A DNA stretch of 58,275 nucleotides from positions 1-58,275 of the IMG/VR virus record IMGVR_UViG_3300046697_000236; one strand, given 5' to 3'. The stretch's first letter is position 1; every line of letters starts with the position of its first letter. The translations under genes were made by a program, and so were the position numbers. This stretch comes from a virus (lineage: Duplodnaviria; Caudoviricetes). A model generated the notes under the pieces. That model was not told the DNA's origin and did no database searches. It saw nothing but the letters and a program-made list of their open reading frames with translations. Below are positions 1-58,275 of this stretch, piece by piece.

Positions 1-476
1 TATTGCAGGATATTATTCGATAATGTTTTTAAATAAATACTGTCTACCCAAGCTGAATCGACTAAAGAGTATTTATTAAAATAGGAATGTAAATTAGTAG
101 GATAGCTAGCTAAACCACTTCCCAATATCGTAAATGCCTTAATGCCATTATTTTTAATATAAAAAAACGTATCTGTTTTGGCAACAGTAACAAAAGAATT
201 AAAATAAAAAGGTCGTAACGATGAAGGAGTAAGCAAAACACCAATAACGGATCCGGTATTTTTCATTATTCTTAAATATGAATCATAGTATGCCGAAGTA
301 TAAGTGGATCCTATCGCATCAAAATAATTTGCATCAAGATAGGTGGCCCCAAATCTACCGTTATAATAAATCAAGGAATCTGCACTTGTGGGGAGTGCCG
401 ATCCTACAGTGGCTCTATAAATAATTCCTTTTGCTGATGCGGACAGATATGGTTTATATGCTCCCGATGAATATTG
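1..476. repeat. Terminal direct repeat, left copy (476 bp; circular-assembly overlap)
   Basis: tattgcagga...gatgaatattg at 1-476 recurs at 57800-58275; it lies inside an ORF that reads through the join. Confidence 0.95.
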
Positions 477-659
477 TAGGATATTATTAGTTGGTGTCAT
501 TGTTGTAGTAACCCAGTCTCTTGTTGCCAACAAATGACCACAGTATCTCAACAAGGATTGTTTGGCATATAAATCCAAAGTGTCTCCCGTCCTGGAGGTG
601 ATGAATTGACCAAAAGAAATCAATGGCGTGAATAATAATATAAAAAGTATTTTTCTCAT
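1..659 (-). CDS. 5' part of tail fibre/spike-like protein; continues across the circular join into 56620-57799 (about 612 aa in total)
   Basis: ATG at 659 overlaps the TGA of the upstream ORF; MRKILFILLFTPLISFGQ... is in frame with the track ORF 56620..58173. Confidence 0.8.
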   Translation of the reverse strand, partial: MRKILFILLFTPLISFGQFITSRTGDTLDLYAKQSLLRYCGHLLATRDWVTTTMTPTNNILQYSSGAYKPYLSASAKGIIYRATVGSALPTSADSLIYYNGRFGATYLDANYFDAIGSTYTSAYYDSYLRIMKNTGSVIGVLLTPSSLRPFYFNSFVTVAKTDTFFYIKNNGIKAFTILGSGLASYPTNLHSYFNKYSLVDSAWVDSIYLKTLSNNILQ

Positions 660-1132
660 CATACCGTCCTCCACCTCCACGTACCTGTTACTGCCTTGCC
701 TATGTATACCAATGTTTGATTTGCATTTATGTTTTGATAATCCAGATTCTGCCGTTGTCCGTTATTGTCAAATATAGTAATGACCGTATCCAGATTGTTA
801 TTATTAGCATTATGGGTAATTGTTGCGTTTTGATTTCCGTCTTGAATAGTATTTGTAAAAGTTCCTCTTAATATATTTACGTTGCCTCCCTGTATAAGCG
901 CTAATTGAGAAGTAATATAATCCATCAATGCAGAAAATACAACTTTAAATCCCGGATCATCTACATTTGATTTATCACCAATATTCTGTAGGTATTTTTG
1001 TTTCCAAGCCACTGCCGAAGTTGGAGGAGACTGAACGGCGAGCTGACCGGACTGTACATATTGATTTATGATAGTCTGGCAGATTGCCTCTACTCCATTT
1101 ATTATTGCATTATATTGATCTGATGGATTCAT
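659..1132 (-). CDS. Hypothetical virion protein
   Basis: 157-aa ORF translationally coupled within the late operon. Confidence 0.55.
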   Translation of the reverse strand: MNPSDQYNAIINGVEAICQTIINQYVQSGQLAVQSPPTSAVAWKQKYLQNIGDKSNVDDPGFKVVFSALMDYITSQLALIQGGNVNILRGTFTNTIQDGNQNATITHNANNNNLDTVITIFDNNGQRQNLDYQNINANQTLVYIGKAVTGTWRWRTV

Positions 1133-1767
1133 TACAATGTGTTTATCTTTATTAATTGTTCAAATTGCATTAAACAATATTGTGCAGCCTTGTCATTTTG
1201 AAAAATCTGTGCTAATTTCATTGCAGTATACCAACCCACAAATCTGCCTAAGTCATCATAGAATGTCTGTATCATGTTATTCACATCCCTTGTATATTTT
1301 GGGATATAATGACCCGTTGCTGTGTCTGTAGACAACACCGAATAACATTCCATTTGTTGAGGTGACCCAAGTGGTCCGGGTATCCTTACACATACCGGCT
1401 TGGACACCCCGCCACGAGTGTATGGATTATGCTGTAAATGATGATTAGGATTATCCAGGGAAATCTCATCATGGCATGGATAAAGCCAACTTGTAAATTG
1501 AATATCGGCTAATCGTACATAGTCAATCGGCAAATTAACGACAGCCTTCCCATTCACGATTGATAAAATTGCAGGAATCCATATAGTCGCCTGCAGTAAA
1601 TGCCTTGGTATTAATCGCTGGCTCTCATCCGCTGAATCATCAAGTATCTGATTGATATAGAAATCTAAAGGTTTAGGGTCACTATTTGTGACAATCATTC
1701 CTTCAAACCCCGATGGGAGTTCATCTAGTATTGCTTTTATTAACAATATTTGATTTGCCCTCGTCAT
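1132..1767 (-). CDS. Putative head-tail adaptor (tail tubular protein A-like)
   Basis: LPIDYVRL motif typical of podoviral adaptors; size and position downstream of the capsid gene. Confidence 0.5.
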   Translation of the reverse strand: MTRANQILLIKAILDELPSGFEGMIVTNSDPKPLDFYINQILDDSADESQRLIPRHLLQATIWIPAILSIVNGKAVVNLPIDYVRLADIQFTSWLYPCHDEISLDNPNHHLQHNPYTRGGVSKPVCVRIPGPLGSPQQMECYSVLSTDTATGHYIPKYTRDVNNMIQTFYDDLGRFVGWYTAMKLAQIFQNDKAAQYCLMQFEQLIKINTL

Positions 1768-1770
1768 CCA

Positions 1771-2277
1771 TTATACTATTTTAGGAAATATAATATTTAA
1801 TTTATCGGCTACTGATAATATGGCTGGTTTATTTTGCAATGTTTCGGGCACTAATGTAAAGTGACTTAAAAGATAATCTCTGGCTTCTTGGCAGGTTTTT
1901 ATTTCTGCAAGCACTGTCTTTATTTTCAGTCTTTCCTTGATCACCACATCCGGAACCATTGGTATGACTTCCTGTGTCGAGATCAACCGATAACTTTTAT
2001 TAAACTCTGGATTCGACTCAAGTTCTTTTTGTATCTTTTCGCTTGTGGTTTGATATTTTCCGGGTATCTTTCTGGCTTCATTCTGATAGCCACCAACAAA
2101 CTGTATCTCTACACGCTTACCGTCCATATAAAAAGGAAATGAAAGCCTGAGAGCATAGATAGATTGATAAACTTTTATTGTTTCTTTTTTTACAGCTACT
2201 GCCTTTTTTAGTTCCTCTGCTTGCTGAATAATTGGATCTAGGGTATCTGTAACTTGTTCATCTTTTTTCTTTGCCAT
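1771..2277 (-). CDS. Hypothetical protein
   Basis: 168-aa ORF immediately downstream of the capsid gene. Confidence 0.6.
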   Translation of the reverse strand: MAKKKDEQVTDTLDPIIQQAEELKKAVAVKKETIKVYQSIYALRLSFPFYMDGKRVEIQFVGGYQNEARKIPGKYQTTSEKIQKELESNPEFNKSYRLISTQEVIPMVPDVVIKERLKIKTVLAEIKTCQEARDYLLSHFTLVPETLQNKPAILSVADKLNIIFPKIV

Positions 2278-2294
2278 GTGTTTATTATATTAGT

Positions 2295-2324
2295 AGGTAG
2301 GAGAGGGTTCAATCTCTCCTACCT
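2295..2324 (-). terminator. Stem-loop just after the capsid gene (attenuator or mRNA-stabilising hairpin)
   Basis: 11-bp perfect inverted repeat aggtaggagag/ctctcctacct; no U-tract. Confidence 0.55.
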
Positions 2325-2330
2325 GATATT

Positions 2331-3704
2331 TTAGGAATTCGGTGTGATAACGCAATGAGTTGCTGTGTGAACGGTCAAAATGGAGAATGATTCATCACCA
2401 AAATAAGCGTTGACATTACGCTGTCCTGATTCTTTCAGCATAAGTTTGTTTAAAGCAAATGGGAATAAATCAGCACGTATGATATTATTAAGATCAATGA
2501 TGACACCCCAATCAGAATAGCCCTGACCAACAATATCAAAGATCGGATGATATTTAATATTCAACGTTCCGAATGGTGAATTGTATTGACTAAAATTGAT
2601 ACCGAATACGGCGGTTGTATTCTTAGCTTCGATCTGCTTCAGGTAGCTCTGTGATCCCATCAAGGCATTGATGAGATTCGAACCTGCGAACATAAATCTT
2701 TCGGGAGTACCATTGTTTGCTGCAAATACTTGCTTCATCATGGCCCTCATGTCCTCATCAGTGAAAGTATGGTTTCCGGCAGTTTCACCTGCTTTACCAT
2801 ATTTAAACATATTATTAGGAGCTACTTTTTGGATAAAGCCACCCATCATATATACAGTATCATTGATACTATTTACTACTGTTCCCATCTGTCCAAAAAG
2901 GAAGGTGGAATCCAAGGAAGCTTTGTAATCATAAATACGATCACGTTCTACGGTTGTGAAATCAAAATCAGAAAACTCTTTTTTCTGGAATCTTTCTACA
3001 AAGGTTTCTTCAAACTGAATACCGAAACGCTGACAATAGTTATTCTCATTGTTCGGTATACGAGCATAAGCACTTATCTGTGCAGCCTTTTCTGACATCG
3101 ACGATCCACAACGGCCAATAGATGTGCTAATTGGTAAAGCTGGCAGATCAGGGGCATTAGGTCCCTGTGTGTAAACCACCATCGAATTTCCTCCGATATT
3201 CACAGAGTCTACATATACCATAATATTCTGCGTAGGATCACTTGTGTTAATAGTAACAAGGCATGTATCTCCAGCATTCCACATGCGTGGGTTGTTAACC
3301 AACAGAGTTCCATAAGCCTGTCCCGGTACGTGGGTGTATGCTGCCGATAAGGTATCGCCAAATTCACGACCCTGCAAAGCATAATCTCTCACGGTCCAAC
3401 CTTCAGCCTTCATGCTTCGTTTTGATTCATGGATCATGGTATCAAGGGGAGCGATAGATGGATATTGTTCAATCAATTTCTGATAGACAGCAGGCAGATT
3501 CATTACTGATGTTGCCGTAGTATCTACCGCACCAGCACCACTGGTTCCTTCAACTACCGTGGTGGCTCCAAGTGCCATTATCGAACTGCCACCCAGTCCC
3601 ATAACTGCCAAGAGGTTCACTCCGGCCATTCCGCAAACCACAATAGCTGTGCCAAATAAGGCCAGCGAAAATAGCGCTACTCGTTTTAAATTTATTTTTT
3701 TCAT
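2331..3704 (-). CDS. Major capsid protein (SU10/DUF5309-like) with hydrophobic N-terminal extension
   Basis: NYCQRF, FLFGQ, MGG and SPFGTLNI..HP motifs; follows a scaffold-like gene and is followed by a hairpin. Confidence 0.75.
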   Translation of the reverse strand: MKKINLKRVALFSLALFGTAIVVCGMAGVNLLAVMGLGGSSIMALGATTVVEGTSGAGAVDTTATSVMNLPAVYQKLIEQYPSIAPLDTMIHESKRSMKAEGWTVRDYALQGREFGDTLSAAYTHVPGQAYGTLLVNNPRMWNAGDTCLVTINTSDPTQNIMVYVDSVNIGGNSMVVYTQGPNAPDLPALPISTSIGRCGSSMSEKAAQISAYARIPNNENNYCQRFGIQFEETFVERFQKKEFSDFDFTTVERDRIYDYKASLDSTFLFGQMGTVVNSINDTVYMMGGFIQKVAPNNMFKYGKAGETAGNHTFTDEDMRAMMKQVFAANNGTPERFMFAGSNLINALMGSQSYLKQIEAKNTTAVFGINFSQYNSPFGTLNIKYHPIFDIVGQGYSDWGVIIDLNNIIRADLFPFALNKLMLKESGQRNVNAYFGDESFSILTVHTATHCVITPNS

Positions 3705-3728
3705 TGTTTTGTTTATTTTACGTTTATA

Positions 3729-4529
3729 CTATTTCTTTTTTGAAATTTCTTTTTGTTTGGCTACTTCTCTCCAGTCCACGTCCTTGCCGTCTTTTTCTTT
3801 TGCTGGAACTGGTGATCCGGATTCGCTGGCGGCAACGATATTGGGCAATACTGGTTTCTCCGTAGTTATTTTCCTTTCTTTGATCTTGGTATTAAGTCCT
3901 TCGTTTTTACCATCCTCATGCGCTTCGGCAATCTTGGCTTGTGCTGTGAATCCTTCGTGTAGTTTTGCGATATGTTCGGGTGTCAATTTTCCATCATAAA
4001 GAGCCTGATGCATATCATTAATATGATCAACGAATGCTTTATGATCTTCATCGGATAATCCTTTCTCTTTCTTGAAGTTTTCCAGGTTCTTGCGGGACTC
4101 GGAAAGGTTCTTATTCAGTTCTTCACTGCGTTTCTTCATTCCCTCGACCTTGGCTTTTCTTTCACCAACAGCGGCTTTCATGTCCTCTGCTCCTTGCTCA
4201 CCATCACCGGGAACCAATTCTTCTGGATCAAAATGCGCTCCAATTGCAGACATGATGGTTTTGCGCTTACCCGTGGCATGATCACGAATCACGTCCGCCA
4301 ATCGGGGTTCTGCATGAAAAGCATCACTCATGATGTCCTTAAATTCACCATCTTTTTTTGATGTCTCGATAAGTGATTTGAGTTTTTCGGCTGCCTGTTC
4401 GGGAGTGGTTATCTTTTCTTCCGGATATCCTGCGGCAATTATTTCATGAAGCTGAACCGGAGTGGCTGCGGCTTCTGTAGGTTTAACTTCTGCGGGCGTA
4501 GCGACGGTATTATCTTTATTTTCAGACAT
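3729..4529 (-). CDS. Capsid scaffolding protein (putative)
   Basis: Highly charged coiled-coil protein directly upstream of the capsid gene. Confidence 0.6.
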   Translation of the reverse strand: MSENKDNTVATPAEVKPTEAAATPVQLHEIIAAGYPEEKITTPEQAAEKLKSLIETSKKDGEFKDIMSDAFHAEPRLADVIRDHATGKRKTIMSAIGAHFDPEELVPGDGEQGAEDMKAAVGERKAKVEGMKKRSEELNKNLSESRKNLENFKKEKGLSDEDHKAFVDHINDMHQALYDGKLTPEHIAKLHEGFTAQAKIAEAHEDGKNEGLNTKIKERKITTEKPVLPNIVAASESGSPVPAKEKDGKDVDWREVAKQKEISKKK

Positions 4530-4575
4530 ATTGATATGATTTTGTTTGGTACTTTATTTGTACATTAGTAGCAAT

Positions 4576-4639
4576 CAAAATTAACAGTTGTTAATATCTT
4601 GTTTATAGGAATAAACTATTGTCTTGTGGGGGACTCCTA
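4576..4639 (-). promoter_or_regulatory. Late promoter 1: TAATTTTG -7 box plus upstream ATAGGAAT...TGGGGGACTCC element
   Basis: Bacteroidota TAnnTTTG box at 4576-4583 (-); the 35-bp element at 4605-4639 is 26/35 identical to 30919-30953 and at the same spacing. Confidence 0.6.
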
Positions 4640-4675
4640 TGATTTTATATATTTGCTTTTCAATTACACTAAAGA

Positions 4676-4900
4676 ATGCACGGAAAAACAATTGAACGTG
4701 ATTCCACAAAATTGAAGTATGAGAAAGTTTTTGCTGTTTATGAGAGTGTTTTAAAAGGTTACGGGAAGCTGGCCACGAGTATTTCAAGGAAAAAGATCTA
4801 TGAGGATACTTCTGATAGTCTTAAATCCATGAATATATTTTACGAACCTTCTACAGTGTTAGATATTATATGCAATTATTTTCATTGTGGAAAACATTGA
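4676..4900 (+). CDS. Small hypothetical protein, possible late transcription regulator
   Basis: 74-aa ORF next to the divergent promoter, overlapping the terminase start. Confidence 0.45.
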   Translation: MHGKTIERDSTKLKYEKVFAVYESVLKGYGKLATSISRKKIYEDTSDSLKSMNIFYEPSTVLDIICNYFHCGKH

Positions 4901-6851
4901 GGAAATAATAAAGGAGAATAAAAAACGACTCACAGAACTTTATTCTCCGTATGACCCCATCAAGGGAATCGGTTCACCTATCCCAAGAACCGAATTGAAC
5001 TATTCATATAACAATGAGCAGCAATCATGGATGTGTCCCAATGAGATGATTGAATCAACTCCCTTAATCAAAGGACTTCTCGAAGCAAAATCTATAGAAA
5101 TATTATCACAGAAATACTCTCTCATCAAAGAAGAATTACATAAATGGATTTTTGATGAACGCATTAAATTTGACTTTGAATTCTGGGCTTACGTAAATGC
5201 AAAGATTCAAGACAAAGACACAAAGCAGATAATTCCTTTTCTTCTTAATCGCGCTCAACGAATATTATTAGAAAGACTGGAAGCAATGAGGCGAGCCGGT
5301 AAGTCTATCCGTGCTATACTTTTAAAAGCAAGACAGTGGGGTGGATCAACTTTGGTTCAGATATATATGTCGTGGATACAATTAGTTCATAAGACAAACT
5401 GGCATTCCGCGATAGTGGCAGACGTAGAAGATCAGACCAGAAATATTCGTGGGATGTATAATCGACTTATTGATAATTACCCAATTAAATTAACTTTCGC
5501 TCCATTCCAGGGATCATCAAAAAACAAGATCATATCTGAGCGTGGAAATATAGTAGGAATAGGATCAATGCAGAAGCCCGAAAATTTACGATCCTTCGAC
5601 TTTGCCATGCTACACTTATCTGAGGTTGCGAGTTGGAAAGAAACCTTAGGAAAGAAACCAGAGGATTTAGTACAGTCAACACTCGTGCCCACTGTCCCCA
5701 ATGTGCCATATTCCCTTATAGTAATGGAGTCAACGGCTAAAGGTGTAGGTACTTTTTTTCATAAAGAATGGGTGTCTGCCGAAGAAGGAAGGTCTGGATT
5801 TGATCCTGTGTTTATTCCTTGGTTTGCGATTGAGCGCTATCAGGAGGAAATTAAGAATTACAAAAAGTTCATCAGCACCTTTACTCCATATCATGAATTT
5901 TTATGGGAATCCGGAGCGACACTGGAAGGAATTAATTGGTATTTTAATTATAAAAAGGAATATAATTATGATGATTGGCGAATGCAATCCGAATTTCCAA
6001 CCAATTCAAAAGAAGCCTTCAACTCCACCGGTAAGAGAGTTTTCCCACCACTGTATGTTCAGAACATCAGAAAGGGCTGCCGTTCACCATTGTATATTGG
6101 TGATATTTTCCCAAATGGAATACGTGGAGAATCAGCTCTAAAAAACATAGAGTTTCAGAGATATAATAACGGCAATGCTTGTGTTTGGGCATTGCCGGAC
6201 TCCAGTGTGAAGGTTTCCAATCGTTATGTCGTAACCCTGGATATTGGAGGTAAAAGAGAAGGTGCGGATTGGTCGGTGATAAAAGTTATTGATCGGTACT
6301 GGATGATTGATGGAGGGAACCCAGAAACGGTATTTACATGGCGCGGACATTTGGATGCCGACTTGGTGGTATGGAAGGGAATACAGGTAGCTAAATTTTA
6401 TAATGATGCCTTATTCTGCCCGGAGGATAATTCTATTGAGCGCAAGGAATCAACCGAAGGTGATCACTTTTTGACAGTAATAGATGAGATCAAGGAAGTA
6501 TACGACAACATATACTGCCGCACACCAATCGAGAGGGTTATTGAGGGAGTTCCGGCCCAATATGGATTCTGGACGGGAACCAAGAATAAAGGAATGATCA
6601 TTGATAATTTTATTGCCTGTTGCAGAGAATTAGAATTCACGGAAAGAGACTCAAGGGTTTGTGATGAGATGGACCAATATGAATTAAAAGCCAATGGAAC
6701 ATTTGGAGCGGTTGATGGTGCTCATGACGATTTGGTCATGGCCACCGCGATAGGTCTTTGGTTGGCTATCTCATGCATGGAGAGACCTATTGAGATCATA
6801 CAAAAGACAACGAAAACCAAAAGACCTCCAAGAATTGAAGAAATAATATGA
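4887..6851 (+). CDS. terL: Terminase large subunit
   Basis: ILLKARQWGGST Walker A, LHLSEVA Walker B, MESTAKG motif III, TLDIGG and HDDLVMA nuclease motifs. Confidence 0.92.
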   Translation: MENIEEIIKENKKRLTELYSPYDPIKGIGSPIPRTELNYSYNNEQQSWMCPNEMIESTPLIKGLLEAKSIEILSQKYSLIKEELHKWIFDERIKFDFEFWAYVNAKIQDKDTKQIIPFLLNRAQRILLERLEAMRRAGKSIRAILLKARQWGGSTLVQIYMSWIQLVHKTNWHSAIVADVEDQTRNIRGMYNRLIDNYPIKLTFAPFQGSSKNKIISERGNIVGIGSMQKPENLRSFDFAMLHLSEVASWKETLGKKPEDLVQSTLVPTVPNVPYSLIVMESTAKGVGTFFHKEWVSAEEGRSGFDPVFIPWFAIERYQEEIKNYKKFISTFTPYHEFLWESGATLEGINWYFNYKKEYNYDDWRMQSEFPTNSKEAFNSTGKRVFPPLYVQNIRKGCRSPLYIGDIFPNGIRGESALKNIEFQRYNNGNACVWALPDSSVKVSNRYVVTLDIGGKREGADWSVIKVIDRYWMIDGGNPETVFTWRGHLDADLVVWKGIQVAKFYNDALFCPEDNSIERKESTEGDHFLTVIDEIKEVYDNIYCRTPIERVIEGVPAQYGFWTGTKNKGMIIDNFIACCRELEFTERDSRVCDEMDQYELKANGTFGAVDGAHDDLVMATAIGLWLAISCMERPIEIIQKTTKTKRPPRIEEII

Positions 6852-7189
6852 GCAAGCAATCATCATATCAAAAATTAAAAGATAAGAATCTTGAATTAAG
6901 AAAAAGAATAATACAACTTGAGTCGGATATTTATATTATAATTGAGCATCCGAACTCCGAAAGAGCAATTGTGATAAGAACAATCTCTCTCTTTAAGCAC
7001 GTTTCAGAAAACATGCTTTTGTTTGGGAATTTACCCCGTCTCGAAGAAAATAAAACATCTAGTGGATTTCTTGACATGATTAGCCAAAATAAATTTGTTA
7101 ATAAACCTAACTTTATTAACTTTGCTTTAGCTCACAAGGAGTCCATCTGGGACAATATAAAGAAAATAATAAAATGGAAAACCCGATAA
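6848..7189 (+). CDS. Hypothetical protein
   Basis: Coupled ORF in + strand operon. Confidence 0.55.
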   Translation: MSKQSSYQKLKDKNLELRKRIIQLESDIYIIIEHPNSERAIVIRTISLFKHVSENMLLFGNLPRLEENKTSSGFLDMISQNKFVNKPNFINFALAHKESIWDNIKKIIKWKTR

Positions 7190-7521
7190 TACCAAAACAG
7201 AGTTGGCTTGATTTTACCTGGCAGTATTTTAGCTTGACAAAACAACAGCAAGATTTATCAAAAGCCATTGCGCTTGCCAATAAAAAGGCAGTTGCTTATA
7301 ATAAACAATATTATGTCTTTCGTTGGGAAAATGGAATGTTCTATGTTTTGAATAGAATAGAGATTGAGGACATGAAGAAAAAAGGTGTTTTCTCCTATGC
7401 GTTCACATATGATAAAATGATCGAAAGGAAATTACATATTGCCATTCCGCCGAAGCCCGGAGAGAAGGTAAATAAAATAACCACGTGGAAAAGAATTATT
7501 AATTGGTTCACAACAAAATGA
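7174..7521 (+). CDS. Hypothetical protein
   Basis: Overlapping ORF in operon. Confidence 0.55.
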   Translation: MENPIIPKQSWLDFTWQYFSLTKQQQDLSKAIALANKKAVAYNKQYYVFRWENGMFYVLNRIEIEDMKKKGVFSYAFTYDKMIERKLHIAIPPKPGEKVNKITTWKRIINWFTTK

Positions 7522-7811
7522 TACGTAATAAAGAAAAAGACATCATGGGTGATTCTGTTTTTATGGAAAAGGCAATGCGTGTAAATATTGGAGATAAGCC
7601 AAGATTTACACACGGAGTTCACCACATAAACAAAGAAGGATTGAAGTTTTTCTATGAGTCTTTGGGACACGAGGCGTTTAAGACATTCATGAATACACAT
7701 GATGTTTATACAAATAAAAAAGGACTTCGTTTCGTAAGAAGAAGATATGGAAAACGAAACGAAGTAAAAACACATATAAGGATATTTTTACGTAACATTA
7801 AAAACTTATAA
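7518..7811 (+). CDS. Hypothetical basic protein
   Basis: ATGA-coupled start at 7518 within track ORF 7503..7811. Confidence 0.5.
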   Translation: MIRNKEKDIMGDSVFMEKAMRVNIGDKPRFTHGVHHINKEGLKFFYESLGHEAFKTFMNTHDVYTNKKGLRFVRRRYGKRNEVKTHIRIFLRNIKNL

Positions 7812-7812
7812 C

Positions 7813-8214
7813 ATGGGATTTAATAAAGTATTAATATTGGCACAGATCATTGTGGATCCAAGAATACAATACAGGGATAATGGAGATGCTTTCTGTGTGG
7901 TAAATGGGATTGAAGAAAACTTTATAAAAAGTGCGGATGGAGTTATAAAAAAAGAAATCAAAACACATAGATTTTACATGATCGCGCAAGTAGCAGAAAC
8001 TTTTGCGAAGATTGTTAGTAAAAATGACAACATTTTATTTGAAGGTAAAATAGAACCTATTCAGAAAATCAGAGATGGAAAAGCATTTATATTATCGGAA
8101 TTCAGAATTACTCATTTTACACAGATTCAACCACGTCAAGAAACCAATGATGTTGTAAGTAAACGTGTAGATGAAGAAATACAATCGCATATTGAATTTG
8201 AGGATTTAAAATGA
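7813..8214 (+). CDS. Single-stranded DNA-binding protein-like (divergent)
   Basis: MGFNKVLILAQIIVDPRIQY resembles the SSB N-terminus; FEGKI motif; acidic tail. Confidence 0.6.
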   Translation: MGFNKVLILAQIIVDPRIQYRDNGDAFCVVNGIEENFIKSADGVIKKEIKTHRFYMIAQVAETFAKIVSKNDNILFEGKIEPIQKIRDGKAFILSEFRITHFTQIQPRQETNDVVSKRVDEEIQSHIEFEDLK

Positions 8215-8420
8215 CGGCAATAGAGGTAAATAAGGTATTAATGGCAATCAAGCCGAAACATTTGACTTATCAATCATTTAGCGAAAAGAATATTGGTAAG
8301 AGAACTACTGTTGTTTATTTCAAATTGATAATAAAGCATCTCACAATAGAGGGATCTATAAAAGATGATCATGAATTATATCAGCATTTTAAAATGATGC
8401 TTAAAGGACAACGGGAATGA
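8211..8420 (+). CDS. Hypothetical protein
   Basis: ATGA-coupled at both ends. Confidence 0.55.
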   Translation: MTAIEVNKVLMAIKPKHLTYQSFSEKNIGKRTTVVYFKLIIKHLTIEGSIKDDHELYQHFKMMLKGQRE

Positions 8421-8800
8421 AAGAAGAACTTGATAGGATATTTAGTATATGGGTTCGCATAAACACATCTGATTATAATGGGTTTGTTGAATGTTGCTAT
8501 TGTGGCAAAATCGTACATTGGAGGGAATCGGAGAACTGTCATTATATAGATCGTAGGCATATCGTGTCGAGGTGGGATGAGATTAATTGTAATCCAGGGC
8601 ATGCCAAATGTAACCGAATAAATGATCGACTCAAATATAGGTCATTTCTTATTAAAAAACATGGCGAGCTTTCCGTATTAAAACTTGAGCAGAGAAAACA
8701 TATGGTGTGTCGGCTTATGTCGCACGAATTGGAAGAAATGATTGAGCGATATAAAAGTGAAATTTTGGTTTTATCTAAACAAAAGGGATTGGCGCTATGA
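8417..8800 (+). CDS. NinG/Rap-like recombination endonuclease
   Basis: LDRIFSIWVR, CCYCG, HYIDRRH, RWDEINC and CN motifs. Confidence 0.75.
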   Translation: MKEELDRIFSIWVRINTSDYNGFVECCYCGKIVHWRESENCHYIDRRHIVSRWDEINCNPGHAKCNRINDRLKYRSFLIKKHGELSVLKLEQRKHMVCRLMSHELEEMIERYKSEILVLSKQKGLAL

Positions 8801-8943
8801 AAAACAGAGGCTGCTTGATAATGATATTTTTATTGATCGTATTTATTGTGTTAATGGTTATTTCATGTAAGGCGAATAACAAAACATCAAAGAATAGGCA
8901 GGGATTATATAAATCAAATTACAATTACTTTTATCACCCATAA
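8797..8943 (+). CDS. Small lipoprotein (48 aa; not in ORF track)
   Basis: MKNRGCLIMIFLLIVFIVLMVISC lipobox; ATGA-coupled to the ninG-like gene. Confidence 0.5.
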   Translation: MKNRGCLIMIFLLIVFIVLMVISCKANNKTSKNRQGLYKSNYNYFYHP

Positions 8944-8954
8944 ATCTTAAATAT

Positions 8955-9431
8955 ATGACATTAACAACATTTGTAAAAACTAATTTAAAAAAAGATTTCT
9001 CTAATAGAAAAGAGATTTTAAATCGAGCTATTAAGGAAATGCATGCTACACCGAAGCAATTTTCTAATGTTATTTCTGACATCAATCGCAGGTCAGGTTG
9101 GAATAATTATCCGAACAAGGCAGGTAGGGGTTCCAAGGTAGAGATTAATACAGACATACAAGTCGAACGGAAGATAGGTATCAGTATTGATCAGTTCCGG
9201 AAGAAACATGATATATTTCATATTGTTTCCGAGGCCGCCCGGAAACTCAAAAAGGATGTTTTTCTTACCGAGTCAGAATTTGTGCAAGTAAATGGAATTC
9301 GCATGGTAGGCTATCGGGATGCTCTCGGATTGCCAGAGAACTCAAAATATAAAGGGAAAGCTGGATCGACTATTTATTGGTCGCACCCAGACACTATTCG
9401 CCAAATGAAATCAGAAGGAACTTTAATATAA
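8955..9431 (+). CDS. Hypothetical protein
   Basis: 158-aa ORF in operon. Confidence 0.6.
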   Translation: MTLTTFVKTNLKKDFSNRKEILNRAIKEMHATPKQFSNVISDINRRSGWNNYPNKAGRGSKVEINTDIQVERKIGISIDQFRKKHDIFHIVSEAARKLKKDVFLTESEFVQVNGIRMVGYRDALGLPENSKYKGKAGSTIYWSHPDTIRQMKSEGTLI

Positions 9432-9437
9432 ACAAAC

Positions 9438-10502
9438 ATGAAGAAAATAGGAATCTCCGCGGACACCCTTAAGTCCAAGCATTCGGAATACAAAAAAGCC
9501 TTAGAGCAAGAACTAAAGCAATCTGCTAAAATCTTGGATGAATACAAAAAAGATCATGGAAAGCTTGAGGTTTTCTTTAATCGAATAATTGATAATATCA
9601 CTCCTGTATTGGAAGCGCCTGGTGTATATAAGCCCGTAATCATAAAGGACAATAATCCAATAACAGCCATCATGCATATAACCGACGGGCACATGGGAGC
9701 GATTCAGGAGCCTAGTGAGATAGAGGGATTTAATATGTTCAATCCAGCAATCTGTGATTCGCGACAAATAAAATATGCACAAGATTTTATTAAATGGATT
9801 ACCGTACAGCGCTTCGGTTATTCTATCAATGAATGTTCCGTCATAGTGACTGGGGACTTGATTTCTGGGGACATACATGATGAGTTGAAAATAACAAATG
9901 CCTTTCCAGTCACCGAACAAGTAATAAGGGCTGCTGAATTATTATCTAAACAAATATTATTGCTTGCGCCTCATTTTGCAAAAATAAATATTGAGTTTAT
10001 AACCGAAGATAATCATTCTCGTCTTACAAAAAAACCACAAATGAAAGAGGCTGGAATGAACTCACTTAATTATCTTGTTGGCTATATTGCAAAACTTTAT
10101 GTGGCAAAACAGAAAAATGTCGAGTTCAATATATACCCGAAGTTTGAACAAATAATACACGTGGCAACGCGCAACTATCTTATTTGTCATGGACATGGAA
10201 GTTCTAGTTGGATGGGGGTTCCGTGGTATAGCATTGAAAGGAAAATGGGCAAAGAATCTCAGGCAAGAATGCAACTAATCATGCGAGACATTGAGTTGGC
10301 CAAATCAGTTGGATTTCACAAATATATATTTGGCCACTACCACACGCCAATCGATACTGAGCTTTATTCTGGTGGCGGTAGCGTGTCCGGAACCGATGCG
10401 TTGGATCACAAAATGGGTCGTTATGCCAAACCATCACAGCCAGCATGGCTTGTTTCCCAAAAACATGGAGAATTTAATAGGATTAATTTTAATTTGGAAT
10501 GA
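9438..10502 (+). CDS. Calcineurin-like metallophosphoesterase
   Basis: ITDGH, TGDLISG, NH, CHGH and GHYH metal-binding motifs. Confidence 0.8.
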   Translation: MKKIGISADTLKSKHSEYKKALEQELKQSAKILDEYKKDHGKLEVFFNRIIDNITPVLEAPGVYKPVIIKDNNPITAIMHITDGHMGAIQEPSEIEGFNMFNPAICDSRQIKYAQDFIKWITVQRFGYSINECSVIVTGDLISGDIHDELKITNAFPVTEQVIRAAELLSKQILLLAPHFAKINIEFITEDNHSRLTKKPQMKEAGMNSLNYLVGYIAKLYVAKQKNVEFNIYPKFEQIIHVATRNYLICHGHGSSSWMGVPWYSIERKMGKESQARMQLIMRDIELAKSVGFHKYIFGHYHTPIDTELYSGGGSVSGTDALDHKMGRYAKPSQPAWLVSQKHGEFNRINFNLE

Positions 10503-10804
10503 AAAAGTTAATTTATATTTCCGGCCCAATTAGCGGATTGAAGCTTTCGACAGCGAAGGCGCGTTTCAAGAGGGCTGAACGTGAATTAAATAAAGAAGGT
10601 TTTGAGGTAATTAATCCACTTGACCTGGATCACATGGATGAGGAAAGGGAAATGCAGTGGGGTGATTATCTTATCCGTGATCTGCATGTGCTGAACAAAC
10701 AACGTCCCGAAATGTATATGCTGAAAGGATACAAGGACTCTTCCGGATCATTATTAGAAATTTTATTTGCCCAAAAACTTGGTTTAAAAATACATTATCA
10801 ATGA
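10499..10804 (+). CDS. DUF4406 family protein (nucleoside deoxyribosyltransferase-like fold)
   Basis: IYISGPISG, VINP and S.G..LE motifs. Confidence 0.75.
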   Translation: MKKLIYISGPISGLKLSTAKARFKRAERELNKEGFEVINPLDLDHMDEEREMQWGDYLIRDLHVLNKQRPEMYMLKGYKDSSGSLLEILFAQKLGLKIHYQ

Positions 10805-10900
10805 ATGGAACATTCATAATAGCTTTATTGGTCGTAATGTTAATCGTGATCTTTTCAGAATATGGAGGGAATAACCCAACACCTACAACAAATGCGTGAT

Positions 10901-11179
10901 ATGAAAGCAAATTACATAAAGAAAGAATCTATTCTTTCTGAAGCAGAAAGAATAGTTAATGGTGAGAGACAAATTGATTACGATAATCCAGTATCTAATT
11001 TTAAAAACATAGCTGCGTTAGCATCTTTATTGATTGGTAAAGAACTAACTCCGGCGGACTGTTGTAAAATACTTATGGTGGTAAAATTAATTCGGGAAAA
11101 ACATAGGCACAAACGAGATAATTTAGTAGATTTGTGTGGCTATACTGAAATATTAAATAGAATAAACGATGATACTTAG
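10901..11179 (+). CDS. DUF6378 family protein
   Basis: EAERIVNGERQIDY and DNLVDLCGY motifs; start probably MKANY. Confidence 0.7.
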   Translation: MKANYIKKESILSEAERIVNGERQIDYDNPVSNFKNIAALASLLIGKELTPADCCKILMVVKLIREKHRHKRDNLVDLCGYTEILNRINDDT

Positions 11180-11375
11180 TAACGTATTAAGCTTAACGGA
11201 AAAATATTGCATTGAGAACGATGATAATATTGACGTAGATGTGAATCAGGAAATACTTAACATGACAGTGAAAGAACTGTGCGATATTGCGATTCATATT
11301 GGAAAACAAAAAGATGCATGCAGGGATGCGCTAAATGAAATATTCTCACGAGTGGAGGTTAAACTTTTCGGCTAA
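11169..11375 (+). CDS. Hypothetical protein
   Basis: 68-aa ORF in operon. Confidence 0.45.
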   Translation: MILSNVLSLTEKYCIENDDNIDVDVNQEILNMTVKELCDIAIHIGKQKDACRDALNEIFSRVEVKLFG

Positions 11376-11550
11376 TAATGATTGGGCTTTCTGAGTGTGA
11401 AACAATAATCAACGAAGAGCTTTTTGTAAGTTCACACAAGGCTATACTGGAGAATTCAGACTTTAAAAATAAACAGCCATATCAGGAAAGATTGAATAAG
11501 TACCTGAATTTAAAAGAATACATGAAGGCAAAAATAACATAAATTAATTT

Positions 11551-11904
11551 ATGGAAGAAACAAAAAACGTAGAACCAAAAAAGGAATTAACAGATTTTGA
11601 TTTAGATGTCTCAAATGCATTGAAAGACTTCCCATCAAACCAAGAAGATGCGTATATCTTCATTAGGGGGGGAATTAACAGAACAAAGATGAATGCCAAG
11701 AAAGGATTTATCTCTATCCATGGTACTCCTAATGCAATCAATACTGCAATGATGCCTGCCTTTTGGGAAAATGACATGATTAAAGGCGCAATGCTTATCA
11801 CTGTGCTTAATTTTCTAAAACAAAACAAGCCCGATGCCGATAACTTCGCAAGGCTCTTGGGCTATGATATTAATGATAATAAACTTAAATTATTTAAGCC
11901 ATGA
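11551..11904 (+). CDS. Hypothetical protein
   Basis: 117-aa ORF coupled to the next gene. Confidence 0.55.
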   Translation: MEETKNVEPKKELTDFDLDVSNALKDFPSNQEDAYIFIRGGINRTKMNAKKGFISIHGTPNAINTAMMPAFWENDMIKGAMLITVLNFLKQNKPDADNFARLLGYDINDNKLKLFKP

Positions 11905-12218
11905 AAAAACCAACGATTCTTCTTATTGCGTGTGTGTGTTTTGCAATAGCCACAACTATTAGTTCTTTCTGGATAATAGTGTCCTTTCTTATATTTTTAA
12001 CGAAAGACAAACCCTTTCAGTGGATATCTATTATTTGCTTCATTATTGCATTTGCGCTATCTATCGTATGTCAAGTCAAATTATCATTTTTATCTGAAAG
12101 ACATAGATTGAAAAGCAAACCATTTGAAGAATTTAATGTTTCTGCGTTTCAGCAAAGACTACATAAGATGGAAGAGTTGAGAAAAGAATGTACGCCATCG
12201 GATCTTAATAAACAATAA
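11901..12218 (+). CDS. Membrane protein (2 TM)
   Basis: Two hydrophobic segments. Confidence 0.55.
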   Translation: MKKPTILLIACVCFAIATTISSFWIIVSFLIFLTKDKPFQWISIICFIIAFALSIVCQVKLSFLSERHRLKSKPFEEFNVSAFQQRLHKMEELRKECTPSDLNKQ

Positions 12219-12220
12219 TT

Positions 12221-12757
12221 ATGAAACAACCAGGATACCAAAGAATGATTCTTATTCCAGACGAGGAGGGTGATTTGAAGATAAACGGAATCATTCACCC
12301 TTTCGGTGAGAACTATCGATACGCGACCGTTATTTCAATAGGACAGGGATTTAATGATCCACCAAAAGAAGGCAGTAAGGTTATTTACAAAGTTGGCGCC
12401 GACAATGAAAACAATCAATTCGTACATGAGTTTAAACATTATCTTCGTGTATGTGAAATGGATGTGCTGGCCATAGTAGAGAATGAAGGTATCATTCCGT
12501 TGGCTGATCGCATACTTGTGGACTGGCTTCCTTCGGAGCAAACCACCGCTAGCGGGATTATCATCCCAGAAACAACACTAGAAAAGCCTTATCGTGGAAA
12601 AATTATTGCAGTAGGTAATGGCATAGAGAAAGAGATCATGGTATGTAAGGCTGGAGATATTGTTTTGTGGTACAGATATGTTGGGATGAATATTATTATA
12701 AAAGGAAAAGATTTTAAACTCATGAGGCAATCGGAAATATTTGGAATCGTAGAGTGA
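12221..12757 (+). CDS. groES: Tandem double-domain GroES/Cpn10-like co-chaperonin
   Basis: C-terminal half PLADRILV..TTASGIIIP..GKIIAVG..AGDIVL..IFGIVE; N-terminal half is a diverged copy. Confidence 0.8.
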   Translation: MKQPGYQRMILIPDEEGDLKINGIIHPFGENYRYATVISIGQGFNDPPKEGSKVIYKVGADNENNQFVHEFKHYLRVCEMDVLAIVENEGIIPLADRILVDWLPSEQTTASGIIIPETTLEKPYRGKIIAVGNGIEKEIMVCKAGDIVLWYRYVGMNIIIKGKDFKLMRQSEIFGIVE

Positions 12758-12784
12758 AAAAGACGCACGTAAAACCTTTGGATA

Positions 12785-13171
12785 ATGAAATTAAAACCCA
12801 AAATAAAATATAAAATAATTGACTACAAAATTTACCCATTTGAGATATTAGTTTCGTTTCATGATTCATTTGAGGAATTGGAGTCAATTATTAAAAAAAA
12901 ACTACCTGGAAACATCCATGATGGAATAGAATTGTTTAAATCGACTGACTTGGCAAAAACAGTAATGTTTTCAAATGGAACGACTTGTATTTGGTTTACG
13001 CCTAAATTAATAAGTGGAGGATTGTGGGGTCATGGAGTTATCTCACATGAGGTATTTCATGCAGTTGATTTTCTTATGAATAAAATAGGCATTCGATTAT
13101 CAAATAAAAGCGATGAAGCTTATGCTTATTTAATTCAATATCTCACAAATGAGATTTATAAAATGTTTTAA
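12785..13171 (+). CDS. Zincin-like protein (HExxH)
   Basis: SHEVFHAV...EAYAY. Confidence 0.6.
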   Translation: MKLKPKIKYKIIDYKIYPFEILVSFHDSFEELESIIKKKLPGNIHDGIELFKSTDLAKTVMFSNGTTCIWFTPKLISGGLWGHGVISHEVFHAVDFLMNKIGIRLSNKSDEAYAYLIQYLTNEIYKMF

Positions 13172-13258
13172 AATGAAACATAATTCAAATACTCTTTGCC
13201 CTTTATATGAGTTTTGTTGTAATGACTGCAATGGATGTCCGAGTAATCCCGTGAATAA

Positions 13259-13471
13259 ATGAACGAAGCCACAATTATACAATTGGTTTTCCTGGGCGAA
13301 GATTCCTATCTTTTCCTTTATGGATTTAATAAGCAACGCGAATTAATGTTCCGTTCATCAAAAAATATTGAACATTTGCAATCCGAACCAATAAAGATTG
13401 ACGTACAGAAACAAATGGCCTATACCATATTTTACCAAATACCCACATTTTATTTTAGACATTTTCAATAA
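13259..13471 (+). CDS. Hypothetical protein
   Basis: 70-aa ORF at the end of the operon. Confidence 0.4.
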   Translation: MNEATIIQLVFLGEDSYLFLYGFNKQRELMFRSSKNIEHLQSEPIKIDVQKQMAYTIFYQIPTFYFRHFQ

Positions 13472-13499
13472 ACAAACGAAAGAATTTATCGTATATTTA

Positions 13500-15548
13500 T
13501 CATTGTGTCTGCGTTGCCGGTGGTTGAGGTTGTCCTTGAACAGCCTGTCCTTGTGCCTGCTGTATTAATTGTTGAGCTTGTGGATTCCCCTGTTGTGCGG
13601 CCTGAATAACTTGCGCCGGTATCCCTCCTTGTCCTCCTTGCTGTACCTGTTGGGCCTGTTGTTTAAGTTTATCAATCGCCTGCATTATTTTTTCCGCATA
13701 AGGCATGTCTGTAACTTGTAGATAAGCTTCAATGGGAATAAGTTTGTCCATAACAAACTGACTAAGTTGGCTCTCCATCGCCTGTCTGTAAGTGGGAGAA
13801 TCAAATCCATGACTCATAACTATATTATAATCAAAATTTTGAACCTGTTCAGCCTTAAATATTTTTGCTTCGTCTGTAAAATCCTTGCCTGCGGTTGCTA
13901 TAAATTGGTCTTGTGTGTAATACTGTTTAATGAGCTTTACTGTCTTGAGATCACATTGACATAAAAAATTTGCAAATACTTGCATTATGTCTATCGTATT
14001 CAAGCTCGCATTGGCGGCTTCTTGTTCATAAAGAGCAGCAGGTGTTCCCGCTGGTGCTTGTTGTCCCATTATTGGACCTTGTATTCCGGAAATTTGTTGA
14101 AGCGCCTTCATTTCCAAATTAAGCATTTCGGATATACCGGCGGGTATAGATGCTCCCGATACTGATTGTGGGGCTGGTGATCCGGCTTTAGGAGTATAGA
14201 CTATTACTCCGCCAAGTTGCGCCCAATCATCTGCGAATTGTTCCGGAGAACTATTTTTTGGTATCGCTGTCTCCGGAACGAGTAGAGTATTTTTTGATGA
14301 CGTGAGTATTACTCCATCTATCATATTGAACATCTTGTCGATCTGGCGCTGAATATCAATTAAGTCCTCCATCCATCCACGGACCTCCCCATCAATTAAT
14401 GGATGAAGTGTTAATACGTAGGGATGAGAAGCGTGTTCATAGAAAGTCTCTCCTTCTGCCAAGACATGACCCGTAGGAGCCATTATCTTATAAGACCAGA
14501 ACTGATCTCTTTTTTCTTCCCATGTAATCAGATTTTCCTTTATCTCATCATCGGTCATACCTGCAGCTTTGCCTTTTTCTGCTCTTTGTTTATTTTCTGC
14601 ATCTAGTTTTTTCTTTTCACTCATTGGATAAGCGCCATAACTTTCCGGATCTAGGGGATCATGGACACATCTTAATCTCCAATCAGACTTTATCTCCCAA
14701 ATCTCAAAGACACGACATTTATTAACAAGTGTCGGATAAAAGAAACTTAGGTTATCATATTGAATATTTGATAGAAAATTTATATTATTCCAATATCCCG
14801 GAAGGTTGGCTGCTGTAGAATAAATCTGCTTTATATTTTCCTCATCCTCTTTTGTCTTGGCAAACAAAGAGAGAACATCGTCAATATAAATATCATAAAA
14901 TTCACCAATTCTCCGAATGTCCTTCATTCTAATATCCGTAACATCGGTATTGAAAAACATTTTATTGATATTCACGTTATCGTACTGAATGACATTTCTG
15001 TGTTGGGTATGGTCATATACCCATTTTATTTTCCTGCATGGAGCACCAGAAAGAAGAAAGGTAGCTAGCGCCTGAGCATTCATTTCAACGCCTTGGTTTG
15101 CTTCATGGACTGCCTGAAGTGCGTTGGCGACCATCTCTGCTTCCATTTTCCCTTCCTGTGCCCTGGAACTGACAATGGGTTTCGGCGGATTCTTTCTGAA
15201 TTGACCCTTAATGTTTTTCTCAATAGAAGCCAAGAAATTGTTGGTAACAAGATTCCTTCCACGACGACGCATGTATTCTCTTTTCGTTGGCATGTCCTGC
15301 TCTATCTCGTCATATATCTTTTCATCACCCTGTTTGCCAAATCGAAAGTCACGATTTATACGATAGCGTTCACGTAAATCTTCCATGGCAAGATAGTCTG
15401 ACCAACAGCGCTCAAGTTGCCTGATGTTGTCCCCCAATACCTGATTAGAGTTATTGACAAGAGATTGATTAAATACTACATTTGATACGGCTACACTTGC
15501 CTGATTAATGGGTATTTTTGGTTTCTTGGGACTTGCATTATATTTCAT
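13500..15548 (-). CDS. Portal protein (podoviral, P22-like)
   Basis: 682 aa; EDLIDIQRQID and ISGI..MG motifs, Gln-rich C-terminal tail. Confidence 0.75.
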   Translation of the reverse strand: MKYNASPKKPKIPINQASVAVSNVVFNQSLVNNSNQVLGDNIRQLERCWSDYLAMEDLRERYRINRDFRFGKQGDEKIYDEIEQDMPTKREYMRRRGRNLVTNNFLASIEKNIKGQFRKNPPKPIVSSRAQEGKMEAEMVANALQAVHEANQGVEMNAQALATFLLSGAPCRKIKWVYDHTQHRNVIQYDNVNINKMFFNTDVTDIRMKDIRRIGEFYDIYIDDVLSLFAKTKEDEENIKQIYSTAANLPGYWNNINFLSNIQYDNLSFFYPTLVNKCRVFEIWEIKSDWRLRCVHDPLDPESYGAYPMSEKKKLDAENKQRAEKGKAAGMTDDEIKENLITWEEKRDQFWSYKIMAPTGHVLAEGETFYEHASHPYVLTLHPLIDGEVRGWMEDLIDIQRQIDKMFNMIDGVILTSSKNTLLVPETAIPKNSSPEQFADDWAQLGGVIVYTPKAGSPAPQSVSGASIPAGISEMLNLEMKALQQISGIQGPIMGQQAPAGTPAALYEQEAANASLNTIDIMQVFANFLCQCDLKTVKLIKQYYTQDQFIATAGKDFTDEAKIFKAEQVQNFDYNIVMSHGFDSPTYRQAMESQLSQFVMDKLIPIEAYLQVTDMPYAEKIMQAIDKLKQQAQQVQQGGQGGIPAQVIQAAQQGNPQAQQLIQQAQGQAVQGQPQPPATQTQ

Positions 15549-18500
15549 GGTTTGTGTTTTTTAAGTTCGTTATCTGCTGCATCATCCGCTTCTTTTATCA
15601 TCTGTAAATAATTATGAATCCTGTCGGCACGTTCTTTTTTGAGTTGTATCTTGTTTTCTTGTGTCTCATCCGCGGTTATCAAATCTTTATTGGATTCATC
15701 AACCTTATTTTCTAGTTTAGATACTTTCCTTTCATGTTTCTCGATATTATCCATAAATTTATATCTCAGATATAGCCTTGCGGTTTCTGGATGACTCATG
15801 TAGTTAGCGATCTCTGCTGGTGTGCTAATCGAATAATTCTGCTTGGCTGCTGCATTTTCTTCACGTAGCTTATTGAACTCTTGCATATCTGCATCTCCAT
15901 AAGTATTGCGATAGAAACGATTGAAAATAGGTATGTCGTTTATTTCGAATCCTGCCTTTTCAAAAGGAGCATCTTTTCCACTAACAATATTCGTACCGGC
16001 AGCAACTGCATGAGTTGTTGTTTTATATAACTGGTTGAAAAATTGACCAAGCCCACCTGTGTAATATTGTAGAAAGTATTCCACTTTTGATGGATTCCAA
16101 TCGGCAATTTTCCAAACATTTTCTTGAATACCCCTAAGTTCAGATCTTTGATTTACCAAAGTATGTTTATTTGGATTTCCTCCCGCAACATAAAATGAAA
16201 AATCCGTCATCCCTTTAATAAGGGGGTTTACGTTTTCTTTGCCAAGCGACGATGAGGGTAATACTTTTTCAAGTGCTTGTGAGAATGGTTCTCTGGTGAT
16301 CGTGTGTTGGGCATAGTCTTCATTAGACCAAAGATCATGAATGCCCATTCCGTATCCTGGAATAAGTGGACGACAAGAAAAATCACCTTTTCTATCTACA
16401 AAACCTCCGACATCTACCGGAGCAAAAGCATTAGTAAATCCATTTAGTGCTTGTCCTATTCCTGTTCCAAGTTCTGTCTGTCCTGATACTATCTCATATA
16501 ATCCCGCCCCAAGCCCATACCAGTTTCTGAAATAGAATCCAATTGGAATAGAGACATGATGACCCTCGTTCATTGTGGGGATAATCATATTGTTATGCTT
16601 GACATACGGACTTATCTTTTCGTAATACGGTTTTCCATCGACCGGATCTATATTCCCAATGGTAGAATTTACCCAGGCAGTGAAATATCCCACTACCATC
16701 CATCCCAGAGCATCGACACCCATGGCCTTACGTCTCTGATTACGCTGTTTATTTGATTTGCCTTCCTCGTATTCACCTTTTTCATTTGTGTAAGGAAAAT
16801 CATATTCATGGCCCACGCCAGACATTCGTAATGCATGATCGGCTCCCTGTATGGATGGGTTAAAAAACATATAATTTGCACCAAGTATTTTTCCAAGCGT
16901 TCCCTTGGTGTCGAAGTTTGAAGTCACATCTTTAGCGTCTTTTATGGCCGTTAACACACTGCGTCCTTTTTCAATAGAAGTAACAAAGGTCGCGAACCTA
17001 GCTGTCTGTTCTGAAAAAGATGATAGTTTTTCAAATGTTTCTTTTGACCATCTCAATGCTGAGGATTGTCCGATTTTATCCAATATCCCATTTGTACCAG
17101 TATATCGTTTATATACATTCGCTAAATCCTTTTCGATTGCTGATATTTTCTGTGCATTTACAAAACCTGTTGGACCGCCATTATCTGTATAGAGTTTATA
17201 TAAGGCATGGTCAGGATTCGTGGATGGATCAAAATGCTTACCAAAAGAATCTTTGATTGTTGCCAGCGCCCTACCCATGTTCTTTGCATACGCCCATCCT
17301 TGGTTATTAAATAAGGCATTCGCCTGCCATGCATATTGAAGATCACGAAGGAGATTGGGAATTTGAAAGGCAAGGTTCCATCCTGTTGCCGAACGGCTCA
17401 ACCAACCGGTAGTCCTACCAAGAAACTTACTCGGAGCATCTAATAGTTTTGCTAAGGATATCGTTTGGATATTGTTTTTATTTAAAGCATTTGCAACCTC
17501 AACTAATGATCCCATTTTTTCATTACCAAAAACCAATCTTACCTTATTGCCATTAATCATTACAGGCACCTCATGTTGTTTTGCTACTTCTGCTGGCCTT
17601 AATCGCTTGTGTTCGGCAAATAGTTTCAATGCAGCGCGACCTGATTTAAGCAACTCTGCTTTTGGTTTTTCGTAAGTTTCCTCTATTGATTCATTCCCAT
17701 CCTCATCCTTCGTTTTGATATAATAAACTTCTCTGGGTTCTACTATCCCCTTGAGTAAAGGCTTGCCTTCCTTGGTTAATTGATTTGCTTCAACAAAATG
17801 CAACATTGACTGATTGTAGGTGTTCTTTACACCATAAGCAATTGTGCACTGAGCCATATTTATCATTTGCGCAATTGGGTCTGCGGATTGTGATTCTCTC
17901 CCTTTGGCCTTTTGTAATCCATTAAAAGCGCCACCCATTTGCGTATTCTGATAATCGAATAATTCGGATTGATCATCCTTCCAGCCACGTTGTGGAACAT
18001 AGTCTTTCCAGGATGCTTTTATCTTCTGACCATCACTTATTGAAAGCATTCCGAACTCCACATTCATGTCAATATTTTTGTCCGTCAAATCCCTCCATTG
18101 GTCCCAAAACTTTTCAATAGTTTTTTTATCAACCTTGGATTCTAAATCATTAATTATTCTCTGGGCAAAATCATCGGTCAGTGGGTTGTTTCCAATACTC
18201 CCAGCGTACACTTTTGGTTCGGTATCTTTATTTTGTATTCGTTTAAATTTATTTCTTCCAATAGCATCCTTTGCCCTCATGTATTCTTGCAATTTTTGTT
18301 CATCAACCCCAGCTTCATGTGCTGTTTTCATTGCTATGTCAAGGAACGGCTCGATAAAGTCAGTCTTTAATTCTTTATCTTTCGACATCATGATTGATGC
18401 AGCACTATTAGCTTTCGCCCACACATCCATATCATCAGTTATTTTACCACCAGCCCTAACTACATCAAACATAAATTTCTTTACTGGCAGCATGGTATCC

Positions 18501-21500
18501 TGCACGGCTTCTCTTATTGCTTCTTCGATACTCAAATATCTGCGATTACCCATATGATCCTTTAGATATTCGTTCATAAGTTGATCGGGATCTTCCTCGT
18601 TTTTAAAAAACGCATTTACCGGAGAAACATAATTTTTCTTTTCGACAGGTTCATTGAGTTTTGATTTGATCTCAGAAATAATATCTTCTGCTCCTTTTGC
18701 TGTAGGTATCTCGATAGAATTTGTTTGTCCATTATCATGGTGAACATCAATAAATATCCGTGAGCGATAATCTCCCAAGGCTTCTCCGATGAGTTTTAAT
18801 TGTTCGTCTGTTGGATGTTGGTTCATTTCAACCATACCATCACCCGCGGAGATTCTTATTGCTCCGTCATGAATGAATCTTTCAAGGTAAGTTCTGGCCT
18901 CATCATATTTATCATGAGACTGATCTTCCAATGGCTTTGCTTCAAAGTCAGCAAATGCTTTAGCAATATTGATATGCTCTAATCTTCTGCCGTCTTTTAC
19001 AAAGTTCAGCATCCGGCCATCGGGCAAGATGAATCCTGCGTTTCGAATGTTCTTTGTCAACCCAAAGATACTGACTGCCTTTTCTATACCTTCGCTGAGG
19101 TACCTTTGTTCTGGTTCCCCAAGTCTGTATCCTTTTATTACAGGCCTTATTTGCACAGGCGATTGAAAAATTACACTGTTATATGATTGGTTTATTTTAG
19201 TGTCGATAATATCTATTAATCCATCGGAAAGACTTCTTTGTTCTTTTAATAAAGATGTGGTTTTAATGCTTCCGTCATGAACGATAGCGTAATGCTTAGC
19301 GGCATATAGGCCTGCATTTTTAACATGCTCGTTTATCTCATTAATTAGTAGCGTTATGTCAGAATTCAACAGGGGAATATATCCAGCCACCTTGAGTTGT
19401 GAATTCAACATAATTATTGCTGAGGGGAGTTGTTTTTCTGTCAAAAGACGCTTAGCGAATTGCGTCATTAAAATTACATCATTCACCTTGGGGGTTGGCA
19501 ATATTAATTTATCAACTGGTTCTTTATATTCTTTTTCTTCAAATTCACCGTTAGCGTATATAATAGTAAACTTATTATGATCTATGATGATATGTCCCTT
19601 AAATTCAGATCCAGAAGTAAGTTGTGCGGCAATATTCTTTGTGGCGCGAATATCTTCGCCTGACGGCAGATGATTACCAGAAGGATGGTTGTGTAATAAA
19701 TATACATCCGCATTCAGTTCTTTTGCCATTCTTGCTATTTGAATAAAATTATCATCATGAGTATCGTCAATCTTTGATCCCAAGCTTGTTGCCGAAGGAA
19801 TACCTAATGTCTCAGAATGATTTGCAATTATCTTGCCTGACTTATCAACAAAAACAACATGCCCTTTTTCGATATAAGGTGATCGTTGTAAGGAAAATAA
19901 TTGAGCTATATCCCTAGGAAATTTGATAACCTGACCAGCGAAGGAAATATGAAGTGATTCAGCGAAACCTTGAATAATGTGATTTTCGGGTATTTCCGTT
20001 GACGATTGGTCCGGAATGTTATATCTCCCCACAAAGTCAAATGATAGCTGTTTTCCGGCACCCATTGTATTTTTGGGTTTAGATTCCATAACAGCTTCGT
20101 CAATGGCCTTTTGGAAATATTCCTGTAAAAAACTCTTGCTTCCATAAGATTTATTTATGTTGTCCGAGTCTTGTAATTTATTAACCGCATCATTTAATAC
20201 TTGAACAAAGATATCATCTTTTTGTGAATATTCAACGTTTGGTTCTAATAATTGCACATGATCGATGGATAAATCTGAATTATCCGGGACTACATATTCG
20301 GTATCATCCCCTTCGGTTCTTTTCCATCCTTTTATTCCCGCTTCCCTAAGTATTTCATTTACCGTACTGTCGTCTGAGAAATGTGATAGATTATTGTATA
20401 TTTGCCCAAAATTTGAATTTTTTAGTGCAATGATATTTGGTAAGAATTTATGAGCAATAGGATTATCCTGCGCCGTCTTTAATAGATTGTCATAAATACT
20501 TATGGGTAGCTTCTTATCCCAATCGGGCAGTATAGTCTTTGATGGATCCGTCCCTTTGAATAATCTATATTGTAATTGTCCCGCATTTTTGTGTGCCACA
20601 AAGTACAATCCGGTTCCTGCATGTTTCTTTTCAATCTGATTAAGTCCACCAAATCCCAACTTTTCAAAACCCGTTGGCTGCGGATCGGACATATTCCCAT
20701 TATCAACTTCTTGCATTAGGTATTTTATGCCTTCGGACAGCATCAGGCTTGCTTGTTCCTGACTTTTAGCTTTAATAAATAACTGAGGTTTCCCAAATCT
20801 TATTCCCCTGTCAAACCATCCACCGGGCTGCGTGAAGTCCGCACGAATATAAATGGCAACCTGTGTTCCTTTTAATGTAGGATATTTATCAAGTGTTGTG
20901 GGTTCGATAGCTTGATTCAGATTTCCTAAAAATGTCGAACCAGTCAATCCAGCATTTATTTTATAGTGGTATGGCTGAATGGAATTTAAAATTGTTTCCC
21001 TCGGATGTAAGTATTGAATACCACCCATCGGATTAGTAACCTTATCCAGTGGATGCTCCCACCTGCCTACTGGTTGCATAAATGTGGGTAATGGCTTTAC
21101 TTCCTGTTCCTTTTCTTCAGGAAGCGTACTTTCTTCCTCATTCTTAAACATCGACTGTTCGCCCAGTCCGGTCTCCAACATTGCCGGGGTCATCTCGACT
21201 GAATGAAGCGTAACTCCATTTGGAAGGGTGTGTTTTCCTACAACGCCGCCCATTGGCTTAATGTATTTGACTATCCATGAAGGTTCGATCTTGTCATAAT
21301 AACCAACCATTCCAGGAGCCTGCGTTTTTATATCATCACCTACGAGTTCATAATTACCAGCACCATTGATTTCACTGGAAAGCAATTTATTTGCAGCATC
21401 CTTACCTATATAATCTGCAATTTTTTCAGGGACAACGCCTTGTTCTTTTAATACCTGTTGAGTTCCTTTTCGTGCAGACAATTGTTTAATTAATGGGTCA

Positions 21501-24500
21501 TAATGAATAGAGTCCACCTGCTTGCTCAAATCATACCGTTCCGCCTGCTGTTCCCCTGTTGGCCAGCAAATTCTATCAAATCCATTCTCGGCAGCATAAC
21601 GAAGCATTCTCTTAAATGCCAATCCCGTTATCTGTTCGGTGTTTTTAAATGGCATATCGGGAGCGGGGTTTAATCCAAGCTTTTTGTTTTCTTCGGCCAA
21701 TTCCTTATCTCTTTTTTCAAGTTCGAAAAGTCTGGCTGTTTCCTTCTGTGTTAATTCCGTTCCTTCCCTAGATTTCTTCTGAAGCGGAATCATTTCATTC
21801 TCTACGGTGGTCCATTCATCATGTAGTTTCTTTCTGATTGCCTTGGATTCATCAGAATTAAACCCTTCCTTTCTCCCCTTCTGTTGCCAATCACTCTGTG
21901 TTTCTTCTTTCACTAAAGATTTCGTTCCGTCCGGTTCATCAAATTCCTGAGAGCGGATGTGGGCTACTACGTTGGGTTCGTCCCAATGAGAAGATTTAAA
22001 GTTTTCTTTTTTTGATATATCAGTCCCGGGTTCTTTTAGATATTCGCTATATGATTCTTTTGCTCTTTCTTCTGAGCCGAAAACAACGCCATTTCTTGCT
22101 GAATCATTTTTGTATTCCTCAAATGTCATGGGCTTGCTGGGCATCGTCAGTAACCATTCCTTGTAGTTCTTGCCGCCGGGAAGGACGTAACCTTTAAACT
22201 TCGTATTGTCCGTTGATCCTATCTGAAGTCTGTCATTTATAGTATTAAATTCTTTGGATTCTTCTGGTGTGAATCTGCGTTTTTGACGTAGTTCTGTAAG
22301 CTCATTTATTCTGTCAAGATCATTTTGTGATACCTTGGCTTGCTCTTTAACCACCTCCTTCAACTCCACCTTATTCTCATTGACAAATTTTGTCAAATCA
22401 GATTTTGTCAACTTGGGATTCTCTTTTAAGAATTCAGGCAGTCCCATCCAGTCCATTTCGGATTGTTTGGCTCCGTTCTTTAAAAGCATTGCCATCCATT
22501 GTTCGGATGTGGCTTTCTCCTGTTGAATCTTATCAATGGCGCGGAGGGTGTTGGAGTAGAAGACTTCGGTAGATTCGTTTTTAAAAAGAGATTGATCTTT
22601 AAAATATATTTTCTTTGCCTTAAAACCACGCTCTGCATCTTTTACAAAATAGTGATGAAATTCGCTTGTTGTGTCATCTGTAGGTATCGACCCTCTTTTT
22701 AATGCGGAAATAAAACCACGAGATACATAGATATTGTCATCTTGAAAATCTTCATTCTTTAATGAAAATTGATTTTCTATTTTATGAATCTCAGTGCCTC
22801 TGTGAAAAATAGGAGTACCAATTTCTTCTACCTTAAACAATACCCACTGGTCCCCGGCAGTCCTCTTAATCCCCTCGATGAGTTTGTGGTTGCGGATGAT
22901 CTCGGCTTCGACTCGTGCCTTATCTGCCTCAAATGGATCAAGGATTCTCTTGATGTTTTCAATATCAATGTCAGGATTGACATCAAACATACTTTGCTGA
23001 ACGGCTTTCTTTCCCTCGAAACCAGCAAGTGATTGTTGAGTCTGTGTGCGATTTGCTATCTCATTTATTTTGGCTTGCTTATCCCTGGCAATCTGCTTGA
23101 TCTTATCTTTGAGATTCTGAATATTCGCTTCAGCTTCCTTAATTCGCCTTTGATCCGATACTAAAATGCCTTTCTTTTCAATTTTATTATTATCAACCAT
23201 GGGAGAAACGTTTGTATTCTCGCTCTCCTGTATTCCGGGCCTCCCACCTTCAGATAATCTATTTCCATTTTGAATAGTGCTTCTTCCGGACTCGGCCATT
23301 CCATTTCCCATAGCTTCCAATCCATTATCATCCCGTCCCGGTACACTGCTAAATAGATCGGGCTGATCTTCTTCAGTAGTTTTATTAATATCTTCATTTT
23401 TGAATGTGGTTTCGGAATTGGTTAAATGATAATTGAATGCTGCATGAACTATCTTTTTGAGATCCTCGTAAGCTAAAGGTATGTCTTTCCCGAATATTTT
23501 CCTAATTGTCTCCCGTAAATTTCTTAAGAATTGAATCCATGCTTTTGCTTCTGGCTTGGTAAAGTTTAGCTCGCCTTCCATGTGCATCTTTTCGGCTATA
23601 TGGGTAAGATATTCTTCGCCCAATTGCCATTTTTCTGCCTTGGGATATAAACGTTTCAGTCTATCGAATGCTGCTTTATCGTTATTCTCAGCGTAATCAA
23701 ATACCTTTTCGCATAATTGTTTGATGTCTGCCTCTGGCAGTATTCCCCTCAGTCCATAGTGCATCCCAACCTCGTGCACATATAGATATTTTGAGTATTC
23801 TGACACTGATAATCCAAGGTCTTTTCTTTCCTTAGAATTTATTATCTTGTCTGTAATAAATTCAGCAGTTCTTATTCCATGAAAATAACCCCCTGAATAA
23901 CTCGTATTGGGTTTAAATAATCTATCTTCAAAAGAATGAACAAGTATTTCAGGTCTGTTCTCGGAGAACTGATCCAATGCATTAAACATACTTGTTATGT
24001 TCTCAACCTCATTGTCTGTTGGCTTGGGATCAATGAAAGTTTTTGACGGAACAATTTCTTCTTCCTCATTCTTGAACGGAACTTCAATATCTTCGATTAG
24101 GTTTGGCGATATATCAGACAATGCATTAAGATCGCCCATGGAGTCCATCCATTCATCAACAGGTATGTTTCTCTTTTCGGCCCTTATAGTGTTTCCGTCA
24201 AATTGTCTTTTCAATTCATCAAGCGCCTTATTGGATGCAACAGATTTCTTTCCCTTGGTTATGTCTCTGGTAGCTTGCTCTCCTCCGACATTTGAAACTC
24301 CCCAAAACTTTCCACGAGGATCTGTTAATAACGTGTTAACAAACTCCACAAATTTAGGATCATCATATTCTTTCAAGCTTGGGTGAGATTCAATCTCAGT
24401 TCTTGCAGTCTTAACAACATCTCGTCTGACAGGTTTTCTTGAATACTTGTCGATGAGAAAGGAATCTCCGTCCGTGTCTGTCGTGATCTCGTATTTGTTT

Positions 24501-27500
24501 CTAAGGTCTTCGTCTCCATTTAATATACTATTGGCTGATTTCAGCTCTCCTTTTCTTGTCTTACTATTTTTGGCATATTCATTCGCAGACTGAATCCTAT
24601 CCATAACCCTGTTTTTTGTAGTCACAGGCACCGTGGCAGACTCCTTGCCCATTATCATTGATGGTTTTACATAGGTCAACGGCTTCTTGGTCAGTCTTGG
24701 ATGTTGAACAAACTCAGCAAATTCCTCATTGGTCATTGTGGTTGTTGCTCCATGTCCAACCCAGTCAATAGAATAATTCTCACGGTAGGCATGTTCAGCT
24801 GCAGCCTGATATTTAAATCCGATCATGGCTTTGTACTCGTCAAATTCTCCGGAAGGGTCAACCTGATCAATAATATAGGTGTTCTTTGAAGCTAAATCGG
24901 GACCAAGGAAAACATCAATATGTTCGCCGGTACGATCTTTCGTTCCAAGAATATACCCATAAGGATTCTTCATTTCGGTTTTCCATTCCCTGCCTTGGGG
25001 GTCGGTTCCGGTTCTGACTGATCCGCGCGGGTTCTCAATAGAAATAGTCAACCCATTAATGTTCATCTTGCCTTTCGGGTAGTTGCCTGCTTCGATCTGT
25101 GCCTTGGAAGGATTCATCTCTGTTTCCTTTTCGGCTTGATCTAATTTCTTTTGAAGTTTTACTTCTTCAGGTGTTTGAAATATTCGACCTGTTCTAGTCT
25201 CTTCTTCGCCTGTCCCTTTGATAGGTTCGGTGCTGATAGGTTCTTGCCCTTTTCCGATACTACCTTGTATCCCTGACTTGTTTTTACTAACATTTGATTC
25301 TGGTTTTAATTCATCATGTTTTCTTTCCTCTTGCCTTCTGCTATATTCTTCCGGATTTTCTTTTTTAAGTTTCTCCATTTCGGCATCCGCTTCCGCCCAA
25401 TCATTTTTTCGGGGAGTATTTCGAAACTCTTCAGCATCTTTGGCAATCTTCTCTCGCGGTTCAATATCAGCGGGAGAGCCAGCACCTTGTTCAACCGGGT
25501 GCTGTACTCCAGATACATTTTCCTGAACAGGAGTAGTAATCTGTCCGCCTTCGGGAGGTGAACCCTGGTTCCCCTGAGTTCCAACCTCTTTTTCTTTTGA
25601 TAATATTTGCCAACCTGGAGTCATTTTGTTTCCAGTATTAACTTTCTTTAGTTCTAATACGAAATCGTCACCAATTTGCTCATTTAACTTATCAATTGCA
25701 ACTTTAGCCTCCGAGAACGTCATCATTTGTGAAAGCGATTCCCCCTTATTTTGTGTAGGAGTGAAAGTTGCTGCATTCTTATCTTCATATTGCACAACTA
25801 CTGGTTGCGGTTGTGCCTGTACTTGTTGTTGCGCTTGCTGTTCGACTTGGTTCTGTGTGGCTTCATCAATGTTCGGAGGGATGATTTGATCGTAATCCTT
25901 AGGATCAATATCAATTGAATTCTGACCTTCTACTGCAATTTTAATCCTTCCGTTCTGAATCTTCCGTATTCTTCCTTCCCTGCCACCAGAGAGCTGTATC
26001 ATGTCGCCCGCCTGTAGTTTGTTTACATAAAATTCGGTTAATTGATCTTTGATTTTATCAACAGGATATGCTTGTTGCATGTTGGCAACTTCTTTTTGAA
26101 TATATTCATCTTTGGTGAACTCACTAACAGGTGTTAGTTTATCATTCAGAATCATTTTTTTCTTTCCCTCGATAGGGTCATATACTATAGATGTCTCGTC
26201 ATTTAATGCACTAATCACATGAACGGGATTGCCTTCTATGTCTGTAGCTGTCTTAACTGTACCGGTGGCCTTGTCAGCATTTTGATTATAATTATCATTG
26301 GCTTTTTGATTATATCTGTTATTCCATGCTGTTTTTTCCGCATCTTCGAGTCTTAGTTGTCCGTTCGCCAATGTTTCTTTTATCCGTGCAGCGTCTTCTT
26401 TGGTTATCCTAACCGTGTTATTTAACTGATCCATAGAAACTGACCCAATAGATCCATCACTATTCACTATCTGAACTGGGACGTTTCTTTTAACATTGGC
26501 TTGTTCGTCACCTTCAAGCGATTCCCATGTTTTCCCATATAGTTTTTGAGAAATATTATCAACAATTTTATTCATGTTGGGATTACCCAACACAGCAACA
26601 ACACTTCCATCATCGGTCCTTGTGCCAAGATTATACCCGAATTTGTCAAAGTTTTCCTGTATGTTTTTAGGGAAACCTTTCATTGCGCCAACACCACCCA
26701 TAAATCCACCCATCAGCATCATGGGAAGTGCACTCGTGGCGAATATTTTCCCATAGTTTTTCCAATCATCAATCTTACCTGTGGGTAGCTCGTTAATAAA
26801 TTTAGTCGATGCTGCTAGCCCCCCCATGGTCAGACCGGCATTAATGCCATTTTTCAGTGCGGCGTCAGCAATATTCTTAAGCATATTTGGTGCTTCGGGA
26901 GCTGATGTAAGAAATTTAGATATGGCATAATCTGCAATTTCGGGATCAAGCTTCATTAATTGTGTTGCCGCAAAATCAGAAAGATATTTTCCCTGCATGG
27001 ACTGGGCAAGCTTCCCTCCCCATTGGCTCATAAATATTTGATTTAGTGCCCCTGACATTAATACCGCCCCTCCTTTTAGATATGGATTAATGTCCTCCCC
27101 TGTTTGTTTCTGATAATCATCAAGATTCTTAAGCGTTCCGCCCATTTGGTCCGCGGTCATTGTTCCAATCATACCTTGAGTCAATGCCCGACCTACAGTT
27201 CCAGATATTCCACCTATACCTTCACCTACCCCACCAACCGCAAATAAAGCTATAGGAAGTATCTGTTTTACAGCCTCCGCCCATCCCGTTGTGTTTTCCC
27301 CCTGCTGCATCCACCGTGCTCCCGTTGTTTGCATTTTGTTGCCAAGGTCGTCTTGGTTTAACGTGGAAATTTGTCCAAGAACTTCGGGTGTTGTCTTATT
27401 AGTACTTGGCGTTTCTGCTGGCAGGAATAATCCTCCGCTCATTCCTCCAAGACTGCCGATATTTTCAGCTCCTGTCTTGTAATCAGGAGAAATCAGCTCA

Positions 27501-28369
27501 CCAATACCTTTATACAACTCCTTTTCGGACCGTAAGCGATTGTCTTCGGTCTTTAAATCCATGTAGGTTCTTTTGTTCCATGGATGATCAATATACTTTT
27601 GATCCTCATCAATCCCCTTCATTAATGCAGCTTCTTGTGGAGTACCTTTTAAAATAGACGATAAATTATTCAGCTCTTCTTTGGCTGATTCAAGATAATT
27701 TATCTTCTTATCCATGTCGTTAATAAACGAGCCATTAGTAATTGTCTGATTCTTATCTAACCAATTATTTGAAAATGCATTATGTTGATTTTCAACATCT
27801 TTCGATTTGTTAAAATAGTCCTCCGGATTGTCTCCCAAATCCTCAAATTTAACTCCTTGGGTTTCTAGTGTTTTTTTAAGACACTCAAGCTTAGCTTGAC
27901 CTGAAAGATTTTTTACTGCTTCACCTGCTCCATAAAGTATTGGTCCTACAGTACTTTTTCCAAAAGCTTCTACTCCCTGCAGGGGGGTTGTTAATGACTT
28001 GATTTCTTTGGGTTGTTTATACGAGGGATCCATCCATTCCGCTGCTTGCTCTGAGGCAATATTCGGGAGATTTGCGGCTTGATTAAATTCATTACCAACA
28101 ACATCTGATCTGTCTTTATTTGTTATTGCCCAAGAAGGAAGCTTATTCTCTATTTCAGGACCTGATGCACCTTGGTCTATTTGGCTATTTTGTTTATTTT
28201 CCCCAATGCTTGCCGAACCGCCAACTTCTTTTCCTTTGGGAGAATAACCGTATTCTTCATCAATAAGCTGGTCGTCTGTTTTTGGAACAGAAGTATCAGC
28301 CTCTGGGTCTTTAACCTGAGAATTGTATAAAGAATCAAACTGCGCGAGTTCTTCCGGAGTAAAAGGCAT
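15545..28369 (-). CDS. Giant polyvalent (probably ejected) protein with PPase-like, zincin peptidase, JAB/RadC and LPD38-like domains
   Basis: YGYILGT..GEHIDVFLGP (~24750-25120), HEVGMHYGLR (~23760), HNHPSG..PSGEDI (~19685), LPD38-like C-terminus. Confidence 0.75.
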   Translation of the reverse strand: MPFTPEELAQFDSLYNSQVKDPEADTSVPKTDDQLIDEEYGYSPKGKEVGGSASIGENKQNSQIDQGASGPEIENKLPSWAITNKDRSDVVGNEFNQAANLPNIASEQAAEWMDPSYKQPKEIKSLTTPLQGVEAFGKSTVGPILYGAGEAVKNLSGQAKLECLKKTLETQGVKFEDLGDNPEDYFNKSKDVENQHNAFSNNWLDKNQTITNGSFINDMDKKINYLESAKEELNNLSSILKGTPQEAALMKGIDEDQKYIDHPWNKRTYMDLKTEDNRLRSEKELYKGIGELISPDYKTGAENIGSLGGMSGGLFLPAETPSTNKTTPEVLGQISTLNQDDLGNKMQTTGARWMQQGENTTGWAEAVKQILPIALFAVGGVGEGIGGISGTVGRALTQGMIGTMTADQMGGTLKNLDDYQKQTGEDINPYLKGGAVLMSGALNQIFMSQWGGKLAQSMQGKYLSDFAATQLMKLDPEIADYAISKFLTSAPEAPNMLKNIADAALKNGINAGLTMGGLAASTKFINELPTGKIDDWKNYGKIFATSALPMMLMGGFMGGVGAMKGFPKNIQENFDKFGYNLGTRTDDGSVVAVLGNPNMNKIVDNISQKLYGKTWESLEGDEQANVKRNVPVQIVNSDGSIGSVSMDQLNNTVRITKEDAARIKETLANGQLRLEDAEKTAWNNRYNQKANDNYNQNADKATGTVKTATDIEGNPVHVISALNDETSIVYDPIEGKKKMILNDKLTPVSEFTKDEYIQKEVANMQQAYPVDKIKDQLTEFYVNKLQAGDMIQLSGGREGRIRKIQNGRIKIAVEGQNSIDIDPKDYDQIIPPNIDEATQNQVEQQAQQQVQAQPQPVVVQYEDKNAATFTPTQNKGESLSQMMTFSEAKVAIDKLNEQIGDDFVLELKKVNTGNKMTPGWQILSKEKEVGTQGNQGSPPEGGQITTPVQENVSGVQHPVEQGAGSPADIEPREKIAKDAEEFRNTPRKNDWAEADAEMEKLKKENPEEYSRRQEERKHDELKPESNVSKNKSGIQGSIGKGQEPISTEPIKGTGEEETRTGRIFQTPEEVKLQKKLDQAEKETEMNPSKAQIEAGNYPKGKMNINGLTISIENPRGSVRTGTDPQGREWKTEMKNPYGYILGTKDRTGEHIDVFLGPDLASKNTYIIDQVDPSGEFDEYKAMIGFKYQAAAEHAYRENYSIDWVGHGATTTMTNEEFAEFVQHPRLTKKPLTYVKPSMIMGKESATVPVTTKNRVMDRIQSANEYAKNSKTRKGELKSANSILNGDEDLRNKYEITTDTDGDSFLIDKYSRKPVRRDVVKTARTEIESHPSLKEYDDPKFVEFVNTLLTDPRGKFWGVSNVGGEQATRDITKGKKSVASNKALDELKRQFDGNTIRAEKRNIPVDEWMDSMGDLNALSDISPNLIEDIEVPFKNEEEEIVPSKTFIDPKPTDNEVENITSMFNALDQFSENRPEILVHSFEDRLFKPNTSYSGGYFHGIRTAEFITDKIINSKERKDLGLSVSEYSKYLYVHEVGMHYGLRGILPEADIKQLCEKVFDYAENNDKAAFDRLKRLYPKAEKWQLGEEYLTHIAEKMHMEGELNFTKPEAKAWIQFLRNLRETIRKIFGKDIPLAYEDLKKIVHAAFNYHLTNSETTFKNEDINKTTEEDQPDLFSSVPGRDDNGLEAMGNGMAESGRSTIQNGNRLSEGGRPGIQESENTNVSPMVDNNKIEKKGILVSDQRRIKEAEANIQNLKDKIKQIARDKQAKINEIANRTQTQQSLAGFEGKKAVQQSMFDVNPDIDIENIKRILDPFEADKARVEAEIIRNHKLIEGIKRTAGDQWVLFKVEEIGTPIFHRGTEIHKIENQFSLKNEDFQDDNIYVSRGFISALKRGSIPTDDTTSEFHHYFVKDAERGFKAKKIYFKDQSLFKNESTEVFYSNTLRAIDKIQQEKATSEQWMAMLLKNGAKQSEMDWMGLPEFLKENPKLTKSDLTKFVNENKVELKEVVKEQAKVSQNDLDRINELTELRQKRRFTPEESKEFNTINDRLQIGSTDNTKFKGYVLPGGKNYKEWLLTMPSKPMTFEEYKNDSARNGVVFGSEERAKESYSEYLKEPGTDISKKENFKSSHWDEPNVVAHIRSQEFDEPDGTKSLVKEETQSDWQQKGRKEGFNSDESKAIRKKLHDEWTTVENEMIPLQKKSREGTELTQKETARLFELEKRDKELAEENKKLGLNPAPDMPFKNTEQITGLAFKRMLRYAAENGFDRICWPTGEQQAERYDLSKQVDSIHYDPLIKQLSARKGTQQVLKEQGVVPEKIADYIGKDAANKLLSSEINGAGNYELVGDDIKTQAPGMVGYYDKIEPSWIVKYIKPMGGVVGKHTLPNGVTLHSVEMTPAMLETGLGEQSMFKNEEESTLPEEKEQEVKPLPTFMQPVGRWEHPLDKVTNPMGGIQYLHPRETILNSIQPYHYKINAGLTGSTFLGNLNQAIEPTTLDKYPTLKGTQVAIYIRADFTQPGGWFDRGIRFGKPQLFIKAKSQEQASLMLSEGIKYLMQEVDNGNMSDPQPTGFEKLGFGGLNQIEKKHAGTGLYFVAHKNAGQLQYRLFKGTDPSKTILPDWDKKLPISIYDNLLKTAQDNPIAHKFLPNIIALKNSNFGQIYNNLSHFSDDSTVNEILREAGIKGWKRTEGDDTEYVVPDNSDLSIDHVQLLEPNVEYSQKDDIFVQVLNDAVNKLQDSDNINKSYGSKSFLQEYFQKAIDEAVMESKPKNTMGAGKQLSFDFVGRYNIPDQSSTEIPENHIIQGFAESLHISFAGQVIKFPRDIAQLFSLQRSPYIEKGHVVFVDKSGKIIANHSETLGIPSATSLGSKIDDTHDDNFIQIARMAKELNADVYLLHNHPSGNHLPSGEDIRATKNIAAQLTSGSEFKGHIIIDHNKFTIIYANGEFEEKEYKEPVDKLILPTPKVNDVILMTQFAKRLLTEKQLPSAIIMLNSQLKVAGYIPLLNSDITLLINEINEHVKNAGLYAAKHYAIVHDGSIKTTSLLKEQRSLSDGLIDIIDTKINQSYNSVIFQSPVQIRPVIKGYRLGEPEQRYLSEGIEKAVSIFGLTKNIRNAGFILPDGRMLNFVKDGRRLEHINIAKAFADFEAKPLEDQSHDKYDEARTYLERFIHDGAIRISAGDGMVEMNQHPTDEQLKLIGEALGDYRSRIFIDVHHDNGQTNSIEIPTAKGAEDIISEIKSKLNEPVEKKNYVSPVNAFFKNEEDPDQLMNEYLKDHMGNRRYLSIEEAIREAVQDTMLPVKKFMFDVVRAGGKITDDMDVWAKANSAASIMMSKDKELKTDFIEPFLDIAMKTAHEAGVDEQKLQEYMRAKDAIGRNKFKRIQNKDTEPKVYAGSIGNNPLTDDFAQRIINDLESKVDKKTIEKFWDQWRDLTDKNIDMNVEFGMLSISDGQKIKASWKDYVPQRGWKDDQSELFDYQNTQMGGAFNGLQKAKGRESQSADPIAQMINMAQCTIAYGVKNTYNQSMLHFVEANQLTKEGKPLLKGIVEPREVYYIKTKDEDGNESIEETYEKPKAELLKSGRAALKLFAEHKRLRPAEVAKQHEVPVMINGNKVRLVFGNEKMGSLVEVANALNKNNIQTISLAKLLDAPSKFLGRTTGWLSRSATGWNLAFQIPNLLRDLQYAWQANALFNNQGWAYAKNMGRALATIKDSFGKHFDPSTNPDHALYKLYTDNGGPTGFVNAQKISAIEKDLANVYKRYTGTNGILDKIGQSSALRWSKETFEKLSSFSEQTARFATFVTSIEKGRSVLTAIKDAKDVTSNFDTKGTLGKILGANYMFFNPSIQGADHALRMSGVGHEYDFPYTNEKGEYEEGKSNKQRNQRRKAMGVDALGWMVVGYFTAWVNSTIGNIDPVDGKPYYEKISPYVKHNNMIIPTMNEGHHVSIPIGFYFRNWYGLGAGLYEIVSGQTELGTGIGQALNGFTNAFAPVDVGGFVDRKGDFSCRPLIPGYGMGIHDLWSNEDYAQHTITREPFSQALEKVLPSSSLGKENVNPLIKGMTDFSFYVAGGNPNKHTLVNQRSELRGIQENVWKIADWNPSKVEYFLQYYTGGLGQFFNQLYKTTTHAVAAGTNIVSGKDAPFEKAGFEINDIPIFNRFYRNTYGDADMQEFNKLREENAAAKQNYSISTPAEIANYMSHPETARLYLRYKFMDNIEKHERKVSKLENKVDESNKDLITADETQENKIQLKKERADRIHNYLQMIKEADDAADNELKKHKP

Positions 28370-28371
28370 GT

Positions 28372-29655
28372 TTACTTTTGTATAAGCGGTTTCGATTTAT
28401 TTTCCACCCATTGGTTAGTAAGTTGTTTGGCATCTATGGCGGAATATCCTTGATCCCTTAGTTGCTTAAACATATCCTTACTTGTCAGTCCTTTATTTGC
28501 CTTTTCTATGCCGGCAACATCCTGGAATGCTTTTCTAATGTTGGGTTTTATATCTGTCGAAACCTGATTGCCTTCTTTTGGATTGTTCCCCATGGGATTA
28601 AACGATTTGCTCCACCAATCACTCGCTGCCTCTGTCGCTGTTTTATCCGGCGCGGGCGTGGGATAGTTGCTTGCGTTTTTCCCTGGGGCTTCCGCTCCAA
28701 GATTAAACTGTGGAAAATATTGTTTCGAGAAAGTCCTCATGTGATTGAGTATCTCTGGGAATTCTTTTGCGTGTGCTGCTACAAAATCCTTCAATGCCAC
28801 CTGGTTGCCAAAGTCTCCAGTCTCTGCATTGAATTGTAGCAGTTTAGCTGTTGCATCCTTCTTGTCTGGATTTGCTGAAATATAAGCATTAAACAATGCA
28901 TGGGTGTCTCCTTCCGTCAATCCTATTTTTTGGTCAGGACTGTCGGGATCATTGATATCAAAATACGGCTTATGGGTCCCCGCTCTTTGGCTCATTTGTT
29001 TTGCCAATCTTTCATCCACTGCCTTTTGCCGTGCAGCTAATGCTCTATTCTTAAAATCTAAATCTTCTGCATGTCTGGTATTACGTCCAGCCTCTAAATC
29101 TAAAGCATGATCGGTTTTCCCTTGCTTGACTCCAAGATTCTTATTGGCAATGTCTTCCTGAGTTTCATTTCTATTTTCGGCCAATTTATTCTTGGTCCAA
29201 TCTTGTAAACCTTCCTTATGCAAATTCTCAAGTTCCTTAAGATAATTACCCGACTCTTTGGCGTAGTTGTTTTGTAGATCACGATTTCTTGCCATTGCCC
29301 TCAAGATTGAGTCATCTTCCTGCGTCTTTTCTACCGGAGCGCCACCATAAGACTGAGCGATACCTCCGAGGGCACCCAGGGCATTCCCAAGCGCTTGAAT
29401 ACGCGCCGATTTTTTATTTGCGTTGATCTCGTCAACTGGATATTTGGGTTTTTGAGCAATAATCAGATCCCTCAATGCTTCGTAGTCTGGAGGTTGCTGA
29501 TATGCTTTGGTGGTTGTGGCTGCGACATGCATGCCAGATTGACCTAGTTGTGGTTGAATAGGCGTCTGTGTTTTCTCTGTCCCGGGTGTTTGTAAATCGG
29601 GATCAGGTTGAACAGCCTTTACTGGAGGTGTGTTATTTATGTCGTTATCTGCCAT
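28372..29655 (-). CDS. Putative internal virion/ejection protein
   Basis: Coiled-coil with ALGNALGALGG segment, upstream of the giant protein. Confidence 0.5.
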   Translation of the reverse strand: MADNDINNTPPVKAVQPDPDLQTPGTEKTQTPIQPQLGQSGMHVAATTTKAYQQPPDYEALRDLIIAQKPKYPVDEINANKKSARIQALGNALGALGGIAQSYGGAPVEKTQEDDSILRAMARNRDLQNNYAKESGNYLKELENLHKEGLQDWTKNKLAENRNETQEDIANKNLGVKQGKTDHALDLEAGRNTRHAEDLDFKNRALAARQKAVDERLAKQMSQRAGTHKPYFDINDPDSPDQKIGLTEGDTHALFNAYISANPDKKDATAKLLQFNAETGDFGNQVALKDFVAAHAKEFPEILNHMRTFSKQYFPQFNLGAEAPGKNASNYPTPAPDKTATEAASDWWSKSFNPMGNNPKEGNQVSTDIKPNIRKAFQDVAGIEKANKGLTSKDMFKQLRDQGYSAIDAKQLTNQWVENKSKPLIQK

Positions 29656-30134
29656 TATTCCTTTGTTGCGGGTGCGCTTGAAGATTTATTGTACCAACTT
29701 GATACTCCACCTAATTTATTAAAGACAGACTGTCCCTCCGGAACATGTTCCGTAACCTCATTGTTTTTTTCTGGAGTTGCCTCTGCTTGTTTCATTGAAT
29801 AATCCTTTATGTCGCCCGTATTATCTCTCTCGAAATCATAAGATGTGCCTGCAGATGTAGGCTTCCATGCTTTTTTTGCGATATTGAAATCTACAACTCC
29901 ATCCGCATTGACGAACTTTTTTCCCACATTAGGAAACTTATCTTTAAACTCTGAGCGTAGATCCTGTCTTTGCCTTAAGGTATCATCATCCATTGAATCA
30001 TCCGCAAATACTATTTTGTGTCTCCCATTATCATTGAGCCAACTCACAGCCATGGGAATCTCTCCTTGGTTGCTAGGCGTTGCTTTTGTTGTCGAAATAT
30101 TTTCTAATGGGTGACTTTTACCTGGTTCTGCCAT
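29655..30134 (-). CDS. Hypothetical virion protein
   Basis: Coupled ORF in the ejection-protein cluster. Confidence 0.5.
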   Translation of the reverse strand: MAEPGKSHPLENISTTKATPSNQGEIPMAVSWLNDNGRHKIVFADDSMDDDTLRQRQDLRSEFKDKFPNVGKKFVNADGVVDFNIAKKAWKPTSAGTSYDFERDNTGDIKDYSMKQAEATPEKNNEVTEHVPEGQSVFNKLGGVSSWYNKSSSAPATKE

Positions 30135-30146
30135 ATTGTTTTAGTT

Positions 30147-30872
30147 TTAACCTATTACTTTCTCTCCCATATCAGCCATGATATTAAACCCACCTCCATT
30201 ATCAGAATTGCCCTTATTGGACAATGAGGAATCATTTTGGAAAATGCTTCCTGGCTTCGTTCCTCCACTTCCGGAAAAAGCGCTACTCACATCCTTCCCC
30301 GCTCCACTAAAATTAGCCATTGCGTTATTTATGGATTGCTGTTGTTGAGTCCATAAGTTCTGTTGCTGTTGATCGAGCGGCATTTGTTGATTAAGATATT
30401 GATTACGTATACCCTGTTTGTATGATTGTCCGCTTGCCGCCAAGCTACCATAAGCATTCGCTATCTGTCCCTCCATACCTGTTTTTTGTGCTATCTTGGA
30501 TTCATCAGACGCACCGGTTATTGCTCCGGTTCCTGCGGATTGCAAATTTGCCTCCTTAACACTATTCTCAAGACCGGTCTGTAAAGCTTTGCCTTGAGCT
30601 GTGTCAAGAATATCCTTATTGTATTCCGTGTTGTAATAATTCTGATTAGCTAACTCTCTTTGAGAGACAAGTCCTTGTTTTTTTGACTGAATATCAGCTT
30701 GTTTTTTCCCTGAAAAGAATCCCGCTACGCCACCAATAAGACCTCCGGCAGCAGCTCCTATCGCAGTTCCTTCAGGACCAACAAAACTCCCTATTTCGGC
30801 GCCCATAGCCGCACCCGTTCCTGCTCCTTTTAATGCGCTTCCTGCTTCTGTTGCTCCGGTACCATTTGCCAT
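30147..30872 (-). CDS. DNA pilot/ejection protein
   Basis: Gly/Ala-rich hydrophobic N-terminus (GAAAGGLIGGVAG) followed by Gln-rich coiled coil. Confidence 0.6.
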   Translation of the reverse strand: MANGTGATEAGSALKGAGTGAAMGAEIGSFVGPEGTAIGAAAGGLIGGVAGFFSGKKQADIQSKKQGLVSQRELANQNYYNTEYNKDILDTAQGKALQTGLENSVKEANLQSAGTGAITGASDESKIAQKTGMEGQIANAYGSLAASGQSYKQGIRNQYLNQQMPLDQQQQNLWTQQQQSINNAMANFSGAGKDVSSAFSGSGGTKPGSIFQNDSSLSNKGNSDNGGGFNIMADMGEKVIG

Positions 30873-30889
30873 AAGGATAATTTATGGGC

Positions 30890-30983
30890 TAAAATTAACT
30901 AAGAGTTATTGAAATAAAATAGGAATTATCCATTGATCTATGGGGGATTCCAACATAATTCAAAAATGTTATGTTTAATTTTG
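30890..30983. promoter_or_regulatory. Late promoter 2 (divergent): ATAGGAAT...TGGGGGATTCC element with -7 boxes on both strands
   Basis: TAATTTTA (-) at 30890-30897, element at 30919-30953, TAATTTTG (+) just upstream of ATG 30990. Confidence 0.6.
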
Positions 30984-30989
30984 CATATT

Positions 30990-31403
30990 ATGAATAAACA
31001 TTATACGCGCGAAGACAAGATCGCCATACTATGCTTACTGAGGGATCATGATTACAACTATCCCGTTGTGGCTAAATTAACAAAAGTTACTCCTAAAACG
31101 CTAAGTGCCTGGAATGATAAATTAGGGGATAAGATTGCTGATGATAATAATCTACCGACTATCATCGCTCATGCCAAAGTCGATATTCAAGTTAAGCGCA
31201 ACGAGGTGATAGAAAGAGCATTCCCGGTAATCGAGATGATTACTGACCGAATGAAAAAACTTATTCCTAAATGCAAAAGAATGGATCATCTGGCTCAAGC
31301 CTATAAGATTCTTAATGAAGCTACTGTCAATCCTGCACATGTCAATATTCAAAATACACAGATAAACATCATTGATCAACTCAATGAGAGACTTAAAAAT
31401 TAA
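30990..31403 (+). CDS. Putative terminase small subunit (N-terminal HTH)
   Basis: YTREDKIAIL..VAKLTKVTPKTLSAW HTH, helical middle, NIQNTQINI beta-tail; start MNKHY follows the promoter. Confidence 0.5.
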   Translation: MNKHYTREDKIAILCLLRDHDYNYPVVAKLTKVTPKTLSAWNDKLGDKIADDNNLPTIIAHAKVDIQVKRNEVIERAFPVIEMITDRMKKLIPKCKRMDHLAQAYKILNEATVNPAHVNIQNTQINIIDQLNERLKN

Positions 31404-31408
31404 ATAAA

Positions 31409-34045
31409 ATGGGAAAAGGAATAGTTAATTTTAAGGGAACAATGCGAAACTATTCCCATGACAATGTTCCTGATGGAGCCTGTGAGCAAATTATTAACAT
31501 GCGTTATGAAAAGAATGCGTGGGTTCCGGTAGGACCTAAATCTTTAATTACTTTTCCTACCATACCCGCCAATCTGGTAGGCGGTATTTCTTCTACAAAA
31601 AAAATGTGGGGGTGTAATCTTGATACAGGAATGGTACTTGTTATATTTGATTCCTCTACAGGCGTTATCCAGATAATGAAAAATTACCAAGACACTGGTT
31701 GGGCGGGTCCGTTTGCGTTAGCTACTTTTTTAGGTAAGACGATAAATATAAAATTTCTCAATAATGTTATTTTAATTTTCGACAATACGGACAAGCAAAT
31801 CCATTATGCAATATCTTCACCTGATCCCACCATTATTTATTATTATGCAGGCACTATGCAACTGCCAGAGATCGATTTTAACCCCATCAATTATACGTTG
31901 GTAGGACCAGGAAGTATCGTCATCAATTACACATCAGTAGATCAACTAGACTGGAATACGGCTTTTAGTGCTGCCCTGTACGCTGACCAAAATGTTAAAT
32001 ACCAGGCAGGATTCATAGAGGGCTCTGTGAGTATTATCTGCGCCTATGAGCTTTTTGACGGAACATATATTTATCATTCTGTCCCCAAGAGATTATTTGT
32101 TGGTAATTCTTCAGGGATATTCGATAACTCTCCCGGGTATCCCTATGCGCCTCTAAATCCAAAAATGTTATTATGGTCGAATGGCGCACCAAATACGCTT
32201 GGCCTTCAAGGGTATGCTTATGGACAGATTTTGATGGAATTTAATATTGGAGCTAATCTGGCACTGCTGAAATCGAACTATAAAGACATCATTAAAAATA
32301 TAACTGTTTTTATGACCAAACCACAACCATCTATCTTGCTTGATGATGCGTGGCAAATAGGAGCATCACCAGGAAGCGAACGGGTGCTAAAACATTCTCC
32401 TTATTACGATATTAATACGGGACCCACTACTTCTGGTTCTATGATATATCAAGATATTAATTACTATAGAGTTGCAATATATTCACTAGACGATACGAGA
32501 CTTGCCCTGGGTTCAAATCCATTGCCCGTAGGCGATCTTACGGATATTGCAACCAGGCTAGAGCTTCCGGTTGATAATTTCTCTAGAGTCCAGCTTCACT
32601 CAACAGTTTCACAACTTTATAATTCGCGTCTCAATCTAGCTAATATTAATGTTAATTTTCCAAGCATTTTAAATTTTTGGATATCAACGGCAGGAAACCC
32701 CACTACTAATATTTATTGGTGCGAGTTTACTATTAATACTGATCAGGGAATATTTGTTGTTAATAGCGCTACCGTGAATTCGACAAATAGTGATGGATCT
32801 GTTGATGTTCTTAGTTTTCCTTTTCCTGACTCTAGGTGTTCAAAAATGAGAATAGTTAAGCAAGCAGGAGTAAGTGGTCCCATGTACGCTACCGGTTACT
32901 TCAATATGGCTCCTAATAACATTCATAATTTTTCTTATTTTTATGATCCGGCTCAACAGTCTACATTTAATATTCCGGATTCTGCCTTCGCTACCGCAAC
33001 ACTAGGAACCAAAATGTCGTATACTGAACCTACTAGAGTTCAGATTTCGCAAGTTAATAATCCTTTTTATTTCCCCGCAAATCTTTCTTATCATGTTGGT
33101 GCTTCCGACATACTGGGACTTGCTGATAATGCCATGCCAGTTGACCTCACCCAATTTGGACAGTATCCAATAATCGTCTTTTCCAAAGACGGAAATTGGG
33201 CAATGAATATAGGAACGGGGAATGTTTATATAACAAACATAACACCTCATAGCTCTAAGCCTGCCGTTTCGGGCACGATACTTGCCAGGGTAGAAGACTT
33301 TATAATCTATCAATCCATTGAGGGATTAATGATAATGGGGGGTAGGGATTCGAATTGTGCCACTAAAATCCTAGAGACAGGTTTTGGTAATCCGTTAATT
33401 AATGACACAATATATCAATCAATCCTTGGTTCGCTACAATTGGTTGGATTGTATTCCTCGGTGACAAACGACGATTTTCTGAATAATTTTATCGCAATCC
33501 CATCTAACTTAATTTTAGGTTATAATTTTAAAAAGAGAGAGATAATAATCTCGAACTTGGGTAATCAAAATTATAGTTGGGTTTATTCATTAATATCAAA
33601 TAGTTGGCAGAAGATATCAGATACTTTTTCTTCATTTATTAATTGCTTTGGATTATGGTATGGCATCAGATCTGGTGATGGTAAGATTGTTGATCTTGCA
33701 GTTGAGACACAGAATGCTCCGGTACAAGTAATGATACAGACCGCTCCGGTAAATTTCGGGGACCAAATGTTTAAAAATCTCAAACGTTCTTTATTGAGAT
33801 GCCGCGTGACTTTAAATAATGGCTGTTTTTTCGGCTTTTATCTTTATCGTAGGCAAATAGATAGTTGGCTGCTCGTTGGTGGAAACGAGACTGCCGGAAT
33901 CGCAAATATCGTTAACAATTCACCTATACCAAAAGGATCAACAAGCCAAGAATACATATTTATTTTCATTGGCCAATTAACCCAAGGATTTATAACTGGA
34001 ATCGAATCTGAAATAGAACAGGCTTACACTTCTAAAATACGTTAG
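31409..34045 (+). CDS. Putative tail nozzle / head-stabilisation protein (tail tubular protein B-like)
   Basis: 878-aa beta-rich protein; YNSRLNLAN, FGQYPIIVF and FKNLKR motifs. Confidence 0.6.
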   Translation: MGKGIVNFKGTMRNYSHDNVPDGACEQIINMRYEKNAWVPVGPKSLITFPTIPANLVGGISSTKKMWGCNLDTGMVLVIFDSSTGVIQIMKNYQDTGWAGPFALATFLGKTINIKFLNNVILIFDNTDKQIHYAISSPDPTIIYYYAGTMQLPEIDFNPINYTLVGPGSIVINYTSVDQLDWNTAFSAALYADQNVKYQAGFIEGSVSIICAYELFDGTYIYHSVPKRLFVGNSSGIFDNSPGYPYAPLNPKMLLWSNGAPNTLGLQGYAYGQILMEFNIGANLALLKSNYKDIIKNITVFMTKPQPSILLDDAWQIGASPGSERVLKHSPYYDINTGPTTSGSMIYQDINYYRVAIYSLDDTRLALGSNPLPVGDLTDIATRLELPVDNFSRVQLHSTVSQLYNSRLNLANINVNFPSILNFWISTAGNPTTNIYWCEFTINTDQGIFVVNSATVNSTNSDGSVDVLSFPFPDSRCSKMRIVKQAGVSGPMYATGYFNMAPNNIHNFSYFYDPAQQSTFNIPDSAFATATLGTKMSYTEPTRVQISQVNNPFYFPANLSYHVGASDILGLADNAMPVDLTQFGQYPIIVFSKDGNWAMNIGTGNVYITNITPHSSKPAVSGTILARVEDFIIYQSIEGLMIMGGRDSNCATKILETGFGNPLINDTIYQSILGSLQLVGLYSSVTNDDFLNNFIAIPSNLILGYNFKKREIIISNLGNQNYSWVYSLISNSWQKISDTFSSFINCFGLWYGIRSGDGKIVDLAVETQNAPVQVMIQTAPVNFGDQMFKNLKRSLLRCRVTLNNGCFFGFYLYRRQIDSWLLVGGNETAGIANIVNNSPIPKGSTSQEYIFIFIGQLTQGFITGIESEIEQAYTSKIR

Positions 34046-34440
34046 TTATATACATACTTAGTACGCAATTGCACATAAGTGCATTGGCCAGCCCTCAAAA
34101 TGGTATCCACTGAGGCATACCATTCTTCCTGATTAATAAGACCAGTTATGTGACATTGCATTGTTTCGGATTCCCCTAATCCGATCACCAAAGAAACAGA
34201 CTTTCCGTCCCCGAATCTAGGGACTGAATCACAATTTTCAAAACTTTTATAAGCAATAGAATTACCCAATGAGGAAGTCCCCTTCCATATTACTGCGGAA
34301 GAAGCGTAGGAACCTGTTGCCTCAAATATCGAATTCATTGTCTTTCTATTCTGCCAAATACAAACCTGTGCGGTATGATTTTCTTTCTGGCAGCCAGCAA
34401 TGATAATTGCAATTACGCTGATTAATAAGAGTTTCTTCAT
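34042..34440 (-). CDS. Lipoprotein
   Basis: MKKLLLISVIAIIIAGC lipobox from the ATG at 34440. Confidence 0.7.
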   Translation of the reverse strand: MKKLLLISVIAIIIAGCQKENHTAQVCIWQNRKTMNSIFEATGSYASSAVIWKGTSSLGNSIAYKSFENCDSVPRFGDGKSVSLVIGLGESETMQCHITGLINQEEWYASVDTILRAGQCTYVQLRTKYVYN

Positions 34441-34445
34441 ATAAT

Positions 34446-35126
34446 TTAATTTTGAATTGTTAATGTTTGCGATAACCAATTAATTCCCTTTTGTGTCACT
34501 AATGTTTTAACATGTATGCGTGTTCGCTCGCCAATAATTATTGGCGTTTCAATGCACGTAAAGTAGCCCTGCCCAATAAATCGTTGGTAGGGAATATTAT
34601 CTTTATCTAAAATATTTTGCTCACGAAGCCTTTTGAAAAGACCATTTCTGCCAACACCAAACTTCAAAACCTTTGCTGCATCTCCAATATCAATGCAGTC
34701 ACCTGAACTCATTACCTTATCGAATGTCTCTGCCTTGGGCGTGAGTTCTTTTATTTTGATTTCAGCAAGTTCCCTAGCTTCTTCTGCTTGAACAACCATA
34801 AGGGCAAGATCCTTTCTGGAAAGTTCTTTTTTGAGGTTGCAGTAATCTTTTTCACATTCAATAAAATAATTACGAGCGAGCATTCCTTGGCTTGTACGTT
34901 GCATCATACTCCAATGTTTCGCACACTCAATTGTTAAAACCCAATCAACCATCTGATTTTCAATGCTCACTTTTGAGCAATCAATATCTACGGTAAATCC
35001 ATAATCTATCATTCTATAAACCCACGTATCAAATCGTGTTTCAATTTGTAGAAATTCATGCAATTCCCTTGCGGAAATAACATTTTTACCGCCCTCTGAT
35101 TTTTTAACTTTAATCAATTCGTTCAT
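34446..35126 (-). CDS. ant: Phage antirepressor (AntA/AntB N-terminal plus KilAC C-terminal)
   Basis: ISARELHEFL, ARNYFIECEK, PYQRFI and VTQKGINWL motifs; start MNELIK. Confidence 0.85.
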   Translation of the reverse strand: MNELIKVKKSEGGKNVISARELHEFLQIETRFDTWVYRMIDYGFTVDIDCSKVSIENQMVDWVLTIECAKHWSMMQRTSQGMLARNYFIECEKDYCNLKKELSRKDLALMVVQAEEARELAEIKIKELTPKAETFDKVMSSGDCIDIGDAAKVLKFGVGRNGLFKRLREQNILDKDNIPYQRFIGQGYFTCIETPIIIGERTRIHVKTLVTQKGINWLSQTLTIQN

Positions 35127-35151
35127 ATTATTTATTTTTATTAAAAACCAC

Positions 35152-35273
35152 GAAGCCCGAATCAGTGCTACCAGGCAACTAAAACGGGCTTCTTTTCTAT
35201 TTGGTTTTATCTTGTTATTGCTGGTAGACAATGAATCAAAAATACAATATTAAAACTCAAAAGTCAAGTAAAA
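35152..35273 (-). promoter_or_regulatory. Promoter and structured leader of the antirepressor gene
   Basis: TATTTTTG -7 box 35237-35244, TTTTACTTGACTTT 35260-35273, hairpin gaagcccg/cgggcttc 35152-35192. Confidence 0.6.
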
Positions 35274-35284
35274 AGTGATTTATT

Positions 35285-36121
35285 TTACATTGGTGAATAA
35301 ACAGACTGCCGGGATTTATCATCTAGAGGATTATAAACTTGGCTGATGTCCTGGTTGTGGTAATAATGCAAAATACTTTTAATTGATCTGTGTCCGGTCA
35401 TCTGCATTGTCTTTGGCAAACTTGCGTTATCAACCAACTTTGTAATGTATTGATGTCTGAAGCTGTGAGGGGTTATTTTCCTGCCGATCTGCGTTTCGGC
35501 TTCATGGAGTACATTTCTTATGCTTGTCTCAGAATATTGGCCTCCATTTGGATTTTCAAAAAGATACTCTTTTGGATTAAACCTTTTAAGATATGCCAAG
35601 ATATATTTTTTCGCTACCTCATGAATCTGAACATCCCGGTTAATTCCATGCTTTAAGGTGTGAATAAAGATTTTGTCATGGATTAAGTCTACTTGAGATA
35701 ATTTGATATTGAGTAATTCCGATATTCTTATGCCAGTCGAAAATAGAAGTATTGTAAAAGTTTTATGTTTCAGATTACTGATTGATTTCATTACAGATAC
35801 AAATTCCTCATAGGTCATTACTTGGTGAAATTTCTTTTCAGACTTAATTGGAACAAACCAATTCATTTTGTTTGGCTGTTTCAATACTCGTTCATAAAGA
35901 ATTTTGGCTGCACTGCAAATCACATTATAATAGGAATCTGAATACCGTTCCCGGAATCCCGAAAAGTATCGTTTCAAATCAAGTTCAGACATTCTATAAA
36001 CTCGCTCGTTCTCAGAAAGGAATTTATTCTTTACTGATTTGTAGTTTTCTTTTGTTATTTCCGACAGCGGCATGAGTCCTAATTCTATGGCATACCTTTT
36101 ATTTAACTCTGACAATTCCAT
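35285..36121 (-). CDS. Tyrosine recombinase; integron-integrase-like (cassette recombinase)
   Basis: GIRISE (R), TLKHG (K), HSFRH, GHRS, HYYH and C-terminal NPLD; adjacent to attI-like site and cassette array. Confidence 0.9.
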   Translation of the reverse strand: MELSELNKRYAIELGLMPLSEITKENYKSVKNKFLSENERVYRMSELDLKRYFSGFRERYSDSYYNVICSAAKILYERVLKQPNKMNWFVPIKSEKKFHQVMTYEEFVSVMKSISNLKHKTFTILLFSTGIRISELLNIKLSQVDLIHDKIFIHTLKHGINRDVQIHEVAKKYILAYLKRFNPKEYLFENPNGGQYSETSIRNVLHEAETQIGRKITPHSFRHQYITKLVDNASLPKTMQMTGHRSIKSILHYYHNQDISQVYNPLDDKSRQSVYSPM

Positions 36122-36147
36122 ATAAAATGATTTTAATTATCAAACAC

Positions 36148-36181
36148 TTACCTTTATTGTAATTAATATATGTTATGTGGC
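36148..36181 (+). other. attI-like site; crossover G/TT at 36172/36173
   Basis: AT-rich aattaatatatGTTATGTGGC 51 bp from the integrase start; no hairpin to its left; core complementary to GCCACATAAC at 36339. Confidence 0.75.
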
Positions 36182-36328
36182 ATTAGGCTTCGGTGCATTC
36201 ATTTCTCGCACCAATTCCATTATCTTCTCCATAACTTTAACAACATATTTTTCACTACATTCGGTTTCTATTTTTACACCAGCCCGAACCAATGGTGCTT
36301 CAATTGTAATTTTATATTTATTGTTCAT
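36173..36328 (-). CDS. Cassette 1 hypothetical protein (51 aa)
   Basis: MNNKYKIT...; stop TAA is the TTA of the recombination core. Confidence 0.65.
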   Translation of the reverse strand: MNNKYKITIEAPLVRAGVKIETECSEKYVVKVMEKIMELVREMNAPKPNAT

Positions 36329-36338
36329 AATAATTAAC

Positions 36339-36463
36339 GCCACATAACAACGTGTATAAAACATTGCCCTTCGTGGTCTTTTTTTAGTTTATATTAATTT
36401 TATAATTCTGTTCATTCTATTAAGTTCTGTGTTGGCAACGTTTCATACACGCAGCCGTTAGAG
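36339..36463 (+). repeat. attC-like site 1
   Basis: GCCACATAAC-cgtgtataaaacattgcc...ggcaacgtttcatacacg-cagcc-GTTAGAG. Confidence 0.85.
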
Positions 36464-36540
36464 TTCAATCGGATTGCTCGCACTAAGCCCTCCCGCTGCA
36501 ATCCGAACGAGAAAGCAAAATTAAAATAAATGCCACCCCA

Positions 36541-36873
36541 CTAAAAATAATTAACCTCGTAACTTACTTTCATTCCTTCATCAAAAGAATATAGAGGCGA
36601 AGGAAATTCAAACGTAACAATACGTTCTCCTTCAATGGTATCGTTATCTACATACCATATTTCTTTGTCTGGATATTTTTCGCATATAATACGTTTGAAT
36701 CTCCTTTTGCTAAGATCATTTAATAAATATCCATATCCTTTTTTGATAAGTCGATCTTTAATTATTTCTTCTTTTTTCGCCTCTATATCTGAGGCCTGTT
36801 TCATCAATAATTCATTTAATGAGCGTTGTTTATCACCCATCTCCGAAAATAATGATTCTAAATTTTTATCCAT
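36541..36873 (-). CDS. Cassette 2 hypothetical protein (110 aa)
   Basis: ATG 36873 preceded by GGGAGGT. Confidence 0.7.
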   Translation of the reverse strand: MDKNLESLFSEMGDKQRSLNELLMKQASDIEAKKEEIIKDRLIKKGYGYLLNDLSKRRFKRIICEKYPDKEIWYVDNDTIEGERIVTFEFPSPLYSFDEGMKVSYEVNYF

Positions 36874-36971
36874 ATTACCTCCCAAATTTATTTTAATTAA
36901 GCATCTTTTCTCTTTGAACTCTAACGATCAGTAGCAACAGCCCATCTACATAGTACCCACGCAATCCGACT

Positions 36972-37076
36972 GACTCTAACAAGACCTATCAGCGATATAT
37001 GCGCTGTACTTCGGGGCTGTTTCAGCTTTACTTTATGCGAAGCGCATAAACCGCTGATAGCTCCTGATCGTTAGTC
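36972..37076 (+). repeat. attC-like site 2
   Basis: gactcTAAC-ctatcagcgatatatgcgct...agcgcataaaccgctgatag-ctcctgatc-GTTAGTC. Confidence 0.8.
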
Positions 37077-37200
37077 GCAAACCGCTTGCACCCCAATGAT
37101 GCCCGAAGCGGTCATCCCCTTTAACACACACGGGCGAACAAAACAATGAAATAAAATAAAATTAGTTTTACCACCACACATCGGATTGTACCAATCCGTG

Positions 37201-37230
37201 AAAATAAGGGCTGCTATCATACAGCCCCTA
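37201..37230 (-). terminator. Intrinsic terminator-like hairpin inside cassette 3
   Basis: GGGCTG-tatgatag-CAGCCC-TTATTTT on the minus strand just after the cassette 3 gene. Confidence 0.55.
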
Positions 37231-37245
37231 TCAATATTACCTTAA

Positions 37246-37461
37246 TCAATCCTTAAGGTCAACCAATATCCAACTATCAGCCGATACCAGTTCACTCCTG
37301 CCATTATTCATGCAGGTTTTTTTTCCATTTAATTGAGCAACTGAATCTATTAAATCTAATAGATTCCCTGATAATTGATCAAGTTTTTCTGTCTTGTCGA
37401 TAAGGGTTTTTACTCTGTTTTCAAGAAAATACACCCTGTTTTCTAATTTTTCTTTTGTCAT
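37246..37461 (-). CDS. Cassette 3 hypothetical coiled-coil protein (71 aa)
   Basis: MTKEKLENRV...; A-rich upstream region. Confidence 0.65.
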   Translation of the reverse strand: MTKEKLENRVYFLENRVKTLIDKTEKLDQLSGNLLDLIDSVAQLNGKKTCMNNGRSELVSADSWILVDLKD

Positions 37462-37638
37462 ACTTTTAATTGTTTTAAATTTATAATAAAGATAATAAAA
37501 AAATAAAAATTTCCTTCCCAAAAAACTAATTTAATTTATTTCAAAGTTTCTTTGTTCTTTTGCGACTAATGGCCGAGGCTGAGAGGCGTAATGTAATACG
37601 GCTTCTTTCTGTATCATATTACCCTTGCAAGTGGTCAG

Positions 37639-37743
37639 ACGACTAACAGGTCTGTAAACGTAATCGAGCGTATTACAAAAGCCTCAAACTCTCGTCGGGC
37701 AAAACAAAACGCCCGACTACGTTTACAGCCTCGGCCATTGGGA
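37639..37743 (+). repeat. attC-like site 3 (non-canonical A/TT core)
   Basis: acgacTAAC-ctgtaaacgtaatcgagcgt...acgcccgactacgtttacag-cctcggcc-ATTGGGA. Confidence 0.8.
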
Positions 37744-37880
37744 AGAATTATGCTCGCACGGCTATCCGCACAAAGCATCCACCTTCCACCACACTCACCA
37801 AAAGCAAATTCTTCCCAATGAGTCGGGCATAAGGCCGTCCGCACATTCCATCTATGACTTGCGCCTCCCCGCAAAACTCT

Positions 37881-38129
37881 CACCAACAAGTCATAAATGA
37901 AATAAAATCTATGACTTTTTTCGCCACCACTCACATGATCTATATGAACGTAGTACCCTAAATAACCCAGTACTATTATTAATATAATTTAATACGCAAA
38001 CACCCTTCTGATATTTGACAACTCTGTCATAATAATCACAGTTTGTACATTTTTTTTCCATATTTATATAATTTACATTTCGCACAAAAGTCATAAATTT
38101 TACATTCACTTATGCCCGACTCGTTACCT
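37881..38129 (+). repeat. attC-like site 4 with a gene in its loop
   Basis: cacCAAC-aagtcataaatgaaataaaatctatgac...gtcataaattttacattcacttatg-cccgactc-GTTACCT. Confidence 0.7.
37909..38061 (-). CDS. Cassette 4 small Cys-rich protein (50 aa)
   Basis: MEKKCTNCDYY...C...CEWW, possible zinc-binding. Confidence 0.6.
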   Translation of the reverse strand: MEKKCTNCDYYDRVVKYQKGVCVLNYINNSTGLFRVLRSYRSCEWWRKKS

Positions 38130-38666
38130 GCAATGCCTTTCAACACTTGCGATAGTGTCGTGAATAGCCCCGCCATGTGAAAATAATGCAATTCGCTCAA
38201 CATTAAAGCCTCTATTAACTCCCATTGTGTTACTGTGGTAGCCGAAGGTTATTACAAGTCCATTTGGTTTTAGTATTCTCGGTAGTTCATCTTTAAGTTG
38301 GCGAAACGGTGAGGCTTTAATACCTTTGTACATTTCCATACTTTTACGATATGCGTATGGCGGGTCTAACAAAACCGTAGCAAACCTATCTCCATTCCAC
38401 TCTTTTACAAATTGTAGCGCATCTTTGTTATAGTCTGCCAACGCTTCAATATCAAGGTCGTTTCTTATTTCATCTATATTTAGCTTTGTTTTGCCAGCAA
38501 ATAAATTAAGCGTCTTGCCTTCGCACGTTTTTTCAGTCCACTCCCTAATAGGTTTGATACTAAACGTCCATCTACTTAATGGGCATTTTATGTAATCGAA
38601 CAACGGCACAGCAGGTAACACGGTATATAGTGCATTGCTTCCGTTCTCTGTTTTTAGTTTATCCAT
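38124..38666 (-). CDS. Cassette 5 DNA adenine methyltransferase-like protein
   Basis: LNLFAG (motif I) and LDPPY (motif IV); starts in the attC loop and stops in the core. Confidence 0.75.
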   Translation of the reverse strand: MDKLKTENGSNALYTVLPAVPLFDYIKCPLSRWTFSIKPIREWTEKTCEGKTLNLFAGKTKLNIDEIRNDLDIEALADYNKDALQFVKEWNGDRFATVLLDPPYAYRKSMEMYKGIKASPFRQLKDELPRILKPNGLVITFGYHSNTMGVNRGFNVERIALFSHGGAIHDTIASVERHCR

Positions 38667-38732
38667 AATTTTAACTTTTGTATTTCAATTTTAGTTTTGT
38701 GATGCAACGCACCATATACCCAATCGTTATAC
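38611..38732 (+). repeat. attC-like site 5
   Basis: GCAGGTAAC-ggtatatagtgcattgc...gcaacgcaccatatacc-caatc-GTTATAC. Confidence 0.85.
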
Positions 38733-38817
38733 CGCAATCCTTCCCAGCTCACACAATCCACCCCCAAAGTATTGCGGTATAACGGGCGAGCGCATTCGCA
38801 CACCGCTGTGAAGGACA

Positions 38818-39071
38818 GCGGATAACACCACATAAAGCAAATTTTATAATCTTAAATTTCACGCACAATCTGTTTTTCATCTATTTCTATCATTGAATCA
38901 TCATCAAAATCATCTCCATCGTAATACCATGAATTAAACATCCAATGCGCAACGTGCCAAAATGGTTTATCTGACCATTTATAACCTAATACCCAATAAT
39001 AACCATCTTCTCTTTTCATATATCCAAAATTTAAAATTATAAAACTTGCCTTATGCGCTCGCCCGTTATGT
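38818..39071 (+). repeat. attC-like site 6 with a gene in its loop
   Basis: gcggaTAAC-cataaagcaattttataat...attataaaacttgccttatg-cgctcgccc-GTTATGT. Confidence 0.75.
38852..39019 (-). CDS. Cassette 6 small Trp-rich acidic protein (55 aa)
   Basis: MKREDGYYWV...; the longer track start crosses the cassette boundary. Confidence 0.65.
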   Translation of the reverse strand: MKREDGYYWVLGYKWSDKPFWHVAHWMFNSWYYDGDDFDDDSMIEIDEKQIVREI

Positions 39072-39137
39072 TCAATTAAATATTTTAAAAGTTTTTTGCC
39101 CACGCTCTCTTTCAATTTTTTCAAAATTGTGAAAAGG

Positions 39138-39716
39138 TTAGTTAAACCATCTAATTACTGTTTCGCCTTTAAATCCTTTCTCCCAAACATACCACGCATA
39201 GCAATTAGCAGAAGGTGTATTGTATTTCACAAAGTCTGCATTTTTAGCTAACAGCAATCTACTGCTGCTCACATAAACATATTTCGGAGGGTATGCTTTC
39301 AAAAATGGTTTTCGCCTTTGTCCTTCTAAAAATTGTATTCGCATAAGCATTACTACTTTACTTCCATCATCTACTAATCTCAATGCGTGTTCGCAAAATT
39401 GTTTCGCATCTCCGTATGGTGGGTTGGTAAGTATATCTCCATTCCAAGTTTCTAATTGCTCATACAAGTTTATTCCTGTTTCGCCATATCCTCTATCAAT
39501 CAAATCACTTGCCCTGCCAAGCAATCCTTTTGCTTCTAACACCTTTGCTAAATGCCCTTCACCACAGGCACACTCCCAAACATTTTTCAATTCTATTTCG
39601 GGCAAAAATATTTCTAATGCTTTCGGGTCGGTTGCGTAAAAATCATTTTCTTCTCTTTCTCCGTCAGCGTGAGCAGATGCTCCTAATGTTGTAAAATCTC
39701 CTTTTTTCATAATCAT
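39138..39716 (-). CDS. Cassette 7 N6-adenine DNA methyltransferase
   Basis: DFYATD, WECACGEG and LTNPPY motifs. Confidence 0.8.
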   Translation of the reverse strand: MIMKKGDFTTLGASAHADGEREENDFYATDPKALEIFLPEIELKNVWECACGEGHLAKVLEAKGLLGRASDLIDRGYGETGINLYEQLETWNGDILTNPPYGDAKQFCEHALRLVDDGSKVVMLMRIQFLEGQRRKPFLKAYPPKYVYVSSSRLLLAKNADFVKYNTPSANCYAWYVWEKGFKGETVIRWFN

Positions 39717-39806
39717 TGTTTTAAGTTGTAAATAAATCCCACCGCACCCCTCTCAAAAAAACTTTTAAAATATTTAACTGCCCTTCGCTCGAAAACCCTA
39801 CGCACC

Positions 39807-39880
39807 AACATAACACCGTATATACGCTATTCTCCCACCCACAAGCAACGCACAACAGCGCATATACTTTTTCGTTAGGT
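39807..39880 (+). repeat. attC-like site 7
   Basis: AACATAAC-gtatatacgct...agcgcatatac-T-run-c-GTTAGGT. Confidence 0.8.
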
Positions 39881-39886
39881 GCAATA

Positions 39887-40786
39887 TTAAAAAATAGCCC
39901 CACCGCACATCGGCTTTTTCAAAGCCGTTTGGATAGCTACATCGTAAGTTACACCATTGTTTTTATAATTCATTCCTATTTCAAATGCTTTTGGTTGTGT
40001 TTCTTTTAATCTTATAAATCTATCGTCTTTGTGGCAACCAAATCCACAAATCATACAGCCTGTCTGTGTTTCTCCTTTGTCGTAAATTTCACAATACGGT
40101 ATTTTGTTTTGTTTTATAAAGTTCCATTTATCTTCATCAGTCCAAATACTTATCGGATAACTTGCAGGTCTATTCACTTCAAAAGCATTGCATCCAGTAG
40201 TTAAGTATTTTTGTAGTCTTAATCTGCTTTCATTTACAGAAGTTCCGATAATTGGAAATAGCTTATTTTCTTTTTCATACTTGTATGCAGGTCGCTTCTT
40301 TAAGTGGTAACAGCATTTTTCTGAAATATCAAATGGTGTATTTATTAAGTGTTGCCATTTATTTGATATTTTGCCCTGATTTCCTTTTCTGCCATTCAAT
40401 CTAAGTTCTAAAAGTTTTTCACTTTTTGTTGTTCTTGCTTCCCTTATGTATTGTGCCTGTTCTTTTGATATTAAGGGAAATCCACATTTTTCAATAACTG
40501 ATTTTAAATTCATTTCAGGCTGTATTTTCACACAGTCAATTTCTTTTATGAACTTATAAATCTCTGGAAATTCATTTGTAGTATTGAAAAATACTGCTTT
40601 AATATCAGGTTTAATAATCCTTGCTAAATGCAGTAATATTGTGCTGTCTTTACCTCCACTAAAAGAAACATAAGCATTTCCATTTGAGTAAGTCAAAGCA
40701 TTTTCAATAGTAAAAAGTGAATGGTCAATCTTTTGGTCAAGTGTCCAATTCAATCTTTCGTTTAATATTTCTCTTGTAATTATCAT
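39887..40786 (-). CDS. Cassette 8 PAPS reductase family protein
   Basis: SFSGGKDS PP-loop, SEKCC and TGCMICGFG Cys motifs. Confidence 0.85.
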   Translation of the reverse strand: MIITREILNERLNWTLDQKIDHSLFTIENALTYSNGNAYVSFSGGKDSTILLHLARIIKPDIKAVFFNTTNEFPEIYKFIKEIDCVKIQPEMNLKSVIEKCGFPLISKEQAQYIREARTTKSEKLLELRLNGRKGNQGKISNKWQHLINTPFDISEKCCYHLKKRPAYKYEKENKLFPIIGTSVNESRLRLQKYLTTGCNAFEVNRPASYPISIWTDEDKWNFIKQNKIPYCEIYDKGETQTGCMICGFGCHKDDRFIRLKETQPKAFEIGMNYKNNGVTYDVAIQTALKKPMCGGAIF

Positions 40787-40835
40787 AATGTGAAAATAAA
40801 AATTTCCCACGCTTCGCTATTTTTTAAGTATTAAT

Positions 40836-42097
40836 GCAAAAGAAATCCCCTATCCCTTTAGGGTAGCGGGATGAATTTTGCCTGTTTTTGTTTGTTATTA
40901 TGGTTATTAATCGTATATTTGCATTGTGAGAGCGTATAAATTCAGAATATATACTACAAGAAAACAAGAGGAGTTGCTGCAATTCACTCTTAATCATTGC
41001 CGTTGGCTTTATAACACAGCGCTTCAACAGCGAAGGGATGTTTATAGGAGTACGGGCAAAAGCATTGGTTATTCCATCCAGCAAAACGAAATGCCTCTTT
41101 TGAAAGATCAGTTTCCCGAATACAGACAGATTCATTCTCAGGTCTTGCAGAGCGTTCTTAAACGTGTTGATCTGGCCTACCAAAGTTTCTTTCGCAGGAT
41201 TAAGCAAAAGGGAGAAAAAGCCGGATTTCCTCGCTTTCACGGCAAAGAACATTACGATAGCTTCACCTACCCCCAAAGTGGTTTTTCGTTTACTAAAGGC
41301 AAAAACAGGATTAATCTTTCCAAGATAGGACTGGTAAAAATTAAACTTCATAGACAAATTCCTCTTGGCACTCAAATAAAAACCTGCACAATTAAAAGAG
41401 AGAGCGATAAATGGTATGCCATTTTCTCCTGTATGCTTTCTAATCCAGCCCCAAAAAAGAAAGCCGTTACAAATGTTATCGGTATTGATCTGGGGTTGAC
41501 CGATTTTGCCGTATTGAGTAATGGAGAAGAAATTGCCAATCCCAAATATCTGAAACAGTCTGAGGATAAACTTAAAGAAATTCAAAGCAAGTACTCTAAA
41601 GGTAAAAGCAAGAAGGTTAAACGACAGATTGGTAATCTTTATCATAAAATCACTAATCAGCGCAACGATTTTCAGCACAAACTTTCTTATAAATTGGTAA
41701 ATACTTTTGATCTTATTGCTTATGAAGATTTGAAAATAAAACAAATGATTGAAGATAATAAATTCAATCTTCAAAAACATATTTCCGATGCCGCTTGGGG
41801 TAAATTTATTTTTATGCTTAAATACAAAGCTGAAAACGCTGGTAAGTATTGCATAGCAGTAAATCCAAAAGGCACAACGCAAAGGTGCAGTCATTGTAAC
41901 TCTGTTGTGAAAAAAACGCTCTACGAACGCTCTCACAAGTGTCCTGCTTGCGGTTTTGAAACAACAAGGGACATCAATGCTGCACTGAACATTGAAAAGC
42001 TGGGTATCAGCTTGGTTGATAAATCTGTATGTTCTGATATAGTTCATCCTTTTTTGTTTTCCGAAGCCGCTTCGCCTTTAGGCAAGCGGTAGTTCAC
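40836..42097 (+). mobile_element. IS200/IS605-family element, TnpB only (IS1341-type), inserted in cassette 8
   Basis: Subterminal hairpins with ctttagg loops at both ends, right end ...ggtagTTCAC, upstream TTAAT; left boundary approximate. Confidence 0.8.
40926..42092 (+). CDS. tnpB: RNA-guided endonuclease TnpB
   Basis: AYKFRIY HTH, GIDLG / YEDL / RDINAALNI RuvC motifs, CSHC..CPAC zinc ribbon; TATATTTG promoter just upstream. Confidence 0.93.
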   Translation: MRAYKFRIYTTRKQEELLQFTLNHCRWLYNTALQQRRDVYRSTGKSIGYSIQQNEMPLLKDQFPEYRQIHSQVLQSVLKRVDLAYQSFFRRIKQKGEKAGFPRFHGKEHYDSFTYPQSGFSFTKGKNRINLSKIGLVKIKLHRQIPLGTQIKTCTIKRESDKWYAIFSCMLSNPAPKKKAVTNVIGIDLGLTDFAVLSNGEEIANPKYLKQSEDKLKEIQSKYSKGKSKKVKRQIGNLYHKITNQRNDFQHKLSYKLVNTFDLIAYEDLKIKQMIEDNKFNLQKHISDAAWGKFIFMLKYKAENAGKYCIAVNPKGTTQRCSHCNSVVKKTLYERSHKCPACGFETTRDINAALNIEKLGISLVDKSVCSDIVHPFLFSEAASPLGKR

Positions 42098-42103
42098 TAC
42101 AGA

Positions 42104-42234
42104 CACCTAACACGTGCTATAAGCAATAGCGGGTTCGCTGGTTATTTGAAGTTCTGTATCTCGTTCAATCATTTATTGTAATTTGAAAGTTTATCACTCG
42201 TATTCCGCTACTGCTCAGAGCACCACCGTTAGCA
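42104..42234 (+). repeat. attC-like site 8
   Basis: CACCTAAC-gtgctataagcaatagcgg...ccgctactgctcagagcac-cacc-GTTAGCA. Confidence 0.85.
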
Positions 42235-42240
42235 GTAATA

Positions 42241-43089
42241 CTACATTCCATCTCCGAATAAAGTTTTCTGCGTTAAATCTTTTTCTTTTCTTTTTTCTCC
42301 CGCCCTTTTTAAAATCAAATCAATATTACTTTGTTCTTTATCAATTAGTAGGTAGTTTCTATTTGTATCAATGCAAACAAGTCCAGTAGTTCCACTTCCT
42401 GCAAAGCAATCCACTATCAAATCACCTTCGTTGCTAAAACTTTTTACAAAAAACTCAACCAACTTTTCAGGGAATGTTGCTGAATGGTCGCTCTTTAAAG
42501 TAAATTGGTTGCTTACATTATTTACGTTTACAACATTTGAAGGTCTTGCAAATTCAAGGTTTCTTATATTGGTTGTGTTCATTCCTGTCATACCACTTCC
42601 GTTTTTTGGCGCACCACATTGTTTTCTGTATGTTCTTGCAATACTTTCTTCCTTCATTGGCGTTCCGCAAGCAATCGGGTTAAATGTTATTTGGTTTGGG
42701 TTTCCTTTTGTAAAGTGGTAAACAGGCTCAAAAGCGTTTTTAAACCTACCTTTCAAACTACCTGGAAATGCGTTTTTAGTCCAGCAATATTCTTCTACAA
42801 ATAAAAATCCAAGTTCCTTTTTTAGCATAATAACCAATTCAAAAACGTATAAACTTCTTTCTCCTTTATTGGTATGCGGTTTTATATTCAAAAAGAAACT
42901 ACCAGTTGGCTTTAAAACCCGTTTAACCTCAATCGCAATAGGTTTGAACCACTCTAAATATTTATCTTCTGCAATACCACCATAGGTATTTTTTCTCCTA
43001 TCTGCATAAGGTGGCGAAGTAAATACCATATCCACGCTATTGTCAGCAAGTTTTTTTAGTTCGTTTTCACTATATCCGTGTATTATCAT
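42241..43089 (-). CDS. Cassette 9 beta-class N4-C/N6-A DNA methyltransferase
   Basis: FTSPPY, HSATFP and DCFAGSGTTG motifs; start probably MIIHG. Confidence 0.88.
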   Translation of the reverse strand: MIIHGYSENELKKLADNSVDMVFTSPPYADRRKNTYGGIAEDKYLEWFKPIAIEVKRVLKPTGSFFLNIKPHTNKGERSLYVFELVIMLKKELGFLFVEEYCWTKNAFPGSLKGRFKNAFEPVYHFTKGNPNQITFNPIACGTPMKEESIARTYRKQCGAPKNGSGMTGMNTTNIRNLEFARPSNVVNVNNVSNQFTLKSDHSATFPEKLVEFFVKSFSNEGDLIVDCFAGSGTTGLVCIDTNRNYLLIDKEQSNIDLILKRAGEKRKEKDLTQKTLFGDGM

Positions 43090-43186
43090 ATTTTTAATTT
43101 TTTCAAAATTATTTTTGCCATCGCTCAAAAAAAGAAAAGAAAAAGGTTCGGTTCTTCGATTGAGCATTTGTGGTTTAAATCCGTAC

Positions 43187-43220
43187 TACTGCTAACATCG
43201 TGCTGAGAGGCGTAATGTAA
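43187..43220 (+). repeat. Left arm of attC-like site 9 (right arm not found)
   Basis: TACTGCTAAC is the reverse complement of GTTAGCAGTA at 42228. Confidence 0.6.
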
Positions 43221-43308
43221 AAACCAAGCAATGTTTTTATCTGTTTGCGTTTTAGAATTGTAACCAGTTATTTCTTTTTGTTTTGGTAATTTTTCTGTTG
43301 TTGTCATA

Positions 43309-43452
43309 TTATTTTAATGATTTTATTAATTCTTCCAGTTCATTTGTTTTTAATCCACGCAAGTATGCATCGCTATACCCTTTTTTTAACAACTCTTTTC
43401 TCATAGCAAGTCTGCGAGTATATTCCTTCCCGGCGTAAGTGCTTATCGGCAT
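43309..43452 (-). CDS. Small hypothetical protein (47 aa; not in ORF track)
   Basis: MPISTYAGKEYTRR...; fills the gap in the early operon. Confidence 0.45.
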   Translation of the reverse strand: MPISTYAGKEYTRRLAMRKELLKKGYSDAYLRGLKTNELEELIKSLK

Positions 43453-43455
43453 GTG

Positions 43456-43971
43456 CTATCGCTTAGATTTACCTTTGAATTCAATCTTCTGATTTTTTTC
43501 AACAAATTGTATTTCGCCGGATTGCAGTTGTTTTACGGTAGTATCAAAAGTACACGTATTGGCATATTGCTTCTGTTCCTTCCGATAAAAAAATGCCTTT
43601 CTTCCAATTTCGTCCCATTCTTTTTCTGTGGTAGTTCTATGATTCCACGCTATCATCCAGTCGGGTTCTTGATCCGCTTCTGCTTTTCTAAAAAACACCT
43701 TCTTAAAATTAACAATCAGTGTTTTGGAATTTAACTTATCTAATTCAATTGTTCCTCCGGCAATTTGAGCGAAAAATGTTACGAGCAAACCACGTCTATA
43801 GTTTCCGTAGCGGGATAAAACAAATTCCATAAATTCCGATAGCCATGTTGCGAAATGGGTTCCGTCTGGTTTTGCCTGCCCTATCGATACCATTGTTTTT
43901 GCCATAAGTTCCGCAATTATTTTTCTCAAGTCAATTTCTGGCAATTCTTTTATTTTTAAATTATTATCCAT
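43456..43971 (-). CDS. Hypothetical replication-associated protein
   Basis: Overlaps the end of the initiator-like gene. Confidence 0.5.
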   Translation of the reverse strand: MDNNLKIKELPEIDLRKIIAELMAKTMVSIGQAKPDGTHFATWLSEFMEFVLSRYGNYRRGLLVTFFAQIAGGTIELDKLNSKTLIVNFKKVFFRKAEADQEPDWMIAWNHRTTTEKEWDEIGRKAFFYRKEQKQYANTCTFDTTVKQLQSGEIQFVEKNQKIEFKGKSKR

Positions 43972-44725
43972 TTTGATAGTCTTTAATGAAATCCAAAGGA
44001 CTTCCGTTATTAAACTTACTTTCTGGTAGCGTGTATTTTAATTCTATTTCCCATGAACGCTGATGTAGAAATGTTTTTAAATGTTGCCACCCAGCAATAA
44101 AGGCCTTTTTTTCTTTTGCTTCTTCGCGTATCTTTATTTGATTTTCAATAATAAACTTAAGCCTTGGTAAAATCTCATTCCAATCTTTGTGTTTTTTAAA
44201 CTCAGCGAATTCTGTTTCTAATCCCCTCTTAGTACCTGGATATAATTTTCTAAACTCGTCAAAAATTAAAATACTATCTTGCTCTATTGTTTCTTGTTTA
44301 TTTGTTTCTTGTTTATTTGTTTCTTGTTTGTCTATATAGACCTTGCTTTGACCAATGCTTTGCCCGGTGCTTTGTCCTTGCTTTGCCCGGTGCTTAATGA
44401 ATGCTTTGTCCAGTGCTTTGTCTTTTTTTGGCATAGCATAAGTTATACTTATTATATTGGCAGAATATTGATTTTGAGACTTTTGAACCATTTTAAAGAA
44501 TCCCCAACTTATAAGATCATTAAAATACTTAATATAAGTCTGATGCTTCTTTATTCCTATTGCCTCCATAACCATCTGTGACGGAAACCCGAATTTCTCT
44601 TTATCTCCAAGTCTATTACAATGCTCTAATGCAAAAAAGTAAATAGCCGTATGACCTGGACTTATTTTCTCAGGGTTTTCAAAGCTGAAATTAAACCAAT
44701 TTCGTGATAAATCAAAAGAGTTCAT
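43964..44725 (-). CDS. Putative replication initiator (lambda O-like layout)
   Basis: N-terminal wHTH-like region, repeat-rich linker, FDEFRKLYP C-terminal domain. Confidence 0.65.
   Translation of the reverse strand: MNSFDLSRNWFNFSFENPEKISPGHTAIYFFALEHCNRLGDKEKFGFPSQMVMEAIGIKKHQTYIKYFNDLISWGFFKMVQKSQNQYSANIISITYAMPKKDKALDKAFIKHRAKQGQSTGQSIGQSKVYIDKQETNKQETNKQETIEQDSILIFDEFRKLYPGTKRGLETEFAEFKKHKDWNEILPRLKFIIENQIKIREEAKEKKAFIAGWQHLKTFLHQRSWEIELKYTLPESKFNNGSPLDFIKDYQNG
44286..44422. repeat. Iteron-like repeats; putative replication origin
   Basis: Three 15-bp tttgtttcttgttta-type units plus seven TGCTTTG-type boxes at 11-12 bp spacing (44344-44420). Confidence 0.65.
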
Positions 44726-44739
44726 ATTATAAATAATAA

Positions 44740-44888
44740 ACTCCACTAAAGAAAAAGCCATGTAGGAAAGCGTCAACAAACCTTTCATGGCTATTCGATA
44801 GTGGAGTATTTTGTTTAAGATTATTAAACTTATTCATTTGACACTTTTATGTTGACAAACATACAATTTTTATTTCAATCCACAAATT
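44740..44888 (-). promoter_or_regulatory. Promoter and structured leader of the replication gene
   Basis: TATGTTTG at 44856-44863; long hairpin actccacta/tagtggagt 44740-44807. Confidence 0.55.
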
Positions 44889-45074
44889 TTATTGGCACCA
44901 AATTATAACAGAATCGATAGTTGATTGATATTCACGATACACAACCGTATAGGTCGCTCCGTTATCCGCTATTAGCTTTTCGGTGATCCTAGGTGATTTT
45001 ACAGGATCTAATAGCAGACCATCAAAATGTATAGCTGAGTTTCCAATACATCGTACCTCAATAGTTTTTGCCAT
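44889..45074 (-). CDS. Hypothetical protein
   Basis: 61-aa ORF in early operon. Confidence 0.5.
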   Translation of the reverse strand: MAKTIEVRCIGNSAIHFDGLLLDPVKSPRITEKLIADNGATYTVVYREYQSTIDSVIIWCQ

Positions 45075-45079
45075 AAAAT

Positions 45080-45541
45080 TCAGTGTTTGATTATTTTCGC
45101 TAATGGTGTCTTATTAAATCGAATAATCACACACTGAGAATTATTTCTCCAAGACTTTCCCCAACGATGCCTCCAAAGACTTTTATACGCATCTTGAAGG
45201 TTAGGCGTCCATGTATTAATCCCATCAAAATAGTCGCCATATACCCTATAAGACCGAGTTAATCCGAATGTCTTACTATCAAGACCCTCGTCCATAGCCT
45301 CTCTCTCTGATATCGAGAAACAATTTCCTAAAGAAAAATCAAACTCCAGTTCCCCATTATTTAAACATCCAACCACTTTAGTAAATATATCTTTTGATGT
45401 TATCTCAACATATTGTGGTTTAAATATGTTATTAATCCATTCCCAAGAACCACCTGTACGGGGTACCGGAATCCTTAATTGCTTGATTTTACCGGAAAGT
45501 ATTTCTTTCCGAAGCTCCTGTGATATTAAATTTTTTCCCAT
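45080..45541 (-). CDS. ASCH-like phage protein
   Basis: ILSGK..QLR, ISEREAMDEG and LW...SW.NN motifs. Confidence 0.5.
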   Translation of the reverse strand: MGKNLISQELRKEILSGKIKQLRIPVPRTGGSWEWINNIFKPQYVEITSKDIFTKVVGCLNNGELEFDFSLGNCFSISEREAMDEGLDSKTFGLTRSYRVYGDYFDGINTWTPNLQDAYKSLWRHRWGKSWRNNSQCVIIRFNKTPLAKIIKH

Positions 45542-46005
45542 ATTTCATCTACTATTTTTTTGATTTCTGTATTATAAACCCTGTGTGTGTGTGTGTTAAT
45601 GCTAATATCGTTAGATATAGAAGTATGGCCAAACATAACCGTACAATGATCAAAGCCTCTGGGATTATATTCGCAGCTCAATGATTGCCCAATCTTAACC
45701 AAAGAAATCCTCATCTTGCCATTATTATTTATCTCAACCATAAAGTAATAGAATAAATGTCTACAAATTCTATACTCCGTCTTTCTATTTGGCATCATTG
45801 CGTGTTCTGGTTTTACGTTCATGTACTCACAGATCACTCTGAATATTTTTTTGGGATCATATCGTATGTGTGGATCATGCTCTCCCGTTAATCCCAATGA
45901 TTGACTTATCTTATTAGCCAACGCCTCTTCGTTCACCTCCTTGATTGGAGGAAGGTCAGATAACTTTAGTCCAAAATGTTCGAGATATGCTTCTAATATA
46001 CTCAT
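45526..46005 (-). CDS. Protein with DnaA C-terminal (domain IV) HTH-like domain
   Basis: VICEYMNV..NRKTE..CRHLFYY..SLVKIG..FDHCTV pattern. Confidence 0.65.
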   Translation of the reverse strand: MSILEAYLEHFGLKLSDLPPIKEVNEEALANKISQSLGLTGEHDPHIRYDPKKIFRVICEYMNVKPEHAMMPNRKTEYRICRHLFYYFMVEINNNGKMRISLVKIGQSLSCEYNPRGFDHCTVMFGHTSISNDISINTHTHRVYNTEIKKIVDEIWEKI

Positions 46006-46010
46006 AAAAT

Positions 46011-46133
46011 TTAATTATTTCGTTTTTCTACATAATCATCATATTCCTGATCTGGGTCGAACTCGTTTTCTTCTTCTTCCCCCGGTGGATTTAAGGGAAG
46101 GTCGGGCAGTGCTTCAAGGATTCCGTATCTCAT
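46011..46133 (-). CDS. Small acidic protein (40 aa; not in ORF track)
   Basis: MRYGILEALPDLPLNPPGEEEENEFDPDQEYDDYVEKRNN fills the operon gap. Confidence 0.45.
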   Translation of the reverse strand: MRYGILEALPDLPLNPPGEEEENEFDPDQEYDDYVEKRNN

Positions 46134-46134
46134 G

Positions 46135-48216
46135 TTATTTTTTATAAATTGCTTGAAATCTTATTGTCCCCGGATAATCGGGAGACTTTATTAATCCATC
46201 ACCTTTTCCCGCTAACGATTCCGCACCCGTCTCGTCTAGTATCACCTTTGAGTCAATTTCCTTGGGAACCTTAAAACAAACCTGAACGGGGAAGTTAACT
46301 TTTGCATCTCCCGTGATTACTTTTACCGAAGCTCTTTGGGTAGCAGCGATTATTCTATATCCGGATGACCGACCTTTCTGTAATAATATCCTAAGATTTT
46401 CTTCAAGAGACTTTTTAACTTCTCTTACTTGCCGTTCATATTTTGGAGATCCATCTCTCTTGGTCCCAACTCTAATATTTTCATAAACATTTAATTCATT
46501 TCCCTTTTTGGAATTAGCAACAGCATCGGCAAATTCATCAAATACAATCAATGTGTTTTGTGTTTTTCCACTCTTGACCAATTCATTCATTTCCTTAACA
46601 AGCATTTCCATGAATTGCTCTATTTCTTCGATGTCATTAAAAACAGAAGCTATATTGGAATAGTATTTGAATTCATGTTTGGGGTCAAATATCACTATGT
46701 GATTAAACCCCGCCAACTTGCAATATTCAATAGTAGATGTCAGGAATACGGATTTACCAGAACCGGTTGAACCACAAACAAGAATATGGGGTGTTGATGG
46801 ATTGTTAATATTCCAGGTAATCTTTTTCCCGAAATTATCTATACCTAAAGGGATCATATCTCCTGTTAAAAAAGAAGGATCGTACTCAAGATCGATATCC
46901 CGAACCTTAGTTGCCTCTACGGCCAGATAAGATTTCCCGTCATGGACAAATAAATCCTTAAGTATTCTTATTGAGGGAACATTTAATGCACACGCAATGT
47001 CTAATTTATATTTCTGTATGCTTCCCAGATTAATACCCGCAGAAGCCTCTAATAAGAAAGTATTACTTGAATAACCATTAAATGTATGAGTTACCTTAAC
47101 AAGAATACCAAGGGTTCTTAATACGTGTTCTATTTTTTCTTCTTTAGTCATATCTTTATTTGTAAGATCATATTGGATAAATTCCGATGCGTTCTCTCTA
47201 AACTTTCTTATTATACTGGGATCAATAACCGCCAAGGTAGAATCTTTTACTTTCTTTAATCTCTTGGTGATCATTTCTTTTTTTGACTCTAGAATATTAA
47301 AGGCTGATATCTCCGCTATCATGGTCTGTGCCCAGAACTCATATATCTCCGCCTTGTCCACAAAGTTGTCATTTTCATTTATCAGATAGACATAATCGGG
47401 ATTAGACACAGCCTCTATCATTCGCTTTAAAGGTTCGTACAACATGGCTTCATAAAGGCGCCTCGTGTCCTTATCAATGGTGATTTTAAAGGGGACTACC
47501 TGAGATGACTTATCTTTATTTGCACTAATCTTATTTTCAATAAACCAAACTTCATTTATCTCCAAACCAGTCTTTGATTCATAAAGATTTACATATGTTA
47601 TCGCTTGCTTGCCGATGGAAAATTTCATTTCTTTTTCATCAGAAAATACAGACTTGGATTTATGATCAATAATAACGATTTTGTCATCTGTGGTTTTTAT
47701 TATCAAATCTATTTGTCCATGACAAGGCAGTGGAATGTCTACGCCATTTATTGTCAACCATTCGTTGCAATAGACCTCAATATCTATTATTTCTTTTATT
47801 TCTGATACATAAACTTGAATCTCTGAAAAGAAGTTGTTTAAAAGTTTTGTTACAGTTTCTGTTGCTTTAATCTTGCATTCATCCACCGAGGGAGTAGTCT
47901 TTTGAATCTTCCAGTCATTAGCACCAATTTCATCAATGTAATTATAAGCAACGGTTTGAAGTGTTGGTAAATCTTCCTTCATTCCATTCTTGAGACTTGC
48001 AAAATAGAATTCAATTGCTGCATGATAGGCGGATCCAGCAACGCTAGAGAATGAACTTTTATAAGGCTGCCTGTAGATATATTGCATTTCGAAAGCCTTT
48101 TCATTTCGGGCAAATGCACTGACTTTCGAAAAACTCCAACTATCCAAAAGATAATTTGAAAATAATTCTTCTAATTGTTCAGGATTGAATTTTTTATATT
48201 TGTTTTCTTGTATCAT
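46135..48216 (-). CDS. PD-(D/E)xK nuclease fused to an FtsK/SpoIIIE ATPase domain
   Basis: GQIDL..IIDHKS nuclease; PHILVCGSTGSGKS, VFDEFAD, AATQRAS and GAESLAGKGDGL FtsK motifs. Confidence 0.85.
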   Translation of the reverse strand: MIQENKYKKFNPEQLEELFSNYLLDSWSFSKVSAFARNEKAFEMQYIYRQPYKSSFSSVAGSAYHAAIEFYFASLKNGMKEDLPTLQTVAYNYIDEIGANDWKIQKTTPSVDECKIKATETVTKLLNNFFSEIQVYVSEIKEIIDIEVYCNEWLTINGVDIPLPCHGQIDLIIKTTDDKIVIIDHKSKSVFSDEKEMKFSIGKQAITYVNLYESKTGLEINEVWFIENKISANKDKSSQVVPFKITIDKDTRRLYEAMLYEPLKRMIEAVSNPDYVYLINENDNFVDKAEIYEFWAQTMIAEISAFNILESKKEMITKRLKKVKDSTLAVIDPSIIRKFRENASEFIQYDLTNKDMTKEEKIEHVLRTLGILVKVTHTFNGYSSNTFLLEASAGINLGSIQKYKLDIACALNVPSIRILKDLFVHDGKSYLAVEATKVRDIDLEYDPSFLTGDMIPLGIDNFGKKITWNINNPSTPHILVCGSTGSGKSVFLTSTIEYCKLAGFNHIVIFDPKHEFKYYSNIASVFNDIEEIEQFMEMLVKEMNELVKSGKTQNTLIVFDEFADAVANSKKGNELNVYENIRVGTKRDGSPKYERQVREVKKSLEENLRILLQKGRSSGYRIIAATQRASVKVITGDAKVNFPVQVCFKVPKEIDSKVILDETGAESLAGKGDGLIKSPDYPGTIRFQAIYKK

Positions 48217-48839
48217 GGCAATTCCGTGATTGAAGTTGTCCCCTTGCTTTTTAAATCAATTTTCTTTTCATCGCCAGTACGCGTGTCGGTTATTATCACT
48301 GCATCTTCTATCTCGTCGGTTGTATGCATACCCATTGTTACCTCAGGACAATAAAGGCGACTAAAGAATGAAGCTGCCCTATATCTCATCATAAGCTCTG
48401 GCATGGTTTTCCATTTTGATCCACTTTTACTAATCCATCCCTCGGCTTCAGCCATCGCCATAGTTACAGCTGGGCCTTCCAGTTTTTCATCATTTTTATC
48501 AATCGTCCATGCTACACATGATCTGTCTTTTCCCAATCCACTCATCGCGTATCTTAGTGGACATTTGAATTTTCCACAATCATTTATGGCTGCTATTAGA
48601 AACGTACTTGACCATGACGGCGTTCCATTGATGATATTTAAGTGCTGCATTACCATTAAGGGACTTGCGCCAATCCTGCCTGCGATATCAAGTGCAATGA
48701 GAGTATTGGGAATATTATTTTTAAATCTCGTTGGGACTAAATCACTCGAAGAAACTGCCTTGGCCATTCGTTGGGCGTTTTCAAAATTCGCTCCGAACAC
48801 ATTATCTACAGTTGCGATATCATTTTTCTTCTCGTTCAT
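48213..48839 (-). CDS. RecT/Bet-like single-strand annealing protein
   Basis: SDLVP, MQHLNIINGTPSW and WKTMPELMMRYRA motifs. Confidence 0.75.
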   Translation of the reverse strand: MNEKKNDIATVDNVFGANFENAQRMAKAVSSSDLVPTRFKNNIPNTLIALDIAGRIGASPLMVMQHLNIINGTPSWSSTFLIAAINDCGKFKCPLRYAMSGLGKDRSCVAWTIDKNDEKLEGPAVTMAMAEAEGWISKSGSKWKTMPELMMRYRAASFFSRLYCPEVTMGMHTTDEIEDAVIITDTRTGDEKKIDLKSKGTTSITELP

Positions 48840-48850
48840 AATATTTGGAT

Positions 48851-49048
48851 TTAAAAGGTTATTAATTGTTTAAATTTTTCAAGTCCATAGGCATTTGATT
48901 TTTTAAGCATCGGCAATAATTCAACTGGGTTAAAACCTGCGGGTATGGAAGTGAGCGACCTCAAATCCAAATCAACTGTTATCTTTTGTTTTCCACAAAA
49001 CTGATCTGTCGAAATACCATGTTTCTTACAAAATTCCGTTTTATTCAT
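48851..49048 (-). CDS. Small protein with a single LDLRSLTSIPAGFNP repeat unit
   Basis: LRR-like unit present once. Confidence 0.45.
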   Translation of the reverse strand: MNKTEFCKKHGISTDQFCGKQKITVDLDLRSLTSIPAGFNPVELLPMLKKSNAYGLEKFKQLITF

Positions 49049-49054
49049 AAAAAA

Positions 49055-49270
49055 TTATTTATTATTTAGTTGTTCCAAATACCATAAATCAAAATCTTTT
49101 GCTGTAAATTCTTCGCCACGATATTGAATATCGATCAAATGGTTGTTTTTAAATATCTTTATTAGATGAGATTCCGTTATGTAACAAATCATAATATGTT
49201 TTGTGAACTTTCTTTTTATAAGCATGCCTGCGTTTATAAAATTGCTTGGATGGGCGGTCAATGTTTGCAT
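49055..49270 (-). CDS. Hypothetical early protein
   Basis: 71-aa ORF. Confidence 0.5.
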   Translation of the reverse strand: MQTLTAHPSNFINAGMLIKRKFTKHIMICYITESHLIKIFKNNHLIDIQYRGEEFTAKDFDLWYLEQLNNK

Positions 49271-49297
49271 AAAATCAAGGTTTAAATTATTGGGATA

Positions 49298-49552
49298 TTA
49301 ATTTGCCAATGATATATTTTTGAGTTTCATTTTTTCAACAGGCGGTTCGATTATAGGATCCGAGAATCCCTTTAGATATTGACTACCGAATGTATAGAAA
49401 ATCTTGTTTCGTATAACGTAATACAAATGTTTCTCTTTTCTCCATTCATTGAGATATGGTTTCTCAAACCTTAGATAAAGATTATTGAAAGTGCTCGTTA
49501 CTAACGTATATCCAAGTTCATTCATTGTCCATATGAGAGTTTTTCGCATCAT
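49298..49552 (-). CDS. Hypothetical early protein
   Basis: 84-aa ORF coupled to the upstream gene. Confidence 0.5.
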   Translation of the reverse strand: MMRKTLIWTMNELGYTLVTSTFNNLYLRFEKPYLNEWRKEKHLYYVIRNKIFYTFGSQYLKGFSDPIIEPPVEKMKLKNISLAN

Positions 49553-49701
49553 GGCCTTTTGTTTTTTATCTGATCGATATAATAAGAGATCATGTGTTCT
49601 GCTTGTTCTGGAACAGATCGATGTTCTGTCTTTGCTATTGCAGAAACCTTCTCGTAAAGCTTCTTGTCATGCGGATTTGATATCCTGATTGTTTTTGCCA
49701 T
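49549..49701 (-). CDS. Arc/Mnt-like ribbon-helix-helix regulator (50 aa; not in ORF track)
   Basis: MAKTIRIS..KLYEKVSAIAKTEHRSVPEQAEHMI; first gene after the early promoter. Confidence 0.65.
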   Translation of the reverse strand: MAKTIRISNPHDKKLYEKVSAIAKTEHRSVPEQAEHMISYYIDQIKNKRP

Positions 49702-49722
49702 AATTCATTTGCGTTATGGCAA

Positions 49723-49775
49723 CAAATGTACAACATCGACATGCCCAAAGTCAAGTAAAATCGTATTTATTTTTT
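49723..49775 (-). promoter_or_regulatory. Early operon promoter
   Basis: TACATTTG -7 box with TTTTACTTGACTTT upstream, the same as the antirepressor promoter. Confidence 0.65.
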
Positions 49776-49800
49776 AGAGAAAATAATAAAGAATTGAAAA

Positions 49801-50556
49801 TTACATACTTGGCCTTCTAATCAATGGCCTTGTTGTATTGAGAAATGAAGATTTAACAGAAGTAATGGCATCCTCCCAGTCTTTTTCGGCAATTACATAG
49901 TCTTGGCCAAGTCCAGTAGTCTTCCACCATTCTTTAAGAACGAATTTCTGCAAGGATAACCATGTGTTATTATCCAATGTGCTTAGAAAGTTTTGATTGA
50001 AGTGCCTTGGCTGTTCGATGATGTATGTGATTTTCCCTGTGCTATTCAACCAATTTGCGTTAACCCAAAAAGCTGAAGCGTTGGGATCACTTGGCGCTGC
50101 CATTGTGTTTTGAATACACATATAAATAATATTGTCAGTAAACATAACGAAAGATCCAAAGACATAGGCATTACCTGGAATATAGTTCGGTACCGGCGCA
50201 ATCTGATCATAAAGAAACGCATATTGTGTCTTATGTGTCAATCCTGTGAGATATTTAAACACTTCATTGGCTGAATCTTTCGACAAAGAATTAAACAAAA
50301 GTTGCTCATTGGTACTCATCGCCAAACGTTCAGTTTGCGATATTCCTTTTTGATCGATGATAAACTTGGTCCTCATGGATGTGCGTTTCCATATCTCATC
50401 TTGTAAGTCAGCTAAAGCATATGATAATATAATAACATCGATTTTCTTTTGATGTTTGATTGTAAAAGGTGTAGGATTTGTTATTTGTATCTGAGTAAAA
50501 TACTCATATAACAGATCGCTTAATTGTGCCTCTAATATGTCGAGTTGATATACCAT
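49801..50556 (-). CDS. Hypothetical virion protein with internal CBM5/12-like segment
   Basis: YIPGNAYVFGSFV..IYMCIQ..FW pattern. Confidence 0.5.
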   Translation of the reverse strand: MVYQLDILEAQLSDLLYEYFTQIQITNPTPFTIKHQKKIDVIILSYALADLQDEIWKRTSMRTKFIIDQKGISQTERLAMSTNEQLLFNSLSKDSANEVFKYLTGLTHKTQYAFLYDQIAPVPNYIPGNAYVFGSFVMFTDNIIYMCIQNTMAAPSDPNASAFWVNANWLNSTGKITYIIEQPRHFNQNFLSTLDNNTWLSLQKFVLKEWWKTTGLGQDYVIAEKDWEDAITSVKSSFLNTTRPLIRRPSM

Positions 50557-50633
50557 TTTATATTTTTTAAAACAACCATGCCTTGACTTTTACGTCAAGA
50601 CATGATTGTAACACAGGGCGCAGAAAAAATAAA

Positions 50634-51467
50634 TTAAATATTCGGGTTAACGATCCATGCTCTCCCGAAGCGTGTCTTATGAGTTCCGGAAGTAGTATAA
50701 TCTATTCTGTAAAATTTGAAATAAGCAAACACAGGAGAAAAAGATTGTTCGTAATCTGCTCTGCTTAATCCAACTTTCTGAATCGTTATCCACTCAGTGC
50801 CATTATTCGATCCTTTTAGGTAAGCAAATCCAGACATAGTCTGGGAGGCCACGGTATCGACAAGATAAAATGCAGTCAATGTTCCATAATAAAGACCAGC
50901 ATTCAACATCGACAGTGTACCAAACGCAGTGTTCTTTATGGTGATGGAATCTTTTGTAGGTTTTGTGTATACTGACAAATAATCACTTTTAAAGAACGGT
51001 CTGTTCTGAATCATATATTCATGAGTGAGTGGTTTTTTGTAACAATAAGCCAACCCATATCTGTTTTTAGCAGATCCGGTTTGAACGATTTTTATCCGAC
51101 TATACAGGGAATAAAAATTCGCTTCGGTAATTATAATAGATGAGTCTTTGGCTTTGATTAAGGCCACGGAGTCACGTGTTATCCAATTCACGCTATCAAT
51201 AGAACTTTGTAAGTAAGCATAACCTGCGAGAGTATTAGCCCCAGAATGTGCGACTGAGTCGATGAGTATCTGAAAGGAGGCCGAACAACTATAGTGCGCC
51301 GTGTAGCATGGGATAATCTTCGTTACCGCATTCACGGTAGTATCCTTGTAGGGTATGCTTTTCGTGTTACCAAGATCCGATTTAGGAAAATAGGTCTTAA
51401 TAGCACCCTGCTGTGCAAATCCTGAAATTGTCAGAATCAAAAATGCAAATTTTATTAATTTTTTCAT
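50634..51467 (-). CDS. Signal-peptide protein with two related beta-domains
   Basis: MKKLIKFAFLILTISGFAQ; AYLQSSIDSVNW and AYLKGSNNGTEW repeats. Confidence 0.6.
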   Translation of the reverse strand: MKKLIKFAFLILTISGFAQQGAIKTYFPKSDLGNTKSIPYKDTTVNAVTKIIPCYTAHYSCSASFQILIDSVAHSGANTLAGYAYLQSSIDSVNWITRDSVALIKAKDSSIIITEANFYSLYSRIKIVQTGSAKNRYGLAYCYKKPLTHEYMIQNRPFFKSDYLSVYTKPTKDSITIKNTAFGTLSMLNAGLYYGTLTAFYLVDTVASQTMSGFAYLKGSNNGTEWITIQKVGLSRADYEQSFSPVFAYFKFYRIDYTTSGTHKTRFGRAWIVNPNI

Positions 51468-51633
51468 GTTGTTTTTGTTTTTTATTATTTCCAAAGTTAA
51501 TTATGTTTTTCTTGTTTTTGCTTCAATTCTCTTAAATATTTTGTAAGTTCCTTCATGCCAGCCTCTGCGCCTTTTAAAAACTCAGGAGATCCTTCCATCT
51601 TTCCTACCAGCATTTCTATAACATCTGTTATTT

Positions 51634-52317
51634 TCATTCAATTACCGCTATTTTATTACCAGAATTATCAACAATAGAGAATGGATTTATTAAATTCCAA
51701 TCATTATCATTAATGGCTACCTGTATTGAGTCCATGCGATAATGGTCCCTGGCTATTGCTCCTCCTTTATTTGCCATCCATTGCTTCCTTGCTGCGACAT
51801 ATTGAGTGACCCATGTTTTTTCATCACCATCTGAATCCGGAGTAAGTTCTGAAAACATATCCCGAACATCCATTCGGATTGATCCGGAATTTATAAAACT
51901 GTCAAATATCACTAACATCGAAAGATTTAGCGTAAAATCATGTCTATTAAACCAATCAAAAGCTGGAACCCAGTAGTGATTATTGAAATATATATTTTGA
52001 CAATCCTGCATCACTATATCACTACCGGAGTTTCGTAATAATTCTATAAATACAGTATCTGCATAAAGAGAAACGACTCCTATTTTATTCAGATAGGGTT
52101 GGAGTTGCTTTGAATATTTTCCACAAGCATTAACATAAGATTGTATGAGTCCTTTTAACGATCCACCCCATTCCGTGCATTGCAATACTCCATAACTCAA
52201 CATGTCGATTCCGTTAGGTCCATCATTATTGAATGATACTTGTCCATAATCAACAATCTTTCCATTCTCGAAAACTTGTACAATCTTATCAATTTTATCT
52301 TTGATCGAATCGTTCAT
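51634..52317 (-). CDS. Endolysin, GH46 chitosanase-like lysozyme fold
   Basis: IVQVFENG, NDG and SYGVLQCTE motifs; adjacent to membrane-protein genes. Confidence 0.7.
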   Translation of the reverse strand: MNDSIKDKIDKIVQVFENGKIVDYGQVSFNNDGPNGIDMLSYGVLQCTEWGGSLKGLIQSYVNACGKYSKQLQPYLNKIGVVSLYADTVFIELLRNSGSDIVMQDCQNIYFNNHYWVPAFDWFNRHDFTLNLSMLVIFDSFINSGSIRMDVRDMFSELTPDSDGDEKTWVTQYVAARKQWMANKGGAIARDHYRMDSIQVAINDNDWNLINPFSIVDNSGNKIAVIE

Positions 52318-52328
52318 TTCTTTATTTT

Positions 52329-52694
52329 TTAATCACAATCTTTATGAGCTAAGAATCGATACATCCATGTTTTTTTCAAACCAAAAGCACCCAGCGCCCT
52401 GGCAATTATTTCAATTAATCCGACCATTGCAATTGCTGTAACCACGCAGATTGGGAGTATGAATTTTATCGCTTCCCAAAATAACAGTATATACGGAGGC
52501 GACATGCTTACCTGATTTATTCTCTCGTAAGATAAGCTAGTGAGATAATTTAATTTTATTACTTCCATTCCATTTACATGCACAACAGCAACAAGCCCTA
52601 GTACCGTTCCAATAAATAAAGATGTATTAATTGCCTTTGCCGAAAGGTTTAATATTTTACAAATCCAATCGCTTATTTTTTTATATGTTTTCAT
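52329..52694 (-). CDS. Membrane protein (lysis cluster)
   Basis: Two hydrophobic segments. Confidence 0.55.
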   Translation of the reverse strand: MKTYKKISDWICKILNLSAKAINTSLFIGTVLGLVAVVHVNGMEVIKLNYLTSLSYERINQVSMSPPYILLFWEAIKFILPICVVTAIAMVGLIEIIARALGAFGLKKTWMYRFLAHKDCD

Positions 52695-53137
52695 TTTTTT
52701 TCTACTCCAATTTTATAATTTATCGTATCCCGTTTTGTGGTATTTTTAAATAAATGAATTTCGTCAATAATTGCCTTTTTCCCAATATTCCAATTGTCAA
52801 CCATAAAGATTATCTGATCTGCCATATCATTTTTTACATTACTTTCTGACCTACTAATCCATATCGGAACGTTCATAATCAAAAAATCTACCGTGCTTTC
52901 TAACTTATTAAAATGTTCTTTGTTCTCATTTCGTGCGCTGTCAATCTTGTGTATCTCTGCTGCTTTCATCTGTATCAGAAAAGATTTTGATCTTGAATGA
53001 AGGTCAATATTCTCACTAAATTTATTTGTAAAATAAATAAAACAACCCGCCAGGACAATTAATGCAGCCAACGGACGGCCTAGATTCTTGCACATCCATT
53101 TCCATGTGCCTTTTGCCGCTTCGATTTCCCAGCTCAT
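52691..53137 (-). CDS. Membrane-anchored protein (lysis cluster)
   Basis: One N-terminal TM segment. Confidence 0.55.
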   Translation of the reverse strand: MSWEIEAAKGTWKWMCKNLGRPLAALIVLAGCFIYFTNKFSENIDLHSRSKSFLIQMKAAEIHKIDSARNENKEHFNKLESTVDFLIMNVPIWISRSESNVKNDMADQIIFMVDNWNIGKKAIIDEIHLFKNTTKRDTINYKIGVEKK

Positions 53138-53385
53138 TTTTTAAACCTTTTTAAAAACTTTTCATCGGTATTGTAGATGCATCCATCGCAGCCCTTTGGC
53201 TTTTTAAATACTCCAATAAACGCCAAAACAATAGATGCAAATAAAAAGACTATGCCAATTATAAAGCTCCATTTTCCTAATGTCGTATCAGCTTTTAATA
53301 CACCAATAAAAAGCATTAATATTGTCGGTATGGTTGTCCATACCGCAAATCTAATATCGTCATATGAGCCGGCTTTATTTGGCAT
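53134..53385 (-). CDS. Small 2-TM protein, holin candidate
   Basis: Two TM segments, basic C-terminus. Confidence 0.5.
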   Translation of the reverse strand: MPNKAGSYDDIRFAVWTTIPTILMLFIGVLKADTTLGKWSFIIGIVFLFASIVLAFIGVFKKPKGCDGCIYNTDEKFLKRFKK

Positions 53386-53390
53386 TATAA

Positions 53391-53687
53391 TTATTTTATA
53401 ACAGGATTTGCACTTGTTATTGTATCTGATTCCTTCTTAAATACTTCGCCGTTTGAATTGGTAAAAAATAAAGTGATTGCTTTGCGCAGTCCTAATACCA
53501 CGGCTCCTGTCAATGCTGCCTTTGCACTTACAAGCGAAAATATAGCACCTCCTGAAAGTATTGGAAGTACATACCCGGCAACTGCACCAATAGCTGCCTC
53601 AACTCCTGCCTTTACATAATCATTCTTTGAGAGTGATTTATAAACGCTAATCGCTTTTGGTTTTAAACTGTTGAAAAATTCTTTCAT
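53391..53687 (-). CDS. Holin-like membrane protein
   Basis: Hydrophobic core and FFTNSNG C-terminal motif. Confidence 0.5.
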   Translation of the reverse strand: MKEFFNSLKPKAISVYKSLSKNDYVKAGVEAAIGAVAGYVLPILSGGAIFSLVSAKAALTGAVVLGLRKAITLFFTNSNGEVFKKESDTITSANPVIK

Positions 53688-53700
53688 ATAATTTAGCACA

Positions 53701-53724
53701 AAGAAACCGCTTCGCCTTTAGGCG
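53701..53724 (+). mobile_element. Orphan IS200/IS605 end fragment
   Basis: ccgcttcgcctttaggc is identical to the IS right-end hairpin at 42067-42083. Confidence 0.55.
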
Positions 53725-53784
53725 ATTTACTTGATTTATTAAAGGTTAATACTTTATTTATCAATATAATCAATTCGCTATCTG

Positions 53785-54651
53785 TTAATATTTGTTTCGT
53801 CCTAAAATACCATTCACTCCATACATTATATTCATAAAAGATTGTCTCATTGAATAATTTACAAAAGACTTACCATACGCAAATCCCATTAATTCGCCAC
53901 CAGCCCATGTGTATGTAGCACTTTCACGCCCACAATCCAGAACATTAGTAGTGGGTGACGATGCGACAACTGTAGAATCGAATGCAGTAGTATTATGATC
54001 TATTGTGCTATACGTAGATGCCTTACGATTAATTATCCATTGTCCGAGTTGTTGTGTATTTGCCTTGCTCCCATAACCACTACCACAAACTTTATAATAA
54101 AGAGTTGTGCCACCATAAATAGGAAATAACTCTACGGCTCTATCAGTTGTTCCATATACACAGCCATTACCGGGTACTGTTTCCTGTGGTAAATAACAAT
54201 AAACAAAAAAGTCATTTTGATAAGTTGCGCTCATTGTCCAATGTGTCTGATAATAACTGGTATAAAGATTAACGCCATACGAAGCGTTATGTATTAGCGT
54301 TACGCCACTACCAGTCAGAAATAAAGAACTATCTGCACGGGTAGGATTCATAAAATTCGTTTGATCAAAAACAGAATCAGTACCAAACATCGGATAAAGA
54401 GCTTTAATTCTTGACCCCGCTATATCTCCAAACACAGCAGTACCAGAGGTTGTCCAATTAAGTTTTTTTAGATTAATTGCCAAATAATTCGCCGCCGTGT
54501 ATTGTGTTGTTGTTGGCGTGTGAAGTGTAGAAATAGCTTTCAAATATTTAGCCGCATCTTTATCCAACGGTACAATCGTAGAGGCATAATATCCCAGTTG
54601 TCCAAAAACAGACGAACAAACAAAAGATAATATCGTTAAATATTTTCTCAT
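53785..54651 (-). CDS. Signal-peptide beta-rich protein (tail region)
   Basis: MRKYLTILSFVCSSVFGQ; IKALYPM and LGRN motifs. Confidence 0.6.
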   Translation of the reverse strand: MRKYLTILSFVCSSVFGQLGYYASTIVPLDKDAAKYLKAISTLHTPTTTQYTAANYLAINLKKLNWTTSGTAVFGDIAGSRIKALYPMFGTDSVFDQTNFMNPTRADSSLFLTGSGVTLIHNASYGVNLYTSYYQTHWTMSATYQNDFFVYCYLPQETVPGNGCVYGTTDRAVELFPIYGGTTLYYKVCGSGYGSKANTQQLGQWIINRKASTYSTIDHNTTAFDSTVVASSPTTNVLDCGRESATYTWAGGELMGFAYGKSFVNYSMRQSFMNIMYGVNGILGRNKY

Positions 54652-55181
54652 TAGAATATAGGGATTATATTAACAACACAATAAACACCATTCCAATGAT
54701 AAGTAACCATTGTATAACCCGTAGGTGGCAAGGTCAAATAAGAACCCGAAGGAATCAAAAACCTGCCCGGTGTTTGACTTGATGTGATAGTCATGTTGTA
54801 AGTGCCCTGTGTGAGATAATATCTTACCTCCGTTCCTCCAGTTATCTTACCCGTGCTTTTTAAAACTACCGTTCTATTTGTTTTTACGGTGTCAGTCAAA
54901 GAAAATTCCTTACTTAACACATTACAATAAACGGTATCATTCGCTAATGCTACGGGTGATTTAGTGGTAAATTCATTAACACCGGAAGCTGTTACGAGCG
55001 CTATAATCTGCGCCATCGTGGTCTTATAACTCGTATCGCCCGTTGCTGTTCCATTGCGTTCTACTGCTACAATAGACGTACTTTTCAGTGCGTTCGCTGG
55101 CATGGAAGGAAGGTTATAATCCGCCTGCCCGAAAGCGATCACGGACAAAATCAGTCCTATAAAAATAAGTGTCTTTTTCAT
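54651..55181 (-). CDS. Signal-peptide protein (tail region)
   Basis: MKKTLIFIGLILSVIAFGQ. Confidence 0.6.
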   Translation of the reverse strand: MKKTLIFIGLILSVIAFGQADYNLPSMPANALKSTSIVAVERNGTATGDTSYKTTMAQIIALVTASGVNEFTTKSPVALANDTVYCNVLSKEFSLTDTVKTNRTVVLKSTGKITGGTEVRYYLTQGTYNMTITSSQTPGRFLIPSGSYLTLPPTGYTMVTYHWNGVYCVVNIIPIF

Positions 55182-55182
55182 A

Positions 55183-55338
55183 TTAGTTTGCTGTTCTTAA
55201 TCTTATTGTTCCATTTGCGTTATGCTGCACCGTGCCGTCTGCGTACAGTGCTGTATTTGTGGGTGGCGGAGTAACTCCATTAAATGCGTAGTTCTGCTGT
55301 CCAACAAATATCCCTATGGCTATTAGTATTCCGTACAT
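55183..55338 (-). CDS. Small protein (51 aa; not in ORF track)
   Basis: MYGILIAIGIFVGQQNYAFNGVTPPP... fills the operon gap. Confidence 0.55.
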   Translation of the reverse strand: MYGILIAIGIFVGQQNYAFNGVTPPPTNTALYADGTVQHNANGTIRLRTAN

Positions 55339-55341
55339 ATA

Positions 55342-55743
55342 CTATCTCCCAATATAAATTCTAGTTACTGTGTTGTTCGCATCATGGAGTATTACCGTAA
55401 CAACTTCTGGATTCCATCCTGGAAGAAATGGCCAACGTACCGTGTCGGTTTGTGAAGGAGTGCTATTAGCCATTACGCATTTTAACCAAATCGTACCAAG
55501 TGAAAGATTTTTTATTCTGAAATGTTCTCCATTGCTGTAACTGACAGAGGCTACGGACACACTATCACAACGCGTAACATCAAAACTTTCTTGCCCTCTA
55601 CGCAGATTATCTCTGTTTTCTATGCTAAATATAGCAAGCATGCGACTAGTTGTGTTCTTTAAGTTCGATGCATTGGGCAAAAAATACAATATTGCCAATA
55701 ATATCATTAATGATAGCCCGATCTTGGATGTTGTTGTTTTCAT
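55342..55743 (-). CDS. Signal-peptide or TM protein
   Basis: Hydrophobic N-terminus; FLPGWNPE motif. Confidence 0.6.
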   Translation of the reverse strand: MKTTTSKIGLSLMILLAILYFLPNASNLKNTTSRMLAIFSIENRDNLRRGQESFDVTRCDSVSVASVSYSNGEHFRIKNLSLGTIWLKCVMANSTPSQTDTVRWPFLPGWNPEVVTVILHDANNTVTRIYIGR

Positions 55744-55814
55744 ATTTTTATTTTATTTCTTGTTTAATTTTATAAACAATTCTTTCATTTCTTTTCCCGG
55801 TTTTGCCGGGCCTA

Positions 55815-56039
55815 TTACTTTGCTGCGGCTCCTGCCTGTGCTGCCTGAATAGCCGGAGTTGCTGTGACTACTATTGCCTTCGAATTAGTTATAATAGCCT
55901 GTATCTCGGCTTCAATTGCCTGCAATACCACAGGGTGCTTGAGTAGCCATTCAACGCCAGCTATGATTCCCTTTTCTGTTTCCGAAAGTACTTTTACTAC
56001 TTCCACTTCTGCCTCTTTTAGATCTTTTAAAATATTCAT
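55815..56039 (-). CDS. Hypothetical protein
   Basis: 74-aa ORF in late operon. Confidence 0.5.
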   Translation of the reverse strand: MNILKDLKEAEVEVVKVLSETEKGIIAGVEWLLKHPVVLQAIEAEIQAIITNSKAIVVTATPAIQAAQAGAAAK

Positions 56040-56050
56040 ATTCGTTATTT

Positions 56051-56620
56051 TTAAATAGTTATAATCGTTTTAAAAAGCTTACTTGCCGCAAAATCGGCTG
56101 GAGACATGGTGTAGTTATCATTTTTAAACATACCCATTCCGTCCTTATACCATTGTTCTACTTGTTGGGAGCAAACCTCCATATGTTTATCATTTCCGAT
56201 ATTCAGCCATTCTTGTTTTTTTGTTATCTCGTAGGCGACAAATTTATAAGCAAAATTAACAACACCCAGGACGTTATACACACCCTTACCATTGTCTGAT
56301 TCCATTAATTTAAATAACATTACTTGATCTTGAATAGACAATCCCTGCAATGGTTCCCTAATCATGAATGTCGAATTATCATTTGCCAGATAATCATCCA
56401 ATGGTGTCTGAATAATTGATTGGAATAACCTGCCTTCTTCTTCTACGAAATATTGTCCATTCTTAACCTTAATCATTCCTGCATGATGAAACCTAGCTAT
56501 TTCCCAAGGATACTCTAATGCTTGAAATTTCTGTATTTCTTTTGCAAAAAACCCAGCATCGCCATCACAAACCAACAATGCCTGTCCGTTTTTTAATATT
56601 GATTTATCCAAAATCTTCAT
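56051..56620 (-). CDS. Permuted NlpC/P60 papain-like enzyme (YiiX/YaeF-like)
   Basis: His (FHHAGM) precedes Cys (VCSQQV); GVYN and SPADF motifs. Confidence 0.7.
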   Translation of the reverse strand: MKILDKSILKNGQALLVCDGDAGFFAKEIQKFQALEYPWEIARFHHAGMIKVKNGQYFVEEEGRLFQSIIQTPLDDYLANDNSTFMIREPLQGLSIQDQVMLFKLMESDNGKGVYNVLGVVNFAYKFVAYEITKKQEWLNIGNDKHMEVCSQQVEQWYKDGMGMFKNDNYTMSPADFAASKLFKTIITI

Positions 56621-58275
56621 TATCTTCCTATCCTATACATTATTAAATTACCACTCCCAAATCCATAAGTTCCTCCTGTTTGTGTACAACTTGAATATAC
56701 AGAAATTTTATCATTTGTATTTAATGAGACAATTATTGGATAAGTTCCTAAATTAAAAGCATAAGAACTACTCGATACTGTTACTGAATTAGTTGCCGCG
56801 GATATGGCTGATCCATTTTTATAAAGATATACCGTTACGGATGCCGTTCCGGCTATAGTCACCGACCCCCTAAAGTAAATATAATATATTCCATCACCCC
56901 CTGTTGATATGATTGATGTGTTTGATGAGGAAGCTACATACTTATTATTTGTAGTGGTTCCGCTACTTAATATTGTTGGACTACTCCATGCTGAACTTAC
57001 CGAATTACCAAGTCCATGTATTTCTCCATACGCAGACTCAACCAATGTTTGTCCCTGCGTGCTGTCGTCCATTAAGTAGATGTTTTTATTATCTCTAAAT
57101 GCCTTACCGGTATCTCCAGTAGAATAATCATATTTGCTGGACTTGTTAAAGTGTATGTAATTAACCGATGAAATCGATCCCTTGGGTTGATATGTTGCTG
57201 CTGCGTGTGTCTTGGTCTCTAGTTTCCATAATGCAGAATCGGTAGTCTTTAAATATAAACTATCTGCCGCACTTTTGGGTATCAATGTTTGCGATGTCAG
57301 CAAGGAATTCTTATTGCCCACATATTGTGCGGTTCCATTTGCCAAGACACGAAATGTGTTACTAAAATTATATTGACAATCCAAAATATCATTAGCGTTA
57401 CTTGCGCTATCATTTATTACCAATCCTATCCCTTTGGCCGCGTAAATAGATATGCCCGCTCCCGTACCATGACTCTTAGCGCTTAATCCAATTCCCCAAC
57501 TTTCAGCCCATACGCCAGAACTGGAGACAGAATTAGTTATACCTTTAACTCCTATCCCGCCATTAGAATATCCCTCAACTCCGATACTTCCGCCTCCGGA
57601 TATTCCATATATACCTATGCCTGTCCCTGCGCTGGTTCCCGTTATGGCCGTATTGTATGATGGAGCATATGCGTATAATTGAGATGACCGAAATAGCCCA
57701 TCATAGTTTAATGTAGAATCTAAATGTAAAGGAGTGGTTGCTCCCGTGTATAGCACACCCGTTGATCGTAAGAAATATGGATGGTATTTATTGCCAGAGT
57801 ATTGCAGGATATTATTCGATAATGTTTTTAAATAAATACTGTCTACCCAAGCTGAATCGACTAAAGAGTATTTATTAAAATAGGAATGTAAATTAGTAGG
57901 ATAGCTAGCTAAACCACTTCCCAATATCGTAAATGCCTTAATGCCATTATTTTTAATATAAAAAAACGTATCTGTTTTGGCAACAGTAACAAAAGAATTA
58001 AAATAAAAAGGTCGTAACGATGAAGGAGTAAGCAAAACACCAATAACGGATCCGGTATTTTTCATTATTCTTAAATATGAATCATAGTATGCCGAAGTAT
58101 AAGTGGATCCTATCGCATCAAAATAATTTGCATCAAGATAGGTGGCCCCAAATCTACCGTTATAATAAATCAAGGAATCTGCACTTGTGGGGAGTGCCGA
58201 TCCTACAGTGGCTCTATAAATAATTCCTTTTGCTGATGCGGACAGATATGGTTTATATGCTCCCGATGAATATTG
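56620..58275 (-). CDS. 3' part of tail fibre/spike-like protein (true start at 659 across the join)
   Basis: Ser/Gly/Thr-rich, GIGIYG beta-repeats, C-terminal beta-sandwich (VYLYKNG, SLNTNDKISV). Confidence 0.7.
   Translation of the reverse strand, partial: QYSSGAYKPYLSASAKGIIYRATVGSALPTSADSLIYYNGRFGATYLDANYFDAIGSTYTSAYYDSYLRIMKNTGSVIGVLLTPSSLRPFYFNSFVTVAKTDTFFYIKNNGIKAFTILGSGLASYPTNLHSYFNKYSLVDSAWVDSIYLKTLSNNILQYSGNKYHPYFLRSTGVLYTGATTPLHLDSTLNYDGLFRSSQLYAYAPSYNTAITGTSAGTGIGIYGISGGGSIGVEGYSNGGIGVKGITNSVSSSGVWAESWGIGLSAKSHGTGAGISIYAAKGIGLVINDSASNANDILDCQYNFSNTFRVLANGTAQYVGNKNSLLTSQTLIPKSAADSLYLKTTDSALWKLETKTHAAATYQPKGSISSVNYIHFNKSSKYDYSTGDTGKAFRDNKNIYLMDDSTQGQTLVESAYGEIHGLGNSVSSAWSSPTILSSGTTTNNKYVASSSNTSIISTGGDGIYYIYFRGSVTIAGTASVTVYLYKNGSAISAATNSVTVSSSSYAFNLGTYPIIVSLNTNDKISVYSSCTQTGGTYGFGSGNLIMYRIGR
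57800..58275. repeat. Terminal direct repeat, right copy
   Basis: Identical to 1-476. Confidence 0.95.

Follow-up and report, generated by a model that had tools for sequence, protein, structure and literature searches.

The window, by which we mean the whole stretch of 58,275 nucleotides of viral DNA analyzed here, probably carries an integron-like array of phage cassettes, in which each cassette starts with a hairpin, cassettes are exchanged at TAAC cores and the loop of the hairpin often carries the start of the gene that follows it. The host of this phage is probably a member of the Bacteroidota. Among close phage records, the only match was with the methyltransferase region of a Flavobacterium phage (92%), and scans of the window with Rfam (gathering scores) and for tRNAs gave no match.

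The array occupies about 7 kb (36171-43196) and consists of 17 abutting inverted-repeat units, without gaps, whose arms match at 8/8 to 17/18 positions. Gene-bearing (cargo) units alternate with hairpin units over its whole length, and all of its genes are on the minus strand. The gene-bearing units are bracketed by a cassette-specific repeat, GTTAnnnnn/nnnnnTAAC, which matches at 8/8 to 14/15 positions for every gene cassette of the window. The window contains 55 exact 11-mer inverted-repeat seeds, whereas 20 shuffles gave 10.1 ± 4.9; those rich in GC concentrate at 36.9-39.1 kb. We considered the possibility that the units are chance palindromes, or MITE-like transposon copies unconnected with gene exchange, for which nothing speaks except their terminal inverted repeats. 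This is hardly credible: the repeats exceed their number in shuffles, the arms are unique to each unit and do not form a repeated family, there are no direct target duplications, and the covariation and break points described below contradict it. The readings as MITEs or as IS200/IS605 ends were both dropped because of the unique arms and the absence of target duplications.

A typical hairpin unit is H7 (39807-39881; arms 39818-39828/39857-39867, 10/11; loop of 28 nt), an attC-like site located between a PAPS-reductase-like gene and a second methyltransferase gene. Two cargo-type units bear no gene, namely H3 (37736-37820; arms 14/14 with 57 nt between them) and H5 (38725-38784; arms 17/18 with 24 nt between them). 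The variant cores CATTG/CAATG are used by H3, by hairpin H2 (37566-37741) and by H4. An H3-like sequence adjoins the 39876 core at a loose contig end from another sample. An IS605-type element with TnpB only (40822-42097, plus strand; Pfam OrfB_IS605 and Cas12f1-like_TNB) sits within the PAPS-reductase cassette, 6 nt from the 5' repeat of that cassette; its ends were set by a 1300-nt contig and by loose contig ends in sequencing run X3. The distal end of the array, called attC9 in the original prediction, comprises a core and a single arm (43183-43222) and has about 20 nt in common with the left portion of hairpin 37566-37598.

The methyltransferase cassette shows how hairpin and gene are joined. 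The gene (38124-38666, minus strand; 180 aa), a predicted DNA methyltransferase (phrog_11619, E = 1.7e-41), belongs to a cargo unit (38123-38619, minus strand) that is closed by a 9/9 repeat, GTTACCTGC (plus strand, 38123-38131) and GCAGGTAAC (38611-38619). The repeat is found at the same positions in relatives, one of which (L081) has a compensatory variant and another (L034) a different 10-nt pair. Upstream of the cargo is an attC-like hairpin of the typical kind (38622-38720; arms 38622-38641/38701-38720, 17/20). The ATG of the methyltransferase (38664-38666) lies inside the loop of this hairpin, and the arm and core encode ..NALYTVLPAV, both as had been anticipated. Residues 1-22 of the protein are a leader derived from the loop, the distal arm and the core, and the conserved part of the methyltransferase begins at residue 23 (FDYIKCPL). 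Among the homologues (n = 1401), the long forms have VLPAVP in common, while the short forms begin just before FDY.

The borders of this cassette were delineated by comparison with 80 related viral loci. In 20 of the 23 loci that reach the region of the stop codon, the alignment ends at a TAAC core (38121-38124 in the window), and 17 different sequences, that of the window included, are found downstream of it. At the other end, the hairpin 38622-38720 is kept with the gene in relatives as far as a TAAC|G boundary upstream of the hairpin, beyond which there are 7 different sequences. Three further hairpin-plus-gene units were found behind differing neighbors, and contigs of other peat samples break at 38122, 39873/39876, 42108 and 42227/42230. 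These alignments show that a hairpin and its downstream gene are inherited as one unit and that cassette borders are at TAAC cores. No excision joints were found in the covered parts of the contigs of other samples, which do not include 38804-39069 among other stretches. The bacterial homologues of the methyltransferase, mostly from Mucilaginibacter (58-69% identity), are devoid of such sites; in a control comprising 248 kb around them, only 2 typical sites were detected, both on short MAG contigs. These homologues give a weak hint as to the host.

A search for the site family returned 127 matches, as compared with 23-30 in block shuffles. Typical sites are about 58-140 bp long and have stems of 17-20 bp with mismatches or bulges and loops of 11-97 nt. 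Their spacers measure 4-7 and 0-4 nt in 44 of the 54 non-redundant sites; the flush perfect stems of H1, H2, H4 and H6 are exceptions to this spacer rule. Across 25 aligned sites, the only invariant positions are TAAC, the G that follows it, and GTTA. The sites conform to the TAAC/GTTA part of RYYYAAC/GTTRRRY, the other positions often deviating from it. Double changes were observed in 12 of 13 consensus pairs of the stem, and the hairpin is more stable on the sense strand in 20 of 25 sites (p = 2.5e-4). In 12 of 28 adjacent pairs, all of the variable 5 nt of the bracketing repeat are complementary, as opposed to 7 of 728 non-adjacent ones (18/28 versus 44/728 when at least 4 of the 5 match).

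The stronger folding of the sense strand, the position of the hairpin at the 5' end of each gene and the ATG in its loop would also fit hairpins that act mainly in RNA, as 5' stem-loops affecting the stability, processing or translation of each cistron within a long early transcript. In that case, cassettes would be shuffled as a side effect of ordinary recombination at short shared cores, as proposed for the PeSL motifs of T4-type phages; these promoter/stem-loop motifs flank variable small genes, have been linked to modular shuffling (PMC2839356, PMC4122927) and provide a precedent. Recurrent G.U-compatible positions in the consensus and the lack of a recombinase in 9/9 related records are also consistent with such a role. 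Yet it leaves unexplained why a complementarity of 9-15 nt is specific to each cassette across 0.1-1.7 kb of gene, and why 20 of 23 loci have their break point inside a 4-nt core. Furthermore, the hairpin sequences differ between cassettes and offer little homology for recombination, and on the sense strand about a third of the stems carry C.A instead of G.U. According to the titles and abstracts of these papers, PeSLs are conserved promoter-terminator sequences, whereas the stems of the present phages vary and have only the 4-nt cores in common; no repeated sequence family was found among the hairpins of the window. We therefore regard an action mainly in RNA as unlikely.

The integron-like reading would account for these observations as follows. 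In the sense of the gene, a cassette would comprise a spacer, a hairpin arm, the loop, the second hairpin arm, a spacer, GTTAnnnnn, the gene and nnnnnTAAC, and cassettes would be swapped between phages at their TAAC cores; the hairpin would therefore be inherited with the downstream gene. The gene-bracketing repeat (9-15 nt) would pair beside the hairpin stem only in the excised, circular cassette, and this circle pairing would complete an attC-like R''-L''...L'-R' site. Circle pairing suggests that a folded single strand undergoes site-specific recombination; the sense strand is the one that folds better. Since the hairpin would be the gene's own 5' end, its loop would be free to carry a start codon and 14-30 leader codons, and a leader whose frame continues across the distal arm and the core would explain the start of the methyltransferase at 38666. 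The points that we counted against this reading are the lack of a recombinase in 9/9 records, a recombinase in the window that has neither the IntI insertion nor a relative in the viral collection, the only partial match of the cores, the length of H4 and H6, the absence of excision joints, the sense-strand bias and 5' position that would fit a role in mRNA, and an H4 ORF without homologue.

A tyrosine recombinase (35285-36121, minus strand; PF00589, 83.5 bits) is encoded 50 bp from the first core of the array. Its scores do not reach the NCBIfam cut-offs for XerA, XerC/D or IntI (66.8 bits against TIGR02249, for which the cut-off is 265), and residues 209-246 of IntI4, the insertion characteristic of integron integrases, have no counterpart in it. 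As judged from these profiles, it is Xer-like and not an integron integrase; attC-adjacent recombinases of such kind were judged not to be IntI by Cury et al. 2016. No relatives of it were found in viral contigs, and a PF00589 tyrosine recombinase was not found in any of 9 related viral records, one of which is estimated to be 100% complete. A more tentative possibility is that of a phage-specific hairpin-cassette system, in which the folded sense strand would be cut at TAA|C and modules consisting of a leader hairpin and a gene, with the start codon in the loop, would be mobilized. Such modules would move between unrelated Bacteroidota phages, with genomes of 58 kb to 462 kb, with no integron integrase in cis, and a loop could expand until it encloses a whole gene, turning the recombination site itself into a cargo compartment.

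The original prediction that attC loops supply translation starts held up across relatives, as far as reading frames can tell. When the loop is 70-100 nt long, the first ATG lies in it and opens an ORF of at least 50 codons that extends across the distal arm and GTTA core in 25 of 32 non-redundant sites, versus 2 of 32 in the antisense control. Such ORFs were found in 0 of 10 sites with loops shorter than 70 nt. The distinct leaders number about 19 and use all three frames. Leaders in whose frame the core is TAx have only GTTAT cores (5/5) and never GTTAG, which would give TAG. In one leader the indel amounts to 12 nt, and the frame is therefore kept. From these findings we infer that the loop ATGs are used for translation.

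Two loop-initiated mini-ORFs had also been proposed. The one at attC8 (site 42104-42241; arms 42114-42132/42205-42223, 16/19; loop of 72 nt) exists: it starts in the loop and extends over 21 codons (42106-42171, minus strand), its stop codon being the TAG within the GTTAG core. At other loci (L025 and L010), homologues of it serve as leaders of two different proteins, to which they are fused in frame. At attC9, the expected ORF of 60 codons (43125-43307) was present, out of frame with the methyltransferase after it, but the site itself is only a half-site, no partner arm being seen after 43197.

Two hairpins, H4 and H6, depart from the typical build. As predicted, each of them encloses a whole ORF (37909-38061 and 38852-39019, respectively); the proposed size of about 250 bp applies to their loops (257-275 nt) but not to the whole sites, which measure about 290-310 bp. 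H4 (37820-38122) has flush perfect arms (37820-37833/38109-38122, 14/14), a loop of 275 nt and two inner repeats, 37903-37919/38086-38102 (16/17), which flanks the ORF, and 37845-37861/37887-37903 (15/17). In H6 (38779-39069), the flush perfect arms (38784-38795/39053-39064, 12/12; 17/17 over 38779-38795/39053-39069 if the shared cores are counted) delimit a loop of 257 nt, in which a 29-nt repeat (38831-38859/39027-39055, 26/29) hugs the ORF and is accompanied by a small hairpin (38803-38809/38815-38821). Both regions fold unusually well as single strands, with z = -7.9 for 37555-38135 and z = -5.2 for 38590-39085, and 0 of 100 shuffles folding as well in either case.

The 55-aa ORF of H6 (38852-39019, minus strand) is, by its conservation, a real gene. 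It belongs to a family of small phage proteins (MKRExGYYWV...W.IA.W...EIDE..I.R) with 33 cluster representatives at E ≤ 1e-3 and 6 at E ≤ 1e-10; the members are mostly 52-60 aa long and align from residue 1 with the same start methionine. Its match to phrog_13655 is full length (E = 0.0033). The ORF of H4 (37909-38061, minus strand; 50 codons, CxxC...C...C), a putative gene, had no PHROG or Pfam match and no word-sharing homologue among proteins of near length, and the only tblastn hit was at E = 3. A third case of an enclosed ORF is a 65-aa ORF in a loop of 315 nt, located after a methyltransferase gene at locus L032.

We also considered that H4 and H6 were once compact hairpins, into the loop of which a small module comprising a repeat-flanked gene and a small hairpin was later inserted, loops being entry points for cargo, as the original prediction had suggested. 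The two loops do have the same order, a repeat-flanked ORF and then a small hairpin; the L032 case is of the same build; and GAATG occurs at both inner junctions of H4, though a 5-nt repeat could be due to chance. The H6 family occurs elsewhere without a hairpin (L003-L005), so the gene did move into this setting. Of the loci retrieved for this family, none were from viral contigs and 4 were from metagenome contigs; none of these 4 had GC-rich flanking repeats, and the hairpin is therefore not tied to the H6 gene. Yet empty-site copies of H4 or H6 were not found: exact searches with the hairpin arms in viral contigs gave one chance match, in a GC-rich coding region, and 49 loci with one unpaired match each. 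In addition, the homologue in jumbo phage LR756500.1 is an ordinary cargo outside any loop, the H6 stem would be almost loopless once the insert is removed, and whole-ORF loops are limited to 3 cases in about 60 sites. Taken together, insertion into the loop appears quite improbable. In the integron-like reading, H4 and H6 would form an atypical subclass, with flush perfect stems, loops of 257-275 nt and a whole small ORF in the loop. The cargo position (H3, H5) is empty, and the inner stems that hug the ORF would hold the outer arms close. As hairpin and downstream gene form one cassette, loop ORFs would require no new route of acquisition. The idea that H4 and H6 are inverted or parity-shifted ordinary cassettes fails, as core-bearing and core-less units alternate without interruption.

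The phage cassettes described here reverse the textbook order of integrons, the hairpin preceding the gene, often carrying its predicted start codon and probably being read through as protein. Their cargo comprises methyltransferases and other likely counter-defense or accessory genes, and the cassette set is widespread. If the sites recombine, as they seem to do, each cassette would be an independent unit of expression that could be placed in any phage, the sequence of the site would be constrained both as a hairpin and as coding sequence, and current integron finders would mis-assign the borders of phage cassettes. The gene-bracketing repeat is a simple handle for finding such cassettes, and the question of which enzyme moves them in phages without integrase becomes directly testable.

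Integron cassettes consist of a promoterless ORF followed by an attC site, attC sites are 57-141 bp long, and the complementary box of these cassettes is usually 7 nt. We use the term attC for a resemblance: several of its defining features were found and two of those tested were not. Like attC sites, the phage sites are imperfect inverted repeats with unpaired spacers, of which the structure is conserved and the sequence is not, and each cassette begins with a stretch complementary to its own proximal core box. Inheritance with the upstream ORF was not observed, as evidenced by the 17 downstream contexts and by an upstream hairpin shared behind 7 neighbors.

The aadA1 cassette of plasmid R100 has the same succession of ORF, ..TAAC, a 5-nt spacer, an imperfect inverted repeat, a spacer and GTTA..., its start is complementary to its own ..TAAC box, and the stop codon is at or in the first core. 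In contrast, the canonical attC is downstream of the ORF, whereas in the phage cassettes the gene is downstream of the hairpin; since the hairpin goes with that gene, it is the proximal TAAC that marks the boundary of the phage cassette. The phage sites have a second spacer of 0-4 nt, as compared with 6 nt in aadA1, their loops are commonly 73-97 nt as compared with 4 nt, and the complementary boxes of phage cassettes are 8-15 nt long. The canonical crossover is at G|TT of the distal core, according to PMC9892861.

Clusters of attC sites without integrase (CALINs) have been described in phages, e.g. in Polaribacter phage P12002L, one attC site of which was recombined by IntI1 (Qi et al. 2023, PMC9892861). 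The arrays of P12002L and of the window are alike in combining a methyltransferase and small genes with TAAC/GTTA hairpin sites and no integron integrase nearby. In P12002L, we found sites of the same build between methyltransferase genes, with loops of 9-21 nt, one 11-nt loop being the same as at L008. They differ from those described here in that the starts are downstream of the core; they were matched by build and may not be those assayed. Starts or genes in loops, a gene-bracketing repeat, or which gene travels with a site are not described in that report, and no account of starts or genes within attC loops, or of cassettes with this polarity, was encountered in the literature searched, though the supplements of PMC9892861 may bear on it.

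A known parallel to a start inside a recombination site is provided by ORF-11/ORF-17 of attI1, a short ORF that starts within the site, spans the crossover point and terminates at the TAG of the following cassette's GTTAG core (PMC8876359). The mini-ORF of attC8 matches this layout exactly. ORF-11/ORF-17, however, is part of attI and acts by translational coupling, with no fusion to the cargo, whereas most of the phage loop ORFs are fused in frame to the protein of their cassette.

The original prediction, that whole ORFs and start codons lie inside hairpin loops of the array, was confirmed. The hairpin unit H4 (arms 37820-33/38109-22, 14/14) surrounds the whole ORF 37909-38061, H6 (arms 38784-95/39053-64, 12/12, or 17/17 with the cores) surrounds the whole ORF 38852-39019, and the ATG of a methyltransferase gene, at 38666, is inside the loop of hairpin 38622-41/38701-20. 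"attC9," at the array's distal end (43183-43222), turned out to be a half-site only. About 20 nt (GCTGAGAGGCGTAATGTAA) are common to it (43203-43222) and to the left part of another hairpin unit, H2 (37578-37598), suggesting that the half-site derives from an H2-like hairpin by truncation. Exact inverted-repeat seeds were about five times commoner than in shuffles (55 versus 10.1 ± 4.9), and long GC-rich seeds were concentrated at 36.9-39.1 kb. The sense-strand folds of the H4 and H6 regions gave z = -7.9 and z = -5.2, respectively, values that no shuffle equalled.

Read in gene sense, the stretch 36171-43196 is tiled entirely by 17 abutting repeat units. One type of unit carries the cores within its arms (GTTAnnnnn ... 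nnnnnTAAC) and brackets the genes, namely three methyltransferases, a PAPS-reductase gene together with an insertion sequence, and a trio of small genes. The other type, hairpin units with arms situated between cores, alternates with the first. H3 (37736-37820) and H5 (38725-38784) are core-bearing but gene-free. Among the hairpins, 36351-36451, 38622-38720, 39818-39867 and 42114-42223 are typical, having imperfect stems and spacers of 5-6 and 2-3 nt; H1, H2, H4 and H6 are atypical, with flush, perfect stems and loops of 124-275 nt.

Between about 43.2 and 36.1 kb, every gene is on the minus strand, apart from a plus-strand IS605-type element with TnpB only (40822-42097) that interrupts the row. 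The row consists of DNA methyltransferases at 42241-43167, 39138-39716 and 38124-38666 (the last being the one that starts in a hairpin loop), a PAPS-reductase-like gene (39887-40810) and small ORFs, and a minus-strand tyrosine recombinase (35285-36121) adjoins the array. The IS605-type element is inserted in the PAPS-reductase cassette, at a distance of 6 nt from the 5' repeat of that cassette. In the sequencing run X3, a 1300-nt contig of this element had a depth of 36 versus 1-4 for the flanks, and the flanking sequence differed, indicating that the element is abundant elsewhere in the sample. The small gene adjoining the recombinase (36173-36364, minus strand) has two candidate starts, ATG 36364, which hairpin 36351-36451 carries in its distal arm, and ATG 36328, downstream of the core. 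The record, whose ends are direct terminal repeats by the IMG/VR classification of this 58,275-bp viral genome, also contains a single 4274-codon ORF (15545-28369, minus strand), unusually long for a 58-kb phage genome, and an ORF (43964-44788) with 15-nt and 23-nt tandem repeats (44277-44432) encoding a repeated QETNK-like motif. Methyltransferase homologues in cultured genomes (loci L142-L169) were almost all from Mucilaginibacter, with 58-69% identity and no hairpin sites; this and the fact that the runs containing the window come from peat hint at a host among the Sphingobacteriales.

Methyltransferase 38124-38666 has 1401 close homologues, and 80 loci from viral contigs that encode its relatives were compared. 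The gene-bracketing 9-nt repeat was present at both same positions in many of these loci, with a compensatory variant in one (L081) and a different 10-nt pair in another (L034). DNA alignments to the window ended at 38121-38124, the TAAC core, in 20 of the 23 loci reaching the stop-codon region, and 17 different sequences followed the core at this break. On the 5' side, homology extended through the hairpin and ended at TAAC|G, with 7 different neighbours upstream. Three more hairpin-plus-gene units were found repeatedly behind different neighbours, and contigs from other peat samples, near-identical over single cassettes, diverged at 38122, 39873/39876, 42108 and 42227/42230; being assemblies, these contigs reveal alternative junctions, not junction frequency. 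Because homology breaks at TAAC on both sides, these comparisons indicate that the unit of exchange is a hairpin plus the gene downstream of it, with TAAC at both borders.

A scan of 425 kb, on both strands, for the pattern TAAC-spacer-arm...arm-spacer-GTTA yielded 127 matches, versus 23-30 in block-shuffled controls. Spacers were 4-7 and 0-4 nt in 44 of 54 non-redundant sense-oriented sites, loop lengths were bimodal (11-57 and 73-97 nt), and the true stem length was 17-20 bp, with double changes in 12 of 13 consensus stem pairs. The sense strand was the better folder in 20 of 25 sites (p = 2.5e-4). Among 28 adjacent pairs, 12 had the five variable bases of GTTAnnnnn fully complementary to those of the nnnnnTAAC box that came next, as against 7 of 728 non-adjacent ones; adjacent pairs without full complementarity mostly had an undetected site in between. 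Such complementarity across a whole gene would make sense if the cassette existed as a circle, in which both boxes would flank the hairpin. An integron attC site follows this logic.

The comparison also supported the claim that attC loops may provide translation starts. In 25 of 32 sites with 70-100-nt loops, the loop held the frame's first ATG, and the ORF that followed was at least 50 codons long and crossed both the distal arm and the core; this was so in 2/32 in the antisense control and in 0/10 for loops below 70 nt. About 19 different leaders of 14-30 codons were found, and all three frames were used, the frame reading the core as TAx occurring with GTTAT cores only (5/5). One leader had a 12-nt indel that kept the frame. 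The conserved core of the methyltransferase family starts at FDYIKCPL; in cassette forms the core box, translated, gives the shared ..VLPAVP, and non-cassette forms start just before FDY. The window methyltransferase gene may have alternative GTG/TTG starts directly after the hairpin. The leader ..STDTAIDYSTCYAQP was fused to two different proteins, and the mini-ORF of the window's attC8 (site 42104-42241) is its homologue, ending early at the TAG within a GTTAG core.

When the H6 ORF was used as the query in an exhaustive HMMER search, 33 cluster representatives were recovered at E<=1e-3, including 6 at E<=1e-10. Most relatives were of 52-60 aa and aligned from residue 1, and R3, W9, W21 and I46 were invariant among 26 aligned sequences. 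Judged by this conservation, the H6 ORF is a real gene with its real start at 39019. Searches with the H4 ORF gave no detectable relative, and it is therefore classed only as an open reading frame. Since core-bearing and hairpin units alternate without a break, H4 and H6 fall in hairpin positions; their partner "cargo" units, H3 and H5, are empty. The ORF of each is closely flanked by an inner repeat (16/17 in H4, 26/29 in H6) and followed by a small hairpin, an arrangement that, long as the loop is, would bring the two outer arms close to each other. A third case of this build was found after the methyltransferase in locus L032. The loops may, as originally suggested, be sites of cargo acquisition; no empty-site version of H4 or H6 was found. 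In the jumbo phage LR756500.1, the H6 gene has a homologue that sits as ordinary cargo between GTTATGGTT and AACCATAAC, in a small-cassette array. This uncultured phage (462 kb, 24.5% GC) has an array of very small genes of 54-122 aa (locus L007, 20300-24200; also L002), each bracketed by a 14-23-nt GTTA.../...TAAC repeat. Hairpins separate the genes, and one hairpin has an arm whose sequence almost matches that of an arm from viral locus L009.

Read in gene sense, aadA1 attC from plasmid R100 shares the order of the window's sites: ..TAAC, a 5-nt spacer, an imperfect repeat, a 6-nt spacer and GTTA... In a canonical integron cassette, however, attC is downstream of its ORF, whereas here the hairpin goes with the next gene; in other words, the window genes occupy the counterpart of the canonical bottom strand. 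Taking the plus strand as "top" gives the layout of a classical integron: the recombinase and the array diverge, 50 bp separating the recombinase from the first G|TTA. Yet this recombinase is Xer-like, unlike IntI: it scored under every NCBIfam cut-off and is without the IntI insertion. No PF00589 gene was present in any of 9 related viral records. Cury et al. (2016) dismissed such neighbours of attC sites as not IntI. A published attC cluster with methyltransferase cassettes is known from Polaribacter phage P12002L, and IntI1 recombined one site of that cluster (PMC9892861). This phage has sites built like the window's between its methyltransferase genes, with loops of 9-21 nt and starts downstream. 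The nearest known translation start within an integron recombination site is that of ORF-11 of attI1 (PMC8876359). The system belongs to a kind of integron-like cassette array already reported in outline (phage CALINs), beside which it presents three additional features not found described in the literature searched: a hairpin belonging to the downstream gene, starts and leaders encoded in loop and arms, and, occasionally, a whole gene within a hairpin loop.
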